IMG/VR virus record: IMGVR_UViG_3300047157_000150
Source of the DNA: an uncultured virus (IMG/VR IMGVR_UViG_3300047157_000150)
Taxonomy: Duplodnaviria; Heunggongvirae; Uroviricota; Caudoviricetes
Strand: one strand, 5' to 3'
Length of the DNA stretch: 64,000 nucleotides
Shown piece after piece: positions 1 to 64,000 of this stretch. Both the position numbers and the translations under genes were made by a program. The notes under the pieces were generated by a model. The model saw only the letters and a list, made by a program, of their open reading frames with translations. It was not told the DNA's origin and searched no databases. Positions within the stretch are counted from its first letter, which is position 1, and each line of letters opens with the position of its first letter.

Positions 1-63
1 GGAACAGGTTATCGAACAAGAAGTTGTCCAAGTTATTCAAAGAAGAATTGAGGAGGCGTTTGA

Positions 64-1251
64 ATGACTTGGTTTGATGCAATTTATAAAAAAAATGATG
101 CTAAATTTGTAAAGGATTTAGAGGTAAAACTCAATGAAGCCGGGTATGAATTAGTTGAATACAAAACAAAAGGAAATTCAAAGTTTTCAAAACACGCATC
201 AGTTGTTATAAAAAATCCAGAAACAATGGAAACGGTAGAAACCCCATTTACAGCGAGTAGAAATAACAGGGCCATCAAAAATTTTGTTTCTCAGGTAAGA
301 AAGGTGTTTTCGGGAAGAAAGCGTAGAGGGCAAGGTTCTTTTAAATTATCTAATGATAAAATTAACACATGGCAAAGTATTCTTAAAATAGAACCGAAGG
401 ATAACCCACTATCGGACGAATTTAACCCTCCAGAAATTCCTGAAAAATTAATTACGACTATTGAAGAAACAATTTATAATGATTTAACTTCAGATATGGA
501 TAAAGTTCCTGAACTTAATTTAATTTTTACTGGAAATGACAGATGGGAAACAGATTTTATTATAGACAATAAGGCACAAACTGATGACGGATATTTGGCT
601 TTAACATTACCAATTATAACTTTAGTAGCAAACAAAAAAGAATTAACAATGTTACTATTTGAACATCAAAACCGCAGAAGAAGACAAGAGTATTCTGTTT
701 TAGATGATTTTATTGATAGATTTTCAAAACTTTCAGAAAAACTTAAAGTGTATATAACGAATATTACTTATGATAGAAGGCAAATTTCACGAATGGAAAG
801 TGTTTTTTCGGAATTTATAAATCGTGTTAAAGTTACGGCGGAGAAACAAATTACATTTGGGGACAAAATTTTTGAAGCACAAGTAGATTTAGCAAAAAGA
901 ACATATGGTATGGATTGGAAGTTTGAATCTCCAGAATTGTACGAAAAGGTAAAGGAAGAATTTTATGATTATTATGAAAAAAGAAAATATTGGATTGGGA
1001 ATATTTCTGCATTAGAAACAATAAGTTTAGAAGAACTTATAGAAGATAAATTTTCCGAAGGTAAGAAATTAGAAGGTATTCTTGATACATGGATAGAAGA
1101 TTTTTATTCGGATTATGAAGGCGACGATATATACGATTATGACCAAGAAGATTGGGATGAAATGAATGATTATCAAGATAATTTAGCCGAAGGTGATTTA
1201 CAAGAGGAAAGGTTAGAAGAAGGATTAAGGGGGAGAAGAAATCGTGGATGA
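64..1251 (+). CDS. W-tag protein with HicA-like N-terminal domain, internal second tag (TWQSILK) and acidic C-terminus
   Basis: Starts MTWFDAIYK; SKHASVVIKNP...TASRNNRAIKNFVSQVRK resembles HicA-like folds; SD GAGGAGG upstream. Confidence 0.6.
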   Translation: MTWFDAIYKKNDAKFVKDLEVKLNEAGYELVEYKTKGNSKFSKHASVVIKNPETMETVETPFTASRNNRAIKNFVSQVRKVFSGRKRRGQGSFKLSNDKINTWQSILKIEPKDNPLSDEFNPPEIPEKLITTIEETIYNDLTSDMDKVPELNLIFTGNDRWETDFIIDNKAQTDDGYLALTLPIITLVANKKELTMLLFEHQNRRRRQEYSVLDDFIDRFSKLSEKLKVYITNITYDRRQISRMESVFSEFINRVKVTAEKQITFGDKIFEAQVDLAKRTYGMDWKFESPELYEKVKEEFYDYYEKRKYWIGNISALETISLEELIEDKFSEGKKLEGILDTWIEDFYSDYEGDDIYDYDQEDWDEMNDYQDNLAEGDLQEERLEEGLRGRRNRG

Positions 1252-1837
1252 AGTTACATATTTAGTTACATTACTTGATGAATATTGGGAAACTGCCGTA
1301 ATAGCATTAGGTTCTGCTATTCCTGCAATTCATAGAGTTAAACCGCAAATTATGGATATACGAGATATGAGTTCTGCTCGCAATACTACAAAACCCGGAA
1401 GAGGTGGTAATAGAGTAAGAATTAGTGCCGCACGAGAAACTGCTGGGGATAATACTACACCTTCTTTAGATGTTATTGCAGTAATGCAAAACTCTCAAAC
1501 TGTGGAATATCCTACTCGTGATTGGTCTGTAAGAAACGAAACTCACGAAATGTCTATTTCAATTAGAACAAAACAAGATGATAGGCGAACAAATGATAAT
1601 GCGAGAGTTGCACCTTCGGGTTCTACTTTTGGTAGAGATAGAATAGAAAACCTTTATAAGATAGTGCGATACATCATTGAAACAAACCGAAGGGGCTGGT
1701 TCCGAAGTGCAGGAAGTTTAGAAGAAAACATTAAACATCTCGTACTAGGAAGCCGAACTGACGCTAATGACAAAAAATCAAGAATATTTGGATATAGAAT
1801 AAATGTGACTATGAAAAGATTCGCCAACAGTTTGTAA
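1244..1837 (+). CDS. Putative tail terminator / head-tail connector
   Basis: 197 aa immediately upstream of tail tube-like gene; beta-rich C-terminal strand pattern; call mostly positional. Confidence 0.4.
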   Translation: MDEVTYLVTLLDEYWETAVIALGSAIPAIHRVKPQIMDIRDMSSARNTTKPGRGGNRVRISAARETAGDNTTPSLDVIAVMQNSQTVEYPTRDWSVRNETHEMSISIRTKQDDRRTNDNARVAPSGSTFGRDRIENLYKIVRYIIETNRRGWFRSAGSLEENIKHLVLGSRTDANDKKSRIFGYRINVTMKRFANSL

Positions 1838-1853
1838 TAAAAGGTGATTAAAT

Positions 1854-4209
1854 ATGGCAGTAAATAATGAAATTTGGATGGACAGCGGGGCGATGGTATC
1901 TATGATACCTGAACAAGATATATTTTTAGGGGCTTTTGATTCTTCAGATGCTATTACCGATAATGGAGATGGGACTTCTAAAATTCGTCTTAATGATGAT
2001 TTTATTGCCGCCTTTTCTTTAGTAGAAAATTTATATCGAGGTTGCCAAGTAGAATTTTATTTAGTGTCCCGATGAAACCTTCGTTGATAAAACAATTATT
2101 ACTGCTAATGATGGCAATACCATTACTGTTCCTAATTCAGTTTTACCCTGCAATTATTACAAACGCTACCGCAGATGATTATTACGGAGTTATTAAACAT
2201 CTTGGCGCACCTGTTCCAGCACCAAAAGGTTCGGGAACTTCTACTTTACAAACTGCTACTATTACGACGGCAGGAGATGATTTATTAGCAAGTCAAGCAA
2301 TTGTGTCAAATACAGCAATTACCGGAGTTTCAGGCTTAACTTCAACAGGTGCAGAACTTCAATTAACATTAAGTTCTGCTTCAACACCTGTCACCTTTGC
2401 TGCTGAAAGTGGCACTAATTATGATACAGGATATTTAGTGATTTATTTAGCAAATTCTGGTGGAGATAGAACTTTGGCTGTTGCATTTAATTGTACTGCT
2501 GGAACAACTCACCCTGCAACAGGTTTCGATGAATATGTTGAAGTAAATGTTGCTGATAGCACTTCTGCTGTAAATATGGCTCGTGCTGTTCAAACCGCTT
2601 TAGCAAATCAAAGCGTCACTGTCACAAGAGTAGGTGCAGTATTAACAATTACCAATGATACAGGTGGATATGTTAACAGTGGGGTTCACATGACTAAAAA
2701 CATAACTGCTACACCGGGAACTTTAGGCGGTGTCACTCTTGGAACTGATACTGACGGTGGAATAGTCACGGCAGTTGAAATTACAAACGCAGGTTCTTCT
2801 GTTTCAGGTTCGGGTAATTTAACAATTACAAGTGCCGCAGGTACTGATGCTGTGTTAGCATTAGCCGCAGGAAGTTCGGGAAACCCAAGACTTCTTTCCG
2901 ATACTTGGATTGGACTTACTGACTCAGTGACAGTTCCTCAAACACAAATTGAGATGAAACAAATTGCACTTAATTCGGGAACTCGAAATATGGCTTATCA
3001 ATTTAAGGGTGCAGAAACTACCTCTGGTGGTTCTTTTTCCCTATCTGCAAATAACTTTTCATGGCTTTACTACGCATTAGGTTCAAAAACAATAGCGGCA
3101 GCAAATACAGCAGCAATTAATCTTACGCAGATATTGATGGACAAACAACTAATGGAGAATTTTATTCTGCCGATAATGCGGGTGGTAATTTAGCGGGAAC
3201 AAACTTTATTTTTGATAGCGATACTGTTTCCGACACTATTCATAGAGTTGAAGGCAATACTATTTGTCCTCCGTGGAATGTTCTTTCTGGAACAAATATC
3301 GCAAATGTTAAATCACTTAGCCACACACTTACAAACAAAATTACATACACATTTACAGAAAATAATAGTGACGACCTACCATCATTTGCATTAGAATACA
3401 CATTAAGAAAGCCAAGTCTTTCAACAGTTGCTACTGATTCGGTATCAACTACAACAACAGGGCATACTACTGATTTAGATGGAAGTGCGCCTACTACAAA
3501 TGGAACAGTCACAAGAAATCTTACAGACAAGGTTTATTCTAAGATTTACCCCGGTTGTCAAGTTGAAAGTTTAAATATTACAGCAGACGCTGGACAGGAA
3601 GTTAAAATGACAGTTAATTTTAACTCAAAAAATACATTTACTGCACCTAATAATTATGATACTGCTAATAACACAACAGACCTACATGATTGGGTTAATT
3701 TTGGTTCTATGCAGGGGAGGCCAAGCAAATATTGATGAAGGACAATTAAGACCATTTTTCTTCTCCGATGGAGTTATTGAAATGTTTGGACAAGAATATT
3801 TGCGTATTGAGAACATGACTTTGGACATTTCAAACAGCCTACAACCGAAGAGATTTATTGGTCGCTATGATAAGAATAGCCAAATTCATATCCCCGGTCA
3901 AAGGGTCTATAATCTTTCCTTTACAGGCTTAGTCACCGACAATGTTCTTTTTGAGGAACTTCGTAATAATGCCGCTACTTCACTATCGGGAACAGATGGC
4001 ACACCAATTAAAAATTACCTTTAAAAAGGATTTATCTGCAACAGCCGCATCGGATGAAACGGTGACTATGATTTTCAAGGACTACATGGTAACCACAAGC
4101 AGACTTCCCACTTACAAATGACAAAGGGCCGATTACAGTTAATTGGACCATTCAACCTCTTGAGTTACATTCGTGTACTCATGCAACAAATTGGATTATT
4201 CAAGGATAA
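1854..4209 (+). CDS. Putative major tail tube protein, broken by several frameshifts
   Basis: Pieces 1854-2075, 2042-3193, ~3180-3700, 3656-4024 and an end WIIQG* at 4209 read as one Gly/Thr/Ala-rich protein; SD GGTGA; followed by chaperone and tape measure genes. Confidence 0.6.
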
Positions 4210-4254
4210 GTTTAAAGACCAACCCTTGCGTAGTTATTAACAAGGTGAATACCT

Positions 4255-4629
4255 ATGGATAGAAAGACAGTAAAGAATAAGAGTAGCCTATTTGCGACAA
4301 CTGAAAGTACCCTACATCATATTCGTGTAGCCCCCGATAGTGATGAGTACCTCAAAGTTTGGATTAAGGAACCCACTTTCTTACAATTAGAAAAGGCACA
4401 GGCAAAACTCATTAACTTAAACTCTCGCACTCAAGATATTTCTCTTGAAATGGACACGCTATTCCGCTACCTTTGGGAAGCATTTGTAGATAAAACTGAA
4501 CCTCAACTTTCACCGGTTGAATTTATTAGACTTACTCCGTATGTTGGAAATCAAATTAAAGAAATCCTTCCCGACCCCTTCGCTCTTGAGGGGGATGAAG
4601 ATTTAAAAGAGTCTACCGAACAGCCTTAA
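4255..4629 (+). CDS. Tail assembly chaperone (gpG-like)
   Basis: Between tail tube and tape measure; slippery T TTA AAA at 4602-4608 near its end. Confidence 0.7.
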   Translation: MDRKTVKNKSSLFATTESTLHHIRVAPDSDEYLKVWIKEPTFLQLEKAQAKLINLNSRTQDISLEMDTLFRYLWEAFVDKTEPQLSPVEFIRLTPYVGNQIKEILPDPFALEGDEDLKESTEQP

Positions 4630-4817
4630 GTGGGGGTAGAATGGATTCCCCTGTTATCGCTTCTCGGATAACTTTATATATCTTGGCTAAGGAATTACAT
4701 ATTAGTCCCGCCGAGGCATACCAAATGCCTTATTCTATGGTTAGGGATTTTATGATTATGTTTTCTATAACAAAGGAAGAGGAATCAAAACAATTAAACA
4801 AAAATAAATTGAAGTGA
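4602..4817 (+). CDS. Tail assembly chaperone extension (gpT-like), reached by -1 frameshift
   Basis: -1 frame is open: FKRVYRTALSGGRMDSPVIASRITLYILAKELHISPAEAYQMPYSMVRDF...LK*; stop 4 nt before tape measure ATG. Confidence 0.7.
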   Translation, partial: FKRVYRTALSGGRMDSPVIASRITLYILAKELHISPAEAYQMPYSMVRDFMIMFSITKEEESKQLNKNKLK

Positions 4818-4821
4818 TTAT

Positions 4822-6729
4822 ATGGATATGAATAAATTACGCCGAGAACTTGATTCAATCAAAGGTGGAATGGAAGATATTAATAGACTACTTTTAGATA
4901 CCGAAGCCGCTTCGGATGATTTAGTTAGTCGTTTAGCGGCTTTAGGAACTATTGGTAATAAAAAAGGTATTGTAAGAAGTATCGTTACAAGGGCTACGGC
5001 AGGTATTCCTTCGATTTATCAATTAATGCAGCAACTTTCTTCTATGTTATTGGTGTTTAAATACATATCCGTAGCAAGAAATGAAGACCTTAAAGAAGAA
5101 CAAAAAATGATAGAAACTTTAGAGAATAGGTCGAAAGTTCAAAAAAGAATATACAAGTTAAATCAGGCTTTGGCTGGTGGTCATTTATCAGCATTGGAAA
5201 AAGAAAAGTTTTACAACGATGCTTCTATTAAACACATGATGAGAACTATGTCTTTTCAAGAAGCACTGACGGCTACATCGAAAAAATTTCTTACGGTAAA
5301 AAAGAAGGTTGAAAAAATAGACGATAAAGTATTCAAAAGAGCGAGAAAAGATTTTGTAAGAAACAATTACGGAACTAGGGGTCTTACAGGTGGTTCACTA
5401 ACAGGTAAGGCCGCTATTTTAATGGCTGATGATGAAATTACTGGAATGGAAGGTAGGCTTGAGAATTTAAAGAAAGGTAGAAGAAAGATATAGGTCGTAA
5501 GGGAGCACTTTCGAGAAGATTAAATAGAAACGACTTAACTAAGGCACAAGAAAGAAACACAAAGGCTAAATTAGATTTAGTAGATGCAAGATTATCTGCA
5601 TTTTCGGAGGCTATTGAAAGGGTAACTGATGATATAGCGATTGCCGGAGAGGGAAGAGATAGTTTAATATCCGGTTCGAGGAAAAGGGGATTTATTGTAT
5701 CGGGAGCAAGTGGTAGTAGGTCTTTTCAAGATTTAACACCCCATGAAAAATTTATGCAAAAGGTGGAAAAGATTAAATTAGTTTTTATTAGTAAATTAAG
5801 AAGTGTTCAAGCGGGAATAAGAATGTTCTTTAATAAAGGTAATATGAAGATGTTAGGGAATGCTATAAAAATGGGGGGCTTCGTTTTTGGGTAAGGCTTT
5901 ATTAGCAATTACAATATTAGGATTAGTTGTATTTGCATTGCATAAAATGAACTTTTTTTGCAGAAACAAAAGAGGCATTTAAGAAATTTGCTATATTACA
6001 AAAAATGTTTTGAAGTAGTATCAGGTTCTTTTGGTTTGGTGTTTGAAGGTTTGCCCCCAAGTTTTAGGAGGAATATGGGGTGTGATTTCTGGTTTATTTG
6101 GCGGCGACGGTAAAAAAGGTATTAGAAAGTTTGAAAAAACTTGGTACTGGTCTTTTAAATGTTGCTTTAGGTCTATTGGGTATTGCTATCATGGGTAGCA
6201 TTACAATACTAGCAACATTATTAACGGGGTTATTAAGTATTATTATGGGGTACTATCATAAGTACGGGTAAGACTGTTGTTAAAGCAGTAAGGAATTTGG
6301 CGGATGGAACTAAGGGTTCAGTTAAATCAGGTCTAACAGGTGCGGCTATTGGGGGCGCACTTGTAACGGGTGGAGTGGCTTTATCAGCAACAGGTGTAGG
6401 TACTCCCATTAGGACTTGCTTTGATAGGAGGTGGTATTCTTGCTGGAGGTGCGATTGGTGCGGCAAATCCTATGGCTTCGGGAGGAACTAATTTATTAGG
6501 AGGTAATTATTTAGTCGGAGATAATGGGCCTGAAATTATTTCACTCCCCGGCGGCAGTTCAATTACTAACAATACTAATACTCGAAGTGCTATGGGAACT
6601 ACAATCAATGTTCATGTTAACGGAAGAGTAGGTGCTTCCGACCAAGAATTAAATCAACTTGCGGATAAAATAGGACAAAAGATTTCTATGCGTATGAATA
6701 GATTTTCACCTACGGGAATGAGAGGATGA
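4822..6729 (+). CDS. Tape measure protein, frameshifted
   Basis: Helical N-terminus, Gly/Ala/hydrophobic middle, C-terminal MASGG...YLVGDNGPEII motif typical of tape measure ends; reading changes frame several times. Confidence 0.7.
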
Positions 6730-6764
6730 TTAAATGACACTAAGCACAAAGGATTTAATGGCAA

Positions 6765-7430
6765 ATGCGGGACAAACAGGGTACGCGTGCTGACCATGCA
6801 GTTTTCTTAAATTTTGCCTCTCGTGGAGATGCGGGAGATGGTTCAATTACTAATCGTATTATGTTAAAAGCAGAAACTGTGGGAATATCTACAACAAGAA
6901 GCGTGGCTCCTATTCCTATTCCTTTGTCGGGTTTAATTACAGGAGAGTCAACTACAATGGCGATTGACTTGGGTATTGCTAATAAAACTATAAATGTGAC
7001 AGGGATTATTACTGAGCAACACATTGTAAAACAGTATGATAACACTACAACAAAATCAGTAGTTATGACAGCACCCGAAGTGGCGCAATTAATTCACGCA
7101 TCCGTGGATTCTTCATTTGCACAGAAACATCAAAATCTTACAGAACTTGTAATTCTTTATCCATCCCGTGTAGGGGATGATTATGCTTATCATACAGGTG
7201 TGACTGAAACTACAAAATTAGAAGACCTACCTTTACTACCCTTTTCCTATCATTCGAGAGAATTAGATAGAGCAAATACTATCGGTGGCGGTTCTATGCC
7301 TTCTCCTTCTACTACTGAATTTGAAGGCATTACAGGGTTCATTGAAAACTTTTCTACTGACTTTCTTCCCGGCTCTACATTTCTTACATTTAACTTTTCC
7401 TTTAGACAAGCCTTTACTCCTCTTGGTTGA
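6765..7430 (+). CDS. Putative distal tail protein
   Basis: 221 aa right after tape measure; positional call. Confidence 0.4.
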   Translation: MRDKQGTRADHAVFLNFASRGDAGDGSITNRIMLKAETVGISTTRSVAPIPIPLSGLITGESTTMAIDLGIANKTINVTGIITEQHIVKQYDNTTTKSVVMTAPEVAQLIHASVDSSFAQKHQNLTELVILYPSRVGDDYAYHTGVTETTKLEDLPLLPFSYHSRELDRANTIGGGSMPSPSTTEFEGITGFIENFSTDFLPGSTFLTFNFSFRQAFTPLG

Positions 7431-8495
7431 TTACTATGCAAACGATATACTCGAAAGATAAGAAGTCTTTGCAGTTTCCTGCAATGTGTGATGGGTATGT
7501 TAAGATTCAACATAAGGATAATGATGGTAATATACCTTTACAGGAAGTTGGCCTTTGGGGGAATAGTGGAGACTTTACAATTGAAATGCTTGTGACACCT
7601 TATGATGTAAATGGTAATTCGGCTACAAATACCTATTCAGCAAGTGACAAGGTATTATCAAGACATACAAAGGGGGCGGCTTATATGCCAATTACCTCTA
7701 CAGTGACGGATAATAGAAGGCATGATGTTTCTATGACTTTATTCCATAATACAAATTTAACTATTTCTTTAGATAATACAACTACACACGCTTTTAATCA
7801 ACCTGCTGAATACGCAGTAAAGGTTTCTATGACAATTGGAAGCACTACAACTTCTATTACAAGTGATACAGTTATTAGTGCTACAAGAGTAGATGATAAC
7901 CATTCTCAAGGAAATTCTTCCGATTTTGTTTATAACGGTCACACTCCAATAGCACATAAAAATCTTTATACAGTTTCTTCAATTTCTTCTAATACCATAA
8001 CACTTATCGCACCTTCTTATAACGGAAAAGGGCAAAAAATTTATACAGACAAAGGATTATTAATAGGAACTATTACTGCTGTAAGTGGAAGAGATATTAC
8101 GATAGATAGTATTGTAAATGCACCTTCAAACGGAGAACATATTTTTGATGAATTACCTAAAGACCCCGCTTATGTAGAAACTGCTCATCACATAGCGGTT
8201 TCATATAGAAATTCTGGAAAAATAAGTATTTTTTATAACGGTAATTTGGTTAAAGACGGAGTGCATGGTGCAGGTGGTAATTTTTCTTTAGACCCCTCAG
8301 ATGTTTATTTAGGTCAAAACCCTGATGATTATGTGGGAAGAGCGTCGTAGACGGTCGCAGTTTATGGGTGAGTTTCACGAAATATCTATGGTAAGTAAAT
8401 ATAAATCGGCGTTTAGAAGTATCAATAGTCTTATGCCAAATTACAGAGATTTACTTTTATATCTTGATTTTGAGGAGGCTAATTTAGATGGCTGA
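7427..8495 (+). CDS. LamG/ConA-like tail protein, frameshift near 8340
   Basis: DFTIEMLV...HHIAVSY...ISIFYNG...VYLGQ, continuing QFMGEFHEI in another frame. Confidence 0.6.
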
Positions 8496-11400
8496 CGATG
8501 TTTTGTACTTAACGAGGGTCAAGCAATTCCTACGGATTTTACTGCTTCACCGAGTTCAAATATAGCGGCTGGGACCTTTAATCGTAATACATCTGTTAAC
8601 CCTAATATTATTACAGAAGCAGGTTCAAATACAACCGCATTAGGAATACATTGTTATGAAATACATTCGGATGAAGTAGCAGGGCCTTCGTTGGAAGTAA
8701 TGTGGTCGGCTCAAGTCTCGTAAATAGACTTTATCCAAAAAATACAACAGTGCCGAGTTATGCTGAAAATAAATTTGATAGCACTAATTATAGAGTTGTT
8801 ATAGATACAGGTTCTGCTGACGGTATTAAGGAAACGGGAACTTCTCATTTGTTGGGTAGTAGTAGTTGTACGAGAGATTATTTTATTGTAATCTATGCAG
8901 ATAATGTTTATAAACATCATGTTGCTAAAATTACAGAAGAAACGCTCTACGATGGAAATTTTTATAACTTTGATTTTACACCAAGTTTAAAGGAAAATAT
9001 TTCTGCTGGAACTAAAGTCGCAATATATCAAGGGCCGGAAAAAACTGATAATGTTGTAGCAGTTGGTTATGGGTTATTAAATGATATAGACACAACAGAA
9101 GAAAGACATGACAAATATGTAAATGTAAGTAGACCGACTTTTTACTTTTATGAAGGGGGCAGTTTAGAACCTAATACAAAATATACAGCCCTAAAGACAA
9201 GCACTAATTCTACCGGCCCTCAAGTAAGTATATTTAAAACAGCCCCCTATTACTTCGGATAAACTATTAGATAAATCTTTTTTTACACATACTGCGGTTA
9301 TTGTAGATGTGAACAGGTCCAACGATGATGATGTTTCACAACCCAAAGGCATCAATTCTTATTCAGCAGTAGGAAGTAATTACACATTTGCTAAAGCAAC
9401 ATGGGCGCAATCATCTTTAAATATTTACGATTCGGATGCAGGATTAAATACTTACTTACGATTTGTAGATTCGCCTGAAAGAACACAATTACTTTCGACA
9501 CCCATACCATTTAAATACTTCTAAAACTGTCACAACGAGAGGTAATCAATTTGAAGCAAAGTATTATGATACTGAAAGAATACTTGAACATAAGATTCGT
9601 GACTACGAAAATATTAAAATTAAAGAAATTATTCATACTCAAAATGTTTCTACTATTCCGGAAGGCGTATTACCCGGAGTTTTTAGTAGAAAAAGTAGCA
9701 CTACGATAGAAGTCACGGGACTTTTAGTAGGACAAGATTTAAGAACTTTATTATATGATTCTAATACAACTGTTTGGGAACCTTTTTTTGTAGATGGATA
9801 TTACTATGAATGTTTAAAAGGCAATGCAACAAAAATTACTGCACCGGTTGATGGTGTGCAAACAATAACTATTTCTAATTCAAGAGCCGTGACTTCAAAC
9901 TTTTGGTCGGGTTCGGCATCAGTTCATACCTTTTCGGATAAAACCGCCTATCGTAAATTTTATTCAAGAGTCACTGGAACAATTTTAATAGGACACGAAA
10001 TTGATACAGAATACGACGGAACTACAATAACGAGAAATGGTATTACAATAACTGAAACAGAATCGGATATTTATAATTTGGAATACTCTATTCAAGGAAC
10101 AAATTACGGTAGAACATTAAATATTTCTAAGGGTGATAAAAATAACGGCTATGTGACTTTAATTAATGAACCCTCTTCACCTTACTATCAAACATATACA
10201 AGTCCCCTAAGTGGTAATCTAATAGTATCTAAAACTGTTTTCGAAGGAAAGGTGGAGTCAAAGGAAACAAGTGTAGAATCGACGGGTGCTTTTAAATTGT
10301 CAATAAGTGGTAGGGATGAAATAGCCACTCTTTTAAATACACCCGTTAATCATAATTACACTTACTCGCAAGAATATATTTATTCAACTTTTAGCCCCTT
10401 TAATACTAATTATACTGATACAGGAGAAGATGTATCTTCTATTTCAGGTACAGTTATTACAGCCACTGATACTGTCACAGGACTTGTTTTTGGCGATGTT
10501 TTATATTTAAAGGGAACAAAGGGCGACATAGATTCTTATTATCTTTTAGGGGCAGTAAAATCGGTTTCTGGAACAGGAATTACATTAGTCAAAGATTCTT
10601 ATATACAAAAACATACTACATTTGTAGGCGGTACTTCTCTTGCAGTAGATATATACAAGGCGGGTAGAGCGTTAATAGCAGGTAAGACATTAGAATCATC
10701 ATTAAGAAATACGGAAAGGGCCACTACATTAATTGGAACTGCTGATAAAGGTGCAGTATTTACTACTGGTAAATATTTTAATTTTGATGGAACTAATTAT
10801 TCGGACACTGAAAGGTTAAGTGCTTTGGGAAGTGGGGGAGAAACGAATGGAATAGATATTGATAATCTTTTAAATACGATTAATGACTCTACAACATATT
10901 TTGATTCACCTTTAGGTTTTGATTTCGACCATAATACTATTTCTTCAATGGTAGATTTTCCTGTATTAAATTCGGTTGATACTAAGGATGGATTGACTTT
11001 ACACGAAATAGGTTATGTTTCGCCTATTGTAGTAGGGCGAATAGAAACAGATAATCTTTTAGACACCTTTTTAGAAACTTCGGGAACGGCCCAAGCAAGT
11101 AGAAAAAATAATAATATTTATTTAATTAACGGACAGGGTATGCCCGATGGAGGTTTTTTACATTTACTACATGGAGAAATAAATGCAGATAAATCCCCCA
11201 AGACATTTAATAATGAATTTGAAGAAGACCCTTTATTTGCTCACACAGTTAATAGTCAATACGCTTTAAGGTTTAATACACCCATTTGGAGATATGTAAA
11301 TAAATGTGCAGGTAGATTAACAAGAAAACTTTTTAATACCAATACTGATACTAATATTTCTAGACAGGCAATGCACAATGATTTTTATGAAAAAGATAGT

Positions 11401-14400
11401 AATTATAATTTTTATGCTTCGGGGTATAGGGCAAATATAGGAAGAATACCTACGGCTGATGAACATAAGGATGATACCGATTCTTACAGATTAGACTTAC
11501 CAACAGAAAGAACAGGTCTATTTCCTGTTGTAGGTTCAAGGACACATGAAATTACTCGCTATCCTACTATTTTTCATAACTCCATATATCACTATGGTAG
11601 AAGATTACAAACAGATAATAATGGGATAAGTGCCACTACAATATTTAAAAATTTATATGAACTTTATGATAATTATTCCGGCCCCCTGCATTTGTTTTCT
11701 ATTGGAGATATATACCCCGAAAGTAAGAAAAATCCGGACAACATAGGATTTACAAGTGGAACTTATAGTCGAACACTTTCCGATTACGGGGTCGTATTTA
11801 AAGGAGAACCTAAAGGTGTTGAAACAACATTTAATCACACTAATTGGGCGGGTTCTACAACAGTTAAAAACAAATTAGATGATGATTATTTTTATCAAGC
11901 GATTCAAACATCTAAAGGAGATATGCGAAGAATGAATCTTGTAAGATTAACAGATGTGACATTTGATATGATGATGAATGAAGTAGATTATGAACACTAT
12001 AAATTCGATAATAGAGGTGGTAAAAACCTTTCTACTATTTTAAATTCAACAATATTAAGAACAGATGCAAATGTTCAAATTGTTAAAAGTTTTCCGGAAT
12101 CTGGTTTTAGTCCAATAGACATTACACTTACTTCTAATATTTCAGCAGGTGCTACTATTGCAGTAAATGACGATAGTTGGTATAGTAGTGATTATATTTT
12201 TACCCTATATACAGACCCTTATGATTCTTACTCCGAAAATCACGGATTAAATAGGGCTGTATATGGAGTTCCGCTGTTAATAGGGCAAGTTGCGAGTGTG
12301 AATAATAATACTGTGACCCTTGTAACTGCTCTGGCTGGTTTAAGTACAGGTGTAGGTTATACTTCTGGTTCAAAGTTATATGTGACAGTTAAATTGGCGG
12401 CTGAGTCGAGTAAAGCATTTACTAAAAAAATTCATGGGGCTAATATTAATTCTTTCCCGATTATAAGTGTCACAGAAGTAGATAATGGTGACGGGGTTAT
12501 AAATCACAACTATAATAGAACTATGGCTTTGGTTGGTATTGGGGATGGAAATACTAACGATGCAGCATTTGAAGATAGTAGTAGTAATGATATTGCTGAA
12601 GAAAATAGATTCCCACTTAATGTTGATACAACCACTATTGCTGGAACACTTAACAATGTTAATGGTATTATTAAAGTTCCTTATATTCCCGGTTCCGCAA
12701 CAGAAGGTAAGCATTTTAGTGCGACTTCACCTAATGAAGTCACAGTAGGTTTAGTGACTCACCGTTTTAGATGGAATTTTGATGCTAATTTTAACGACGA
12801 TGTAATGACTATTACAAATGGAAAGGCATTACAATTTTTTAATTCTGACGGAACATGTAAAACTTTTCACGAAATTAAAACAGGCTCTACACAAAGTATG
12901 TTTAAATTAGTTGTAGGCTCGGATGCGACTTATAGTGAAACTCTTTTAAGATTAACGGGAGTGACAGATACCCAATTAACATTTTCGAAACACGCTTCAA
13001 GCCCATCAAGTCCCGGCTGGAGTGATTCAAATGAAACAGATTGTACACTTACCGCTTACGAAGATTCTACAACGGTAGTGACTTCATCTCAAAGGCTATT
13101 TCCTGTAAGGGCTATTCAAGATTCAAAAAGAGGACACGCCTTTGCATTTAAAAATTTATATCCGGTTATTATGGATATTCCTCATTTTGGTTTAAACACA
13201 GGTTCAAACTTTTTAGGTAGTGGAATAAATTGTAAAGCAACCGGTGGTATTTATGCAGTTGAACCTAATAAAATAGAATATTATGACATACAAGTAGGGG
13301 GTTATTCTCATAATGATGGTGCGTATGATGTAGATGGTTTAGAAATAATTGTTCATGGGGATAATGCTGGTGGATTTGCGACAGGTATTTATGAAAATAA
13401 TTTAGGGGGGAGCAATTTTGCAGGTGTAAGACCTATCGAAGTATTATTTAAAGCATTTATAGATGTAGATGATTTTACAGTGGCTACACACTCAGGCGAT
13501 GCAGGATTAAAAACTACTGAAAAAATGTTAATAACTACCTTTAATATTGATGCCTTAGATAATGGAAGCACTTCTTCTGCTAATGAATGGTTGTGTTATT
13601 CTAATAATCTTACAGGATATTATTTAGAAGGTAATAATACATTACATAAAATTATTTCACACACTGTTGCTAAGGATGATTCCACAGGTAGTGTTTCTAC
13701 TGTTTTTAAACACTATTTAAAAATAGACAATGCAAGTTCTACTCCCAATGGTAAATTATCACTTATGAAAATAAATCAAAAATGCACCTATGATTTTTCA
13801 CCAAAGGAAATACATTTAAATAAAGCGTCTTATCTTTATACTAAAAAGCCGGGAGTTAATGAAATGATGAGTCATATTCCTATTACTACTGCAACAAGGG
13901 GAGAAGAGATAGTTGAAGATGGTTTTTATTCCGCAGGTATAAACAAGGGTGGCATACAATCATTATACACAATGATAGAACCTGATGGTGGCGGTGGTAA
14001 TTACTTAATTCCTCGAACTTCCAGTGATATTTCTTTTACTAATAGTTTTCCTACTGGAAGTGAATACGATATTTTAATGACAGACGGGGTTAATTCATTA
14101 AGAACTTCTATGTTTGTTTCTTCCAGTAAAATTTTAGAATTTGCAGATATGAAAGAAATGAAAGGAACTCCTTCTGTTGGTAGTATTTTATCTATAACCA
14201 CAGCACAAAACCCTAATTTTAAACCTAAATCAGTAGGTATTTGTGTTCCATTTAATATTAGTGTTGAAGTGGAAGATGTTGCAGATGATATTTTAACTTC
14301 CGTTGGTATTTCTTATACAAAAGATACTACTTCTAATAATTACTACATCGGTTCTAATTTTACAGGTGAAAATGCTTATGCTGCAATTAATAATGTATTG

Positions 14401-15108
14401 TCGTTTAAGAAAAAGAAATTGACCGTAGATGGTAATACTATACGGGTAGTTTCAAATGAAGAAGAAAAAGAATATAGAAGTATTGAATTTAATGAAGAAA
14501 ATAATATCCATAAAGTCACGAGTATTAAAAAGAATAAATCACTGTACGATAACTTTAACGAAGTGGTAGTATTTGGTGACGGTGTAAAGGGAACTGCTAA
14601 AAATTATAGAGAAATTAAAAAGCGAGGTTCAAAAACTAAGGAAGTATATGATTTTTCATTAGTCACTAATGCACAGGTATCGCAAAAGGCACAACGACTT
14701 TTAAAATTATACACAAGCCTACAATCAGCCATAGAAATAGAAGTAGGTGATAATATACCGCTACTGCAACCCGGAAATATCGTATCAGTTTATTACCCCT
14801 CGGAGGGAATATTTAGGGGAGACTACATGGTTATTGAGATTGAGAAAAATATTGGAATGCCAACTAAGTTATTACTTGGGGAATATAATCGTGACTTAGC
14901 AAATACATTCACAATGTTGATTTCAGAAACACGCAATTTACAAGGAAGGGCAAAACAAAAAGTTTATACCAGCGTGACCTCTCCTAATATTGATATACAG
15001 GCATTACGAGTTAAGTTTGTCAAAGCAACAATAACTAAAACCAATTCAACTGCAACAGAATTAGGATTCACATACACATTAGGATTCGATGCGAGGATGG
15101 GACTATGA
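8488..15108 (+). CDS. Very large tail tip/hub protein, frameshifted in its 5' part (intact ORF 9856-15108)
   Basis: Pieces 8488-, 8702-9262, 9309-9524 and 9856-15108; C-terminal NEVVVFGDG...LQPGNIVSV...YMVIEIEK resembles tail hub ends. Confidence 0.6.
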
Positions 15109-15458
15109 TAACAACAGAAGGAAAAACAAATTTGAAAGACCATATTATCTCAACTTTTACACACTTTCAAGTGGGGACGGGCGGGGATTCAACAAATCCT
15201 AATGCGGGAGACTTAGATTCACCTTTGGGTTCAAAGGCTACGATTACAAGTGCAAGTGGGCAAGTCCTTTCAAGTGGAGAAACTTCAATTGATTTTTCAT
15301 TTACTATATTGGGTTCTGCGTATGTTGGCAATACAATTAAGGAAGTAGGTATATTCGATTCGGGGAATACTTTATTAGTACGAGTTAATTATGACGGAAT
15401 AGGACCACTTACAAGTTCGGATGAAGTAGAGTTTATAATTACGGTGGAGGTAGATTAA
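15105..15458 (+). CDS. Tail/baseplate-associated protein
   Basis: MITTEGK...FQVGTG...IKEVGIFDS pattern seen at phage tail fibre N-termini. Confidence 0.55.
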   Translation: MITTEGKTNLKDHIISTFTHFQVGTGGDSTNPNAGDLDSPLGSKATITSASGQVLSSGETSIDFSFTILGSAYVGNTIKEVGIFDSGNTLLVRVNYDGIGPLTSSDEVEFIITVEVD

Positions 15459-17020
15459 TGGTAGCAAATCAGGGAAAAATAACAACAATGGGTGGAACTA
15501 CTGGATTAGTAGACCAAACAGATAAAATGCACACTGGAATTTTAAAGGCATTAGAAGCGTATAGTAAAGAAGATATTTGTATCGGCCATGCAGGTTTTAC
15601 TATTACAGGCACAGGAACTTACACTCAATATAATTTAGCGCAACCAATTCACTTTACAACAAAAGGGCAATACAAAAAACATACAAGTGATATTTCTATA
15701 ACATACGATACTACTGTGACAGACGCAAAACCAACTGCGGGTCAAACGCAACACCCAAATTATACTCGTTATGATTTAATTTCTATAACAAACGCTGATA
15801 CACCCACTTTGGTAATCACATTAGGAACTTTAAGTGGTGCTAATGGTTTGGTTCCCGACTTACCAACAGGTAATATTCCTATTGCTTTAATTGAAGTCAC
15901 GGCAGGAACAGACCCCAATAAGATTAATTATAATTTTCAATTATACACATTAGATAAACAAACTAATTCTCTTTCAATCGGTTATTCAAGCGGTGGGTTT
16001 TATACTGAAGTAAGTTCTATTACTGGAACAAGTGATGGATTATTTATTTCAGGTATAGCAGACCATACAAGTTCATTAGCAGGTGCGGATAAAGTTTTAA
16101 TTCAAGATGCGGATGCTTCTAATGTAATGAAAACTGTTACTGCTCAATCTATTGCTAATTTATCGACAGGAGATATTACATCTGTTGTGGCTGGTAGTGC
16201 TTTGACAGGTGGAGGAACAACAGGAGATGTTACACTAAATGTTGGTGTTGATGATTCTACTATTGAAATTAATTCGGATGCTTTAAGATTAAAAGATAGT
16301 GGAATAACAGTTGGAAAGATGGCCGCTAATTCTGTCGATTCCGACCAATATGTAGACGGTTCTGTTGACAATATACATTTGGCAACAGGAATAGATGCAG
16401 TTAAAATTGCTGATGGTACAGTCACTAATGAAGAATTTCAAAGAATAAATACTCTTACTTCAAACGCACAAACACAATTAAACACTAAACTACAAGTGGG
16501 ACAGTTTAGTATGTGGATTCCAGCAGAAGCAATAAGCCCCCAATCAGTAAATCCTTGTGGTAGTTTAACAACAACTGCTAACGCTAACGCTACTCAACCG
16601 GATTTTAGAACCTTAGCATTCGACGCAGGTACTGATGAATTTGCTCAATTTTCAATTGCTATGCCTAAAATGTGGAACGAAGGTGCAGTTTTATTTACTT
16701 TTTATTGGACTCATGTTGGTAGTGCAGGTAATGATGTAATTTGGACTATTGCTGGAACTTCTGTTTCTAATGATGAAGCCATAGGGGGAGTTATTTTCGG
16801 AACTGCTGTTAATTATCAAGATACAGCACTAGACGCTAAAGATTTGCATATTGTCAGTAGCGATACTACTCTCACTATTGCAGGTAGTCCCGCAGTAGGA
16901 GATGTTTGCTTTTTCCAAATATCAAGAGATGCTAATAATGGTAATGATGATTTCGCTAGTGATGCTTTGCTTATTGGTGTTAAGATGAAATACACCGTTG
17001 ACGGATTAAATGATGAGTGA
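15458..17020 (+). CDS. Tail fibre-like structural protein
   Basis: GDITSVVAGSALTGGGTTGDVTLNV and KMAANSVDSDQYVDGSVD fibre-type repeats. Confidence 0.65.
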   Translation: MVANQGKITTMGGTTGLVDQTDKMHTGILKALEAYSKEDICIGHAGFTITGTGTYTQYNLAQPIHFTTKGQYKKHTSDISITYDTTVTDAKPTAGQTQHPNYTRYDLISITNADTPTLVITLGTLSGANGLVPDLPTGNIPIALIEVTAGTDPNKINYNFQLYTLDKQTNSLSIGYSSGGFYTEVSSITGTSDGLFISGIADHTSSLAGADKVLIQDADASNVMKTVTAQSIANLSTGDITSVVAGSALTGGGTTGDVTLNVGVDDSTIEINSDALRLKDSGITVGKMAANSVDSDQYVDGSVDNIHLATGIDAVKIADGTVTNEEFQRINTLTSNAQTQLNTKLQVGQFSMWIPAEAISPQSVNPCGSLTTTANANATQPDFRTLAFDAGTDEFAQFSIAMPKMWNEGAVLFTFYWTHVGSAGNDVIWTIAGTSVSNDEAIGGVIFGTAVNYQDTALDAKDLHIVSSDTTLTIAGSPAVGDVCFFQISRDANNGNDDFASDALLIGVKMKYTVDGLNDE

Positions 17021-18027
17021 TTAAGATGTGGGTAAGTAGAGTATCGGGAATGGGGTCTTATGCGAATAGGACTACCCCTGTAAATACTAATCTTTACAAT
17101 TTGGCTTCTGTAAAATCTATCCATGAAACTAATTCTAATAATGGTGTTGGAATAAATTTTAATGCAGGTGCGGCTGATTCGGCTTGGATGACAGGTGTTC
17201 AAGTAATAGGGACTGACATGTATATTTCAAATAGAGGAAATCTCAACAGTTTTGATAGTGCAGAAGTTTTTATTACAAAAATAGCAATAAGTTCTACCGG
17301 AAGTGGAAATGCGGTTGCCCAAAATGCGGCAGGTTTAGGACTAAACAGTTGTGATGGATTCGGACTTAATGATGATGCCACCAAGATTATATTTACTGAT
17401 TTTCATGGTAATCAAGTAAGAAGTGGAACGATGGATGTTAATTTAGCCATAACTCTCAATGGCAGTGCTTTAAATGCAGGTGGTGGAGCGAGATTTGCTA
17501 GATGGAATAATGACGGTTCTAAGTATTATTTTGGTTATGGTTCATCGGGTGGAAATAGTATAATTAAACAATATACTGCTGGAACTAATTACATAGTGGC
17601 TTCCAGCGACAGTGCTGGAACTTCACAAACTCTATCAATAGGGGCGGCTAGTGATTTAGTTTTTAATAGTGATGGAAGTAAAATGTATATTCCTGACGCA
17701 CTAACCGCCGAAGTTTTTGAATACGATTTGTCTACACCTTACGATATTTCAACAGAAACATTAGTTACTACCTTAGACATAAGAAATTTCTTTACTAATA
17801 GTGGCAGTTCTACTAATTCTCCGTGGAGACCAGCAGGTAGCAGTAGTAGTACGCCGTGGATTTCCGGTATATCTTGGAACGATGATGGAAGTAAATTTTA
17901 TGTTATTAGTTTATGGGGAACTACAATACAATCTAAGGTTAGCGGTACGCTCAATCCTTCTACTGTCACAGGAGATGGTGGGACTAGAACCAATACTATG
18001 CCAATAATTGAGTTTAGAGTTCAGTAA
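17017..18027 (+). CDS. Beta-propeller putative receptor-binding protein
   Basis: Repeated (F/W)NxDGSKxY blades and YDLSTPYDIST. Confidence 0.6.
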   Translation: MIKMWVSRVSGMGSYANRTTPVNTNLYNLASVKSIHETNSNNGVGINFNAGAADSAWMTGVQVIGTDMYISNRGNLNSFDSAEVFITKIAISSTGSGNAVAQNAAGLGLNSCDGFGLNDDATKIIFTDFHGNQVRSGTMDVNLAITLNGSALNAGGGARFARWNNDGSKYYFGYGSSGGNSIIKQYTAGTNYIVASSDSAGTSQTLSIGAASDLVFNSDGSKMYIPDALTAEVFEYDLSTPYDISTETLVTTLDIRNFFTNSGSSTNSPWRPAGSSSSTPWISGISWNDDGSKFYVISLWGTTIQSKVSGTLNPSTVTGDGGTRTNTMPIIEFRVQ

Positions 18028-18071
18028 GAATAGAAAAATATTAAATAGTCGTTGATGATTCGTTTATAATA

Positions 18072-18290
18072 GTGGTAACCATGTCGGATTTAGATGAAGT
18101 CCTTGAGAGAGATTCTGACGGTAAGATAAATTGGCTTGTATCAAAAGTGAATGATATTGACACACGGGTTCACACTATTGAAACAAACCATTTGTTTCAC
18201 ATGGAAAAAGACATGGCTATGTTAAGAAAGGGAGTCTATCTACTTGCCGCAATCGGTATTACATATCTAACGGGAGTGCAATTACTATGA
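18072..18290 (+). CDS. Small coiled-coil protein with C-terminal TM helix
   Basis: GVYLLAAIGITYLTGVQLL; probable start MSDL at 18081. Confidence 0.55.
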   Translation: MVTMSDLDEVLERDSDGKINWLVSKVNDIDTRVHTIETNHLFHMEKDMAMLRKGVYLLAAIGITYLTGVQLL

Positions 18291-18550
18291 CATGGCAAGC
18301 AATTTTAAAAGGTGTAAAGGTTAGACCGAAGCATTTAGATTTATTGGTAGAATATATTGAAATGATGGGAACACCTGTAAAGCCCGGAGAATTTTTTTCT
18401 TTTATGAATGAGAGAAGTATGTCGAATGTTCCTAGTTCGGGTCCGATAAAGGTAGCCGCAAAAAGGGACAATAGATTTAATTTTCACGGCACAGGAAGAT
18501 TTTTAAAAATAGGACTCGTAGGAGTTCACGAAGTATTGGGGGAAGAATAA
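18287..18550 (+). CDS. W-tag protein, possible winged helix
   Basis: Starts MTWQAILK; ATGA overlap with upstream gene. Confidence 0.6.
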   Translation: MTWQAILKGVKVRPKHLDLLVEYIEMMGTPVKPGEFFSFMNERSMSNVPSSGPIKVAAKRDNRFNFHGTGRFLKIGLVGVHEVLGEE

Positions 18551-18551
18551 A

Positions 18552-18996
18552 ATGAAAAATAATAATGACACATTTAATGACCGAATGGTAAAGAGAACAG
18601 TATTGCCAGCAATTTATTTGTGGCTTCTTGCCGCAGGTGCAGTAGTAGGTATGGGTATTGTTCACCCCCGATGTTGTTTTAGCAAATCTTGATGGGTTTA
18701 TTGCACTTATCGCAATTATTAGCGGTGTATCTGCTCCGGCCTTACAAACAGTTCTTCGTATGTGGGAAAGTGAACAACAGGTTGAAATTGATAATCTTGG
18801 TGTAGAAATGGAACACGAAAGAGTTCGTGATGCACTTAGAAAGCAACATCTTATTGATTTAGAAAAACTACAACAAGGACACGAACACGCTTTATCTTCT
18901 GCCGCACAAGAGCATAATCATGTGGTTGAGAAGCATAAAGAAACAATTGTTAAACTTACACCTATTCATAAGATGGGTGAAAATAGGGAGGAATGA
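18552..18996 (+). CDS. Two-TM membrane protein with coiled-coil tail (holin-like?), frameshift near 18660
   Basis: MKNNNDTFNDRMVKRTVLPAIYLWLLAAGAVVGMGI joins PDVVLANLDGFIALIAIISG in another frame. Confidence 0.5.
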
Positions 18997-18998
18997 AT

Positions 18999-19151
18999 AT
19001 GTGGAAAAGTATATTAAAAGAAAGTAATATGATGACTTATGTTAATGAAAAATTAGCGGCGGCACAGAGAACTAAGGATAAAGAGACTATTGAATTTTAC
19101 TTAAAACTTAAGAAACAAATTGAAGAATTTGAAAAGAGGCAAAAAGAATGA
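18999..19151 (+). CDS. W-tag protein, 50 aa (not in ORF track)
   Basis: MWKSILKESNMMTYVNEKLAAAQRTKDKETIEFYLKLKKQIEEFEKRQKE; SD GGAGG. Confidence 0.65.
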   Translation: MWKSILKESNMMTYVNEKLAAAQRTKDKETIEFYLKLKKQIEEFEKRQKE

Positions 19152-19255
19152 CTCGTTGTAATTTTTTAGATACTTGGTTTGATACCCAATCAAAGGTAAT
19201 AGATAAAAAAGAAAAAGAGAGTAAAAAAGATTTTGTTACAGGTGAGAAAAAATGA
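19148..19255 (+). CDS. Hypothetical 35-aa protein
   Basis: MTRCNFLDTWFDTQSK...; ATGA overlaps at both ends. Confidence 0.5.
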   Translation: MTRCNFLDTWFDTQSKVIDKKEKESKKDFVTGEKK

Positions 19256-19824
19256 GTTGGTTTGATATTATTAAATATAATCGGGACCATTATGTTGAAG
19301 CGAATAAAAAACATAGCGATGAAGGAACTATCAACAGTCATAAAAAAATATTAGATTTAGTATCTAACTCTTCTATAAAAAATAAAAACATGGGAAGAAC
19401 TATTAACTCTATAAAAAATAAACAACCGGTAATACTTGGATTCCCACCTATACAAGAAATTATAAATCTTTCAGTAGAAGAAGTAATAGGCCACTTAGAA
19501 AATCTTTTGAAAGAAGTGAATGGTGTTTTTAATGAATACAAGAAGACAAACAGATATTATAGAGATGAAAGTCTCTCGAAGAGAACTTTTCACAGGTTTG
19601 AGAATAGTATTGTTTCTGCTATAGAAGAATTAACACACTATTACAATGCCCGCATTTCTTTTAGGAGGGAAAGGTCTGCTATTCAATTCGATGAGTCTAT
19701 GCGACAAGCAGTTGAGTACCTGCTTAAACCTATTTATAGACTAATTAGGGAAACAAATACTTCGGCTCGAAAGGGAGGAAGAGTAACCGCAGCGCATAAG
19801 TACCACAGACGAAATAATTTATAG
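19252..19824 (+). CDS. W-tag protein
   Basis: Starts MSWFDIIK; SD GGTGAG. Confidence 0.65.
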   Translation: MSWFDIIKYNRDHYVEANKKHSDEGTINSHKKILDLVSNSSIKNKNMGRTINSIKNKQPVILGFPPIQEIINLSVEEVIGHLENLLKEVNGVFNEYKKTNRYYRDESLSKRTFHRFENSIVSAIEELTHYYNARISFRRERSAIQFDESMRQAVEYLLKPIYRLIRETNTSARKGGRVTAAHKYHRRNNL

Positions 19825-19864
19825 TGAGTAATAAAGGTTTAAAAAAAGATTGAAAAATTTGCAT

Positions 19865-19907
19865 AAAAAAAAGCCCCGACCCCCATAAGGGGCCGAGGCC
19901 AAAAAAA
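19865..19907 (-). terminator. GC hairpin with T-tracts at convergence of the two modules
   Basis: GCCCCGACCCC-CATAA-GGGGCCGAGGC flanked by A7-A8 runs on + strand. Confidence 0.6.
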
Positions 19908-20001
19908 GAATTTTTCTAAAACTTTGCTTGTTATTAATTTATTAATCTGAAATAAATTCATTAATAACTTAAAAGTAACATTTTTTTAGGTTGAAACTCA
20001 A

Positions 20002-20595
20002 TTACCACTCCAAATCAATCTTCACCAACTCTCCTAAGTCTTCATCGAAAAAACTTAGATTACCATTTTCCACACCCATTTTCCACACATCTAAAGTAAG
20101 TTGAGAATCTTTTAGACAATACTTTGCCACATCTTCATACTTACCTTCACCCCACCATCGGACAGCCATAAGTCCGTCACCAGACTTTTGTGAATTAAGA
20201 TTACACTTTGCGAGGTTATCTAATTGTACTCGCTTACCTGCTGCTTTTGTCACCATTCTTGATGTATCAATACAGCGTGTTTCTTTCTCTTCGAGATACT
20301 TACGAACAATATAAATGTCCATTGAATCTCGTAAAGCAGGTAAATCAAAGGCTACAATATTATGCCCTAATAACTTTCCACCCTTTTGAAAGTGGTCGTC
20401 TAAGTCGTACTTAAGTTGTTTTAGTTCTTTGACAACTGCACCTTCTATTTCCATAGGCTTATCAATATAAACCGTATTATTCTCTCCATCAGTAGTAGTG
20501 ACGCAAGTCACTTGCCACATGTGGGTATTCTGCCAACCGCCAATATCTGCGGCTGTGTTTCCTGTTTCTATATCAAACGACAATATATTATTCAT
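20002..20595 (-). CDS. DEDD/RNase H-like 3'-5' exonuclease
   Basis: SFDIET, GHNIVAFDLP, YCLKDSQLT motifs. Confidence 0.85.
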   Translation of the reverse strand: MNNILSFDIETGNTAADIGGWQNTHMWQVTCVTTTDGENNTVYIDKPMEIEGAVVKELKQLKYDLDDHFQKGGKLLGHNIVAFDLPALRDSMDIYIVRKYLEEKETRCIDTSRMVTKAAGKRVQLDNLAKCNLNSQKSGDGLMAVRWWGEGKYEDVAKYCLKDSQLTLDVWKMGVENGNLSFFDEDLGELVKIDLEW

Positions 20596-20776
20596 TTTTT
20601 TTCACTTCCATATTTTTAATTATATCAATGGGATAATTCATGTCCATCATTTCTATGACTTTCAGTAGCATTTCTTCATCAATATAATTAATGAACAAAT
20701 CAATTAAATCATCCCTTGAAACTTCTTCTTCATCCAGCACTTGTCTAAAGCGCAATATTCTATTTTTTATATACAT
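20588..20776 (-). CDS. Hypothetical protein
   Basis: Coupled ORF in operon. Confidence 0.5.
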   Translation of the reverse strand: MYIKNRILRFRQVLDEEEVSRDDLIDLFINYIDEEMLLKVIEMMDMNYPIDIIKNMEVKKNE

Positions 20777-22284
20777 TATTTCTTCCTCCTAACATATACT
20801 CGGTTATTCATTTTTTTATTCTCGAACAAATGTTCTACGCTATTCCATTCCCTATAAAAGGTTGGGCGACTTTTCCTAGTCAGTTTCATGTAGTTATTTA
20901 CTAATTCAGTTTTTGATACCCAACCGTCTTTCTTTGAAGCAGATTGATAAACTTTAGCAATCATTTGTTCACGACCTTTTTCTGCCATACGCTTAGGACT
21001 CTTTTTCAACTTATCACTAAACCAAGTGGTGATTGAATTAAAACTTTGGTCAGTAAGAATTTTTGCTTGGTCGATATGTCTTGCTGTTATTTTATCACTT
21101 TTTTCTGCACAAGCACAAAGGGCCGCAGCATTACACATATTGTTAATTGTATTCATCAAGAAAGTATTTAGTGCGGCATAGATATGGTCGGGAAAACCTT
21201 CCATGTATTTACGCATACCACGCCAAACTGTCTTAAGTCTTTTCTGTGCATCGGGGGTAAATGTTGTGACTAATCTTTTGTCCCCTGTTTCTTTATATCT
21301 TGCATCTGCCCAAGAATAAATATCATAAAGCATTTCCGAAAACTCTACTGTAAATGCGTCGGACCCATTTTCATCTTCAATAATATTACCTACCATATCC
21401 AAATATTCTTCTTCCATTTGCATCTTTAGTGATTCCGGAACTTCACGAACATATAACCACATACGCTGAAAGACACCTTTAGTAAGAATAACCTTTTCTA
21501 AACCCTGTGGGGGTAATGTTGTGGCCCATAAACTTCGCTGGCAATCTACAACTAAATCCTTACCCCATTCAGTTAAACGCTTTTTAATTAAGTGGGTATC
21601 GGAATCTAAACGATTCATAAACTTTTGAAACATCATTACGGTATCTTGCTTGTGCTGTGTTTCCTTGAAGATACCAGAATGTTCAAACTCATCAAAGGCA
21701 ATAATACCAGAACCAAATAAAGCACCGTTGATATTAAGGTCAATTTCTTCAGGCATTGGGTTTCCATCAATGTCTAAGTTTTCTTCACCACGCACCCAAT
21801 CAGGGTTAGGTTGACCCATTTTAATAGTCCCTAACAATGCTTGGTCTGTAAAGGCATCGGGGTTTTGTAGGTTGTATTCACTAACCCCACTTAACGGTCC
21901 TCTTGGGTTATCTCCCTTCATTGGGTGTTCGTTAACCAAAGTAAAAGTTTTTTGCCAAACAGGTGAAAGGAAGTCAAACATTGTAGTCTTTCCACTGCGA
22001 GCAGTTTGAATCCAACAGTAATGTATTCTTGGGTCAAGAGAAAGGCGACCTACTGGAACTCTTAGTTTATCTTTTAACAATTGACCGAGGGTTACATAAA
22101 AAGCCATCTGTGCCGGATAATCATTATACAGTGAAAACTGTGTAACAACATCTGTCCACCTTTGAACTACCTTTGGCATTGTAACCGCACTTCTTCTTTG
22201 TGTTTCTTCGCCTCTATCCATTTTTTCCATTTTTTCCAATGCTTCATATAATTCCCATTCATCTACTTCTAAATCTTCTACCAT
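20776..22284 (-). CDS. MCM-like AAA+ helicase
   Basis: Walker A ARSGKTT, TDQALLG, Walker B IIAFDEFE, FQR Arg-finger region, C-terminal wHTH. Confidence 0.65.
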   Translation of the reverse strand: MVEDLEVDEWELYEALEKMEKMDRGEETQRRSAVTMPKVVQRWTDVVTQFSLYNDYPAQMAFYVTLGQLLKDKLRVPVGRLSLDPRIHYCWIQTARSGKTTMFDFLSPVWQKTFTLVNEHPMKGDNPRGPLSGVSEYNLQNPDAFTDQALLGTIKMGQPNPDWVRGEENLDIDGNPMPEEIDLNINGALFGSGIIAFDEFEHSGIFKETQHKQDTVMMFQKFMNRLDSDTHLIKKRLTEWGKDLVVDCQRSLWATTLPPQGLEKVILTKGVFQRMWLYVREVPESLKMQMEEEYLDMVGNIIEDENGSDAFTVEFSEMLYDIYSWADARYKETGDKRLVTTFTPDAQKRLKTVWRGMRKYMEGFPDHIYAALNTFLMNTINNMCNAAALCACAEKSDKITARHIDQAKILTDQSFNSITTWFSDKLKKSPKRMAEKGREQMIAKVYQSASKKDGWVSKTELVNNYMKLTRKSRPTFYREWNSVEHLFENKKMNNRVYVRRKK

Positions 22285-22964
22285 TAGTATTTCACCTCTT
22301 GTTCTTCATTTAACGCTTTTGAAATATTGGTGGCCGTCACTTTACCAATACCTTTTACTTTCATAATTTCCTTGACTTCGCATGTAGCGATTTCTAATAA
22401 TGACCCGAACTGTTCTAAAAGATTACGAGCCTTTTCAATTGTTACACCTTGAATGGTGCAAAGTATATCCAACCTTACATCATCGGTTCTTGTTTTCTTG
22501 GGCAACATTTTCTGTAAATCAATTTCTTTATCACAGTGATGCTCACAAGCGACTATAAAATGTGCCGCCGCTTCTACATCTGCTACCCAAATGGGAGTTG
22601 TTTTAGTGTTCAGTGCTATGCTGGATAATGCACCTATAAACATTTTCTGTAATTTAAGCCTCCACCCTCTATTATTATAAGAGTTTTTTACATGGTTAAG
22701 ATAAGAACCAGCATCCGAAAGATTACCATATATGATAATATAATTTCTTACATAAGAATCTTCCATGTTGCTAATTTGATTAAACATTCTTTTGTTTCTC
22801 ACTGATTGTAAAAAGTCTTCAACGCTTTTTGCCTCAATACATACATCACCTATAATGTAATCACCTACTTCTAAAAATATCTTTTCTGCTTTGATATTAG
22901 ATAACATACAATACTGTAAAACCAATTCGCTTAACACTGAATCTTCCCTACTATCTATCATCAT
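22284..22964 (-). CDS. ERCC4/XPF nuclease with HhH repeats
   Basis: IDSRE, GDYII, IEAKSVEDF, VKGIGKVTA. Confidence 0.9.
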   Translation of the reverse strand: MMIDSREDSVLSELVLQYCMLSNIKAEKIFLEVGDYIIGDVCIEAKSVEDFLQSVRNKRMFNQISNMEDSYVRNYIIIYGNLSDAGSYLNHVKNSYNNRGWRLKLQKMFIGALSSIALNTKTTPIWVADVEAAAHFIVACEHHCDKEIDLQKMLPKKTRTDDVRLDILCTIQGVTIEKARNLLEQFGSLLEIATCEVKEIMKVKGIGKVTATNISKALNEEQEVKY

Positions 22965-24004
22965 TCTAATGCCCCCTGTGGGTATCTCCAGCACTTTCCT
23001 ATACAATACCCCTTACTGATTAAAGTTTGACAGGACGGGGCCATATAACGCTTATTTATCACATAAGAAACAGCCTGTCTTGTAATTCTTTCATCATAGT
23101 CAATCCATACATCTTCATCCGATGCTATCTTTTTAATCTCCATTGATATAATACCTATAATATCTACAAGAGCATCTCCACCTACTTCCCTCGCTGAACA
23201 ATCTAAACCCCTTTCAACAACTGCTAAGTCGGATAAAAACTCATTATACCATTGAACCAAGTAATGTCGAGATTCATGTAAAGGATTGTGAGTCATTACT
23301 GCCGCATTAAGACAGGGAAGAATAGGTAAATCACCCGGACTTTCTACATAATCTATTTCAATTTCTGCCGCTTCCATCTTTTTAACTTGAGGCCATTCCA
23401 CCAAACTTTCACCATACCAAATAGGGGGTTGATTGCGAGGCTTTCTTGCTAAGTCTGTGATAGTTGATAAAGGCTTTTTTAAATCACTACGAATTAGATT
23501 TATAGAAAATAACTTAGCACCTAAATGAAAGGTGTTTTGAGTTCTTCTCAATCGAGCAGTATTTATTACTCGGTTATCTAATCGAGGCGACTTACCGCAT
23601 ATATCGTGGCATATGTTAAAGAAAGCCTTAACTCTTCTTAGGTCAAAGGTTCTTTTACCATAAACGAATATGTAGAAACCTCTACCACTGAAAGCCATGT
23701 TGTGTTTGTAGTTATTTTCGGTAAGCCACTTGTGTAATATTTTCATATCATTCCACGCTTCCTCTAAAGATTCATCACCATGAGCATCAATGTCTAAAAA
23801 CAACCTGTCGATAACTACTGTATGTTCAAGCCCTCTATCTTTAGAAAACTCTTCGTAGTCATATACGGAAGTATAAACATTCATCCTACCGTTATGTGCC
23901 TTAACGAACTCTTTGTATTTTTCTTTGTTCTGCACTACAACCCTTCTTGGTTGTATCACATTCTCTAATGGGCTTCCCGCCCACATTTCTCTAGGATAAT
24001 TCAT
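22961..24004 (-). CDS. priS: Archaeo-eukaryotic primase: PriS catalytic domain fused to PriL-like Cys cluster
   Basis: LFLDID, FSGRGFY, RLRR; C-terminal PCL...HESR...PSC...C..C. Confidence 0.8.
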   Translation of the reverse strand: MNYPREMWAGSPLENVIQPRRVVVQNKEKYKEFVKAHNGRMNVYTSVYDYEEFSKDRGLEHTVVIDRLFLDIDAHGDESLEEAWNDMKILHKWLTENNYKHNMAFSGRGFYIFVYGKRTFDLRRVKAFFNICHDICGKSPRLDNRVINTARLRRTQNTFHLGAKLFSINLIRSDLKKPLSTITDLARKPRNQPPIWYGESLVEWPQVKKMEAAEIEIDYVESPGDLPILPCLNAAVMTHNPLHESRHYLVQWYNEFLSDLAVVERGLDCSAREVGGDALVDIIGIISMEIKKIASDEDVWIDYDERITRQAVSYVINKRYMAPSCQTLISKGYCIGKCWRYPQGALE

Positions 24005-24113
24005 TTCATCACCTGTCTATTAAATCTAAAAAGTCCCTTGACTCACATAGCGAGCAAAGGTCTTTATCTTGTTCTGTAAGTTCTGCCTTACAGTTATTGC
24101 ATTTCTTTTTCAT

Positions 24114-24464
24114 TTAAAGCACCTTAGTATCTTTTTTAATCTGTTTTTTCAACTCTTCTTTTGTAAGAGCAATCTTATCCTTTTGTTCTTCTATTGTTGG
24201 AGGAACTTGAGAAACTTGTGAAAGCATTACAGGTGCTTCGTCAATAAGTTCAAGCATCTGCTGTTTTGCATAAAAGATAGCCTTTTCAGTCCACCAACTT
24301 TTTACTAAGTTTTTCTGTTCTTGACCTAAAAAATCAAGCATCTCTTCCCAAGAAGGTTCTTCCATGTTGTTTATGATATTAAATATAACATCTTCCATTT
24401 TCATTAACTCCTTGAATGTCCATTTGTATTCTGTAATCTCTTTGAGAATTTTAGAACCAATCAT
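24114..24464 (-). CDS. Hypothetical protein
   Basis: Probable start MIGSKILKE. Confidence 0.55.
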   Translation of the reverse strand: MIGSKILKEITEYKWTFKELMKMEDVIFNIINNMEEPSWEEMLDFLGQEQKNLVKSWWTEKAIFYAKQQMLELIDEAPVMLSQVSQVPPTIEEQKDKIALTKEELKKQIKKDTKVL

Positions 24465-25350
24465 AATTTGAACCCCCACCGGTAGCCTCACAGTGGTCGA
24501 AGTGACCACAGTGAACACACTTCTTATGGAAATATGAGAAGGGAAACTCTTTTTCCATGTAAGCATTAATCAATTTTTCTATTGAATTTAACACTGAAGT
24601 CATAGAACGCTTTTTGGTTTCTTCAACAAAGATATAATTACTCTTAGGGAAAATCCATCCCCAATGTGTAATTTCAAGGTTAGGATTTAGACCCTGCTTG
24701 ATAAGTTCTTCATCGGAAGCCTCATCATAAAGCAATTGATAAAACGCCATTTCCTTTCTCATGTTTGTTTTTTTGCTATCCTTCCATGCACCTGTTTTTA
24801 ATTCAAAGGGTATGTACCCATTATCATCATAAAACATTCTATCAATAATACCTTGTAGGTGGATATTGACCCCACTCAAACGAATGGTAGCATTTAAAAT
24901 TATTTCATTACCAACGGGAACAAAATGTTCCACAGTTCCTTCGTGAACACACTCGATAAATCTTTCTGCTTGCCATGCTGATAAAGCCCTGTATAAATCT
25001 TTAGTGTCTTCATCTTTACCTTCGGGGTAGTAATCCCTAAAGTGTTTAACAAGTTTATTAGAATCATCAATAAAGGGCATAGCCTTTTCAGTGTCAACCA
25101 TTTTCCAAAAGTCTTCTTGTGCATTGTGAACTATGGTTCCTCTAAGCATAGCCTCAGATGTTTTTTGTTTTTTCTTTCCTTCTGCGAATGGGTCATAACT
25201 ATAACGATAAGAACCATTACAAAAGTTAAAAGTACCAAGAGAAGACTTAGTAATTTTTAATGTAGGTCCATTACCGTCATCAGGATTCCATTGATATGTA
25301 AATCCGTTATCTAAATCTTTTTGTGTCCATTCTGTTGCGTATTCATTCAT
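24451..25350 (-). CDS. Cas4/AddB-like PD-(D/E)XK exonuclease
   Basis: RGTIVH, GIIDR, ELKTG, split Cys set C...CxxCx5C. Confidence 0.85.
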   Translation of the reverse strand: MNEYATEWTQKDLDNGFTYQWNPDDGNGPTLKITKSSLGTFNFCNGSYRYSYDPFAEGKKKQKTSEAMLRGTIVHNAQEDFWKMVDTEKAMPFIDDSNKLVKHFRDYYPEGKDEDTKDLYRALSAWQAERFIECVHEGTVEHFVPVGNEIILNATIRLSGVNIHLQGIIDRMFYDDNGYIPFELKTGAWKDSKKTNMRKEMAFYQLLYDEASDEELIKQGLNPNLEITHWGWIFPKSNYIFVEETKKRSMTSVLNSIEKLINAYMEKEFPFSYFHKKCVHCGHFDHCEATGGGSNYDWF

Positions 25351-25832
25351 TCCTTCACTTCCTTTAGTGCATCAATTAAGGTTGATGCTTCACCTCTTGT
25401 CATGTCTTCGGTGATAGATGTTTCTCCACCTAATTTAATTATATAGTTTCTTTGAGCCTCGGTCACCGGACCATTATGATTCTTTACAGTTTTTGTTTGT
25501 GTGACACCTTTTTCTTCAAAGTGATTTCTTCGCAAACTTGCTGTTGTGTTATCATGGCATTCTCTACAAACTTCGACAACATTACTACGAGAATGGATAA
25601 GATATTCTTTTCCAATTTCTCTACACCTATATTGTGAAATAATGTGATGCCATTCAGTCTTCCCTTCTGCAAAACAGATACTACAATGTCCTTGTTTTTT
25701 CCAAAATTGTCTTTCTTCCTTAACAACTTTTAAGAACTCTTGTTCGATTATTTCTATTTCATCCTGCTTCTTTCTTTTACGAGCCTGTAATGCTCTTAAT
25801 GTCTTATAATATGTTCCTTCTTTTTTACCCAT
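25347..25832 (-). CDS. HNH endonuclease-like protein
   Basis: CSIC...EWHHII...N...CRECH. Confidence 0.75.
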   Translation of the reverse strand: MGKKEGTYYKTLRALQARKRKKQDEIEIIEQEFLKVVKEERQFWKKQGHCSICFAEGKTEWHHIISQYRCREIGKEYLIHSRSNVVEVCRECHDNTTASLRRNHFEEKGVTQTKTVKNHNGPVTEAQRNYIIKLGGETSITEDMTRGEASTLIDALKEVKE

Positions 25833-25833
25833 G

Positions 25834-28299
25834 TTACCACCAATCCTCTAAAGTTGTTTGGTTTATATCTTTCTTAATCAGTTTAATAGGCCAATCCATG
25901 CTTTCAAAAATTAGCAAAGCCTTTTTAATAATTTCTCCGTTAGCGATAAACTCCCAATCCGGTGTAAATTTTCCTTCAATGTCCTTGAATTTCAAGAACG
26001 AAATATATTCACATGACTTAGATACACCGTTAACGATGTAGCACTTTTCTTCTAAGTCTGCATTATTTACTTTAAAGTAATAATACGCATCGCCTTTCTT
26101 AATTTTACCAAACCCCTGTTGATTATGGTAAATAATACCGGCTGAACCTCCGGCAATCATATCATAGTCTTCGATATTTCTACGAAGTCTACTACGCTTA
26201 CTAATTTCTTTTAGAGAAACATCTCCCTTAACAACAGTTGCGTATTCTTTGTTACAGTAATCTATAACTTTGTTCTTTTCTTCAAAAGATGACACCATTT
26301 TTAGTAGATTTTCTTGAAATTTCTTTGCTATTTTAGTTTCATTTGACTTCTTCATTTCGAAACCCATTACAAAGAACTTATCTTCATCTAAAAACTCCCC
26401 ATCCTTCCAAGAAAGATAACCACAGTAGCGATTTTTCTTCTTAGATAGGAAAAACTTACTGGCAAACTTTTCAAACTCTAATTCTACCGGTTCACGGAAG
26501 ATTTCTCTTGAAATATAATCGTTTAACAAAACTCTTAGTTGTTTTGCGTCTTCTACATCTCGAACCTTAACGAAAACCGAATCTGTGTGTCCATAAATAA
26601 CTTCGTAGCCCAACTCTTGAGCCTTAAACGCAGTTTCACGCATAGCATGACGAGCAGAAGCAGTAATTGATTGAACCATTTCCATATCAGCCCAACCAAA
26701 CCCTTCTTTTGCGAGAATACCGTAGAAAGCATTTACCGCTCTCTTCGTAGCCATTTGTGCGGAGTCCCACTTAATATATTCTTCGTCTGTTTTAGCCTCT
26801 TTACGCAGTTTTTTGTATTCATCACGCAAAGCCATCATGTCAATAACGGCTTGAGGTAAAAGTCCAAGAGTATCTTTTTCATAATAATATGTGGGTTTTT
26901 CTTCAAACTCGCCTAAATTTTTAGGTGTATTTACCCACACCGGATAACCATGTCCACGCTTAGTTTCCCAAGAGATATTTACTGCGGCCATCATTGATGG
27001 GTATAGAGATTTAAAATCGAATACAGCGACATTTTCATGTTGACCGTATGTTCCTTCTAATGTTGGGTCCATAACGAAAGCACCATCATATCTTTCCTTT
27101 TCAGTTTTAATCCCCGTAGGTGGAATCCAATCTGACTTACGCATAAAATACACGCCTCCCATTTGGGAATTGTGGTATGTATTTTCAAAGGGACATACAA
27201 TAAGTCTTTGTAGAGCAAGACTGTTTTCACTAACATTTAATTTGTTATCAATGTTCACACACAAATCTACATCGACTTTAGCATATTCGAGATAAGTTTG
27301 TGTGTCTTCTAACCATGCTCGTTCATAGAACTCTAAGTCCTCAAACTTTGAACTTGAAACCTTTCGCTCGCCTAGAACAAGATTAGCACAATCATCCAAC
27401 TTAAGTGAAGGTAATGTACCGTTTTGAGAATCAGTCCAAAGGCGTTCAAATCTATCCATTAGACAGAAAGTTAATCTACCTCGAATAGGTTGTGCGCTGT
27501 TAAAGTATTTTTCATCACCGGTTCCCTTTCCTAATTGCCAACCCGTTTCATTATTACTAAACTTTTTACGAACATCTTTGATTTCATTACAGGGTGACAT
27601 AAGATTAGGGTCAATGCCCAACTTACACATACGCTTAATTATTTGAGGAATATCATAACCGAGAATATACCATCCGATAATCATATCAGGGTCTTGTTCC
27701 TGCATCATTTCAATAAACGCATAAAACATTGCTGTTTCATTTCTATATACCTGCACATAATCAAGGCTGGAAAATTTTACATCTTTGTAATCCACATGTG
27801 CCTCTTTTGGAAACCAAGTCATTACTGTGTTCTTTTTAGTAAAGGAATCATAGATACTTAGCACTGTTGTTTTACCATCATGTATTCCTCCGACTTGAGA
27901 TTCAATATCAAAATACCATTTACGGTGTTCGTATTCTTTAATCTCAGTCATTCGGTCAACAGCATAAAGGCGTTTAATATCAACATCTGCTTGATAGGTA
28001 GCAATACCCTGCTTATGAAATTCACTCATTAGAGTCCATCGGTCTTTAGGGTTATGGTAAGTAATTTTCTTCAAACTCTTACCGTGTAGGCTTTTCCATT
28101 TTCCGAACATATCTATTTCAACAGGTATTGCTCTTTTCTTCCCATAGTTCTTAACAACCATTTGAGATTTATGCCAATGAGATGCACCGGAAATAAAGAA
28201 ATAAGGTTTGTAGTCCTTTACTGTTTCTTCCTTTCTTTCCCCGTCTTCTCTCCATCGTAGATGTATATTACTCCCCATTGTGTCTATTATCACTTTCAA
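25834..28299 (-). CDS. polB: Family B DNA polymerase
   Basis: Exo FDIES; DFKSLYPS; KRAVNAFYG; YGHTDS; KNRY. Confidence 0.97.
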   Translation of the reverse strand: MKVIIDTMGSNIHLRWREDGERKEETVKDYKPYFFISGASHWHKSQMVVKNYGKKRAIPVEIDMFGKWKSLHGKSLKKITYHNPKDRWTLMSEFHKQGIATYQADVDIKRLYAVDRMTEIKEYEHRKWYFDIESQVGGIHDGKTTVLSIYDSFTKKNTVMTWFPKEAHVDYKDVKFSSLDYVQVYRNETAMFYAFIEMMQEQDPDMIIGWYILGYDIPQIIKRMCKLGIDPNLMSPCNEIKDVRKKFSNNETGWQLGKGTGDEKYFNSAQPIRGRLTFCLMDRFERLWTDSQNGTLPSLKLDDCANLVLGERKVSSSKFEDLEFYERAWLEDTQTYLEYAKVDVDLCVNIDNKLNVSENSLALQRLIVCPFENTYHNSQMGGVYFMRKSDWIPPTGIKTEKERYDGAFVMDPTLEGTYGQHENVAVFDFKSLYPSMMAAVNISWETKRGHGYPVWVNTPKNLGEFEEKPTYYYEKDTLGLLPQAVIDMMALRDEYKKLRKEAKTDEEYIKWDSAQMATKRAVNAFYGILAKEGFGWADMEMVQSITASARHAMRETAFKAQELGYEVIYGHTDSVFVKVRDVEDAKQLRVLLNDYISREIFREPVELEFEKFASKFFLSKKKNRYCGYLSWKDGEFLDEDKFFVMGFEMKKSNETKIAKKFQENLLKMVSSFEEKNKVIDYCNKEYATVVKGDVSLKEISKRSRLRRNIEDYDMIAGGSAGIIYHNQQGFGKIKKGDAYYYFKVNNADLEEKCYIVNGVSKSCEYISFLKFKDIEGKFTPDWEFIANGEIIKKALLIFESMDWPIKLIKKDINQTTLEDWW

Positions 28300-28440
28300 T
28301 CACTTTCCATTCTTCAATTTTAAAACTTATTCCTTCTCCTTGAAGGTATTCCATGAACAGATATTCTAAATGCTCTCGCAGATATTTAGGGTCTGTCCAA
28401 CCCTCTTCGGTATCTATATAACCATTAATATGAATTAACA

Positions 28441-28680
28441 TTACAAGTCCTCCATCAAGTCAACGAAATCGGGACCATACTTTTGTTCTAACTCGAATCT
28501 CTTCAAATCATTTAATAGACGCTCAACATATACAGCCGCATCCATTAGTTCTTCTTGTAGATGAACGAGCCATTCAAGTGTGTTTAAATCAGTGCGTTCC
28601 ATTGTCACACCGTATTTATTCTTACCCACTTCGGCCCTTTCACGAATCTTATTAATTACTTGTTCTTCGTATTTACTCAT
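28441..28680 (-). CDS. Conserved phage all-alpha protein (MazG-like fold possible)
   Basis: GKNKYGVTMER...LQEELMDAAVY. Confidence 0.55.
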   Translation of the reverse strand: MSKYEEQVINKIRERAEVGKNKYGVTMERTDLNTLEWLVHLQEELMDAAVYVERLLNDLKRFELEQKYGPDFVDLMEDL

Positions 28681-28919
28681 TCTTCTTCCTCTTTCTCTTC
28701 AGGTTTTGTCAAATACTCCAATACATTTTGTGCCATTACCGTAGCCATGCTTCGACTACCCATAGCGAATGCAATTTGAACAGACTTACTCTTAGCATAC
28801 ATTCTTAGAAATTGTGCTTCATCCATGTTCTTGCTTTGTAATAGTTCTTGTATTCTCGCATTTAATTGATTTACTGTATCTACAAGTTCTTTCATTTTAA
28901 GCACCCAACCTCGGAGCAC
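28677..28919 (-). CDS. Hypothetical protein
   Basis: Coupled ORF; probable start MKELV. Confidence 0.5.
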   Translation of the reverse strand: MLRGWVLKMKELVDTVNQLNARIQELLQSKNMDEAQFLRMYAKSKSVQIAFAMGSRSMATVMAQNVLEYLTKPEEKEEEE

Positions 28920-29673
28920 GAAGCACCGTCACCTGTTGATTAGCAAAAACAACAGGCTTTTCATCATCATAAAGTATGATAACATTTTCTTCCTTACTTA
29001 CAAGTTTGCTTATCGGTAAAGATATTTCAACAGTGGCCTTTCTATCTGAACCCCCGGAAACAAAGACCTCCGTATAAACACTTTCATTGTTCTTGGTAGA
29101 ACTAACAAGGAGTTTATCTCCATCCCAATCAATCTTGTAAATTGAATTACCTACCTTTTCAGCAAGTGACATGGCATCTGTAAGTTCATCCGACTCAACA
29201 TCAAGCATTGTATTAAGTGCTAAATTTTCAGTCACGAATATTTCCTGCCCTTCCTTCACCATCTTCTTAATTGACCTGCGAGTTAAGTTTCTCAACTTAT
29301 CCTTTAGTCGGTAGATAACATGAAGTTCAGAGTGTCTACCCAAAACAGGTAAAGTCACAACACTGTATTCTGTTGCTAGTTCAATTTTTCCCTCGTCGCT
29401 CTTAAATACTAAATCGGTATCTGTTAGATACTTCTCAAGTATAGAACCGGACAAGTTAACCATTCCGTTAACTGCCTCTACATCTGTATGTCTATAAACT
29501 ACATAAGTAAAGTTATTGGCATTTTGTATATACACCATTCCATCTTCTACCTCGATGTATAAATCATCACATAGTACGCTGGTTTTATTACCCATGCCCT
29601 CGTTGTATTTACCTCGTAGTCTACAAATATTTATTGCTTCTTTCAATTCTTTTCCATTCATTCTAAATTCCAT
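28897..29673 (-). CDS. pcn: PCNA-like sliding clamp
   Basis: 258 aa two-domain pattern, ends DEKPVVF...LRAPR; clamp loader nearby. Confidence 0.7.
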   Translation of the reverse strand: MEFRMNGKELKEAINICRLRGKYNEGMGNKTSVLCDDLYIEVEDGMVYIQNANNFTYVVYRHTDVEAVNGMVNLSGSILEKYLTDTDLVFKSDEGKIELATEYSVVTLPVLGRHSELHVIYRLKDKLRNLTRRSIKKMVKEGQEIFVTENLALNTMLDVESDELTDAMSLAEKVGNSIYKIDWDGDKLLVSSTKNNESVYTEVFVSGGSDRKATVEISLPISKLVSKEENVIILYDDEKPVVFANQQVTVLRAPRLGA

Positions 29674-29733
29674 TTAAATTCCTCCATAATATAACATAAC
29701 ATAACAGCACCCCTATTTCAAAAACCATTACAC

Positions 29734-30645
29734 TCAAAGGTTGTTTTCTTTGATTGGCACTAAACCATTCCAAGTAACATTACCTTTTTCGTTTTCAAAC
29801 AATAAGAAGGATTGCCCCTCATTGTCTGCGTTGGTCTTTGACTTGAGAACCTTAGCGTGTAACTTTGTAGTGTTATTTCTTTCTTCACGGTATGTGTGAA
29901 TGTGTTGAAATAACTTTGCGGTAGTAGACTTTTCCCAATCTGGCTTTTGTCCAACCACTTCAAACCCATCATGCACTTCTTTCATATGCGTGATGAAAAA
30001 CTTATGACATTGAAGTTGACAAGCGGCCTTAAACAATCGCTTGTATTCTTCTGTTCTTGCATACCATTGGGTAGGAACCATCTTGACTTTATCAGCCGCT
30101 CTTGGGTCCTTACCCTTAATGTGATTTAGTCTAGCAATCATATTTGTAGTATCGAGCCAAGTATCAAGTCCATCGAAAACAATTGCTTTAACGCCTTCAA
30201 CTTCAATAGTCTCTTCACCGTATTCAATTTTCTTTGTCTCAATTGCTTCCTTAACCATTCCCATAAAGAAACGAGCCATATCAGCAGTAGCCAAATAATC
30301 TACAGTCATATCTTCTTTATACACATGGGGATTGTAGATAAACACTTTATCATCACTCGACCAATGTTGCCTCCATGTAGGTTCTGCACCTTCATCGAAA
30401 TCAAGAATAAAAACCCAATGGGTTTCTTTTTCTTCATCAGTTCTGCAATCAATTGCTAATCCGGTCTTTCCAGTTCCGGGGTCGCCACTAATTCCACACA
30501 GCATATATGCTGATTCATTTTCCATCAAACGCTTTCGCTGATTAAAAGCCTTAGCCTTTGCACTTGCGAATGCACTCTTGGTATCTTCTTCTTTTGCTTT
30601 ACTTACGAGATTACTCGCCTTTCCTTTTCCTTTCAAACTCATCAT
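29734..30645 (-). CDS. RecA-like ATPase (AAA_24/Sak4-like)
   Basis: GDPGTGKT, ILDFDEG, IVFDG, FITH. Confidence 0.75.
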   Translation of the reverse strand: MMSLKGKGKASNLVSKAKEEDTKSAFASAKAKAFNQRKRLMENESAYMLCGISGDPGTGKTGLAIDCRTDEEKETHWVFILDFDEGAEPTWRQHWSSDDKVFIYNPHVYKEDMTVDYLATADMARFFMGMVKEAIETKKIEYGEETIEVEGVKAIVFDGLDTWLDTTNMIARLNHIKGKDPRAADKVKMVPTQWYARTEEYKRLFKAACQLQCHKFFITHMKEVHDGFEVVGQKPDWEKSTTAKLFQHIHTYREERNNTTKLHAKVLKSKTNADNEGQSFLLFENEKGNVTWNGLVPIKENNL

Positions 30646-30830
30646 TCTTCCTCCTTAAATTGTTCACTTAATATTTTTAGTTGTTTTTCATGCACTAAGC
30701 GTGTGAACATTTTACCGCTTTTCATGTGAAAACGAACACTGTATCTATCGTATTCGTTATCGTCTTCTTTCCATTCTATTGTTTCTACCTCTTCGAGGTC
30801 TAGTAGTATTTCATTCATTTTAATTATCAT
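30642..30830 (-). CDS. Hypothetical protein
   Basis: SD GGTGA; coupled ORF. Confidence 0.55.
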   Translation of the reverse strand: MIIKMNEILLDLEEVETIEWKEDDNEYDRYSVRFHMKSGKMFTRLVHEKQLKILSEQFKEEE

Positions 30831-30906
30831 CTTTTCACCTTTTAAAGTATAGGCTTCGCACCTATCCGAATGTCATTCAGCCGCCAACATTTACACGGAA
30901 GTTAAA

Positions 30907-31062
30907 TCAAAGCATATCTTCAATCTTGTCCGAGAGCAACAACAATGTTGAAGCCCACAGACCAACGAAAATACCCAAGTTTTCATCGTATGCGGCATAA
31001 AGACCGATACTCAGTAAAATCGAGGCCACGCTTGTAATCAATCCTGCTTTCTTGTAATTCAT
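30907..31062 (-). CDS. Small two-TM membrane protein, 51 aa (not in ORF track)
   Basis: MNYKKAGLITSVASILLSIGLYAAYDENLGIFVGLWASTLLLLSDKIEDML; SD GGTGA. Confidence 0.65.
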   Translation of the reverse strand: MNYKKAGLITSVASILLSIGLYAAYDENLGIFVGLWASTLLLLSDKIEDML

Positions 31063-31067
31063 TTAAA

Positions 31068-32307
31068 TCACCAAAACTCCATTGATTCGCCTTCTGCAAC
31101 TTCTTCAACGACAACACCTGTTGCACTTCGGGCATAAACTCCATACAAGTTAATTGTCACAGGGTTATATTCACCGTCAATAGGCATTCCATCATCACCC
31201 TTCTTTTGCGTTTGGTTTGTTCGACCAACAATAATAACATCGGAACCAACTCCAAAGTTAATATCAACATGAGAAGGAACCCAAATCGGAGTTGATTCAG
31301 GAATATCGTCTTCATCAAAGCCGTAATTAGCATCCACAGGTTCAACCCAAATTACTCTATTACCACTTCGCTCATTAGGTGTTAGATTCATACTTGTGAC
31401 AATTCCATCAGTGACGACAAGGCGCAAACCTTGTTGTTGAGAAATCAAGTCATGGTAAGAATCCAATTCAATCATATCTGCAAGGTATTCTGCCGTATGT
31501 TCGACAAGAATATCTTCCATAGATTCACCGGAAACATCAATCCATCGAGGGTCTTCTTCATCAAGAACATCGAGATAATTCATACTCGATAGAGTCTTGT
31601 TGCGAATACCGTAAATTGCATTTCTTTCTTCGTTAAACAAACCATAAATAGTGGTCCAACGGAATGTTTCGACATTAAAGTTCTTTGCTTGGTCGTTCTT
31701 CAATTGAAGAGACCAAAGTTGCATATCCCCGCCTTCCTTCATTCCAATGAAATGCGCTCGAAGTTTAAATTCTTCTTTAGGCAAAGGCTTCCCGTAAATT
31801 CTTATTAACATCACCTGATGCCCAAGACTTAACAGGGTCAACAGGAACAATCCAATGGTTTTCACCAACTTCCATAGCCGAAGCCGGAAGTTGAGGAATA
31901 ACTCTTGTGTCCCATTCACCGTTCTTAACTTGAGTCTTTTCGTAAGACCCACCTTCGGTTAGTGTCACTTCTGCAAGGATTTCATCTTTCAATGCTTGTG
32001 ATGAATCGCTGTTAAACTTGCTCAACACATTCTTTCGCTTCCATTCCATTACATCACGGGCTGGTTCAATTCCAATAAAGAAACCTGTTCCGGCATCCCC
32101 GAAGCCTGTTGAGGCAGTTCGATTAGATGCAAGACGGCCACGAACATAATTACGAGTCAAAGTCAAAGCAACAAGTTGTTGTCGCTCATCTTCCAAGTCG
32201 AGATTATTGCTACTACCAATCTCCGTGTATTTTTCATTCATTTCTCCGACTTCAATACTTAGTCGGGTCGCTAAACTGTTTAGTTCTTTTTCTACTCTTT
32301 CAATCAT
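31068..32307 (-). CDS. RPA/SSB-like OB-fold protein, single frameshift at ~31797
   Basis: Removing one base joins GDVNKN to YGKPLPKEEF; OB-like GVGSDVIIVGRT; acidic-aromatic tail GESMEFW. Confidence 0.6.
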
Positions 32308-32335
32308 ATTTTCACTTTCCTTTCTTTTTTTTTAT

Positions 32336-33241
32336 TTATTTCATAAACTGTGCTGTGAACCAAGCCACAAGCACTTTTGGTGTCACACTTCTGCTTCTCC
32401 ACTCCATTTCTCCTACTGCACCTACTACCTTAAACTTCTCGGTAGCAGATAATTCCATATCTAAAACACATTGTAAGAGTTTTCCACATATATCCTTTAC
32501 AGTATGACCTGCAAAAACAAGTCGCTGTAAAAAGTCTAAAGCGTCGGGGTCTTTATTCAATAATTGCTTTAAACAATTTTTGTAAGGCCCCATGTGTTCG
32601 TTTAGTAGATTATCCGGTGTTTTTCCGGAATAAATACACGCCTGTAATTCATTAATTGCACGACGCATATCTCCCCCACAAATGTCTACAATTTTGTGGG
32701 CGTTTTCTTCAGAAAATTCTGCATTATTTTCTGTAATAATGTTCATCAATCTTTCAACCTGAATAGTTACAGGTATCGGTGTAAAGAAATAATTCGCACA
32801 ACGGGAACGAATAGCATCATCAACAGCATACGGGTCATTACAAGCGATAATAAAACGAACATTTGTTGCTCGCTCCATAACTCTTTTCAATGCTCGCTGT
32901 GAATCACGGGTCATTCCTTCCAATTCATCAAGAAAACAAATCTTAAACTTGTTTCCAGAAACTGAGCGAGTGTTAACAAAGTTAGTAATAGTTTGTCGAA
33001 CTGTTTCTAACTTACGGTCTTGACTTGCATTAATTTCTAAAAAGTCTGTGTCTTTGTGTTCTCCAAGAAAATGATTAGCCAATACATGAGCCGCAGATGT
33101 TTTACCAATTCCCGGTACTCCGTATAAAAGAGTGTTAGGTAAATCACCTTTAGTCACCCATGTTTTTGCGTCGGCTACAAACTTGTGCTGACCAATCAAA
33201 TCTCCAATCACATTCGGTCTATATTTTTCTGTCCAATTCAT
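32336..33241 (-). CDS. rfcS: Replication factor C small subunit
   Basis: WTEKYRP, GVPGIGKT, EINAS, LDE, SRC, GDMRRAIN. Confidence 0.95.
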   Translation of the reverse strand: MNWTEKYRPNVIGDLIGQHKFVADAKTWVTKGDLPNTLLYGVPGIGKTSAAHVLANHFLGEHKDTDFLEINASQDRKLETVRQTITNFVNTRSVSGNKFKICFLDELEGMTRDSQRALKRVMERATNVRFIIACNDPYAVDDAIRSRCANYFFTPIPVTIQVERLMNIITENNAEFSEENAHKIVDICGGDMRRAINELQACIYSGKTPDNLLNEHMGPYKNCLKQLLNKDPDALDFLQRLVFAGHTVKDICGKLLQCVLDMELSATEKFKVVGAVGEMEWRSRSVTPKVLVAWFTAQFMK

Positions 33242-33246
33242 TTTAA

Positions 33247-34785
33247 TCATTCTCCAATTAAGCAATCTGCTGTTAATACATAACCCGCTACGCTAACAGC
33301 CGAGCGTAGGGAAGACTTTACAACCTTTACAGGGTCAAAGACGGGTGCTTCCCTTGTGAACATATTATTGTTACCATCGTAAAGGAAGCCATCAGAAATA
33401 ACACTGTCTTGTTCAGTGTATAATTCTTTACCGTTAATGTTGTAATAGATTTTTTGAAGTGGTGACTTCAATGTTTTATAGAAAACATCTTCAATCTCAT
33501 TATATGGTTCTTTATTGTTAAACATTAGTCCTATGCTATATAGTTCCACACCAGCACCACGAATAACTCCTTCGGATATAGCGGCTCTTGTAGCATTCAA
33601 AGCATCATCAACTCTTTCCAATTTATTTTGAATCTCTTGTTCGGACATTCCACTAATACCGATAACTGCTGCATTACCTTGTAGTTTTCCATAGCGTACT
33701 GAATGTTTCTTTTTATAGAAATCATTCTCAGCCATAGATTCTTCAGTTTCAATTTCTTCAAGTCTATCAACAAGAGTATCAATGTCACCCATGAAACCTA
33801 AGAACGCCGCTTTCTTAGATGAGATAATTACCTTATTACATTGCCCGTAATAACTTGCGCTAATGTCTGCAATTGACATATCTAATTCTTTGTTAATCAT
33901 TTTACCACCTGTAAAGATAGCCAAGTCGTTTAACTTTTCAGTCTGCCAGAATGAAATGTCTTCTGCTTGAACAATACAAGCATTGATGTTTCCATTCACT
34001 TGATTCATAACATAGGTGTTTAAGGCAACTGCTCCAATAGAAGTACAAAGTACAACCAAAGGTCTATTTTTAGACTTTGCATATTCAAGTGCTGGGATAA
34101 GTTGAGCGAAGTCATTAATATCAGCGTTAGAAATTAATATCAAAGGCTTATCAAATGTCTTACTTTCACCAAACAATTTTGACAAAACAGGGTTAATATA
34201 TCCCTTATCACATTCAAACCCTTCAACGAAGGAAACAATGTCGTCACCCGTAGGAGAAGGTTCGACAGAAATTACACCGTCGTATCCAATTTTTTCAACG
34301 GCTTGGTAAATTAGTTCTGCCATTTGCTCGTCGTTATTTGCACTGATTTTTGCCACATCATAAATACCCCTACCTTCAATTTCTAAAGATAGAGCATCTA
34401 ATTCATCGCAAGTTTTTTTGCACAATCTTTCAAGTTCTGTACGGATAGCAACTCCTGTATATGTTCCCAAAAGTTCCTTACCTCTTTTGATAAGAGATTG
34501 AGCCATAATAGTCGAACTTGTAGTTCCATCACCTGCATTTTCTTGCGCTCTTGATGCCACTTCAATAACAAGTTTAGCACCTGCATTAGCCATTTTATCT
34601 TCAAGTACAATACTCTTAGCAACAGTTACTCCGTCATTGACAACCAATGGAGACAAACCATCTCTTCTATCAATGATTACACTTCTTGTCGCAGGGCCAA
34701 AGGTTACACCAACTGCATCAGCGACAGCATTCACGCCTTCGATTAACTTTTCTCTTGCTTCTTCTCCATGTAAAATTTTTCTCAT
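33247..34785 (-). CDS. groEL: Group I chaperonin
   Basis: VNDGVTVAK, AGDGTTS, ISANND, ERVDDALNATRAA, DPVKV. Confidence 0.95.
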   Translation of the reverse strand: MRKILHGEEAREKLIEGVNAVADAVGVTFGPATRSVIIDRRDGLSPLVVNDGVTVAKSIVLEDKMANAGAKLVIEVASRAQENAGDGTTSSTIMAQSLIKRGKELLGTYTGVAIRTELERLCKKTCDELDALSLEIEGRGIYDVAKISANNDEQMAELIYQAVEKIGYDGVISVEPSPTGDDIVSFVEGFECDKGYINPVLSKLFGESKTFDKPLILISNADINDFAQLIPALEYAKSKNRPLVVLCTSIGAVALNTYVMNQVNGNINACIVQAEDISFWQTEKLNDLAIFTGGKMINKELDMSIADISASYYGQCNKVIISSKKAAFLGFMGDIDTLVDRLEEIETEESMAENDFYKKKHSVRYGKLQGNAAVIGISGMSEQEIQNKLERVDDALNATRAAISEGVIRGAGVELYSIGLMFNNKEPYNEIEDVFYKTLKSPLQKIYYNINGKELYTEQDSVISDGFLYDGNNNMFTREAPVFDPVKVVKSSLRSAVSVAGYVLTADCLIGE

Positions 34786-35006
34786 CCTTTCACCGCCACT
34801 ACATCTTCTAATTTAATAGCAATATATTCTATTCCTTCATCGTGGAATGTATATCCATTTTTATAATAGACATACCTTCCAACCATATCACCAATTGGGG
34901 AATCATAAACGATTCCTCCGTTTTGGTTCGCATTCAATACAATACCACTGTCTGTGGTTGTTCTTCTTTCATTTCTTATTAATACATAGTCATTTATTTG
35001 TTTCAT
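34782..35006 (-). CDS. groES: Co-chaperonin
   Basis: MKQINDYVLI...TTDSGIVL...EDVVAV; adjacent to groEL. Confidence 0.8.
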   Translation of the reverse strand: MKQINDYVLIRNERRTTTDSGIVLNANQNGGIVYDSPIGDMVGRYVYYKNGYTFHDEGIEYIAIKLEDVVAVKG

Positions 35007-35280
35007 TTTTTTCACCTCATTAGTCCCCATGCAATTACTACAAGGGTAATCACATTTACAATTGAAACGCTTATCGCAATTTTATTTGTAATGTGTAGTT
35101 CGTTAGCCATTTTTTTAGTTAGTTCAATCAATGTGCTCATATCTTCTTTCATACTCGTTCACCGCCTGACCTATCCTCATCTCTTTCTCGTAACATTCAC
35201 GCAGGAACTTATAGGGTAGCCTATTAAGCATTACCCCAGCCCATTTTGTGAAAGCCACACCTTCTCCTTTTGTTGTCATA

Positions 35281-36120
35281 TTAAAAATCCTCCAATCCTT
35301 TCATTTTTCTTTTTGTTATTCTTTTCTTTCTTTCTTTCTTAATTCCTAAGACTTTACATTCTTCAGGTAAAAGTTTTCTTGCCGCCCACTTAGCATACTC
35401 TTCATTCTTTACAAGGCTACAAACCAAGTACCCGTCTGTGTCCTTTAGTCCTAACTTGCGACATATAGACGGAAATAGACTTGATGCCTTTCTTTGAGGG
35501 GGGACCATTTTTACATACGCCCCTTCCCAAGAGTAAGCCAATAATGCGTAAAAATATTCTTTGGGCCACCTATAAAGGGTTGAAGCCACGAACGCTAATT
35601 TATTATTGTTAGGTAAAGAGGCTGAAGCCCATGACAATATCTGCATAGGCGGTGGTTCATGTAATCGCACACCTTTGTAGAAATCATCACGGTTCTTCAT
35701 CTTAATGTAACTGCCCGTAAGTGACCACATATTTGCATCAAAGGTTTTAATCTCTTCGCAATTTTTAGCAAATAGGGTTTTTATTTTCATTTGATTACGG
35801 TTAAGTTTGCCACATAGTTTTACTTGACACGCATTAATGATAATTTTTGGAACATCCTTTTTATTATGTGATGTTAAAACCACTTCTCTACCTGAATATA
35901 TCAAATCCATAATCTTTTCTTTATCAGCCTTGTAATGCACATCTTCTATGATAATTGGTATATCCATAGGCCAAGAAAATACATCATCTATTGGTATATC
36001 GTTTGCCTGATATATAACAAAGTTGTTTTTTCTTAGTGATGCCTTAGCATTAAAGGTCTTGCCTGTACCCGATTTTCCTATAAAAATCTTAGGTTTCTTC
36101 TTCTCTATTGTTTTCTTCAT
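35281..36120 (-). CDS. RFC large subunit-like AAA+ protein
   Basis: GKSGTGKT, YQAND, IIIEDVH, C-terminal MKGLEDF PIP-like motif. Confidence 0.55.
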   Translation of the reverse strand: MKKTIEKKKPKIFIGKSGTGKTFNAKASLRKNNFVIYQANDIPIDDVFSWPMDIPIIIEDVHYKADKEKIMDLIYSGREVVLTSHNKKDVPKIIINACQVKLCGKLNRNQMKIKTLFAKNCEEIKTFDANMWSLTGSYIKMKNRDDFYKGVRLHEPPPMQILSWASASLPNNNKLAFVASTLYRWPKEYFYALLAYSWEGAYVKMVPPQRKASSLFPSICRKLGLKDTDGYLVCSLVKNEEYAKWAARKLLPEECKVLGIKKERKKRITKRKMKGLEDF

Positions 36121-36499
36121 TTAAAATCATCTCGAACTCATATCTACTATCGTTGTTCATATGTTCACCGTTGCGAACCATTTCCATTAACCGGATAAAT
36201 TTACCCCAAACTTTACTCTTTGACGGTACATTTTGGGGAAAAATGTCACATATTCGTAAAATATCAAGTCTTCTACGAATTACTATTGTGTCTACCCTAC
36301 GACCCCGTTCTCTTTTTAACTGACAATTAACTTGTAATCGTTCAAGTGCTTGAACTGTCGGCAAAAGCATCTGCACCGGTAGTCTTAATTTAATGTTATA
36401 TCTTGGTTCCCAACCTCTTTTACTAATAATACCAACACATCTAAACTGAGGTATGCCAGCGAGTAAAAGAATCCCTTGAATTTGTCCTTCTGTATATAT
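36089..36499 (-). CDS. LAGLIDADG-fold protein with apparent ATA start
   Basis: Frame open up to ATA at 36499 (IYTEGQIQGILLLAG); C-terminal FIRLMEMVRNGEH. Confidence 0.5.
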   Translation of the reverse strand: MYTEGQIQGILLLAGIPQFRCVGIISKRGWEPRYNIKLRLPVQMLLPTVQALERLQVNCQLKRERGRRVDTIVIRRRLDILRICDIFPQNVPSKSKVWGKFIRLMEMVRNGEHMNNDSRYEFEMILNEENNREEET

Positions 36500-36724
36500 T
36501 TAAAGTCCACCTAGAGTATCATACAAAGTGATTTCCCACTTATGGAACTCTGAGTGTCCTTTAATAAACATTCCGGCTTTATCTTTAGGGCCTACGAATT
36601 TTTCTCCACATACGAAACAATGAACAGCAACTATCTCACTACCTCTTTTGACTCCATCGTGACTAATTATATCCACAATATTGCCTTCTTCGATAGGTTC
36701 TTGGTCTAAATCATCATCCCACAT
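36500..36724 (-). CDS. C2H2-like zinc finger protein
   Basis: CFVC...H...H. Confidence 0.55.
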   Translation of the reverse strand: MWDDDLDQEPIEEGNIVDIISHDGVKRGSEIVAVHCFVCGEKFVGPKDKAGMFIKGHSEFHKWEITLYDTLGGL

Positions 36725-37028
36725 GTTCTCTCATGTATTCCCTGAGAGTTTTATTCTTATTATACTTTGCATCAGGTGAGGAGACATTTTTCGTTTTCGT
36801 GATTTTAGTTTCCGTTTTATTTTTCATTAAGTTTTCTAAGATTTTATAAAGTTTTTTAGCAGACTTATCATATCTTTTTTTATCCGCATCTTTCCATGCT
36901 GAATAATTACTGAGTGGTGACTCTTTATAAAGTCCCATATCTTCTTCTAATACCTCCCACAAAATGCTTTCTAAAAGTCTACTAATTCCCTCTTCAACAG
37001 TTTTTGGTGCTTCTTCATCGTCATACAT
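36714..37028 (-). CDS. Hypothetical protein
   Basis: ORF in operon. Confidence 0.5.
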   Translation of the reverse strand: MYDDEEAPKTVEEGISRLLESILWEVLEEDMGLYKESPLSNYSAWKDADKKRYDKSAKKLYKILENLMKNKTETKITKTKNVSSPDAKYNKNKTLREYMREHVG

Positions 37029-37032
37029 AATA

Positions 37033-37230
37033 TCAACTCAATGGTGATGCTGTAATTTCTTCTAATGTCCATCGAAGAGTTTTCATAACACCTCGTAGGG
37101 CTGTGTAATTACGCAAACATTCTGCATTTTCTTTCGTATCCATTGTTCGTGAATGGAAACGGTCACGCCAAAACTTTGCTTCTTCTTCTGCCTGTAATAA
37201 CATTGCTTTTAATTCTTCTTCGCTTTTCAT
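37033..37230 (-). CDS. Hypothetical protein
   Basis: ORF in operon, SD GGAGA. Confidence 0.55.
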   Translation of the reverse strand: MKSEEELKAMLLQAEEEAKFWRDRFHSRTMDTKENAECLRNYTALRGVMKTLRWTLEEITASPLS

Positions 37231-37232
37231 AT

Positions 37233-37493
37233 TTATTTCTCCTTATAATCTGGGTGATTTTTCGGCAATCTATGAAGTCTGCGGTCACACATATTTTGCA
37301 TATATTGTGCCACACTTGCTACTGATTGCCCAAATCTTTTTTCCGCTACATCATCATTAGCGGGAACCATGTCATACTTAACACGCTCAAGTGCTTCAGC
37401 AATTACTGAAGAATCAAGAAGTGCTTGTAGGATTTCATATTCACCGTGAGTGACTGTTTTAATCCTCGACATTTTTTTCACCCCATAGTGCAT
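37233..37493 (-). CDS. Hypothetical protein
   Basis: ORF in operon; probable start MSRIK after GGTGA. Confidence 0.55.
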   Translation of the reverse strand: MHYGVKKMSRIKTVTHGEYEILQALLDSSVIAEALERVKYDMVPANDDVAEKRFGQSVASVAQYMQNMCDRRLHRLPKNHPDYKEK

Positions 37494-37600
37494 GAGTAAA
37501 TCCCAAAGTATAGTTACGAATCAAAACGAGTTTCGTAACCAACGCTTTTTGACTTGATTTATTCGCCATCTCGATTGCTTCATCTAATTGCACTATTAAA

Positions 37601-37927
37601 TTATTCAGCATTCCAATCACCAAACTGTTCTTCTACCATAGCCGCCCAACTTTGATATGTTGATTCATGTTCTCTTGAAATTACTTCATCTGTATGGGCT
37701 TCTTCATCTATTTCATCCACACGATTATCCAACATTGTAAGGTATGCCAATCGAACATCTGTTGCTCTTAAGCGGGAATTATCACCACGCTTTTGTGCTT
37801 CATAGTTCGACAAGTTAACCAATGCTTCAATCAATTGCTTCGCTCTTTCTTGAAATTCAATTGCCGCATCTTGTGTGACACCACGCTTTCCTTTCCACAT
37901 TCTCATTATTTCTCTAATACTAACCAT
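37601..37927 (-). CDS. Histone-fold protein with acidic C-terminal tail
   Basis: IREIMR...GVTQDAAIEFQERAKQLIEALVNLSNYEAQKRG..RLRATDVRLAY follows the HMf-type pattern. Confidence 0.65.
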   Translation of the reverse strand: MVSIREIMRMWKGKRGVTQDAAIEFQERAKQLIEALVNLSNYEAQKRGDNSRLRATDVRLAYLTMLDNRVDEIDEEAHTDEVISREHESTYQSWAAMVEEQFGDWNAE

Positions 37928-38331
37928 TTTTTCAGTCCTCCTTCTTTATAAAAGTGTTTTGTTTCAGCAGTTTGGATATTAATACATATCCACATTGAAC
38001 CTATTAGACTGCTAATCTCTAATACTTCCCAATTCTTTTTGAGAATACCCAATGTTTTCATAATCATTCCGGAACCATAAATTGTATTATATTCCTTAGA
38101 AAGTGTAGGCAAGTTATCATGCACATATTGAACTATATGCGGCTGTTGAATACTTGCCCACACCTCCCCACTTATTTCAAAAAACCCTGTTCCATTACAT
38201 ACGATACATTTATTTCCCTCGCATACGGGACACTCAATTTCCCTATCACCAAAGGTAGGAAACCTTACAGTTCGAAGGCTTCTTTGTCTACTACTTTTGT
38301 CATTCTTTCTCCTGTTTCCGTCTTTTCCCAT
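37906..38331 (-). CDS. DnaJ-type zinc finger protein (start uncertain)
   Basis: CPVCEG..CIVCNGTG. Confidence 0.5.
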   Translation of the reverse strand: MGKDGNRRKNDKSSRQRSLRTVRFPTFGDREIECPVCEGNKCIVCNGTGFFEISGEVWASIQQPHIVQYVHDNLPTLSKEYNTIYGSGMIMKTLGILKKNWEVLEISSLIGSMWICINIQTAETKHFYKEGGLKKWLVLEK

Positions 38332-38999
38332 ATCATGTGTTCTCCTTTTCCAATTACAATTGCTTCCTTATTTAATGGTCGCCAATTACGCAAGGTTCTG
38401 TTATCAGTACCCGACCAAAAGGCATAGCCAAATGGATGAGTATGAATCCAACAACGGATAGGAATACTCATCCCCGTTACATTAACTCCGTTGTAATCAA
38501 CATAGCCCGGACTTCCACTGTTCATAAACAATTTTCCCTTTCGGTCTATGATAACTGATACTTCAAGTCCCGGTAGAATACTAGTAGAAGCATTCCATAT
38601 TGCATCTAAAAATCTACGGTCACGAGGAATATCTTCTCCCTTTCGCAATAAATGTTCCCAAACTTCTTTGATTTCTTTCTGCCAGACCTCCGGGGCAATA
38701 TCAGTATGTTGGATATTTAGAGGACCTTTGGGTTCTGTTCCTCGGAAAAAAGAACTCATAACTCCACCTTCGTACTTAGGTTCAACTTTAGCACCGTAAG
38801 TTTGTAGGGTTTCTTGAACCCAATCAGTGTTATCTTCTTCACGAATAATTGCGGCGACTTCATAATTACCATTGATAACCAATTCGTCGATGTATTCTCC
38901 TTCGTGTATCGGCTCCCAAGTTTCGTAGAACAAGTCTACCATGTCCTCAGTCACTTCTTCTTCATGTCCAATTATTTCTTCTCTTACAATTCTATCCAT
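38265..38999 (-). CDS. JAB/MPN (JAMM) metalloprotease
   Basis: E(VS)...HTH-PFGYAFW-S-GT-D matches ExnHxHx7Sx2D. Confidence 0.85.
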   Translation of the reverse strand: MDRIVREEIIGHEEEVTEDMVDLFYETWEPIHEGEYIDELVINGNYEVAAIIREEDNTDWVQETLQTYGAKVEPKYEGGVMSSFFRGTEPKGPLNIQHTDIAPEVWQKEIKEVWEHLLRKGEDIPRDRRFLDAIWNASTSILPGLEVSVIIDRKGKLFMNSGSPGYVDYNGVNVTGMSIPIRCWIHTHPFGYAFWSGTDNRTLRNWRPLNKEAIVIGKGEHMIWEKTETGERMTKVVDKEAFEL

Positions 39000-39220
39000 T
39001 ATTAATCATCCTCTTGTTATTTTTTTTACACTTTGGGCATCTCCTTTCGGGAACCCTAAATGCTAATCCAGCACCACATTTAGTGCAGAAATTCTTTGTT
39101 CTTTTCATCAATCATCTCCCCCGTAATTATCATCTTCTTTGTTATTTTTAGGGTAAATTTTGAGAACTTTTTTGTACTCTCTATTCAACTTTCGAAGTTG
39201 TCTTCGCAATAACCAATTTC

Positions 39221-39802
39221 TCATGCGCTCACCACAATATGTTTTGGAGTATAATCTCCAGAAAAGAAACGCTGAACCCATTGTGCGCCATAACCTGCAA
39301 CCGCTACATGGGTAAAGTGAACTCCTTGATTGCTTCTATCCCAATTATCACCTTGACATGAGAAAGAACCATCAGGCCCCGTTGTTAATGTTGTGTAAAG
39401 TTTGGGGTCTTCATCCGAACTTACAAGCAAACCAGCACGACCTTGCGCTCTTAAATCAAGCCATCGAACTTCGGACTTGTAAAGCATCTTTCGCACATCT
39501 AAGTTATCAGCACAGCATATAACTAAGTCATAACCTTGAATCTGAGAAGGTGTAAGAACCTTGTAAGGTTGTGCATTAAATTTGTAATTTTGTGCAAGTG
39601 CTTCGGGCTTACTCAACCCTATATGGTCCTTGTCAAAGTTTTGATAACTCAAGTTTTTTGTTTCAACAACATCGGGGTCATACACTGTAATGTCATACAA
39701 CATTTTTTTAGTTTCACCCATTCTGTTTGCTCTATCCAATAGTGAAATTAGGTAAGACCCAATTCCACCGCATCCAATAATCATTATTTTATTTTTATTC
39801 AT
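39221..39802 (-). CDS. ThiF/MoeB/E1-like adenylyltransferase
   Basis: IIGCGGIGS, DPDVVETKNLSYQNF, KPEAL, DLVICCADN. Confidence 0.9.
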   Translation of the reverse strand: MNKNKIMIIGCGGIGSYLISLLDRANRMGETKKMLYDITVYDPDVVETKNLSYQNFDKDHIGLSKPEALAQNYKFNAQPYKVLTPSQIQGYDLVICCADNLDVRKMLYKSEVRWLDLRAQGRAGLLVSSDEDPKLYTTLTTGPDGSFSCQGDNWDRSNQGVHFTHVAVAGYGAQWVQRFFSGDYTPKHIVVSA

Positions 39803-40410
39803 ATATATTCCTCCAGTTTTTTTACATGTCGCCATACGGTATTTTCACTTACATGAAACATTCTCGCTACCTTACCATATGACAAGTCGGTAGCCAAATA
39901 TATACAAGACATAAGAACTTCTTTCGTAAGTTCCATATGTTTTGCAATATTTGTAATTAATTCATTCGCATTGATGCCTTGTGTATTACAGAACTCATGC
40001 GCTTCTTCAACTGAATAAACTAAGTCTATGTTGAAAACATCCTGTAATCTTTTAACAACGGTTTTAGCCCTGCGTGTTTTTACTCCCATAAAGCCGCCCA
40101 ACTTTGATATGTTGAGCGACTTGTTGTTAAGGAACACTACTGCTACTGCAAGTTCCGACATAGTATAATTACCCTTGAGCAAGGCAACATAAGATGAGCG
40201 AAACATTCTTTTAATTTGTTCTGTTTTTTCTAATTCAAACTCACCACAAAGTAATGATAGTTCGACTAAATTTCTGTCCACTTCGGTGTGTGGCTTAATT
40301 TCCATAATCCTTGATACATTAATCAGCCCACATTTGCTACAAACAAAAAGGTTTAACCCTTTGTCAAATTTGTTGGTACTTGAGCAATACAGACACGGCA
40401 TTCCAATCAA
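39799..40410 (-). CDS. tfb: Transcription factor B (TFB/TFIIB)-like
   Basis: Zn ribbon CLYC...VCSKCGLI, two cyclin-like repeats (AVAVVFL; SCIYLA), HTH VARMFHVSENTV. Confidence 0.7.
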   Translation of the reverse strand: MIGMPCLYCSSTNKFDKGLNLFVCSKCGLINVSRIMEIKPHTEVDRNLVELSLLCGEFELEKTEQIKRMFRSSYVALLKGNYTMSELAVAVVFLNNKSLNISKLGGFMGVKTRRAKTVVKRLQDVFNIDLVYSVEEAHEFCNTQGINANELITNIAKHMELTKEVLMSCIYLATDLSYGKVARMFHVSENTVWRHVKKLEEYI

Positions 40411-41617
40411 CTCTATGTTCAGGGTGGTAAGTTTGGTAACCTCTCAAGGTAGACACTAATTTAAAACTCGAAGTGTCGTTTAATAGTGCCATTGACCTTG
40501 CAGCAAATTGGTCACCCAAAGAAACATTATTATGCTGTTGGTCGATACATATTGGTCCTATTGCATAGAAGTTGTCACCGCTATCTTTGCATCTCCATAG
40601 TGATGTGCTACCTCTTATAACAGGCAAGGTTTTTGTTGAGACATATGAATCGCGTTCATCATCCCAATTATAATTTTCCATAGACAATAACAAGTAAGTA
40701 GAAACATCTTGCCTTCCAGCCTTATAACCGTTATCTACTACTAGCCAATCACACTGTTTCCCACTAACAGCCATTGACTTTTTAGGCTCACCATTTTCCT
40801 CTAAGACTACCTCACGAGAAAAGATTCTACCCTTAAATGTTTTTGTTAAATTTTCGAACAATTCCATGCTTCTCCTTTGTACCAAAGAAGACTTACGATT
40901 CTGTGATAAAAACGCATAAACTGTTTTGATTTCTAGTGGAGATAGAAATTCCTTGCGGGAAAGATAATAGAGTTCTTCAGGACTGATACCTAAAAATTTA
41001 TTTTTATTACCTTTACAAGAATTAATGAATGATTTCATTTGTGTATCTTTAAATTCGACCCACATACCCTCATAAAGTTCTATTGCTGAGTGCTCTACAC
41101 TTGTTTTTTCTAGGTTCAAAAGAGTAACTATCTTACCGGATTTAGAATCATAAAAGGTGTACTCTATTTTATTTACGATTGCCGCCGCAATTACAGGGTC
41201 GGTGTTAATAATTCTATCAATAAACAAATCCATTTGATTCTGACTTTCTACAATATTAAGGTTCATCAATATACTTGGAACCACTGAATTTAGTTTTGAC
41301 TTGGTAACTTTATTTCCGTTTAGGTAGTAAGCCTTTTCATGTCTTTGAAAAATTATAACTACCCCTCTTCTGCCATATGCAAACACATCTTCACGCTTGA
41401 ACGCATTGTTTAGTGTTTTGACAACTGTTCTTGCAAAATAGTTAACAGATTGGTCAAATCCCTCTCTTATATTGTGGTCATTACTTTGTCCACCGTATCT
41501 ATACCTTCTGTAATGATTAGCAGTTGAAACTGTACTTCTGAAGGTTACGATTCGTCCATTTCTACCACTAAAATTGACATTTACGGGCATAACATCTGTA
41601 ATAAATGTTTCACTCAT
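40364..41617 (-). CDS. Hypothetical protein with Cys-containing C-terminal domain (divergent E2 candidate)
   Basis: GPICIDQQHNNVSLGDQFAARSMALLND; upstream of E1 and JAB. Confidence 0.45.
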   Translation of the reverse strand: MSETFITDVMPVNVNFSGRNGRIVTFRSTVSTANHYRRYRYGGQSNDHNIREGFDQSVNYFARTVVKTLNNAFKREDVFAYGRRGVVIIFQRHEKAYYLNGNKVTKSKLNSVVPSILMNLNIVESQNQMDLFIDRIINTDPVIAAAIVNKIEYTFYDSKSGKIVTLLNLEKTSVEHSAIELYEGMWVEFKDTQMKSFINSCKGNKNKFLGISPEELYYLSRKEFLSPLEIKTVYAFLSQNRKSSLVQRRSMELFENLTKTFKGRIFSREVVLEENGEPKKSMAVSGKQCDWLVVDNGYKAGRQDVSTYLLLSMENYNWDDERDSYVSTKTLPVIRGSTSLWRCKDSGDNFYAIGPICIDQQHNNVSLGDQFAARSMALLNDTSSFKLVSTLRGYQTYHPEHRVDWNAVSVLLKYQQI

Positions 41618-41849
41618 TTTCTTCATCCTCTTGTGCAAATCTAATTTGTTCTCTCAAGAAACCGTCGCATAAAAGCGTAAGTTTCTCTTGCATTTGTTGT
41701 GCCATTCCCGGTATTGCATTTCTCATTAACCCCAACCAAATGCGGTGGTGGTTGTTAATATACAAAACAGGGTGTAATGCTTCATTATCCATAGCAATAG
41801 TAATTGGTGGTAGTTCAGCATCGTCTACAATGTGAAATTCGATTCTCAT
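41610..41849 (-). CDS. Hypothetical protein
   Basis: Coupled ORF. Confidence 0.55.
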   Translation of the reverse strand: MRIEFHIVDDAELPPITIAMDNEALHPVLYINNHHRIWLGLMRNAIPGMAQQMQEKLTLLCDGFLREQIRFAQEDEENE

Positions 41850-42046
41850 TGTTTATCCCCCAAATCTTTTAGGTATTCCAAGTGTGGCTTCTTCAGCGTT
41901 TGTCTACTTACCATTACATGAGGGAATTGCGTATAAAGAACAGGCAACACCTCTAGCAATTTAGTTTCATCTTCATAAGTCTTAGTCCAAACCGAACCAT
42001 TCGATTTGAAACTCGTCACTCTAAAAATTATATTTTCTTTTTCCAT
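41846..42046 (-). CDS. Hypothetical protein
   Basis: Coupled ORF. Confidence 0.5.
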   Translation of the reverse strand: MEKENIIFRVTSFKSNGSVWTKTYEDETKLLEVLPVLYTQFPHVMVSRQTLKKPHLEYLKDLGDKQ

Positions 42047-42312
42047 ATTTTTTCATCTCCTTTATCATTTACTCTTTGGTACTGTGGGTTATTTTTTAGA
42101 TACATGGCTACCTCTTGGGTAGTAGGTATTACTCTTCTAATTCGCCCTCCATGTGTAGGCAAATCTATTACTGCTGATATTATTTGTTTATTGCTACGAG
42201 GTTCCCCATCCTCCATAACAGTATCAATTGGTATCAGTGCGTGTTTCTTCTTAAATTTCACAGACTCCACCAGCACAAGCAATTTCTCCCTTGAGGTCTG
42301 TATTGTCCTCAA
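42028..42312 (-). CDS. Possible winged-helix protein
   Basis: GEPRSNKQII...PTTQEVAMYLK; start uncertain. Confidence 0.45.
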   Translation of the reverse strand: MRTIQTSREKLLVLVESVKFKKKHALIPIDTVMEDGEPRSNKQIISAVIDLPTHGGRIRRVIPTTQEVAMYLKNNPQYQRVNDKGDEKIWKKKI

Positions 42313-44128
42313 GTTCAGTTATTTGTGTTAAGTCTACCTTATTCAAGGTTGCTACTAAGAAGTTATATTGGTCTTCTGTAATCGTTTCAAAGGGTGCTTG
42401 TTTATATGTTCCACCGTCATAAGGTAAGACAGAAAGGCCGTTATAATACTCACGATTATTCCACATCCATTCTCCGACTTCTTCCCATTCTTCTTCTCGG
42501 AGTGAAACGGTCGCAGAAACATTGTGCGTGTTAATACCATCAACATGACCATTACGAACCCAAGTCTTTGAGAACAAACGGATTCTTCCAAGAAGCGAAA
42601 ATGCTGACTCTTTACGAGTTGTAGAACCTTCGGGTGCTCTTTGAGGAATACTAATTACAGCAGTATCATGCGGCGAGAAGTATTCATCTTCAACAAGTTG
42701 AGGGTGTTCGGTAGCAAGATAGGAATAAATTGCTTCATTCTTTCCAACACGAATGCGTCGAATATAGAAATCATCATGCCATGCGTGAATACCTGAAGAA
42801 GTTCCTAAAACCAGTGAAGTAGTCCCAGCAGGTTTGATACAAGTCAGACGACTTGCAGATTTTATCCCAATTTTTGCCGCATATACTATGTTAGTTCGCT
42901 TGATAATTTCTGTCCCATAATTCAATAAAGTTTCAGAATTTACCCCAAGTTTTTCATAAGTATTTGAGGCAATTCCTGTCATACTTACACCCAAAAGTGC
43001 GTCCTTTTCTGTTGCTTTTTTCCAACAATCTCTCAAATAATGAAAGTCAGAATATCCGGCTTGTAAAGTTCCTAATAATGCAGCGGCTTTACAACGACCA
43101 TAGAAATCTACTTCCGAATCTGCTGATGAAATATTAATTTCTGTAAGATTACAGAACTGATAGGGTCTCAATGCTATTTCACAGCAAGGATTAGTCCCCC
43201 AATCTTTGTCGTTACTGAAATAAATACCCGGTTCTCCTGCTCCTGACTCTTGTATTCGTTTCCACAATTCTAAAAAGAATGGTTTTGTAACACGATTTCT
43301 AATTAAAACTGCTGAGTTATTTGCTCGACCTCGCTGGGGATTTTGCTCCCACCATGTTCCACTTTTACATGAAATCATATCTTTATCATCGGCACTAAAT
43401 AATGAAATTAATGCGGCACGACGAATACCACCTGCAAGAACTGAATCTGCAATATGGCACATCATGTCGTGAACTTCAATAGGTTTTAGTGAATAGCCGT
43501 CAGGTTTTGCTAACAAAAGATTTTCAATCTTAACTAAACATTCACGCAAAGGTGCAGGGCCGGGAGCCTTTCCACCGCTTGTAACTAATAGTGCGCCCTT
43601 GACTCTAATATCCGAATAATCGAATACCGGAGTGCTTAGATTATGTCCCATGTAAGCCTTTAGTAGAATTTTAACTGCATCTGCCCAACCTTCAATAGAA
43701 TCACTGACTAAATATCGTCGCTTTTTCTCAGAATTTGGCTTACGAATTAGCGGTAATTTTTCAACATGGTGTCTTTGAACAGAATATCCAACTCCCGTTC
43801 CACCAAGAAGTAAGAACATGGCTTCGGAAAAACATTCCAAAGAATCAACAGGCATATATGCACAATTGTAAATACGGTTTGGTGAAATTTCAATTGACTT
43901 TCCACCAAATTGTAGGCTACGCATTGAAGGTAGAACTTTCTTGTTCACCACATAGTCTTTGTACAGTTTTCGTATATCTCCCTCAAGTTGAGGGTAATGC
44001 TGAATGTGCATATTCATGTTGCGTTCACACAGTTCCTCCCATGTTTCTCTTCTTAATTTGTCTTTTTGGTACTTGGCATACTTCATGTGTACCGTAATGT
44101 CACTCAAAATGTCTGTTTCTTTATTCAT
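42251..44128 (-). CDS. nrdJ: Class II (B12-dependent) ribonucleotide reductase
   Basis: YNCA, GGIRRAA, TNPCCEI, FCNL, IKPAGT, C-terminal ACAGGVCEI. Confidence 0.93.
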   Translation of the reverse strand: MNKETDILSDITVHMKYAKYQKDKLRRETWEELCERNMNMHIQHYPQLEGDIRKLYKDYVVNKKVLPSMRSLQFGGKSIEISPNRIYNCAYMPVDSLECFSEAMFLLLGGTGVGYSVQRHHVEKLPLIRKPNSEKKRRYLVSDSIEGWADAVKILLKAYMGHNLSTPVFDYSDIRVKGALLVTSGGKAPGPAPLRECLVKIENLLLAKPDGYSLKPIEVHDMMCHIADSVLAGGIRRAALISLFSADDKDMISCKSGTWWEQNPQRGRANNSAVLIRNRVTKPFFLELWKRIQESGAGEPGIYFSNDKDWGTNPCCEIALRPYQFCNLTEINISSADSEVDFYGRCKAAALLGTLQAGYSDFHYLRDCWKKATEKDALLGVSMTGIASNTYEKLGVNSETLLNYGTEIIKRTNIVYAAKIGIKSASRLTCIKPAGTTSLVLGTSSGIHAWHDDFYIRRIRVGKNEAIYSYLATEHPQLVEDEYFSPHDTAVISIPQRAPEGSTTRKESAFSLLGRIRLFSKTWVRNGHVDGINTHNVSATVSLREEEWEEVGEWMWNNREYYNGLSVLPYDGGTYKQAPFETITEDQYNFLVATLNKVDLTQITELEDNTDLKGEIACAGGVCEI

Positions 44129-44442
44129 GTTCTTTCACTCCTTTCTTCTACTTTATCAACCTTTACTTGCCAAATTTTGACAACCCTTTTTACCCCCAAA
44201 CCATTGTGCGCTGATTCTTCTCCAACGGTTTCAAAGGGACCTTTCGATAATACATTTACGAGTGCATGAATCTGCAACCCTTGTTTAGTATTTTCATTTA
44301 ACCAATAGTAAATTTCAAGAGTATTTGCTTGACCTCCCGCCATAGACAAATATTCTACTATCCATTGGATAAATTTTTTATGTTTGTTATTACCAACAGC
44401 AGGTGCTGGTCTTTCGTGTAGTTCTAATCTTCTATTATTCAT
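44125..44442 (-). CDS. Winged-helix-like protein
   Basis: Start MNNRR after GGTGA; ANTLEIYYWLN...LVNVLSK. Confidence 0.55.
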   Translation of the reverse strand: MNNRRLELHERPAPAVGNNKHKKFIQWIVEYLSMAGGQANTLEIYYWLNENTKQGLQIHALVNVLSKGPFETVGEESAHNGLGVKRVVKIWQVKVDKVEERSERT

Positions 44443-44463
44443 ATTAATCACCTTAAAAATAAG

Positions 44464-44547
44464 TGGCGGGGGTGGGATTCGAACCCACGAAGCAATATGC
44501 ACCGGAATTTAAGCCCGGCCCCTTTGACCATGCTGGGGGACCCCGCC
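44464..44547 (-). tRNA. tRNA-Leu(TAA)
   Basis: Acceptor GGCGGGG/CCCCGCC, loop CTTAAAT, long variable arm, GTTCGAATC. Confidence 0.92.
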
Positions 44548-44560
44548 CTTATTTTTTTAA

Positions 44561-44863
44561 TTATTCTTTTTCCTCTTCAACTTTGGGGTGACAGACACAT
44601 GAACAAGAATCTTCGCAAACCTTAACAGGCTCTTTACCAACAGCAAGTCGATAACAACCAAAATCCATTCTGTTAAAATTTCCACAGCCTCCGCCATTTT
44701 CACATTGATAGCGAAAAGATGGTGCATCAGGTTTTGAACAGGAACAAAGTTGTCGTTCGCAATCTGACCACGGTTTTCTTAGTTCTAATCTTGTCCCATA
44801 GACAGTTAGTGTGCTTTTTTCGTCTTTAAATCTTTGATATTTCATCATATTATATTCCTCCAT
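44561..44863 (-). CDS. Cys-rich hypothetical protein
   Basis: About ten Cys in 100 aa. Confidence 0.5.
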   Translation of the reverse strand: MEEYNMMKYQRFKDEKSTLTVYGTRLELRKPWSDCERQLCSCSKPDAPSFRYQCENGGGCGNFNRMDFGCYRLAVGKEPVKVCEDSCSCVCHPKVEEEKE

Positions 44864-45027
44864 ATTTTTTGTTTATCCTTTTTGATGGCGATAAAATTCC
44901 ATTCTGTTGCATAAATTTGGTTAATATTGTTATCAACCTGCAAGTTACAACACTTGCATATTCTGTAACCCCGTAAGGTAATCTTCAGTATTAAAACTGT
45001 GTCGCATTTGAAACACTTAATCATCAT
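44845..45027 (-). CDS. Zinc ribbon protein
   Basis: CFKC...CKCC. Confidence 0.45.
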   Translation of the reverse strand: MMIKCFKCDTVLILKITLRGYRICKCCNLQVDNNINQIYATEWNFIAIKKDKQKIWRNII

Positions 45028-45256
45028 TTAACTCACCTATTCTTCGAAATACTTTTTTCACCGAAGACTTAACTTCGTGGTATATTCCTTTAGATTTAGG
45101 GCTACCTGATACAGTAACTAACTTTATAGTACCTGTTTTAGGGTTGAGAATCTTCAACTTAAGGTGTCCTTTAATTTCAATATCCACCACCTCGACTCCT
45201 ATAGTTTCGATGGCTTTAATCATTTTTTTAATTTCTTTTCCGTTCATAATAATCAC
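45017..45256 (-). CDS. HicA-like protein
   Basis: KEIKKMIKAIE..G..V...KGHLKL...VTVSGSPKS. Confidence 0.55.
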   Translation of the reverse strand: MIIMNGKEIKKMIKAIETIGVEVVDIEIKGHLKLKILNPKTGTIKLVTVSGSPKSKGIYHEVKSSVKKVFRRIGELNDD

Positions 45257-45363
45257 TTTTTTAGTTAATGTCCAACTAACAGGGCTGAATTTACCTTAAA
45301 CCTGCTCACCTCTACCACCTTACCTCTAAAGTGGCTGTTGGGTATTCGTCGGACTTAAATAAG

Positions 45364-45438
45364 TGGACAATATCGGATTTGAACCGATGGTCGCTCGGTT
45401 ATGAGCCGAGTGCATTAACCATACTATGCTAATTGTCC
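45364..45438 (-). tRNA. tRNA with CAT anticodon (Ile2-like, or elongator Met)
   Basis: Acceptor GGACAAT/ATTGTCC; arm CTCGG-CTCATAA-CCGAG; no initiator features. Confidence 0.88.
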
Positions 45439-45440
45439 GT

Positions 45441-45515
45441 TGGCGGGCATATCAGGAATCGAACCCGAATCTCCGGCTTAGAAGGCCAGAATGCTATCCA
45501 TTACACCATATGCCC
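45441..45515 (-). tRNA. tRNA-Arg(TCT), CCA encoded
   Basis: Acceptor GGGCATA/TATGCCC, loop CTTCTAA, GTTCGATTC, ends GCCA. Confidence 0.92.
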
Positions 45516-45523
45516 ATTTTGTT

Positions 45524-45913
45524 TTATTCTTGTTCTTCCCACTTCTTCCAACTATTGTCGGGTTCGGGATTACGCTCATCCACTCTTCGTAGAACTCCAT
45601 ACTCTTCCCCTTTTTCGAGAAAAAATTCCATGTCTTCGGTAGAATATTTTTCTCTATTTTCCATAACTTCTGGTAATAAATCTATGTAAATTTCTACCTC
45701 AGCCACGGCCAATTCTGGGTCTTCAAGCATAGCCTTAAATCCTGCAATTGAGCCATATTTATCCTCAATTTTTTGCAGTTTTGCAAATCTAATGTGATTT
45801 TTTCTGAAGAGCAAGATAGACTTGGGCAAATCAAGAATTAGTCTCAGCGACCAGTGCATTAAATTCCTCCTTTCGCTTGTGATATACTGCTTGATGAATA
45901 AACATATTTTCAT
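45524..45913 (-). CDS. Hypothetical protein
   Basis: Probable start MHWSLR. Confidence 0.5.
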   Translation of the reverse strand: MKICLFIKQYITSERRNLMHWSLRLILDLPKSILLFRKNHIRFAKLQKIEDKYGSIAGFKAMLEDPELAVAEVEIYIDLLPEVMENREKYSTEDMEFFLEKGEEYGVLRRVDERNPEPDNSWKKWEEQE

Positions 45914-46205
45914 GGCTCTTCATGTTGCGTTTCAAGTTCTGTTGCATGTACAATGGAAGTGAATCCCATTCACCTAAAATTGCTTCCATCATTTCCTTAG
46001 TAGAAATATAAAAGCCTCGATTTCCATGTCTAGATTTCGATACCAACTTAGGAAATTTGGTTAGTATGTATCTTGTACTGTCGTAAGCATAAGGGAAGGC
46101 CAATAATGGTGCATTCTTATTATTCTTTATCCTAGCGTTGTTAGTGTTTCTAATCTCTTGTATTATAGCGGGCCAATAGGCCGCTTTCCACGGTTTTTTA
46201 CTCAT
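45831..46205 (-). CDS. Hypothetical protein
   Basis: SD GAGGA; ORF in operon. Confidence 0.55.
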   Translation of the reverse strand: MSKKPWKAAYWPAIIQEIRNTNNARIKNNKNAPLLAFPYAYDSTRYILTKFPKLVSKSRHGNRGFYISTKEMMEAILGEWDSLPLYMQQNLKRNMKSHENMFIHQAVYHKRKEEFNALVAETNS

Positions 46206-46322
46206 GTTAAATCCTCAATAAAAAAAACGGGTTTTTTACCGGACCCGAAACCGGCTTACTTATACCCGTAAGAAAGGTACTTGCTATACCTGCAAGTTAG
46301 GTTGGTAACAGAAGATACTTAT

Positions 46323-46529
46323 TCAATAGCAACCTCCGACAATTGCTTGTGTTAGCACTACATCAGTAATGTCTTCAGCGTTCATGTTTGCAATGTCTTC
46401 GTGAGAAACCAAATCACCATTAATGTAAGCCCAATGTGTCGGGTGGTCCAAAATTTGCTGAATTGCTTCATTTGCAGTTAGTTCTAGTTCTGTGTGTCCT
46501 GTCTGATTTAAAATTGTTACTTTTACCAT
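46323..46529 (-). CDS. Ubiquitin-like (ThiS/MoaD/SAMP-type beta-grasp) protein ending GG-CY
   Basis: MVKVTIL...AYINGDLV...DVVLTQAIVGG-CY; 68 aa. Confidence 0.75.
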   Translation of the reverse strand: MVKVTILNQTGHTELELTANEAIQQILDHPTHWAYINGDLVSHEDIANMNAEDITDVVLTQAIVGGCY

Positions 46530-46531
46530 GT

Positions 46532-46855
46532 TTATTCCTCCAATGTTCCTTTTTCTGTTACCTTTGCGCCGTCTTTTATCATCTCGCTGACAGCCTTACG
46601 AGTTTTTCTCTTTGTACTTTCAATTCTTGCGTCGGAAATGATACCGATTGCATGGAGTGAATCAATCATCCCCATGTAGGTACTCATAGCCGTTTCTAAT
46701 TGTGCCTGTTGTTCTTCATCGAGCCAAAGACCACCCGTTGCTTTCTTCAACATCTTTTCAATTTCTTCCTGTCCTATCAGGCCCATGTTCATTAGTCCTT
46801 CAAGTTGCTTCATATATCCTTCTTCATTCATATTTTTTCCTCCTTTATTGCCCAT
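46532..46855 (-). CDS. Hypothetical protein
   Basis: Probable start MNEEG. Confidence 0.55.
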   Translation of the reverse strand: MGNKGGKNMNEEGYMKQLEGLMNMGLIGQEEIEKMLKKATGGLWLDEEQQAQLETAMSTYMGMIDSLHAIGIISDARIESTKRKTRKAVSEMIKDGAKVTEKGTLEE

Positions 46856-47079
46856 AGGTTGACGGAGTATTTAACTCCAGTTTCTCCTGTGAGTGTAGCC
46901 TTATCAACTTTGCGAATTTGGGGGTCTGCTTTCAAGACCATTCCCAGACTTCTTGCTGATTTTGCACCATTATTTGCTGGCGACTTTTTCTCGATAAATT
47001 CGAGAATTTCTTGTGTGGTTGAGGGACCGTTTTCCTTCAAATATTTTCTGGCCCAGTTTCGCAATCTTTTCTGTGCCAT
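46828..47079 (-). CDS. Winged-helix-like protein
   Basis: YLKENGPSTTQEILEFI...LGMVLK. Confidence 0.55.
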   Translation of the reverse strand: MAQKRLRNWARKYLKENGPSTTQEILEFIEKKSPANNGAKSARSLGMVLKADPQIRKVDKATLTGETGVKYSVNLWAIKEEKI

Positions 47080-47348
47080 TTTATTTCCCTCCTCTCAATG
47101 AGAAAACTTTGCGATTTTGTTGTCTCGCACATTCCTCATGGTAGCCCAATTTTATTTCATCGGGGTGTAATAGGGACCCTCCGCATATTACGCAGTTGGT
47201 GTTAATCATTCTTCTTCCTCCACATCTTCGCTCACGATTGCCCATTCAAGGGCTTCATCTATTTCTAATTCCATTGTCGTGTCGTGCATTAGGTCAAAAA
47301 ACCATTCTATTTGTTCAGTTCTTAGTTCAATCGTTATTGTATAAATTT

Positions 47349-47579
47349 TCATTCTTCATCTCTCCTTAGTGTGTGGTCGGCATAGTAGCCTTCACGGTAT
47401 ATTTGTTTTGCCAAGCCTGAAAAGCAAGGCTTACAGAAGTGTGTAGCAAGACTACCACCTCCGGTCCAATCATAAATTATCTGACCTTTTAATGAGTGTA
47501 CTTCGAGTATATTAAGTCTACCTTCAGTAAGAATTACCTCGGCATTAGATTCACAGATATGACACTTCACTTCCACCAT
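47349..47579 (-). CDS. Zinc finger protein
   Basis: CHIC...CKPC. Confidence 0.5.
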   Translation of the reverse strand: MVEVKCHICESNAEVILTEGRLNILEVHSLKGQIIYDWTGGGSLATHFCKPCFSGLAKQIYREGYYADHTLRRDEE

Positions 47580-47676
47580 CTCCTACTATCTTGCTCGTAC
47601 ATTGTACTCTCTCTAAAAAGTTCTAATAAGAACCAGACGAAAAGAGAAAACACTATTGTCAAAAGCATTGTAATAA

Positions 47677-48105
47677 TCATCCGAAAATCACCTCTTCGAA
47701 TAGAGCATATTGCAGAAAAACATCTGCTGTTATTGCATCAAAATTTCCACTTATTAGGTCCCCATAGTGTCGGGGAGATTCCTTAGCCATTATCTTTAGA
47801 CCCTCGATTAGTTTGTGAATAGTAAGGTAATACTTACCATTTGCCGTGTCCATTTCCAATTCGTGTCCCTTAAATGTGTTCGGACCTTCGAGTAAAAATG
47901 GAACCTGATGATACCATCTCCAAGAAGTAACTGTGCTTAAAAAATCATTGGAAAAAAGGCCATGATATTGCCGTGTTTCTACACTGACATTGACCTTTCC
48001 AATCCAGTAATTACTTCCTCCTTCAAAGGCTGTTGATAACCACGGCCACATCATTTCTTCAGTAATAGTAGTTCCGTTTATTTCTACTGTTTGTCTTATT
48101 CTCAT
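47677..48105 (-). CDS. Conserved phage hypothetical protein
   Basis: AFEGGSNYW...DAITADVFLQYALFEEVIFG. Confidence 0.65.
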   Translation of the reverse strand: MRIRQTVEINGTTITEEMMWPWLSTAFEGGSNYWIGKVNVSVETRQYHGLFSNDFLSTVTSWRWYHQVPFLLEGPNTFKGHELEMDTANGKYYLTIHKLIEGLKIMAKESPRHYGDLISGNFDAITADVFLQYALFEEVIFG

Positions 48106-48550
48106 TCTTCTTCTCTCCTTATTCCTAATCCTTTACAATGTGGACAAGCCATGTGAATAAACATTCCACCGCCCCCACACATTCTACATCTCAATACTTC
48201 ACATCGCTTGCATGACTTAACGCCTTCCATATGTGGTAGGTGTACTAGTGGTATTCTACACCTCAAGTTCTTCATCTCCACATTTACATTTCGATTGCAA
48301 GGTTCGCCAAGCGTCTACATAAGTTACGCTTTGTGTTTCGCTTTCATACCATGTGTCTACTCCACATACGCATCTAATTGTTTTTTTCATTTCTTTTCAC
48401 CTACTCTTAATTTAAAGGATTCCTTACATGTTGGACACATAAAGAACCAGATATTGCGCTTATTTTCATAAATTCGCAAATCAACGAGCCACCCCGTTTC
48501 GCATTTCTTTTTACATTCAATGTGTTTTACCACGCCGTCGTTTATTTTCT

Positions 48551-49033
48551 TCAAAGCCATTCTGGTTTTCCTCCTAATTTATACTTTGCAAAATGTTTCT
48601 TTTCTGCAATGTAATAGTTGCGATACGCTTGTATTGTATCTTCGCATTTGTATTTGTCAGGCATACACTGTGGAGGTTCTTTCCAACCTGTGCCTAAATC
48701 TTCCGGTGGATTATTTATCACACCGATGAATCTTGAACTACCGTGTATCTTTCCATACCGGCGAGTGTATTCTTTGCACATCTCGACATATAGTTCATAA
48801 TGCCATAGATATTGCTCATTAGTTTCCCTTGTCCATATGGTTGAGGGGTGATTAATATGTGCTGGTTTGAATAGACCTATTTCAGATAGTCTCGCTGTTT
48901 TTTCCTTTGTGTCTGCTTTACACCAATGAATTGTGCATAACATTTGAGCCGATTCGGTTATCATTTTTACAATGTGTTTGTCGCACAATTCTTGTGCAGA
49001 AATCTGTGGGTTTCCTAGATAAAATATGTTCAT
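48551..49033 (-). CDS. Pyrimidine dimer DNA glycosylase/endonuclease V-like family protein
   Basis: MNIFYL...CDKHIVKM..ESAQML...H.NHPSTIW...EYTRRYGKIH...AYRNYY. Confidence 0.7.
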   Translation of the reverse strand: MNIFYLGNPQISAQELCDKHIVKMITESAQMLCTIHWCKADTKEKTARLSEIGLFKPAHINHPSTIWTRETNEQYLWHYELYVEMCKEYTRRYGKIHGSSRFIGVINNPPEDLGTGWKEPPQCMPDKYKCEDTIQAYRNYYIAEKKHFAKYKLGGKPEWL

Positions 49034-49119
49034 TTTTGTCACCATTTTTAAAATTTGATTTACAGTAGAAGTAGATAATCCTCTTTGAGTCATCATAAAA
49101 TATGTAGGTCATATTGACC

Positions 49120-49422
49120 GACATTCTCACCGTGAGACATATGAGAAACACAAACTGTATGAGAAAATGACCGTTCCTCATACGACTTGAAGGACATTCT
49201 CACTTTCTCATGTTTCTCACTCACTATGCCTTACACATATATAGATACATAATACATACTGATAGATATAATAATAATAATAAGAAAATAGAGTTAAGAG
49301 TATATGAGAATATTGAGAATATGAGAATGTCTTTAACATTGTAGCACTAACTACCATTATATCCTACAAAGTGTTTTCTCACGGTTGTCTCAAATGAGAA
49401 TGTCAAACAAAATGAATGAGAA
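49120..49422. repeat. Iteron-like TGAGAA/TTCTCA repeats around an AT-rich core (origin candidate)
   Basis: GACATTCTCAC at 49120 and 49193; ATGAGAATGTC at 49321 and 49394; more than ten core copies; AT-rich 49235-49300. Confidence 0.7.
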
Positions 49423-49733
49423 AGAATAATTAGTAATATGATTAATTTACAAAATAAACCAAAGTGAATTTTAATGTTGGCAATCTGTGTGATATTATTC
49501 AAACATTGGTTGTTGGTGTGCTTAAGATTGTCAATACTGCTTGAGGGGCGGAATCGCTTATAAAGCATCGGAAGATGTAGTGGAGCATACTAGGTGTATT
49601 AAATAAACTAAGTGTGCCGAGCAACACCTATATTAGTTTTAGTTATTTTACAACCATATGGTAATAGTAATTTGTATTATACCTCATAATACTAAAGACC
49701 AAATATCATATCACTCGAAGGAGGTTAAGCATT

Positions 49734-50357
49734 ATGTCAAAAAAAGAAATAACAAATGATGAATGGAATGCTTGGGCTGGGGATGTGCGAACATTCCTTG
49801 ACCAAGACTTAGAAGAGGTGTTGAGCGCAACTCAACAAATGATGGAAGCAAACGGAGAAGGCGAAGATTTCGATAGTGAAGAACTTGAAGAAAATTGGGA
49901 AGAAATGCAAGCCGCTCTTTCTGCTGGTGACCGTCGAGCAAAGAAGCGACAACTTCGAAAGAATGTTTTGTCCAATCATGGGCGAGGTTTCTTTGGATGG
50001 CCTAAGCGACAGGGTGGAGGAAAACCAACTCCTCTTTTCCAGCAAGTTGTTTTGGGTCAAGCCGATGCAATTTACGAAGAAGCCTATGGTGCTTTTTGGG
50101 ATGTTTTGGCAACTCATGGTGCTGAACACCTTGAAATGACCCGTTCATCTTCAAAAGATGGCGGAACTGACGGCCAAACCTACGGAACTCGTGACAATTT
50201 TGTTAAGGTTCGTGTGGTTTCCAAGAATACCTCGCTTAAGGGTGACATTCGTGAAGGACTTTGGCTCAATGCCAACGACCCTGAAGTGTTTGCCCTTTCT
50301 TCACCTTTGACACGCCCATATGTGCCGAAGGCTGCAAAGAAGGGTGACTCGGAATGA
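49734..50357 (+). CDS. Hypothetical, probably early protein
   Basis: SD GGAGGT; downstream of palindrome-AATTTGTA site. Confidence 0.75.
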   Translation: MSKKEITNDEWNAWAGDVRTFLDQDLEEVLSATQQMMEANGEGEDFDSEELEENWEEMQAALSAGDRRAKKRQLRKNVLSNHGRGFFGWPKRQGGGKPTPLFQQVVLGQADAIYEEAYGAFWDVLATHGAEHLEMTRSSSKDGGTDGQTYGTRDNFVKVRVVSKNTSLKGDIREGLWLNANDPEVFALSSPLTRPYVPKAAKKGDSE

Positions 50358-50386
50358 GAGTCTTCTTCAATGAAGACGAAGAATGA
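50354..50386 (+). CDS. Micro-ORF MRVFFNEDEE
   Basis: ATGA overlap, SD GGTGA; member of five-copy family. Confidence 0.55.
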   Translation: MRVFFNEDEE

Positions 50387-50622
50387 GTAAAATCATTCTC
50401 CGGGGCCAATTGTGAATATTCACTAAAGTAGAAGTAAACTACTATCGTTAAACGCACACGGGAGTTACGGATTCTTCCAAATTAAACAAAAATCCACCTT
50501 TTTTTACTTAGGGTATTCCATACAAATTATTAGAGTACCATATGGTAAGCGAAAATTTGTAAAGCACCTCATATACCTTTGAACCTAAGATTACCTTGCC
50601 CACAGCGGCAGGAGAACAAAAT

Positions 50623-50970
50623 ATGCAAATTGATGAAAATGCAATTGTAGCGAAGGCCAACAAACGGCTTGAAACAGCAGACGAGGAAGACACTGAGGAA
50701 ATTCAGTGGCTACTTTCTCGAATTGACAAAAGTGAGGGACAACGCCGGTTGAAAAACTGCGCTACCCTCGCAACCTACCTCAAAGAGGTCCGTGTCAAGG
50801 TTGTTTTGACTGATGAACAGGTTGCCGTTGCTTTCAGTGACAGTACAACGCTTCACGCACTTTTAAACAAGTACGAAGGTGTATCAATCCCTCGTACTGA
50901 GGGCAGAAGTCAAGAAGCACTTCAAGCAAACATTGAGGCCCACATGAAAGCATCCGAAAAGGGTGTTTGA
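50623..50970 (+). CDS. Hypothetical, probably early protein
   Basis: SD GGAGA then MQIDENAIV. Confidence 0.7.
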   Translation: MQIDENAIVAKANKRLETADEEDTEEIQWLLSRIDKSEGQRRLKNCATLATYLKEVRVKVVLTDEQVAVAFSDSTTLHALLNKYEGVSIPRTEGRSQEALQANIEAHMKASEKGV

Positions 50971-50997
50971 ATGTCCTTCAATGAAGACGAGGAGTGA
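50971..50997 (+). CDS. Micro-ORF MSFNEDEE
   Basis: ATG abuts upstream stop, SD GGGTG. Confidence 0.55.
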   Translation: MSFNEDEE

Positions 50998-51035
50998 TTT
51001 TTCACTCAAAAGGTCTTAACCACCTTCCTACGGGA

Positions 51036-51083
51036 AGGAGAGCCGCCCCCTTACCTTCTTTGGAGGGTTTGGGGGCCATTTTT
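51036..51083 (+). terminator. Hairpin plus T-tract
   Basis: GCCCCC...GGGGGC followed by ATTTTTT. Confidence 0.55.
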
Positions 51084-51162
51084 TAAGGATGTTTCACCAA
51101 CAAATTCTAAAATTACACATCCATATGGTTCATGCGTTAGCAGAATATGAGCCGCAGGGGGT

Positions 51163-51192
51163 GTGAAAGTGTTTAACGAAGACGAAGAGTGA
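51163..51192 (+). CDS. Micro-ORF (M)KVFNEDEE or (M)FNEDEE
   Basis: GTG starts at 51163/51169 after GGGGGTG. Confidence 0.45.
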   Translation: MKVFNEDEE

Positions 51193-51273
51193 ACTTGACT
51201 CCTAACTTTCCTTACCATATGGTAAGAATAATTTGTATGATACCCTATCTACCCAAAACCGAATTTTCATATC

Positions 51274-51447
51274 ATGTTTTGGAAAAAGCAAGAGCCGAAG
51301 TTCGTAATCAAAGTTAAACAGAACCGCTACGAAAAGTTCATCATTGACGAACTACGAGTAAGCGCAGATACTCAAGAAGAACTTGAAAAAGAACTCATTT
51401 TAGCCTTGAAACAAATCACTCAACAACTTCAGGAGATGAACGCATGA
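51274..51447 (+). CDS. Hypothetical 57-aa protein (not in ORF track)
   Basis: MFWKKQEPKFVIKVKQNRYEKFIIDELRVSADTQEELEKEL...; no SD, possibly leaderless. Confidence 0.65.
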   Translation: MFWKKQEPKFVIKVKQNRYEKFIIDELRVSADTQEELEKELILALKQITQQLQEMNA

Positions 51448-51641
51448 TGAACATTGGCCCTGTTGCACCTTTAGGTCATGGCTTTGTTGAAAAGCCATAT
51501 ACTAATTGTAAATGGTGTAAAGCAGACCTTGACCCAAACCAACACATGATGTATTATTGTGATACCGCTTGTTACTTTTCTCAAAATAAAACAGGTGAAT
51601 TAATTCAAACGCATTATGTCGCAAGGGAGGAAGAAGAATGA
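51444..51641 (+). CDS. Treble-clef-like zinc finger protein
   Basis: CKWC...YCDTAC. Confidence 0.6.
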   Translation: MMNIGPVAPLGHGFVEKPYTNCKWCKADLDPNQHMMYYCDTACYFSQNKTGELIQTHYVAREEEE

Positions 51642-51865
51642 ATACAGATTTAGAAGATACAGCAAGAAAGGTAGAAATGTCCGTACATGAGGTTCTCGCT
51701 TTTATGAGTAAAGAAGAACTCATTGATAAAATTGTGGAATATATGCAAGGGTGGAACAAGGTCGCACTTGTAGATTTCTTAGGAGAAGAAGTCTATGGTG
51801 ACGATTCTGCACCAGCCTTACTTGAGGAAATTATTAAGGCTCATCGAATTAACCCCTTTGATTAG
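51638..51865 (+). CDS. Hypothetical acidic protein
   Basis: Coupled ORF, SD GGAGG. Confidence 0.6.
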   Translation: MNTDLEDTARKVEMSVHEVLAFMSKEELIDKIVEYMQGWNKVALVDFLGEEVYGDDSAPALLEEIIKAHRINPFD

Positions 51866-52244
51866 GGAAATGACGCGAGTGGTGGAGGGTGGAAAAGTAA
51901 GGATTAATTGGTTATTAATTCGCATAGGTACTTGTTTTTAGAACTTTAAAATCTATGGATTATAAAAGGATTATCTGTCCTATGATACTGACCAACCTAA
52001 AAGACGATTGGGTGAGAGGCCCAAAACCTTTTCAATTGCAGGTTTATCCCGTAAAAATACTACAACTTGTTGGCTCGTTTTTCGTATCACTGAAAACTCG
52101 GATTAAAAGATGGCGGCTGTGAAAGGTCGGTCTTTGGTATTTACCTGCGTCCCTTTTTACTTTTTTTTCATTAGGGTAGTTATACAAATTATAGACTACC
52201 ATATGGTAGGCGATAGCATTCTACCCTCGGTAGGGGTGAAAAAA

Positions 52245-52268
52245 TTGTTTAACGAAGATGAAGAGTGA
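52245..52268 (+). CDS. Micro-ORF (M)FNEDEE; also in frame with ATG at 52203
   Basis: TTG after GGGGTGA. Confidence 0.45.
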   Translation: MFNEDEE

Positions 52269-52370
52269 TTCTATCACTTCATTTTTTCTTACCATATGGT
52301 AATATGCGGAACAATAAGGTCCGGTACAATATACCCCCCCGTGAGGTAATTGCTAATAAAGGATTTTTTG

Positions 52371-53267
52371 ACCCACCCACTAACCGCCCTAATCCTTTAT
52401 TATTAATACCATATGGTAAGGAACAAAGTGACGCAACCTGAGATTAAAGACACTTCGTTGTGAAATGTACTCGGCAGAAATCAAAAATAATTTTAACCCA
52501 CCCTCTAACCACCCAATTATCTTTAATTTCCTTGAGACATTTAATCTTGAACCATATGGTAAGGAAACATAATGTTTTTTATGTTGAGCGAAAAGGAATG
52601 TATGCGAAGACTAATACATTCTTTGAGCGGTAGGGCTATCAGCCCAATAGAAAGCGTTAGTATTTCGCAACCTGACGAGGACCGTAAAATACATCTGCTT
52701 TCTGGTAGAGATTTTAACCCACCCTCGAACCACCCAATCTCTACCAGACGCACAGTATTTTACTTTGCTTCGCAACCATATGGTAATAATAATGAACAAG
52801 GAGTTAGAGAGTATTCACTGAACAATACTCTCTACGACGCTGTGAGTATATATCCTTAACTAAATTTACTAAGGAATTTTAACCCACCCTCGAACCTCCC
52901 TTCCATATGGTAAGGAAGTATGACGCAACCTGAAAGGTTCGTCGGCTTCGCCACTACAAGAAAAATATTAACCCTCCCTCAACCACCCTATTTTTCTTGT
53001 AAGTCTACGCCTCCTTACCATATGGTACAATATCGAGCAAGGCGAGGAAAATTAGCAGGAACTGTTTTGACGAGACAGCGTTAGTTTATGTGCCTTAAAA
53101 AAAATAAAAATTAAGATACATTTACCCACCCTCGAACCACCCGTATCATATGGTTGTACTTGGCGTGACATGTAAATGTATAGCCAAATCAGTACACCCC
53201 ACCTATATATAAGGTTTGAAAAACTAAACTTTAATATGATATTGTCTTTCCCACCCTCTAACCACCC
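52371..53267 (+). repeat. Seven direct copies of ACCCACCCTC(G/T)AACCACCC
   Basis: At 52371, 52496, 52717, 52882, 52971, 53124, 53249. Confidence 0.95.
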
Positions 53268-53346
53268 ACACTATCAGACAAAAGTTTACTTTTTCGTCTA
53301 TTGACATAGAACCATATGGTATGAAATTTGTTATTACCCCGACCTA

Positions 53347-53370
53347 AAGAAAAGGGCCGAAGCCCCCTTC
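53347..53370 (-). terminator. Hairpin plus T-tract
   Basis: GAAGGGGGC-TTCG-GCCCTTTTCTT on - strand after the micro-ORF. Confidence 0.65.
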
Positions 53371-53374
53371 TTGT

Positions 53375-53398
53375 TTATTCTTCATCTTCATTCAGCAT
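53375..53398 (-). CDS. Micro-ORF MLNEDEE
   Basis: TGATG overlap with upstream gene, SD GGTGA, terminator follows. Confidence 0.55.
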   Translation of the reverse strand: MLNEDEE

Positions 53399-53538
53399 CA
53401 GTAGTCACCTTCAATAATAACAGCCTTAATTTGACCCTCTTCTTTCAGTTCTTCATAACAGCCTCTACAAAGGTTCCCAAATTCCGGTAATGTCATAATC
53501 ACCTTTGTTGAGCCACATTCATATCCTTCACATTTCAT
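53398..53538 (-). CDS. 46-aa zinc finger protein (not in ORF track)
   Basis: MKCEGYECGSTKVIMTLPEFGNLCRGCYEELKEEG... Confidence 0.6.
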   Translation of the reverse strand: MKCEGYECGSTKVIMTLPEFGNLCRGCYEELKEEGQIKAVIIEGDY

Positions 53539-53657
53539 GGTTCTCCAGCCCCATCTAGTTCTACTGTTGCTTCAACCCAACATGGGGTGCATAGACCATC
53601 AGTTTCAACTTTATCATCACACGACAGTTCAATAGTACACATCTTACACTTTGACAT
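53535..53657 (-). CDS. 40-aa zinc finger protein
   Basis: MSKCKMC...LCTPCW. Confidence 0.55.
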   Translation of the reverse strand: MSKCKMCTIELSCDDKVETDGLCTPCWVEATVELDGAGEP

Positions 53658-54115
53658 GGTATTATCATAAATCAAAACACCATAAGGTAGTTCACAAATT
53701 TTCCTTACCATATGGTTCACTTTGGGAATTTTTTTATTTAAAAAACATTAAATACGCAAAGCCTCTATTTATTTTTATGAAAGACTTTATGAAACCGGCT
53801 ATGCGCCAACACAAAAATACCTTATATTTGCCCTCAATGTGGGCATTAATGGATGAATTTGATAAATTATTATTCATATGGGACCAATTTGACCAACTTT
53901 GGCGCAACTCATACCCCCCTCCAGCAAAAAATCAAGAAGAATTAAGTATTTTACTTGCTCATATGGCCGAAACTCGCCAAAACTGTAAAACTTTATATAG
54001 ACATTGCGAATTAGACTGTAATAGTTGGAGTGCATTACAAGATTTACCTTTGGATAACCTCGTAATTCGCCAAAAGGGGAATACACTTGACAAAGAAGAC
54101 TCAAATAAGAAATAA
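53651..54115 (+). CDS. Hypothetical protein (start likely near 53780-53800)
   Basis: ORF track; 5' part overlaps repeat site. Confidence 0.4.
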   Translation: MTWYYHKSKHHKVVHKFSLPYGSLWEFFYLKNIKYAKPLFIFMKDFMKPAMRQHKNTLYLPSMWALMDEFDKLLFIWDQFDQLWRNSYPPPAKNQEELSILLAHMAETRQNCKTLYRHCELDCNSWSALQDLPLDNLVIRQKGNTLDKEDSNKK

Positions 54116-54310
54116 AGTAAGGCGAAAAAAGGGTGAACCAAGTAAAAAGACTGAAAAACTAAGACCTAATAAACCAAATTATCAAAGAAAGAAAAGGAGA
54201 AGATAAATAATGATGAGTAATATTCGCTGGGAATGGAATAAAAAAGAAAAATTTTTTTTCGCTAGTCCCAAAAAAATTCCCGGTCATTTTTTCAACAAGG
54301 CGGTGTAATA

Positions 54311-54874
54311 ATGGGTTGGCAAGATATATTAAAAATAGAACTGAGGCCTAAAGATGTTAAGCGATTAGGAGAAAGATATGCGTTAATGGATTTGTATGAA
54401 TCTAAATTAATGACCCAAGAAGAATATGATAGATTGCCAGATATAGGAGATGGGAAAAAAATTAGCGGTAATTTACCACCAACGAGCAAAAAATCCTATC
54501 ATCTTAGATTATCAGCATTTTTAAAAGAAAATAAAGATTCTCCTATGACTATGGAATTGGAAAAATATCGTAAATTTCATTATGCGATGTATATTAGATT
54601 ACGAAGGGGGGCTGAAGCCCCAAGTCCAACCTTAGAATTATTTCGTGTGTCAGGAGTGGGCTACTCTCCGGGAAAAAGATTAACCCGAAAAAACAGAAAC
54701 CCAAAAGGTCCATCGAAATATACCCCAGTTTCCCAAATCATTGTTGATTATTTTACACTCTATAACCGTAAGTTTGGCCGTAATCCCACTTTACAAGAAA
54801 TAGCAAATGAAGAGGATAGACCCCTTACAGTAGATGAAATTGAATCGTTTAAAAGATATTCACAGGGTAGGTGA
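54311..54874 (+). CDS. W-tag protein, basic
   Basis: Starts MGWQDILK. Confidence 0.7.
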   Translation: MGWQDILKIELRPKDVKRLGERYALMDLYESKLMTQEEYDRLPDIGDGKKISGNLPPTSKKSYHLRLSAFLKENKDSPMTMELEKYRKFHYAMYIRLRRGAEAPSPTLELFRVSGVGYSPGKRLTRKNRNPKGPSKYTPVSQIIVDYFTLYNRKFGRNPTLQEIANEEDRPLTVDEIESFKRYSQGR

Positions 54875-54879
54875 TTAAA

Positions 54880-55584
54880 ATGGGTTGGCAAGATATATTA
54901 AAATCAGCAGCGAGTGATTATGATAATCTTTTAGACAAATTAGTAGATAATGTTCATTTTTTTAACCCTGATATAGAAAGAAGTGTAATTGAAGGACCAT
55001 ATATAAGGACACGCGACGACAAAACATATTTGGTTACAAATATTCTAAACCCGTTAATAAAAACCTTAGAGTTTATGAGGGCCGCTAAGGATGATTTAGA
55101 ATTTCGTCAGCGTTCTGAGGTTAACGCAACTGTTGAATATAATTTTGAAATGTATGGATTAAAATGTTCTATTGTTTTTGATATTCATACATTAGGTGTA
55201 ATTGCCAGAGACAATCATATTAAAATAGGAAAAAATCTCAAAGTATGTGTGAGGCCCAGAGGAACTATGACAAAGGGGGATTTTTTAACTACCTTAGTTC
55301 TTGGAATAAGAAGTAATGCTATCCCTAATATAATGAAATTTGTTGCTTATACTTTGGAGACTGGTTTTCTGTATGGACCAGCCCGTAATAAGTTGAACAT
55401 TATTTATGATTACGATGAAGAAGAGTATAAAATTGCATATGTTGAATATTTAATAGAATCTGAAAAGGTAACCGGCGACGAAGAGGATAGATGGGCGAAA
55501 ATCCTAAATCAGGTTCATATTGCGTCCTTAGATTCATTCATGTTAGAACAGGGAGTACCAAAAGAGGTTTTAGGGAAGTGGTAA
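54880..55584 (+). CDS. W-tag protein with C...GD motif
   Basis: Starts MGWQDILK; KVCVRPRGTMTKGDFLTTL. Confidence 0.7.
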   Translation: MGWQDILKSAASDYDNLLDKLVDNVHFFNPDIERSVIEGPYIRTRDDKTYLVTNILNPLIKTLEFMRAAKDDLEFRQRSEVNATVEYNFEMYGLKCSIVFDIHTLGVIARDNHIKIGKNLKVCVRPRGTMTKGDFLTTLVLGIRSNAIPNIMKFVAYTLETGFLYGPARNKLNIIYDYDEEEYKIAYVEYLIESEKVTGDEEDRWAKILNQVHIASLDSFMLEQGVPKEVLGKW

Positions 55585-55585
55585 T

Positions 55586-55936
55586 ATGGATTGGCGAAAT
55601 AAATTAAAAAAGGATATTGTTTCTCATACCGCCTTAACAACAGGTGTTGAACCAAAGGGTGCTTTTAAAATAGACGAAAGCCGTATAGTAGAAATTATGG
55701 GAAACTATTTGGAAGAATACCGTAAAGAAATAACACCTTATCATTTGTGGAAAACTATGGTTAAGGAATACGGTAAAACTCTTAGGTCAGAAGTGGAAGA
55801 AATTATACGGGTAAGTCCAAACACTACAATAAGACAGGCTTTAAAGGAAGTTCACACAAGAAAGAGATGGTTAAAGTTTATTTTAAAATACCAAACTACC
55901 GATAAGGTAAAAAGATTGACGAGGAGGAAAGAATAA
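55586..55936 (+). CDS. W-tag protein
   Basis: Starts MDWRNKLKK. Confidence 0.65.
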   Translation: MDWRNKLKKDIVSHTALTTGVEPKGAFKIDESRIVEIMGNYLEEYRKEITPYHLWKTMVKEYGKTLRSEVEEIIRVSPNTTIRQALKEVHTRKRWLKFILKYQTTDKVKRLTRRKE

Positions 55937-56331
55937 TGGGATGGTTTGATATTCTTAAGGCTGGACAATGTTATCAATCAGCATACGATTATGTTTTTAA
56001 TGAATATATGAAGGATAATAAAACTAGCGTTCTTCTTGTTCACGCTAATGTTACAGGCACAGGTGGGGAAGTAGTTGATTGTCAATATGGACACGCTTTT
56101 GTTCTTGATGGGGATATGGTAATAGACACTGAAACAAATGTTAGAATGCCTTATGAGCGTTATGTAGATTTAGGTCAAGTCGTTGATGAAGTAATATATT
56201 CAGCGATGGAAGCACAGCAATACGCATTAGGTTCAGGTCATTATGGTCCGTGGCATGATGGTTTAGTTACTCCCGATGTATTAGAAGAAATTAAATTGGA
56301 CATAAAATATATGAAGGAGATGGGATATTGA
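55936..56331 (+). CDS. W-tag protein, transglutaminase/papain-like Cys-His-Asp fold
   Basis: MGWFDILK-AGQCYQSA...LVHA...GHAFV...VID. Confidence 0.6.
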   Translation: MGWFDILKAGQCYQSAYDYVFNEYMKDNKTSVLLVHANVTGTGGEVVDCQYGHAFVLDGDMVIDTETNVRMPYERYVDLGQVVDEVIYSAMEAQQYALGSGHYGPWHDGLVTPDVLEEIKLDIKYMKEMGY

Positions 56332-58001
56332 GTTGGCGAGATAAACTAGTAAAAGCAGACTCGAATGAAAAGGAAAAAAAAGACCTCTTTAAAAATCTAA
56401 GAGATGAATTTGAAAAAAATGGATTTAACATTTTTGTACCTAAAAGCGTATTTAGTTTCTATACTTATATAGATATTGGGGGTCAAGGTCTACCTTTGAT
56501 ACAAGATAGAATTTTTCCCCAGCAAGTCGCAGACAACCACTCCGATTCCTTAAAATTTTCTGACGAATTTGTAAAAAAATATGTAGATTCATTTTTAAGG
56601 TCAATGCAATTTCTCAAAGGAGTTACATCAAGTGAAGGGGTGACGGTTAATAAAAATTTCAAAAAAGACTCCAAAGAGATGGAAGGTTTTGATGTAGTTG
56701 GAAAATCAGGTGTTAAATATTTTGTACGAACAGACAGAACTAAACAATCAAGATGTAGTGAAGTTTATGTAGGAAAACGAAAAGATATTTTGTGCATTGA
56801 AATGGAGAACCGCACATTACCAATTGGTGATAATATAGCGAGTCTTATAAGTGTGTTATTGGAAGATAATAACCCCGCTTTAATTGGTTCTGAAGAATCC
56901 TCCGATGAACAAGAACCTCTACTCGAAGGTTTAAGAGATGTTGTTCGTGGTGGTGGTAGTTATAAATGTATTCTTTGTGAAACTGAAAATTATGCAACTG
57001 TTAAAGATACTAACGAAGATGACATCTTTTCTTGTAAAGAGTGCGGCGTAGAAAGTATTTTGACAATTACTTATGAACCTTTAATGTCAATTTACCAAGA
57101 TGACTTAAGGTTACAAATATTAAATGATTCTGGGGAAAGGACATTTATTGATGATTTAAGGGGTTATAACAGTATATTTAATTATCATGGTAAAACTGTT
57201 GATGGTGTTGAAGTAGATTTTATTAAGAGAACACAAACCGGTTACCCAAACTCTGCTATTCAATATTTAACTATGGAAAAAGATGGAGATGGTAAAATCG
57301 GAATCTTGGGTTATTTATCATCAACCGAAAAAATAGAGGACGCAAAAATTTTATCAGATGAATATGGTCTTTTGGTGGAATTAGATAAGGGTCAGATAGC
57401 GAAAGGTAGTCCAATTTATAACGCTGAAAATCTAAGAGAATTAATGCCTAGATATAAAGATTTCAGTTTATTTACTAACACTACTATTAAGGGTTTTTTA
57501 CAAAACACCTATCTGGAAACCGGAGCAAGAATGTCTCAATTTCTAGAACTTATACATAAAATACACGGAACTGCTATTCTTGGTTTGGCAGTTGAAACTG
57601 TATATGATATAGAACCAAATTACGATATTTCTAAAATTAAAGAAGACACAAATATGCTTAATTTAAGTTGGGATAATGCTGTATTAAATGGAAATTATGA
57701 ATTAATTCAAGGGAAGCCTGATGATAGTGCATATGAGTTCTACAAACAGAAGGACTTAAGTAGTAAATATGACCTCCCATTAATTATGAAGTGGGAAGAT
57801 TACCTCAAAAAATCAGGTGACAATGTAGATGATTGGGAATCTGCATTAAAGTCATTTATCGCTGATGGTAAAAAATTGGGAATACCCTTGTCAGTAATGG
57901 AATTATTAAAGTTGGCTAAAGAAGCAACGACTTCGCAAAGCGAAGGTTTTGAAACATTACATCGCCCTACCTTCAGTGAGGAGGAAGAGGAAGATGTTTG
58001 A
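56328..58001 (+). CDS. Large multidomain W-tag protein (C...GD domain, zinc ribbon, internal tags)
   Basis: MSWRDKLVK; LCIEMENRTLPIGDNIASLISVLLED; CILC..CKEC; MKWEDYLKK. Confidence 0.7.
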   Translation: MSWRDKLVKADSNEKEKKDLFKNLRDEFEKNGFNIFVPKSVFSFYTYIDIGGQGLPLIQDRIFPQQVADNHSDSLKFSDEFVKKYVDSFLRSMQFLKGVTSSEGVTVNKNFKKDSKEMEGFDVVGKSGVKYFVRTDRTKQSRCSEVYVGKRKDILCIEMENRTLPIGDNIASLISVLLEDNNPALIGSEESSDEQEPLLEGLRDVVRGGGSYKCILCETENYATVKDTNEDDIFSCKECGVESILTITYEPLMSIYQDDLRLQILNDSGERTFIDDLRGYNSIFNYHGKTVDGVEVDFIKRTQTGYPNSAIQYLTMEKDGDGKIGILGYLSSTEKIEDAKILSDEYGLLVELDKGQIAKGSPIYNAENLRELMPRYKDFSLFTNTTIKGFLQNTYLETGARMSQFLELIHKIHGTAILGLAVETVYDIEPNYDISKIKEDTNMLNLSWDNAVLNGNYELIQGKPDDSAYEFYKQKDLSSKYDLPLIMKWEDYLKKSGDNVDDWESALKSFIADGKKLGIPLSVMELLKLAKEATTSQSEGFETLHRPTFSEEEEEDV

Positions 58002-59118
58002 GTGGGATAAAGAAAAAGCCCTTGCCCTTCTTGAAGCATATAAAAAATTTTGGGGGCCAAGTAAAAATCCGGAATATGGCATTACAGGAAAACCTGATGC
58101 GAGTACCGGAAAAACAAATTCTAAGTCAGTTTATCAAACTGTAAAAAATCATGGCTACACGGCTAAGGGTCGTGCAAGTCAAGGAGCCTTTGTCGGAGCA
58201 GGTGCTATATTAGAAAACTTAGAAGAAATTATTGAAGAAGAAGTATTCTTAGAAGATGACTTAGATGATATTGAACAATTGTCTAAATTATTAAATACAC
58301 TTGAAACTAAAAAAGACCGCAATCCTAGAAATATTAAATTCCGCACAGTCATATCATTTGAAAAACCAAAAGGTGAAGATGATGAACCTAAGATTAAAAG
58401 AGGGTTTGTTCGAGGTCATTTTTTAACTCCCGCCTATTGGGAATTTAGACAGTGGAAGGCAAAAAAGGATGGTGCATCTTTCCCTTCTAAAAAACCCGAC
58501 CCTAAATGGACAGCACTTCCTAAAGGTAGTGGGGATGGACCCATAGGAATCGCAGAACCTCCACTTTGGCAAGCAATTTTTTCTAAAGAAAATAGTCTAA
58601 GAAAACTTATTGATGATATTAAAGTTCTCATGGAAAAGCAACAGCCTGAAGAAGTTAGCATAGATATTAATGCAAATTTGGGTCCTAATTCAGCAGAAGC
58701 CTTGTCTAATATATCAGGAGTACAAAGGGCAATTAAGGAAGTTATGGGAAATGCTAATATTTACGCCCGCAATTCAAAGGTAGTAATTAAGGATAGATTG
58801 AATCAGGCTATATCTCAAAAACAGATTTCTGTTAATCCTGCCGACCTACAAATACTTTCACAAAATTGCACATTGACAGTGAAAGGTGAAAAGGTAGAAT
58901 TACAAGAAATTGTTAACTATGAACAAATTACATCTTTGCAGATTAAATTTCCTAAAAATAATAAAGCATTGAATAGATTAATAAGGGCTGTAATGGGAGA
59001 AGAAATGAATACTTATGATTTATCAAGTCTCACAGGATGGGAAGGAAGTGCAGGTATTACTCTCAAACAACTTGATGCGATTAAAGCGGCTAGTAATTTA
59101 ATGAAGGTGTTAAAATGA
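57994..59118 (+). CDS. Hypothetical protein
   Basis: Start MFEWDKEK after GAGGA-rich SD. Confidence 0.65.
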   Translation: MFEWDKEKALALLEAYKKFWGPSKNPEYGITGKPDASTGKTNSKSVYQTVKNHGYTAKGRASQGAFVGAGAILENLEEIIEEEVFLEDDLDDIEQLSKLLNTLETKKDRNPRNIKFRTVISFEKPKGEDDEPKIKRGFVRGHFLTPAYWEFRQWKAKKDGASFPSKKPDPKWTALPKGSGDGPIGIAEPPLWQAIFSKENSLRKLIDDIKVLMEKQQPEEVSIDINANLGPNSAEALSNISGVQRAIKEVMGNANIYARNSKVVIKDRLNQAISQKQISVNPADLQILSQNCTLTVKGEKVELQEIVNYEQITSLQIKFPKNNKALNRLIRAVMGEEMNTYDLSSLTGWEGSAGITLKQLDAIKAASNLMKVLK

Positions 59119-59468
59119 ATAGTAGTAGGATTCCCAAAAATTTTCAAAACCGTAGTGGTGGCTGGTGGTCTTCCCTACAATCTAATGATTCAAAAAGGGT
59201 AGAAATTATAGAAGAACTATTGGATGAAGCCCAAGATAAAGAATTGTCGGAATTAGTAAATAGATTCTTAGAAAGTTATAATGAAAATGTAATGAATATG
59301 AGTGTCACTAGATTAAATACTAAAATGTATATGTTAGCATTCCATTTTACAGATATGCCTACTGCTTCAACTCTTATTTATCTCGACCCACTTGAATATC
59401 GTACAATGAATGAAGAAACTTTTAAAAGACAATTAAGGAGGATTGTTGCTCGTGCGGAAAATTCGTAA
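59115..59468 (+). CDS. Hypothetical protein
   Basis: Coupled ORF. Confidence 0.6.
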   Translation: MNSSRIPKNFQNRSGGWWSSLQSNDSKRVEIIEELLDEAQDKELSELVNRFLESYNENVMNMSVTRLNTKMYMLAFHFTDMPTASTLIYLDPLEYRTMNEETFKRQLRRIVARAENS

Positions 59469-60114
59469 GTCCTGCCCTCTATGTAATCATCCCGATAGGG
59501 ATAATTTAGAAATTGAAATTCTTGAAGGTCGTATGGAAGTAAATACTCTCGATAGGGAAGAAGGGTGGAAAGCGGGAACTACGAGAAAACATATGCAACA
59601 ACATTTGAATGCTTACCATGATGATTCGAATGATAAATGTGCCTTGTGCGTAGCAAGTAATAGAAAGGATTTGGAAGCGGCAATTGTAGACGGACATATG
59701 AAGCCGAGTAAAGTGGCCGCATATTTAGAAGTCGGTGTGGATTTAATTAATTTACATATGAAAAAGCACCTCAAACCTATCGTACAACAATCGGCGGCTT
59801 TGGATGTAGCCCGTGTAGAATTAAATGAAATTGAATTACTTTCTCAAAATGTTCAAATGCTTCAAGGTAAGATTCAACAATTTATTATAGATAACGATGA
59901 TTTAGATTTTAAGACAGTGGATTCTTTGGTAAAACTTAGTAAAGAAATTCGTGAGTCGCTAAAGTATGCGCTGGAATTTAAGGGTAAATTAGTACATAAG
60001 CGAGAGGAAACAGTGGTGATTCAACAGATTGAAGTTATACAAAAGGTTCTTATAGAAAGATACCCCGAAGTATGGACTGAGATACGAGATGATATAGCGG
60101 AGAGATTAGCATGA
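59443..60114 (+). CDS. Duplicated CxxC...HxxxH zinc/HTH protein with coiled coil (terminase small subunit candidate)
   Basis: CPLC.HPDR...HMQQH and CALC...HMKKH repeats. Confidence 0.45.
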   Translation: MLLVRKIRKSCPLCNHPDRDNLEIEILEGRMEVNTLDREEGWKAGTTRKHMQQHLNAYHDDSNDKCALCVASNRKDLEAAIVDGHMKPSKVAAYLEVGVDLINLHMKKHLKPIVQQSAALDVARVELNEIELLSQNVQMLQGKIQQFIIDNDDLDFKTVDSLVKLSKEIRESLKYALEFKGKLVHKREETVVIQQIEVIQKVLIERYPEVWTEIRDDIAERLA

Positions 60115-60302
60115 ATTGGAAAAATATACTAAAAAATAAACCCTTTTACGGGGATAAAGAATGCCCAAGATGCGGTTCAAAAATGATGACTACTTTTCCT
60201 AATAAAGCGGCTTCACTAACAGGTAAAGACGAAGTTTCATATTGTACTAAATGCGGATATACTGAAGATGAAGGCACAGAATCAATAGATAGTCCAAGAT
60301 AA
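60111..60302 (+). CDS. W-tag zinc ribbon protein
   Basis: MNWKNILK; CPRC...CTKC. Confidence 0.7.
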   Translation: MNWKNILKNKPFYGDKECPRCGSKMMTTFPNKAASLTGKDEVSYCTKCGYTEDEGTESIDSPR

Positions 60303-60314
60303 GGAGAGATTACA

Positions 60315-60587
60315 ATGAGTTGGAAAAAACAAATTAAAAAAGAAGAAATGCCCATGAATAGAATAACACAATTCTATGATGAATTAAAACAAGAAATTAC
60401 TACAAGGGGTAAAGAAGAAGTATTATCGCATAGTATGGAACAAATGGGTATTTTGAATGGTAATTCTGACCCATTCAAATTAGCGGAAAATATTTTAAAA
60501 ATGTTAAGTCCTTATTTTACAAATGCTGATGCAATTAAAATTTTAGATAAGCACCGAAATGAATATTATTCTCAAAATAAAAAATAA
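60315..60587 (+). CDS. W-tag protein
   Basis: MSWKKQIKK. Confidence 0.7.
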   Translation: MSWKKQIKKEEMPMNRITQFYDELKQEITTRGKEEVLSHSMEQMGILNGNSDPFKLAENILKMLSPYFTNADAIKILDKHRNEYYSQNKK

Positions 60588-60604
60588 ATGCAGGAGAGAT
60601 TAGC

Positions 60605-60844
60605 ATGAGTTGGAAGGTTATTCTTAAAAGTAGAGTTGAACACTTTAGACAAGAATGGCTTCAACATTATTCCGATTCAAGAAATATGTACGATGAAGAA
60701 CCGCCCGAAGTAAATGAAAATAATTTAGATGAAGTTATTCGTGAAGAAATAGACGACCAAGAATTTGTATTGACATTAGGTGGATTATCAGCAAAAGAAA
60801 AACAAGAAATAAAATTATTTATTAAAAGATTAAAGGATATTTAA
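60605..60844 (+). CDS. W-tag protein
   Basis: MSWKVILK. Confidence 0.7.
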   Translation: MSWKVILKSRVEHFRQEWLQHYSDSRNMYDEEPPEVNENNLDEVIREEIDDQEFVLTLGGLSAKEKQEIKLFIKRLKDI

Positions 60845-60856
60845 GGAGAGATTACA

Positions 60857-61186
60857 ATGAGTTGGGAAAATATATTAAAAAGAGATGTGTATGAAGGTGA
60901 CCCTAAAATGGATGAATATATGAATAAATCAGTAAGAGAATTTTATGATTGGTTTATGGCTGTAATGAGTGGAAAAAAACACCCTAAAGGTAGCGTTCAC
61001 GATAATAATTTAATGTATATTTTTATGAACCATGTCAAGAGAGCCTTTGAAGATGATAAAAGTTCAAGGGAATATCAAATCGCAAACAGAATGTTTGAAA
61101 CTTCTTTAGAAAGAGGGGACTTAGTAAATGAACTTTATGAACTAATTTCTTCAAGAATTGCTTCGGAAGATAGTCAAGTAGAATAA
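60857..61186 (+). CDS. W-tag protein
   Basis: MSWENILK. Confidence 0.7.
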   Translation: MSWENILKRDVYEGDPKMDEYMNKSVREFYDWFMAVMSGKKHPKGSVHDNNLMYIFMNHVKRAFEDDKSSREYQIANRMFETSLERGDLVNELYELISSRIASEDSQVE

Positions 61187-61200
61187 TAGGGTAGATTAGC

Positions 61201-61821
61201 ATGAGTTGGTTTGACATTCTAAAAATTAAATTCAAACCGGTAGACCGTGATAGACCTGCACCTAATATTAAACTAAGACCTGATAAAACAGCCGATGGTA
61301 CTTATGATTATAGGACTGATTCAATAAATATTTCACCTAATCCCAATGTAACTCCCGAAAAAATAGCGAACACATTAGCACATGAAACAACTCATCAAGC
61401 GCAATATAATACGGAACCAGAATTAATTGAAACAGCAAAAAAAACTTCGGCCACTTTTATAGAATTTATATCACAGATAAATAACATAGATATAGAGGTA
61501 TTAGAACATGAAGATTTTATAGCGTTGTGGAGAGAACTGCAACCCGAAATGGAAAGAAATCTTAAGATGTATTTTGAAATGCTTTTAACGATAGAAATAC
61601 AAGCATATTCAACTTCTTATAATTTAGATGATAGACAATTTAGAATTAAATTAGTAAATACTATGATACAAGATATTACTCAAAGAACAAGGGCAATTAG
61701 AAGGATTATGGAAATGAATGATGAAAGATATTCATATGTTGAAACCATACTTGTAGAACTTTTAAATCCTCTCATAGATAGAATAGCGACTTCATTTGTA
61801 AGAAGAGAGCAGGTGGAATAA
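61201..61821 (+). CDS. W-tag zincin-like metallopeptidase
   Basis: MSWFDILK; GTY...INI...TLAHETTHQAQ...EIQAY. Confidence 0.7.
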   Translation: MSWFDILKIKFKPVDRDRPAPNIKLRPDKTADGTYDYRTDSINISPNPNVTPEKIANTLAHETTHQAQYNTEPELIETAKKTSATFIEFISQINNIDIEVLEHEDFIALWRELQPEMERNLKMYFEMLLTIEIQAYSTSYNLDDRQFRIKLVNTMIQDITQRTRAIRRIMEMNDERYSYVETILVELLNPLIDRIATSFVRREQVE

Positions 61822-62180
61822 TGAAGTGGCAAGACATTTTAAAATACGACGACTTACCGGCTATGTTTGAAGACCTGCGTAGAGAAATCGTAGAATACTT
61901 TCCACCTCGTTATATCGGTAATGTGAACCAACCAAATTCAGTTATAGGTATTATATTTAATTTAAGAGATTATTTAGAAAGTCCTATGTATTCCGAACCA
62001 AGAACTCAAGGAGTATTACGAACACTAATGAAAAGAATTGGTGAAAAGCAAGACCAATTTACAGAAGATGAGGGACATGATGAAGCCTTTGAAGATGGTA
62101 ATACTTTATTTTATGCAACTGTCGGTGGATTGATTGATAAAATTAGTGAAGCCTTAGCGGTAAGGGAGGAATATACATGA
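61821..62180 (+). CDS. W-tag protein
   Basis: MKWQDILK. Confidence 0.7.
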   Translation: MKWQDILKYDDLPAMFEDLRREIVEYFPPRYIGNVNQPNSVIGIIFNLRDYLESPMYSEPRTQGVLRTLMKRIGEKQDQFTEDEGHDEAFEDGNTLFYATVGGLIDKISEALAVREEYT

Positions 62181-62644
62181 GTTGGGAAAATATATTAAAG
62201 GTGCGAACTAATGAAGAAACACCTGAAAGATTACACGGTCAAGATACCTTTTTAGTCAACGATGATATATACAGACAAGCCGGAGGTAGAATATTAGGAG
62301 AAACCGAAGGTGATAGATTTATGGATATTGAAGATATTGAAGAAGCGATAGGTAGAAAATTAACAATTAGAGATTTTAAAAACCATCATTTGAATTGGAA
62401 AAGCAATACTAATAAAACATTATTGGATAGAGTTGGTGGATTTAGAGGTCAACAACAATTAGCAGAAAATCAAATTGCAGAAATGCTCGATGACCTGCAT
62501 AGAGGAAAACCCGTTGATTCACCCCGAATGTATTTTAATATTTTTAAGGTTTTTATGGAAATATTCGGAGATACATCTCGTCTTATCGAAGAAGTAAGAT
62601 TTGCTTTAAGAACATATATGGATATTCATAGTATAAGGGGTTGA
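62177..62644 (+). CDS. W-tag protein
   Basis: MSWENILK. Confidence 0.7.
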   Translation: MSWENILKVRTNEETPERLHGQDTFLVNDDIYRQAGGRILGETEGDRFMDIEDIEEAIGRKLTIRDFKNHHLNWKSNTNKTLLDRVGGFRGQQQLAENQIAEMLDDLHRGKPVDSPRMYFNIFKVFMEIFGDTSRLIEEVRFALRTYMDIHSIRG

Positions 62645-62648
62645 TAAT

Positions 62649-62855
62649 ATGACATGGCAAAATATACTTAAACTTGATTGGCGTGAAATGCTTGATTCTT
62701 ATATTACGGAAGACAGTTTATTTGAAAACATTTATAAACATCTTACGAACAGTCTTGGTTATAACGCACCATCGCAAGATGAGGTTATCGACTATTTAGA
62801 AGAGAATTACGAAAGACATAAATTATGGACAAACTTATGGAGTGTGAAAGAATGA
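62649..62855 (+). CDS. W-tag protein
   Basis: MTWQNILK. Confidence 0.65.
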   Translation: MTWQNILKLDWREMLDSYITEDSLFENIYKHLTNSLGYNAPSQDEVIDYLEENYERHKLWTNLWSVKE

Positions 62856-63097
62856 CATGGAAAGACGAGATTAAAAAACGAAGTTTAATGACAATGGGGC
62901 CGAGGGATTTTATTACAGCAACTCTATTTCACGATTACGGTATTACACAAGATGTAATTGAAATGGTTGTAGACAAGATTCTATTCTTTAACGCCAGCGA
63001 AGACCAATTACAAAGAGCAATGAGCCGAGCAAGTAGGGAGAAAATTTCCCCCCTTCGTGCTTTAAGTTTAATTATGATGGAAGAAAACCCCGTTTAA
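62852..63097 (+). CDS. W-tag protein
   Basis: MTWKDEIKK; ATGA overlap. Confidence 0.65.
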   Translation: MTWKDEIKKRSLMTMGPRDFITATLFHDYGITQDVIEMVVDKILFFNASEDQLQRAMSRASREKISPLRALSLIMMEENPV

Positions 63098-63112
63098 AAT
63101 TAGGTGATTATT

Positions 63113-63337
63113 ATGACATGGAAAGATATTGTAAAACAACAAGACCTTAGCGATGCCCAAAAGAGAAGTTTATCGGAAGGTGTTAAGAAAACAGGTGTTT
63201 GTCCAAGATGTAAAGAAAGTGTTGTTCTATACAGTATGTGTCCATTAAACTTGAAAGAATATCCAGCAAGACCAAGTTGCCCTATGAAGCAAAAGGAACA
63301 ATCACGAGCAAGGGGATTTCCAACAAAATTAGACTGA
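63113..63337 (+). CDS. W-tag zinc-binding protein
   Basis: MTWKDIVK; CPRC...CP...CP. Confidence 0.65.
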   Translation: MTWKDIVKQQDLSDAQKRSLSEGVKKTGVCPRCKESVVLYSMCPLNLKEYPARPSCPMKQKEQSRARGFPTKLD

Positions 63338-63346
63338 GGGATTAAC

Positions 63347-63574
63347 TTGTGGTTCGATACATTGCGTAAGAAAAGTAAGTCTCGCCGCAAGAAGGGTTCA
63401 AAACAGGCTAAGAAAAAAGGCAGAAAGAAAAAGAAATCCAAGACCAAGAAAGACGCTTGTTATCGCAAAGTAAGAAGTCGTTATAAAAAATGGCCTTCTG
63501 CCTACGCTTCCGGTGCTTTAGTCCAATGTCGTAAAAAGGGTGCGGCTAATTGGGGTAATTCAAAAAAGAAGTGA
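63347..63574 (+). CDS. W-tag highly basic protein with WPSAYASG motif
   Basis: MWFDTLRK; KKDACYRKVRSRYKKWPSAYASGALVQCRK. Confidence 0.7.
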   Translation: MWFDTLRKKSKSRRKKGSKQAKKKGRKKKKSKTKKDACYRKVRSRYKKWPSAYASGALVQCRKKGAANWGNSKKK

Positions 63575-63578
63575 TAAC

Positions 63579-64000
63579 ATGTGGCGGGAAATACTCAAGG
63601 AAGAATCCAAATGGATGAACAGTCTTTCTGCGAGTAAGCAAAAACTTCTCGATTCCGAACCTTCTTTTGAAGTAGACATTCCTAAACTTTCATTTCCCGA
63701 TAACGAAGAGGAACTACCAAAGGTTCTAAAAATCATGGAAGGTCAAGACTTAGATAAAAAAACTATTAACGACTTAGATAAAAATAACCATAAGATGTTG
63801 CTCGACATTGTTGGTGAAAAAATGTCCGAATGGGAAGATTTTATAGAAGATGTGGACATTCATACCATACGACTTAAAATGAAATACGGTAGAAAGCGAC
63901 CATATGAAATCTCGGATAAAATTAAGTCTGTGACAAATACAGACGATACACCTTCTTTTCCAAGCGGCCACGCTATTGAAGCACATGCGTTGGCTAAAGT
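63579..64000 (+). CDS. W-tag PAP2/haloperoxidase-superfamily phosphatase, runs off window end
   Basis: MWREILK; KMKYGRKRP (Kx6RP) and TPSFPSGH, read directly from the DNA. Confidence 0.8.
   Translation, partial: MWREILKEESKWMNSLSASKQKLLDSEPSFEVDIPKLSFPDNEEELPKVLKIMEGQDLDKKTINDLDKNNHKMLLDIVGEKMSEWEDFIEDVDIHTIRLKMKYGRKRPYEISDKIKSVTNTDDTPSFPSGHAIEAHALAK

Follow-up and report, generated by a model that had tools for sequence, protein, structure and literature searches.

The locus considered here raises the question of whether an open reading frame of only a few codons, repeated within one viral genome, is a translated gene, and what its product would do. The window, by which we mean the whole stretch of 64,000 nucleotides that was analysed, comes from an uncultured tailed virus, and the original prediction held that it carries five micro-ORFs encoding NEDEE followed by a stop, each with a GGTG-type SD and three of them coupled to the stop of an upstream gene. 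All five were found and read as claimed:

50354..50386, plus strand: micro-ORF 1, MRVFFNEDEE; start codon overlapping the gene A stop (ATGA)
50971..50997, plus strand: micro-ORF 2, MSFNEDEE; abuts the TGA of gene B (TGAATG)
51169..51192, plus strand: micro-ORF 3, MFNEDEE from a GTG start; inside free-standing module 3
52245..52268, plus strand: micro-ORF 4, MFNEDEE from a TTG start; inside free-standing module 4
53375..53398, minus strand: micro-ORF 5, MLNEDEE; its ATG overlaps the TGA of a 46-aa Cys-rich ORF (TGATG)

A GGTG-type SD lies 5-7 nt upstream of each of the five, and the three coupled copies follow ORFs of 207, 124 and 46 aa through the junctions ATGA, TGAATG and TGATG, as had been proposed. 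Across NEDEE-stop, the copies differ only by synonymous third-position transitions or by TGA/TAA, which bears out the further claim of synonymous change alone. As evidence of selection this identity is only weakly informative, because few third-position transitions and no transversions separate the copies, and we estimate that under free exchange of Asp and Glu such identity would arise with P of roughly 0.1.

Matches to AAYGARGAYGARGARTRR were located at 50369, 50980, 51175 and 52251 on the plus strand and at 53392-53375 on the minus strand (n=5), and no match was obtained in 100 dinucleotide-preserving shuffles of the window. Using a stricter background rule (a short stop-to-stop frame with a start, ending in at least four Asp/Glu residues), 17 frames were found in 104,820 bases of relatives versus 3 in 742,401 bases of unrelated phage loci; the window itself contains four, all at 49-54 kb, and none in the rest. 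Motif matches were likewise confined to one region in each of two complete relatives (90.8 and 92.3 kb), with no control hits, and the motif was absent from a 16.7-kb fragment (G001). A blastn search with the 4.2-kb region against a phage collection gave no match. Logan contigs from four marine RNA libraries (at least 99% identity) span micro-ORFs 1 and 2, covering 49664-50486, 50617-51046 and pieces of 51502-51751 and 53433-53800 but no part of 51150-51500 or 52150-53400, with carry-over of DNA possible; contigs from two studies begin at 50617/50618.

The window looks like the genome of a magrovirus-like virus, judging from its gene content, and the virus probably infects an archaeon of Marine Group II. 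Magroviruses rank with the most abundant archaeal viruses in surface seawater, their hosts are uncultured, and to our knowledge almost nothing is known of how they control expression. According to published descriptions, those of group B are about 100 kb in length and carry a GroEL-type chaperonin, ribonucleotide reductase, tRNA-Leu and tRNA-Arg, a clamp loader and an archaeo-eukaryotic primase, as well as a PolB that is related to that of tailed viruses of haloarchaea and is free of interruptions outside subgroup B1. The window contains GroEL, ribonucleotide reductase, an RFC-like AAA protein, a primase hit and tRNA-Leu, tRNA-Met and tRNA-Arg, and also the haloarchaeal-virus-related family B DNA polymerase of group B: the best tblastn matches of its 821-aa PolB are tailed viruses of Halorubrum and Haloarcula (~25% identity over 81-85% of the query). 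The two relatives rated complete, at 90.8 and 92.3 kb, compare with the ~100 kb of magrovirus genomes. A scan of genome contigs returned a single family member, a 43-kb contig binned in a MAG with the label Altibacter, which was rejected as host evidence; its module is identical to that of a viral locus (L020) and it is probably a mis-binned viral contig. A scan for sigma-70 promoters and terminators was also set aside, since with an archaeal host it would carry no meaning.

The three coupled copies and their surroundings comprise the following features:

49734..50357, plus strand: gene A, 207 aa, helical, of no known family; last in a small unit beginning at the 49653 palindrome
50623..50970, plus strand: gene B, helical, of no known family; 115 aa with the ATG at 50623 as start, 124 aa with the TTG at 50596
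51027..51090, plus strand: GC-rich hairpins and then a T run, downstream of micro-ORF 2
53398..53538, minus strand: Cys-rich (Zn-ribbon-like) ORF, 46 aa, upstream of micro-ORF 5
53340..53372, unstranded: GC hairpin AAGGGGGCTTCGGCCC, terminator-like on both strands, between micro-ORF 5 and the palindrome array

Each coupled copy is the last ORF before terminator-like hairpins, and the fold of 50955-51095 has a z of -4.07. Neither gene A nor gene B gave hits in Pfam or PHROG; structure models were helical (pLDDT 82.7, pTM 0.48) and matched nothing in the PDB at E <= 0.001, and word-based and exhaustive searches assembled a small family (4 proteins, and 31 representatives). The coupled acidic micro-ORF was kept in 9/9 orthologous loci of family A and in 8/8 of family B, with protein identity falling to about 25-35%. 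Family A micro-peptides read RVFFNEDEE, KSFFEDDEE, KHFFHFFEDDEE, SIFFDDDE and LNRFFDDDDD, those of family B SFNEDEE, NFNDDDE, IFSEDDE, NLFDDDE, KSVIGFTDDDE and IRRDDDE, and the orthologue of micro-ORF 5 in a related locus (L228) is MFNDDDE. We also considered whether the micro-ORFs are tails of genes A and B made by programmed -1 frameshifting or read-through, and rejected this; the junctions compared (TCGGAATGA, CTCAATGA, TCCGAATGA, ATCAAAGTGA, TGAATG and TAAGGTTG) share no slippery site and their frame relation varies. A Phe-plus-acidic tail was found at the protein end in 0/17 of the distant family A proteins inspected.

The two uncoupled copies sit in free-standing modules of roughly 100 nt, each set between two ACCATATGGT palindromes:

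49653..53716, unstranded: 11 exact ACCATATGGT palindromes plus variants, delimiting units and modules
51121..51223, plus strand: module 3, palindrome to palindrome; covariance model 60.7 bits, E 4e-13
51127-51153, plus strand: P1 hairpin of module 3, followed by the SD at 51154-51163, the micro-ORF and helix P2
52198..52300, plus strand: module 4, palindrome to palindrome; covariance model 47.2 bits, E 1.4e-9
52205-52225, plus strand: P1 hairpin of module 4, followed by the SD at about 52231-52238, the micro-ORF and a GAAAAAA/TTTTTTC helix

The 11 exact palindromes, all in one 4-kb region, compare with 0.05 expected, and the palindrome is probably bound by a regulator. P1 is a 5' hairpin with a conserved GCGWWAGCA loop; it is followed by a long, strong, GGAGGTGA-type SD whose 5' half is exposed. 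In helix P2, the spacer between SD and start, together with the start codon, is paired with sequence 3' of the micro-ORF; the left half of the following palindrome doubles as the 3' strand of P2, and its right half begins the next P1, so that the micro-ORF is embedded in mutually exclusive pairings of the kind seen in attenuators. The module is clearly a structured RNA, with a fold backed by covariation: 90% of cells are paired, both sides change in 23/25 pairs, and double-change cells number 206, compared with 53.9 +/- 5.7 after shuffling and 16-35 in slid controls. Single-sequence folding z values were modest (-0.4 to -2.5). The covariance model gave 83 hits; within the window it matched only the two free-standing copies and not the coupled ones. 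Modules are shuffled between related genomes. At the gathering score, Rfam found only the three tRNAs in the window, and at E up to 1 the region 49000-54400 gave two weak matches (E 0.085 and 0.16), far under the cut-offs. Readings of P1 and of a GAUGA-rich loop as K-turn or C/D box were discarded, the boxes being absent from the window copies.

Among 53 distinct high-scoring modules from marine metagenomes, an SD, a start, 6-14 codons with at least three Asp/Glu and a stop were all kept in 52; the remaining one was cut short in the alignment, and its full copy reads MINPDDDIDHDGE. The check that random frame-breaking or non-synonymous change, or loss of starts, in homologues would speak for a motif without a peptide was thus carried out, and SD, start, frame and stop were retained. 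In the 52 module ORFs, starts are ATG (31), GTG (17) and TTG (4), stops are TGA (40) and TAA (12), and the last residue is Glu in 45 and Asp in 5; all have at least three Asp/Glu, most with 4-5 in positions 3-8. Acidic codons keep GA and vary in the third base, and Ser is retained through switches between AGT or AGC and TCA. The modules encode 30 distinct peptides with the consensus M-x-F-(F/N)-[DE]-D-D-E, and position preferences (n=41) are Glu at -1 (35/41), Asp at -2 (26/41), Asp at -3 (33/41) and Phe at -6 (21/41). Basic residues are nearly absent, Pro is missing from 28/30 peptides, and Cys is present in some variants. Changes in homologues are non-random, consisting of exchange of Asp with Glu and among Phe, Asn, Tyr and Leu. 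Selection on translation of the micro-ORFs is therefore, as far as comparison of sequences can tell, strongly supported. The core of the original prediction, namely translated micro-ORFs under selection on the peptide, stands up to this check; exact NEDEE is not the conserved unit, and relatives carry FFDDDE, FNDEDE, FDDDDE, YNSDEDDDE and others. The functions it offered, a free peptide (inhibitor, tail mimic or signal) or a translated element controlling mRNA 3' ends, are proposals, and it had foreseen neither the structured module around the uncoupled copies nor a probable archaeal host. Tails are shared within some genomes, with NEDEE in 5/5 copies in the window and FDDDE in 3/3 (L018) and 3/4 (L016), and mixed in L014 (NEDDE, NEEDE, NDEDE). 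The search that had been suggested, the regex TTYAAYGARGAYGARGARTRA over viral contigs, yielded 12 loci (about 7 distinct sequences), all of them C-termini of 17-140-codon ORFs on unrelated contigs lacking palindromes; as their count is about that of the chance estimate, (1/32)^7 per site, we did not use them as support.

The peptide type is the sole feature common to the coupled and free-standing formats. In both, the acidic run is always C-terminal, a hydrophobic residue precedes it and the N-terminal length varies, which fits a motif read from a free C-terminus; the product takes the form M-x(0-6)-F/L-(F/N/Y)-[DE]-D-D-E-COOH. We favour a trans-acting peptide, the main rival being that the acidic nascent chain affects its ribosome in cis. 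Specifically, we give about an even chance to the proposal that the micro-ORFs are real translated genes of an early or regulatory region whose product is a peptide effector made in bulk and acting in trans. In the coupled format, a ribosome terminating on the last gene (family A, family B or Zn-ribbon) would re-initiate on the 7-14-codon ORF that overlaps its stop, and in the free-standing format the micro-ORF would be expressed from a structured mini-mRNA of ~100 nt, whose fold may confer stability and controlled, standby-type initiation. The peptide, supplied from several loci early in infection, could then mimic an acidic C-terminal tail, or compete with one, at a site on a viral or host protein that is basic or depends on cations, or, given Cys in some variants, serve as a metal ligand. 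Against this proposal, a peptide of 6-14 aa should turn over quickly and bind weakly, and in the free-standing modules the start codon lies in a helix, which is odd for maximal output and typical of regulatory leader ORFs. The order of Asp and Glu varies between copies in some genomes (for example, L014), so recognition of the peptide, if any, is loose. A bolder form, which we put forward tentatively and think somewhat doubtful, is that the modules are complete ~100-nt genes for a dedicated effector, Phe-(Phe/Asn)-Asp/Glu-Asp-Asp-Glu-COOH, used to hijack or sense the archaeal host; the self-occluding RNA would then make translation one-shot or conditional, and the tails shared within genomes would point to co-evolution with one partner.

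The main rival, which we consider unlikely, if still to be reckoned with, is that an acidic run from start to stop would perturb its own ribosome, either by intrinsic ribosome destabilization (IRD), as in MgtL, or by slow termination, as in MAGDIS. The ribosome's position would choose among P2, the palindrome hairpin and the next P1, or would shield or expose the mRNA 3' end, and the effect might depend on Mg2+ or polyamines. According to one study, IRD in E. coli is maximal with MEPDPT of MgtL and with N-terminal six-residue windows rich in Asp/Glu and Pro (10.1101/2021.02.02.429294), and IRD is reported in eukaryotes too in two others (PMC12673854, PMC11162784). The module ORFs carry such an Asp/Glu-rich stretch close to the start (at least three Asp/Glu in 52/52, and 4-5 at positions 3-8 in most), and acidic residues at positions 3-8 of a 6-8-residue chain reproduce the situation of maximal IRD. 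Because bases 3' of the ORF hold spacer and start in a helix, a translating ribosome has to remodel the RNA, and the sharing of palindrome halves between P2 and the next P1, as well as the stop (TGA in 40/52 modules) immediately after the acidic run, is in keeping with a cis effect. However, no regulated gene lies consistently downstream, many modules precede non-coding modules and the coupled copies precede terminator-like hairpins. The positional preferences for Asp or Glu and the conserved Phe would be superfluous for a charge effect. According to the same study, IRD in E. coli is counteracted by bulky residues close to the peptidyl-transferase centre (10.1101/2021.02.02.429294), and in the literature consulted we found no report of IRD in archaea.

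That the element acts solely as RNA or DNA, with the GAN repeat, 'SD' and 'start' as parts of an RNA, an origin or a protein site and the ORF incidental, is improbable in our judgement. The covarying fold agrees with it, as does the position of the region at a GC-skew turning point amid palindromes and G-rich repeats that could be parts of a replication origin. Yet the coupled copies, unmatched by the module model, still keep the peptide type, and frame, start and stop persist in 52/53 modules despite ORF lengths of 6-14 codons, with the start limited to ATG, GTG and TTG and with Ser switching codon families. Moreover, the ORF that opens at the palindrome ATG shares the frame of the micro-ORF in some modules only and is out of frame elsewhere. 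Regulatory codon runs in bacterial leader peptides resemble these Asp/Glu runs, and a leader sensing Asp- or Glu-tRNA supply by attenuation would draw on the 4-7 Asp/Glu codons per 6-11 and on the alternative pairings; we hold it very improbable, as the next ORF was absent or inconsistent in the 48 modules examined, the conserved Phe, the stop position and the operon-end copies are left unexplained, and we know of no established hairpin-dependent attenuation in archaea. Least credible of all is that the peptides are precursors for a viral ThiF/E1-like adenylating enzyme, by analogy with MccA/MccB and PaaP/PaaA: a ThiF-family ORF (39221-39835, Pfam E 1.4e-12) is present in 5/5 related records, which says little because the relatives are largely syntenic, and it lies 10 kb off, has a generic signature under every NCBIfam cut-off and no visible peptide-clamp domain, and neither a C-terminal Asn (the peptides end in Glu or Asp) nor an adjacent MccB-type enzyme was seen among the 52 module ORFs or in the window.

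A multi-copy gene family of 6-14 codons, partly within a covarying RNA fold, would escape every gene caller, and it bears on the lower size limit of a functional gene. Should the dedicated-effector reading be true, the modules would rank with the smallest autonomous genes known; should the cis reading be true, they would be a first candidate, in archaea and their viruses, for ribosome sensing through the nascent chain. The synthetic peptide, the ~100-nt RNA and the palindrome provide testable handles on early infection.

Nothing similar seems to have been described previously, and we found no paper on such a micro-ORF or module. Several known systems share parts of the arrangement. The mccA gene, seven codons for the microcin C heptapeptide, is likewise an autonomous, very short ORF with its own SD, a hairpin close 3' and a short transcript reportedly dependent on ribosome binding; MccA, however, ends in Asn and mccA adjoins mccB in a bacterial operon, whereas the peptides described here end in Glu or Asp and belong to a probable archaeal virus, whose genome encodes them 3-5 times, either at the end of an operon or in a module flanked by palindromes. 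The MAGDIS uORF of S-adenosylmethionine decarboxylase mRNA, six codons long, acts at its own stop and depends on its peptide sequence, but it lies in a eukaryotic 5' leader and senses polyamines. The bar minigenes of lambda are also viral ORFs of few (2-3) codons with strong SDs that act through the translation machinery; they have no conserved peptide, in contrast to the conserved composition and near-C-terminal order of the micro-ORF peptides. Promoter-early stem-loop (PeSL) cassettes of T4-type phages are, like the modules, repeated and shuffled between related genomes, there in a plastic early region, but contain no conserved micro-ORF. MgtL shares the acidic residues right after the initiator Met, the very short ORF and the alternative RNA pairings; it is a Pro-containing leader of 17 codons upstream of mgtA (10.1101/2021.02.02.429294), whereas the micro-ORFs have no consistent downstream gene, mostly lack Pro, conserve a Phe and stop straight after the acidic run.

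The five micro-ORFs ending in NEDEE-stop that the original prediction placed in this stretch were confirmed by a pattern search as well as by sequence reading and an ORF scan. The AAYGARGAYGARGARTRR pattern matched the window five times (50369, 50980, 51175 and 52251 on the plus strand; 53392-53375 on the minus strand), with no match in 100 dinucleotide-preserving shuffles. Sequence reading and the ORF scan gave the following micro-ORFs:

50354-50386, plus strand: micro-ORF 1, MRVFFNEDEE
50971-50997, plus strand: micro-ORF 2, MSFNEDEE
51169-51192, plus strand: micro-ORF 3, MFNEDEE, GTG start
52245-52268, plus strand: micro-ORF 4, MFNEDEE, TTG start
53398-53375, minus strand: micro-ORF 5, MLNEDEE

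As had been proposed, change across NEDEE-stop is synonymous only, the sole differences being third-position transitions and the use of TGA or TAA. The GGTG-type Shine-Dalgarno sequence (SD) expected on each copy was found 5-7 nt 5' of the start in all five, and the coupling claimed for three copies was likewise observed, these overlapping or abutting the stop of an upstream ORF (ATGA, TGAATG and TGATG). When short stop-to-stop frames with a start and an end of at least four D/E were counted as background, unrelated phage loci had 3 in 742 kb and relatives had 17 in 105 kb; the four that the window holds by this strict rule all lie in 49-54 kb. Small Cys-rich proteins of unrelated viral contigs (L001-L012) end in ...FNEDEE, e.g. 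...ECRVFFYFNEDEE, strikingly like MRVFFNEDEE, though at about chance frequency.

Relatives of the window virus were collected via the neighbouring phrog_624 gene, whose protein is 78-96% identical to that of the window in loci L013-L018 and 54% identical in L019 and L020. Every one of these relatives carries 5-14 CCATATGG palindromes; the exact NEDEE motif is present in none of them, and their homologous micro-ORFs end in different acidic tails. Nine loci hold orthologues of gene A (207 aa), at blastp identities that fall as low as 25-35%, and a stop/start-overlapping micro-ORF follows the gene in 9/9 (MRVFFNEDEE, MKSFFEDDEE, MKHFFHFFEDDEE, MSIFFDDDE, M(SKL)LNRFFDDDDD, MFNRFFDDDDD and MLNRFFDDDDD). 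For gene B there are 8 loci with an orthologue, and a micro-ORF comes after it in 8/8 (MSFNEDEE, MNFNDDDE, MIFSEDDE, MNLFDDDE, MNHFDDDE, MKSVIGFTDDDE and MIRRDDDE). Downstream of the 46-aa Cys-rich gene lies MLNEDEE in the window and MFNDDDE in locus L228; in L018 another ORF takes this place and a micro-ORF is lacking, which fits attachment of the micro-ORF to the last gene of a unit. Since by inspection the gene-micro-ORF junctions have no common slippery site and their frame relation varies between copies, the junctions are read, from sequence, as putative termination-reinitiation sites rather than as recoding sites. None of 17 distant family-A proteins inspected had a fused Phe-plus-acidic tail.

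Contigs of four marine RNA libraries (at least 99% identity) span micro-ORFs 1 and 2; they may be of DNA origin and do not indicate transcript ends. RNA-library contigs of two studies (X4 and X6) start within 1 nt of each other at 50617/50618, 5-6 nt 5' of the gene B ATG and just past GGAG, which hints weakly at a 5' end or processing site. In addition, several small Cys-rich proteins at 47081-48560 (minus strand) and 51444-51641 (plus strand) end in EEE/EEEE; the codons for these ends, GAGGAAGAAGAATGA, overlap with the start of the following gene, whose SD shapes the acidic C-terminus.

Micro-ORFs 3 and 4 are free-standing, each in an RNA module flanked by two ACCATATGGT palindromes. A metagenome scan using the palindrome plus the adjoining hairpin loop as the pattern returned at least 122 loci, and two or more palindromes were present in 61 of 122 among the matches listed. 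In single-sequence folds of 50 units, a 5' hairpin (P1) that opens at the palindrome GG and has the loop GCGWWAGCA formed in 41, the GCAGGAG segment was unpaired, and the start codon was paired in 36. In the second helix (P2), a strand that runs from the 3' part of the SD across the spacer to the start codon and codon 2 pairs with sequence 3' of the ORF that extends into the left half of the next palindrome. A covariance model made from four units matched family loci (227 kb in total) at 83 sites. In the model-fitted alignment 90% of cells pair, both-side changes occur in 23 of 25 pairs, and double-change cells number 206, versus 53.9 +/- 5.7 in column shuffles and 16-35 with partners slid by 1-3 columns; covariation includes the pair formed by the first start-codon base (A-U 22, G-C 15). 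Many pairs are G-U, which assigns the fold to the ORF-sense strand. Single modules have modest thermodynamic z-scores (-0.4 to -2.5), so the fold is supported mainly by covariation. No Rfam family matches the module.

The window contains 11 exact palindromes versus 0.05 expected, all within 49.6-53.7 kb. A 12-14-bp palindrome, TTACCATATGGTAA, bounds every unit at 49653-53716, often paired with a ATACAAATTAT / ATAATTTGTAT box on one or both sides, and probably binds a dimeric regulator. It is at the palindromes that related genomes differ by shuffling of modules. At 52365-53270, which is C-rich on the plus and G-rich on the minus strand, a conserved 20-22-nt loop, TTAACCCACCCTCKAACCACCC (GGGTGGTTCGAGGGTGGG on the opposite strand), occurs in seven copies, each closed by inverted repeats of differing sequence (covarying stems) and with a palindrome after it. 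This second type of module, perhaps a structured RNA or an origin element, is also found in loci L113, L165, L171 and L183. Canonical G-quadruplex motifs, e.g. GGGTTGGGAGGGCGGG, lie in the same arrays as the micro-ORF modules in relatives.

The coding tally covered 53 distinct modules among the best 65 of the 83 covariance-model matches. SD, start, a 6-14-codon ORF with at least three D/E, and stop were all kept in 52 of 53 (ATG 31, GTG 17, TTG 4; TGA 40, TAA 12); the 53rd entry is a cut-off piece of alignment, and its complete copy encodes MINPDDDIDHDGE. The 30 different peptides include MFFDDDE, MFDDDE, MFYDDDE, MFNEDDE, MFEDED, MLYEDED, MKYASDEDDDE and MIYNSDEDDE, and, with Cys, MFCDDD, MFDCDD and MICEDDECDCE. 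In the acidic codons GA is invariant and the third base variable, and Ser is kept across AGT/TCA and AGC/TCA codon switches. C-terminal preferences are E at -1 (35/41), D at -2 (26/41), D at -3 (33/41) and F at -6 (21/41), and basic residues are nearly absent. By inspection, the frame running from the palindrome ATG through P1 differs between modules, unlike the micro-ORF frame. The coupled copies are unmatched by the covariance model, yet have the same peptide type. Together with the coding signature and the unkept P1 frame, this strongly supports, at the level of sequence, selection on translation of the micro-ORFs and on their peptide or nascent chain.

The window has a GC content of ~36% and long co-oriented gene blocks diverging around 49-54 kb. 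It encodes a family B DNA polymerase (PolB), an RFC-like clamp loader, a primase, an ERCC4/XPF nuclease, GroEL, ribonucleotide reductase (RNR) and a ThiF-like protein, as well as tRNA-Leu, tRNA-Met and tRNA-Arg. The ThiF/E1-like adenylating enzyme (39221-39835, minus strand) is conserved in 5/5 related viral records, with an in-frame TGA in one (G005), and a wHTH/MarR-like ORF is at 39799-40410. Five consecutive plus-strand proteins (54311, 54880, 55586, 55936 and 56328) start with MGWQDILK, MGWFDILK, MDWRNKLK or MSWRDKLVK, a common motif that could be a targeting or processing signal. No DNA match to the window was found in the phage collection, and the best tblastn matches of PolB were haloarchaeal tailed viruses (~25% identity). 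In Philosof et al. (2017, PMC5434244), magroviruses are assigned to Marine Group II archaea and described as ~100 kbp, with halovirus-like PolB, RFC and AEP primase, GroEL in groups B, B1 and C, RNR, tRNA-Leu and tRNA-Arg in group B, and a split PolB gene in only seven group-B genomes. By its features the window fits magrovirus group B, and we infer a Marine Group II archaeal host, which makes a sigma-70 scan of the window irrelevant. Two relatives rated complete are 90.8 and 92.3 kb. The GGAGGTGA-type SDs of the window would suit an archaeal host. A 43-kb contig (L235) from a MAG labelled Altibacter shares an identical module with viral locus L020 (74.6 bits); this contig is probably of viral origin and was placed in a bacterial bin.

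We give an even chance to the micro-ORF product being a trans-acting peptide. The coupled and free-standing formats share nothing but the peptide type; the acidic run is always at a free C-terminus, preceded by Phe or Leu, with variable N-terminal length and D-versus-E position preferences; there are several copies per genome, and micro-ORFs are attached to well-translated early genes. Such a system would produce a short acidic C-terminal motif in bulk, with the module fold stabilising a tiny mRNA and the exposed 5' half of the SD serving as a standby site; for the Cys-containing variants, a metal ligand would be an alternative role. However, the product is very short, and an occluded start is odd in a production device. 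A cis effect of the acidic nascent chain on its own translating ribosome is the main rival reading, at a lower probability. Intrinsic ribosome destabilization (IRD) in E. coli has as its condition an acidic run right after Met, which the micro-ORFs match, and is counteracted by bulky residues, which speaks against it here (10.1101/2021.02.02.429294). IRD is also reported in eukaryotes. The paired start codon and shared palindrome strands offer a switch, but there is no consistent gene downstream and charge alone leaves the residue order unexplained. An element working as RNA or DNA only is very improbable, and an Asp/Glu-sensing leader is less probable still. Least probable is a micro-peptide substrate of the ThiF-like enzyme, whose ORF is present in 5/5 relatives but is generic and distant.

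The peptide strings of the micro-ORFs were in no paper of the literature searched, where only CCATATGG matched, in primers. The main texts of two magrovirus papers (PMC11706807 and PMC10160649) do not mention palindromes, intergenic, non-coding or promoter, and that of Philosof et al. (PMC5434244) does not mention palindromes, repeats or promoters. Micro-ORFs acting via their peptide or their translation are known, among them MgtL (10.1101/2021.02.02.429294). Further examples are mccA, the MAGDIS uORF and the lambda bar minigenes. The window family is set apart from these by its sequence, its context, its multiplicity, its RNA fold and its host domain.

Follow-up and report, generated by a model that had tools for sequence, protein, structure and literature searches.

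A short N-terminal leader of seven to eight residues, with the pooled consensus M-(S/T/G/N or none)-W-x-(D/N)-I-L-K and Lys as its last residue, probably loads about twenty unrelated proteins into the head of an ocean archaeal virus, as judged from comparative sequence analysis. The reading we favor, at a probability of roughly 0.55, is that the leader acts as a capsid-targeting and cleavage tag on a fast-changing set of cargo proteins, similar in function to the capsid-targeting sequence (CTS) of phage T4.

The window, meaning the whole stretch of 64,000 nucleotides analyzed, contains 21 ORFs that the original prediction had listed as sharing an N-terminal W-x-x-I-L-K-type tag, and all 21 were confirmed to open with a leader of the form M-(0 or 1 residue)-W-x-x-I-L-K, throughout on the plus strand. 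Fifteen of them fit W-x-x-[ILVM]-[ILVM]-[KR] strictly, four match two of the last three tag positions (partial) and two carry degenerate tags. A six-frame scan of the window for strict matches located at most two codons from a start codon that opens an ORF of at least 40 aa returned 16 hits, all on the plus strand, compared with 1.02 start-adjacent matches on average, and never more than 3, in 50 block shuffles. One of the 16, at 55745, was discounted as belonging to a nested ORF. Between 54311 and 64000, 17 of 20 plus-strand genes are tagged, the exceptions being 57949 and 59443, which are untagged, and 59115, which is degenerate. Among 100 unique tags, Trp is found in all 100, Ile in 80 (V in 13, L in 6), Leu in 79 and Lys in 97 (R in 3), and nothing is conserved beyond the Lys. 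The tagged ORFs, together with 59115, are as follows.

64..1251, plus strand, 395 aa: degenerate N-terminal M-T-W-F-D-A-I-Y; internal W-Q-S-I-L-K at 370-387 (residue 103) with no preceding Met, kept in G002 17904 and G004 12936, the G003 orthologue beginning at this point
18287..18550, plus strand, 87 aa: strict, M-T-W-Q-A-I-L-K; homologue only in G003 among six relatives
18999..19151, plus strand, 50 aa: strict, M-W-K-S-I-L-K; homologue in 0/6 relatives
19252..19824, plus strand, 190 aa: strict, M-S-W-F-D-I-I-K
54311..54874, plus strand, 187 aa: strict, M-G-W-Q-D-I-L-K; opens the tagged cluster
54880..55584, plus strand, 234 aa: strict, M-G-W-Q-D-I-L-K
55586..55936, plus strand, 116 aa: partial, M-D-W-R-N-K-L-K; homologue in 0/6 relatives
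55936..56331, plus strand, 131 aa: strict, M-G-W-F-D-I-L-K; homologue in 0/6 relatives
56328..58001, plus strand, 557 aa: degenerate, TTG start, S-W-R-D-K-L-V; in-frame internal M-K-W-E-D-Y-L-K at 57786-57809, about 70 residues before the C-terminus, kept in G002 74985 and G003 11961
59115..59468, plus strand, 117 aa: decayed internal tag W-W-S-S-L-Q near residue 17; orthologues read W-W-S-I-I-K (G002) and W-W-N-V-I-K (G003) at residue 14
60111..60302, plus strand, 63 aa: strict, M-N-W-K-N-I-L-K; zinc-ribbon-like body
60315..60587, plus strand, 90 aa: partial, M-S-W-K-K-Q-I-K
60605..60844, plus strand, 79 aa: strict, M-S-W-K-V-I-L-K
60857..61186, plus strand, 109 aa: strict, M-S-W-E-N-I-L-K
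61201..61821, plus strand, 206 aa: strict, M-S-W-F-D-I-L-K; H-E-x-x-H body with weak metallopeptidase-like matches (SprT-like, E = 0.0027; G002 orthologue DUF6782, E = 2e-4, below the Pfam cut-off)
61821..62180, plus strand, 119 aa: strict, M-K-W-Q-D-I-L-K
62177..62644, plus strand, 155 aa: strict, M-S-W-E-N-I-L-K
62649..62855, plus strand, 68 aa: strict, M-T-W-Q-N-I-L-K; kept in G002, G003 and G007
62852..63097, plus strand, 81 aa: partial, M-T-W-K-D-E-I-K
63113..63337, plus strand, 74 aa: strict, M-T-W-K-D-I-V-K
63347..63574, plus strand, 75 aa: partial, TTG start, W-F-D-T-L-R; net charge +30
63579..64000, plus strand, running off the window end: strict, M-W-R-E-I-L-K; soluble PAP2-type phosphatase-like (E = 3e-5; full-length orthologues E = 1e-11 to 3e-13), no hydrophobic segment

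The window is a group-B-like magrovirus. Its gene content (PolB, RFC-like AAA protein, Cpn60, RNR, ERCC4 and PD-(D/E)XK nuclease-type proteins) matches the magrovirus description in PMC5434244; Cpn10-like and ThiF/E1-like proteins are also encoded, tRNA-Leu, tRNA-Met and tRNA-Arg were detected, and in the relative G002 a ligase gene sits between portal and protease. Magroviruses, which are abundant in the surface ocean, are described as carrying PolB, a clamp loader, nucleases, a ligase inside the structural module, tRNA-Leu and tRNA-Arg, and their group B as encoding a GroEL-type chaperonin and ribonucleotide reductase (PMC5434244). The nearest relatives are IMG/VR sequences of 88-96 kb. In the phage collection no recognizable magrovirus record came up, and the best PolB matches there are haloviruses at about 25% identity. 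A scan of related viral genomes, proposed in the original prediction as a check, found the tag in all six relatives analyzed, with 12-23 copies each, down to 42% PolB identity; in genomes at 42% PolB and 45% capsid protein identity, 12 and 18 plus-strand tags were found with an unchanged consensus. In G002 (92 kb, CheckV completeness 100%), the tagged cluster leads directly into the terminase-portal-protease-capsid module, and the gene of a tagged 807-aa protein is found between portal and protease. Several tagged genes are located within head and tail modules.

The predicted restriction of tags to the structural strand was also found. By hand count, 21 of 47 plus-strand genes in the window are tagged vs 0 of 46 on the minus strand (Fisher p = 5e-8), and an automated count was significant in 7/7 sequences, i.e., the window and six relatives, with one minus-strand match each in G004, G006 and G009. 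Two minus-strand ORFs from a relaxed scan of the window, 26686 and 40600, were taken as chance hits given their GTG starts and poor matches.

The bodies behind the tag are indeed unrelated, as had been claimed: 77 tagged proteins from four sequences fall into 43 BLAST clusters, with a single clear within-genome paralogue pair. They also change quickly. Nine of the 21 tagged proteins of the window had no tblastn match at E <= 1e-3 in the six relatives, and tagged proteins common to the window and G002 are 34-95% identical vs 93% for PolB. No Pfam family was assigned to 70 of 78 tagged proteins, and no hydrophobic segment was detected in any tagged protein of the window or G002. Relatives of ORF 63347 in G003, G004, G006 and G007 bear a DUF5754 domain; at odds with a tag closing in Lys, the last tag residue in this family is frequently Q or R, with a Lys run behind it. 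The DUF5754 family is found in 365 phage records, which come almost entirely from T4-like cyanophages; in the three records inspected the domain is embedded in larger proteins whose CDSs were labeled by the depositors as 'structural protein' (S-P4), 'virion protein' (S-SCSM1) and 'hypothetical protein' (Syn30).

Two links, both of them sequence resemblances, connect the tag to head assembly. The head genes lie outside the window, and all head-protein comparisons were made in relatives with PolB 93% to 42% identical. A search for M.W.[DE][IVLA] in all ORFs of at least 60 aa on both strands of five genomes (187,667 residues) returned 42 matches, comprising 31 N-terminal tags, 5 scaffold C-terminal ends (5/5 genomes), 5 C-terminal ends of a head protein of about 78 aa (5/5) and 1 other, so that 10 of the 11 non-tag matches fall within two head-assembly proteins. 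Met and Trp of the scaffold motif are invariant in a 29-sequence alignment, and M-x-W is present in 49 of 49 distinct protease-scaffold sequences. The front half of the tag looks like a scaffold docking motif, the latter deviating from the tag at the last two positions, where it reads H/N-x, not L-K.

The second link concerns the back half of the tag. The protease of the relatives contains a Peptidase_S78 domain (PF04586; residues 23-177 of 386, 47.4 bits vs a cut-off of 21) and matches the PHROG head maturation protease (E = 2.6e-18); H70, S126 and S128, invariant in the 29-sequence alignment, are candidate catalytic residues. In the capsid protein (41 sequences, 46-100% identity), K26 is invariant after two aliphatic residues and follows a Gly-rich stretch, marking a candidate propeptide of about 26 aa. 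The protease shows at least 90% conservation at I20 and L21 and no variation at K22, F171 and K175; aliphatic-aliphatic-Lys recurs at both borders of the Peptidase_S78 domain (K22 and K175), and a scoring matrix derived from the tags ranked the site at the domain end among the top 10 of about 27,000-28,600 positions (G006 and G009). The head protein of about 78 aa has (I/L)-(L/M)-K-(A/S)-G, like the capsid protein site. In HK97, the S78 protease cleaves the capsid protein behind Lys, at K103/S104 (PMC10275583), and the two phi12 cleavage sites have in common only K or R at P1 (PMC8569155). Lys at P1 has these precedents in the protease family. Trp is missing from the candidate cleavage sites of both capsid protein and protease. 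The proposed search for the tag motif in scaffold and capsid proteins outside the window found the core at the scaffold C-terminus and aliphatic-aliphatic-Lys in the capsid protein. It should be noted that I-L-K (20-22) and F-x-x-x-K (171-175) of the protease could be conserved for folding, and that AlphaFold models were poor (pLDDT 48 for the protease-scaffold and 40 for the capsid protein).

These two links bear on whether the tag might instead bind a partner unrelated to the capsid. Such a partner could be, for instance, the viral chaperonin, a hub protein of the host or a compartment for replication or assembly, and the resemblance of the tag to the scaffold would be coincidental or due to binding of the same partner. 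W-x-x-aliphatic-aliphatic would place its hydrophobic residues on one face of a short helix, a generic docking shape, and the virus encodes Cpn60, Cpn10-like and ThiF/E1-like proteins. We consider this unlikely given the concentration of non-tag motif matches in head-assembly proteins, the lack of tagged genes on the replication strand of the window and the correspondence of the tag end to the candidate capsid protein and protease sites.

We hypothesize that magroviruses use the eight-residue leader as a portable tag for capsid targeting and processing. Its front half, M-x-W-x-(D/E/N)-aliphatic, would copy the C-terminal motif shared by the head-module protein of about 78 aa and the viral scaffold, which is the C-terminal half of the Peptidase_S78 protease-scaffold protein. 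Tag, scaffold and the small protein may then dock at a common site within the procapsid, for which the conserved N-terminal arm of the major capsid protein is the likeliest candidate. The back half, aliphatic-aliphatic-Lys, would represent the type of site cut by the head protease, which is predicted to trim the capsid protein after the invariant Lys26, to trim itself at the borders of its S78 domain and to release the cargo proteins from their tags. If T4 internal proteins are a guide, freed cargo would remain in the head and enter the host with the DNA. This cargo would consist of soluble, mostly unassigned proteins, with a PAP2-type phosphatase, a strongly basic DUF5754 protein and a putative metallopeptidase among them. 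One copy of each cargo protein amounts to about 4,300 residues by summed lengths. Arguing against the cargo reading, at least 20 cargo species, some of 450-800 aa, would seem much for a virus of about 92 kb. The tagged cluster also lies where the rightward gene block begins and could consist of early genes.

Another way to account for the scaffold likeness is that the tag docks assembly helpers or extra scaffold-like parts in the procapsid, which are degraded by the protease and expelled before DNA packaging rather than injected. Scaffolds are normally removed, the tag core is common to the scaffold C-terminus and the small head-module protein, and some tagged genes lie within head and tail modules. 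Assembly factors are, however, usually conserved, whereas nine of the 21 tagged proteins have no homologue in the six relatives and the others diverge much faster than PolB; the PAP2 phosphatase, the putative metallopeptidase and the protein with net charge +30 also seem better suited as cargo. This explanation ranks just behind a non-capsid partner in likelihood and is similarly doubtful.

The T4 CTS, an N-terminal leader of about 10-20 aa that the prohead protease cuts off, directs IPI, IPII, IPIII and Alt to the prohead core, its cargo being diverse defence-countering proteins in which the CTS alone is conserved (PMC7411985, PMC3012670). The magrovirus system resembles it in that one short N-terminal leader is common to otherwise unrelated proteins of one virus, and differs in the 7-8 aa length and Lys end of the leader, the far larger number of tagged genes per genome (12-23) and the archaeal host. 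The leader sequence itself is unlike the T4 CTS, and T4 gp21 cuts after Glu. By analogy, the magrovirus tag is one that would work like a CTS, not a CTS member by descent. The original prediction of prohead docking in the manner of T4 internal proteins is partly supported, the analogy being among the points that the tests favor. Homology to the gp21 protease is not seen, the magrovirus enzyme being a Peptidase_S78 of the HK97 type.

The magrovirus protease shares this Pfam family with HK97 gp4, and both the Lys at the tag end and capsid Lys26 match HK97 K103/S104, a site that lies in an unstructured stretch (PMC10275583). Unlike HK97, where a 103-residue scaffold domain is part of the capsid protein, magroviruses have the scaffold-like half fused to the protease. 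Reportedly, from work by Duda et al. in 2013, the HK97 protease is targeted to the capsid via its C-terminal part; to our knowledge, HK97 has no tagged cargo family. In phage P1, a foreign protein fused to an N-terminal DarB signal of at most 30 residues is thereby carried into the capsid, and the cargo acts against host restriction (PMC9024508). The Dar proteins have no N-terminal consensus according to that paper, whereas one consensus spans all magrovirus cargo. The prohead proteases of the giant phages SPN3US and phiKZ process many head-internal proteins whose propeptides were proposed to target the prohead; unlike the magrovirus tag, these propeptides are described as long (e.g., 111 residues) and not as one common short motif (PMC7411985). 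Scaffold binding domains of P22 and T7 have been seen beneath the capsomer, close to its spine helix and N-arm (PMC10275583). A role like that of these C-terminal coat-binding domains may be played in magroviruses by the M-S-W-x-E-aliphatic scaffold end and, by mimicry, by the tag. We know of no cargo family that mimics the scaffold end in P22 or T7.

No published description of the tag was found in the text of three magrovirus papers (PMC5434244, PMC11706807, PMC10160649) or in a largely open-access full-text literature searched for archaeal-virus capsid targeting. Magroviruses and their hosts are uncultivated and most magrovirus genes have no assigned role. If the cargo reading is true, at least a fifth of the structural-strand genes would gain a role, and the proteins first encountered by the host would be singled out. 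It would also be the first capsid-targeting cargo system described for archaeal viruses and would illustrate how cargo tags can arise via mimicry of a scaffold docking motif. More tentatively, the tag might constitute a plug-and-play packaging code, under which gaining the eight residues is enough for any protein to be loaded into the head and set free inside it, providing 12-23 injected and rapidly exchanged proteins against Marine Group II archaea. Such a code would yield a sequence-only predictor of virion cargo and candidate anti-defence effectors in an uncultivated virus-host system as well as a short handle with which foreign proteins could be brought into the capsids of archaeal viruses. 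The tag is a concrete eight-residue peptide and can be tested in a heterologous procapsid system.

Selection acts on the tag peptide, in line with the variety of codons pointed out earlier, because codon counts at the tag I, L, K, D, N, Q and E positions equal genome-wide synonymous usage in four sequences and because full tags also occur internally, without a Met codon, and are retained between distant relatives (residue 103 of window ORF 64, residue 108 in G004 and residue 14 of a 183-aa protein in G002 and G003). The leader could in principle affect expression or stability by way of its first codons or N-terminal residues, for example as an initiation enhancer, as an N-terminal processing signal or as a degron for the timing of late proteins. 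It is located at the extreme ORF start behind a Shine-Dalgarno-like GGAG/GGTG, and in 55 of 102 tags Met and Trp are separated by S, T or G; a small residue at position 2 favors removal of the initiator Met. The background-like codon usage, the conserved internal tags, the core near the scaffold C-terminus and the invariant Trp, which is not expected of an initiation effect, make this explanation very improbable. Least credible is a DNA-level feature with a functionless peptide, left over from common descent or serving as a recombination linker for cassette exchange between co-infecting viruses: the 14 bases preceding ATG in 60111-61207 are also alike, GGAGAGATTA(C/G)(A/C), and the cluster turns over rapidly, but third-position variation equals background, so that the DNA is conserved no more than the peptide requires, the bodies include just one paralogue pair, and the consensus is the same at 42% PolB identity.

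Every one of the 21 ORFs of the window that the original prediction had listed as sharing an N-terminal tag (ORFs are named here by their start position) begins with M-(0 or 1 residue)-W-x-x-I-L-K. Fifteen fit the strict pattern W-x-x-[ILVM]-[ILVM]-[KR], four fit two of the last three tag positions and two, ORFs 64 and 56328, carry degenerate versions. A six-frame scan of the window returned 16 strict start-adjacent matches that opened a reading frame of 40 aa or more. These all lie on the + strand, and 55745 among them was discounted as a nested ORF; 50 shuffled controls gave a mean of 1.02 and a maximum of 3 start-adjacent matches. The proposed restriction to the structural strand also held, with 21 of 47 + strand genes tagged vs 0 of 46 on the - strand (hand count, Fisher p = 5e-8), and the strand bias was significant by automated count in the window and six related genomes. 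A relaxed scan of the window also gave two weakly matching - strand sequences that start with GTG, both regarded as chance. The window itself is AT-rich (GC 0.31-0.41) and is laid out as follows.

1-19.8 kb, + strand: gene block
20-49.6 kb, - strand: gene block
44463-44547, - strand: tRNA-Leu(TAA)
45363-45438, - strand: tRNA-Met(CAT)
45441-45515, - strand: tRNA-Arg(TCT)
49.6-54.3 kb: gene-poor stretch between two divergent blocks, GC up to 0.41
54.3 kb to window end, + strand: gene block

Products of the - strand block include a family B DNA polymerase (PolB), an RFC-like clamp loader, Cpn60, a small Cpn10-like ORF and a ThiF-like protein as well as ERCC4 and PD-(D/E)XK nucleases, ribonucleotide reductase and a pyrimidine-dimer glycosylase. 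Group B magroviruses are described as encoding a GroEL-type chaperonin and ribonucleotide reductase, with tRNA-Leu and tRNA-Arg as the only tRNAs mentioned (PMC5434244), and judged by gene content the window fits this type. Against a phage collection, the best matches of its PolB were haloviruses at about 25% identity. Searches of IMG/VR identified 26 relatives by PolB and 116 by capsid protein; the head genes discussed below were read in relatives (six records), none in the window.

Related IMG/VR genomes, with PolB identity and tag matches by strand (relaxed rule)
Genome; length; PolB identity; + strand tags; - strand matches
G002; 92.3 kb; 93%; 23; 0
G003; 90.8 kb; 88%; 22; 3
G004; 64.4 kb (partial); 60%; 13; 2
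G007; 88.2 kb; 63%; 21; 0
G006; 94.3 kb; 42%; 12; 1
G009; 96.1 kb; 42%; 18; 1

The gene order of G002 starts with a tagged cluster (72.9-83.3 kb), two large proteins without assigned role, a large terminase with an HNH insert and the portal. These are followed by a 938-aa protein, a tagged 807-aa protein, a 78-aa protein, a DNA ligase, a protease-scaffold protein and the major capsid protein, then by head-tail genes, another three tagged proteins among them, tail genes and lastly three small tagged proteins, after which the replication block lies on the opposite strand. Across G002, G003 and the window, tags in which Trp directly follows Met belong mostly to genes within the head and tail modules and M-x-W tags prevail in the upstream cluster.

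Beyond the tag, the proteins are largely unrelated, as had been predicted: with the first 10 residues removed, the 77 tagged proteins of the window, G002, G003 and G004 fall into 43 BLAST clusters, with one clear pair of within-genome paralogues. Nine of the 21 tagged proteins of the window had no tblastn match (E <= 1e-3) in six related genomes, and those with a G002 counterpart are 34-95% identical to it, vs 93% for PolB. Hydrophobic segments were found in no tagged protein of the window or G002. At E <= 0.001, 70 of 78 tagged proteins from six relatives had no Pfam family; three were PAP2-type phosphatases, four were DUF5754 proteins and one showed a weak match, under the cut-off, to a putative metallopeptidase family. 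Within the window, the last ORF (cut by the window end) matched PAP2, 61201 gave a weak SprT-like match and 60111 matched zinc ribbons. A related-loci search with a 557-aa tagged protein returned no relatives among viral contigs, and looking up the 807-aa tagged protein in the Atlas yielded nothing of use. One PAP2-like tagged protein (G002 81692-82513; 1692-2510 in the extract L031) and its G003 orthologue both keep a second, internal motif, W-E-(D/N)-I-L-Q, in which Gln replaces Lys, at about residue 195 (209 from an upstream in-frame start).

The first half of the tag recurs at the end of the putative scaffold. A 386-aa protein encoded upstream of the capsid gene contains a Peptidase_S78 head protease domain (residues 23-177, 47.4 bits, cut-off 21) and an acidic, helical C-terminal half, as would be expected for a protease-scaffold fusion. 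The motif M-(S/D/N/T/E)-W-x-(E/D, Q in one)-(V/I/A/L) is present about 15-20 residues from the C-terminal end in each of the 49 distinct orthologues (44-100% identical) and corresponds to positions 1-6 of the tag. Residues M370 and W372 do not vary across an alignment of 29 sequences (A1). The original prediction had proposed the scaffold as a place to look for the motif, and a search with M.W.[DE][IVLA] of all ORFs of 60 aa or longer, covering both strands of five genomes and 187,667 residues in total, located it at the scaffold end in five out of five. The 42 matches comprised 31 N-terminal tags, the scaffold end (5/5), the C-terminal end of the ~78-aa head-module protein (5/5) and one other, so the tag core is almost confined to the starts of candidate cargo proteins and to two head-assembly proteins. 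In other phages, scaffold ends have been described as binding below the capsomer, near the N-arm (PMC10275583), which suggests that the tag may dock where the scaffold does.

The second half of the tag resembles candidate cleavage sites of the S78 protease. The capsid protein (Pfam SU10_MCP) starts with about 26 very conserved residues that close with a Gly-rich stretch and (N/Q/D)-(I/L)-(L/M)-K, followed by A/S/G, and K26 is invariant among 41 sequences of 46-100% identity. Conservation in the protease is at least 90% for I20 and L21 and complete for K22, immediately before the S78 domain, and for F171 and K175 at the domain end, where the site reads F-D-I-L-K in distant lineages. Residues 33-36 of the 78-aa protein read (I/L)-(L/M)-K-(A/S)-G. 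A scoring matrix derived from the tag placed the protease-end site in the top 10 of ~27,000-28,600 internal positions in G006 and G009. The HK97 protease is the founder of the S78 family. The HK97 capsid protein is cut at K103/S104 (PMC10275583) and, for two reported phi12 sites, K or R at P1 is the sole common feature (PMC8569155); both fit the cleavage after the tag Lys that the original prediction had tentatively proposed. A literature search for mature N-termini of halovirus capsid proteins, as an anchor for Lys26, found none. AlphaFold2 models had mean pLDDT values too low to place candidate cleavage sites or to warrant comparing folds (48.4 for the protease-scaffold protein, 39.6 for the capsid protein), and complex prediction for the capsid protein (alignment A3) with a 68-aa tagged protein (alignment A2) gave a score of 0.00 which, without controls, speaks neither for nor against an interaction. 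Searching PDB sequences with the A3 and A1 profiles returned weak irrelevant matches alone.

We hypothesize that the tag consists of a docking half and a cutting half. The docking half would mimic the scaffold end and draw cargo beneath the capsid shell as the head assembles. The S78 protease would then cut after the tag Lys, as proposed for the capsid protein and for the protease itself, leaving the cargo free inside the head. We infer the steps from docking onward. The capsid targeting sequence (CTS) of T4 offers a parallel, being the only feature common to diverse internal proteins (PMC3012670, PMC7411985). However, both the protease family and the leader sequence of the magroviruses are unlike those of T4, and the tag would thus work like the CTS without being a member of the CTS family. 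No published account of the tag was found in the main text of selected magrovirus papers or by full-text search. Tagged proteins might instead be assembly helpers that are later removed, an explanation we place below capsid targeting and cleavage. Binding of the tag to a partner other than the capsid also ranks lower, with the motif shared by the scaffold end and the strand restriction weighing most against it.

Two further explanations, that the tag is an expression or stability element or a DNA-level linker, are likewise less probable than capsid targeting. Codon variation had been read as a sign of selection on the peptide, and counts at conserved tag positions in the window and three relatives indeed match the genome-wide synonymous expectation. 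In the window tags, Ile is encoded by ATT (7) and ATA (8) and Leu by TTA (8), CTT (3), CTC (2), CTA (2) and TTG (1). Eight sequences (the window and seven relative records, G004 among them) together supplied 100 unique tags. Trp is found in all 100, followed by E (27), K (21), Q (21) or F (14), then D (42) or N (20), then I (80), V (13) or L (6), then L (79) or I (15), and finally K (97) or R (3), beyond which conservation ceases. Full tags also occur inside proteins without a preceding start codon. Window ORF 64 and its G002 orthologue have one at residue 103 and the G004 orthologue at residue 108; the G003 orthologue starts exactly at this tag. A 183-aa protein of G002 and G003 carries a tag at residue 14, of which the window orthologue 59115 retains a decayed copy, and M-K-W-E-D-Y-L-K lies in frame about 70 residues from the end of ORF 56328 and its orthologues. 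Background-like codon usage and internal tags without a start codon argue against an initiation or DNA-level element, and hence against both explanations.

Several smaller observations concern gene starts and tag-like motifs. Five consecutive tagged genes at 60111-61207 are alike in the 14 bases 5' of ATG, GGAGAGATTA(C/G)(A/C), more than a plain Shine-Dalgarno match, which may point to gene starts having been duplicated or exchanged locally. High-scoring tags lie 15-44 residues inside ORFs at 42625 and 42281 in G006 and at 13373 and 24143 in G009 (oriented-copy coordinates), with no ATG, GTG or TTG just upstream of their Trp; they may be more internal tags, or unusual start codons may be used. 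The head-module DNA ligase (G002 6276-8381, extract L027; G007 63120; G004 3-1976) keeps the tag-like motif W-(K/E)-(Q/K)-(E/Q)-(L/I)-K-x-A-Y-G near residue 477. Because a Met precedes it in G004, the C-terminal ~220 aa may form a tagged module of their own.

Across all viral contigs, the tag pattern was found in at least 134 stretches, many on contigs 88-97 kb long, and its DNA pattern in at least 120 stretches of cellular genomes; the 80 of these listed are single matches in scattered taxa, none labelled Poseidoniales. Of the matches to a common sub-pattern, 37 of 48 in viral-contig loci open an ORF of 40 aa or more, vs 27 of 120 in cellular-genome loci. Halovirus HSTV-2 (68.5 kb) has no match to W-x-x-(I/V)-L-K in any frame. 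The tag is unchanged across lineages, and looking for its co-variation with the capsid-protein and protease sites is therefore uninformative.

The DUF5754 cargo family extends further. A search at E <= 0.001 gave 1,288 relatives for the very basic, 75-aa tagged protein 63347; among the best 120 of these, 62 carry a W tag within the first 25 residues and the rest have other N-terminal parts. An untagged relative, P0174, matches 365 phage records, which are T4-like cyanophages in nearly every case. A short N-terminal leader proper to the cyanophage proteins was considered and dropped, as the three records inspected all have the domain embedded in larger CDSs; short metagenomic DUF5754 forms may thus be partial gene calls. 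The larger CDSs are labelled 'structural protein' (S-P4), 'virion protein' (S-SCSM1) and 'hypothetical protein' (Syn30); as the labels are the depositors', they weakly support a virion location.

In the window, directly upstream of the Cpn60 gene, an 82-aa ORF (34782-35030, - strand) matches Cpn10 (22.5 bits, cut-off 21.1, E = 1.2e-4); magrovirus chaperonins had been expected to function without GroES (PMC5434244). A ThiF/E1-like protein (39221-39835, - strand, E = 1.4e-12) adjoins a zinc-ribbon and winged-helix protein in the replication block. The gene-poor stretch (49600-54300), which could be the site of an origin or promoters, holds one conserved small ORF (51274-51447, M-F-W-K-K-...) that recurs in G002 and G003. 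At 1860-4206 and 8499-9503, frame changes break tail-module genes relative to G002: the counterpart of a 759-aa G002 protein is split into 7 segments in alternating frames and that of a 2,296-aa protein switches frame three times in its first ~340 residues, reflecting either sequencing or assembly indels or decay.
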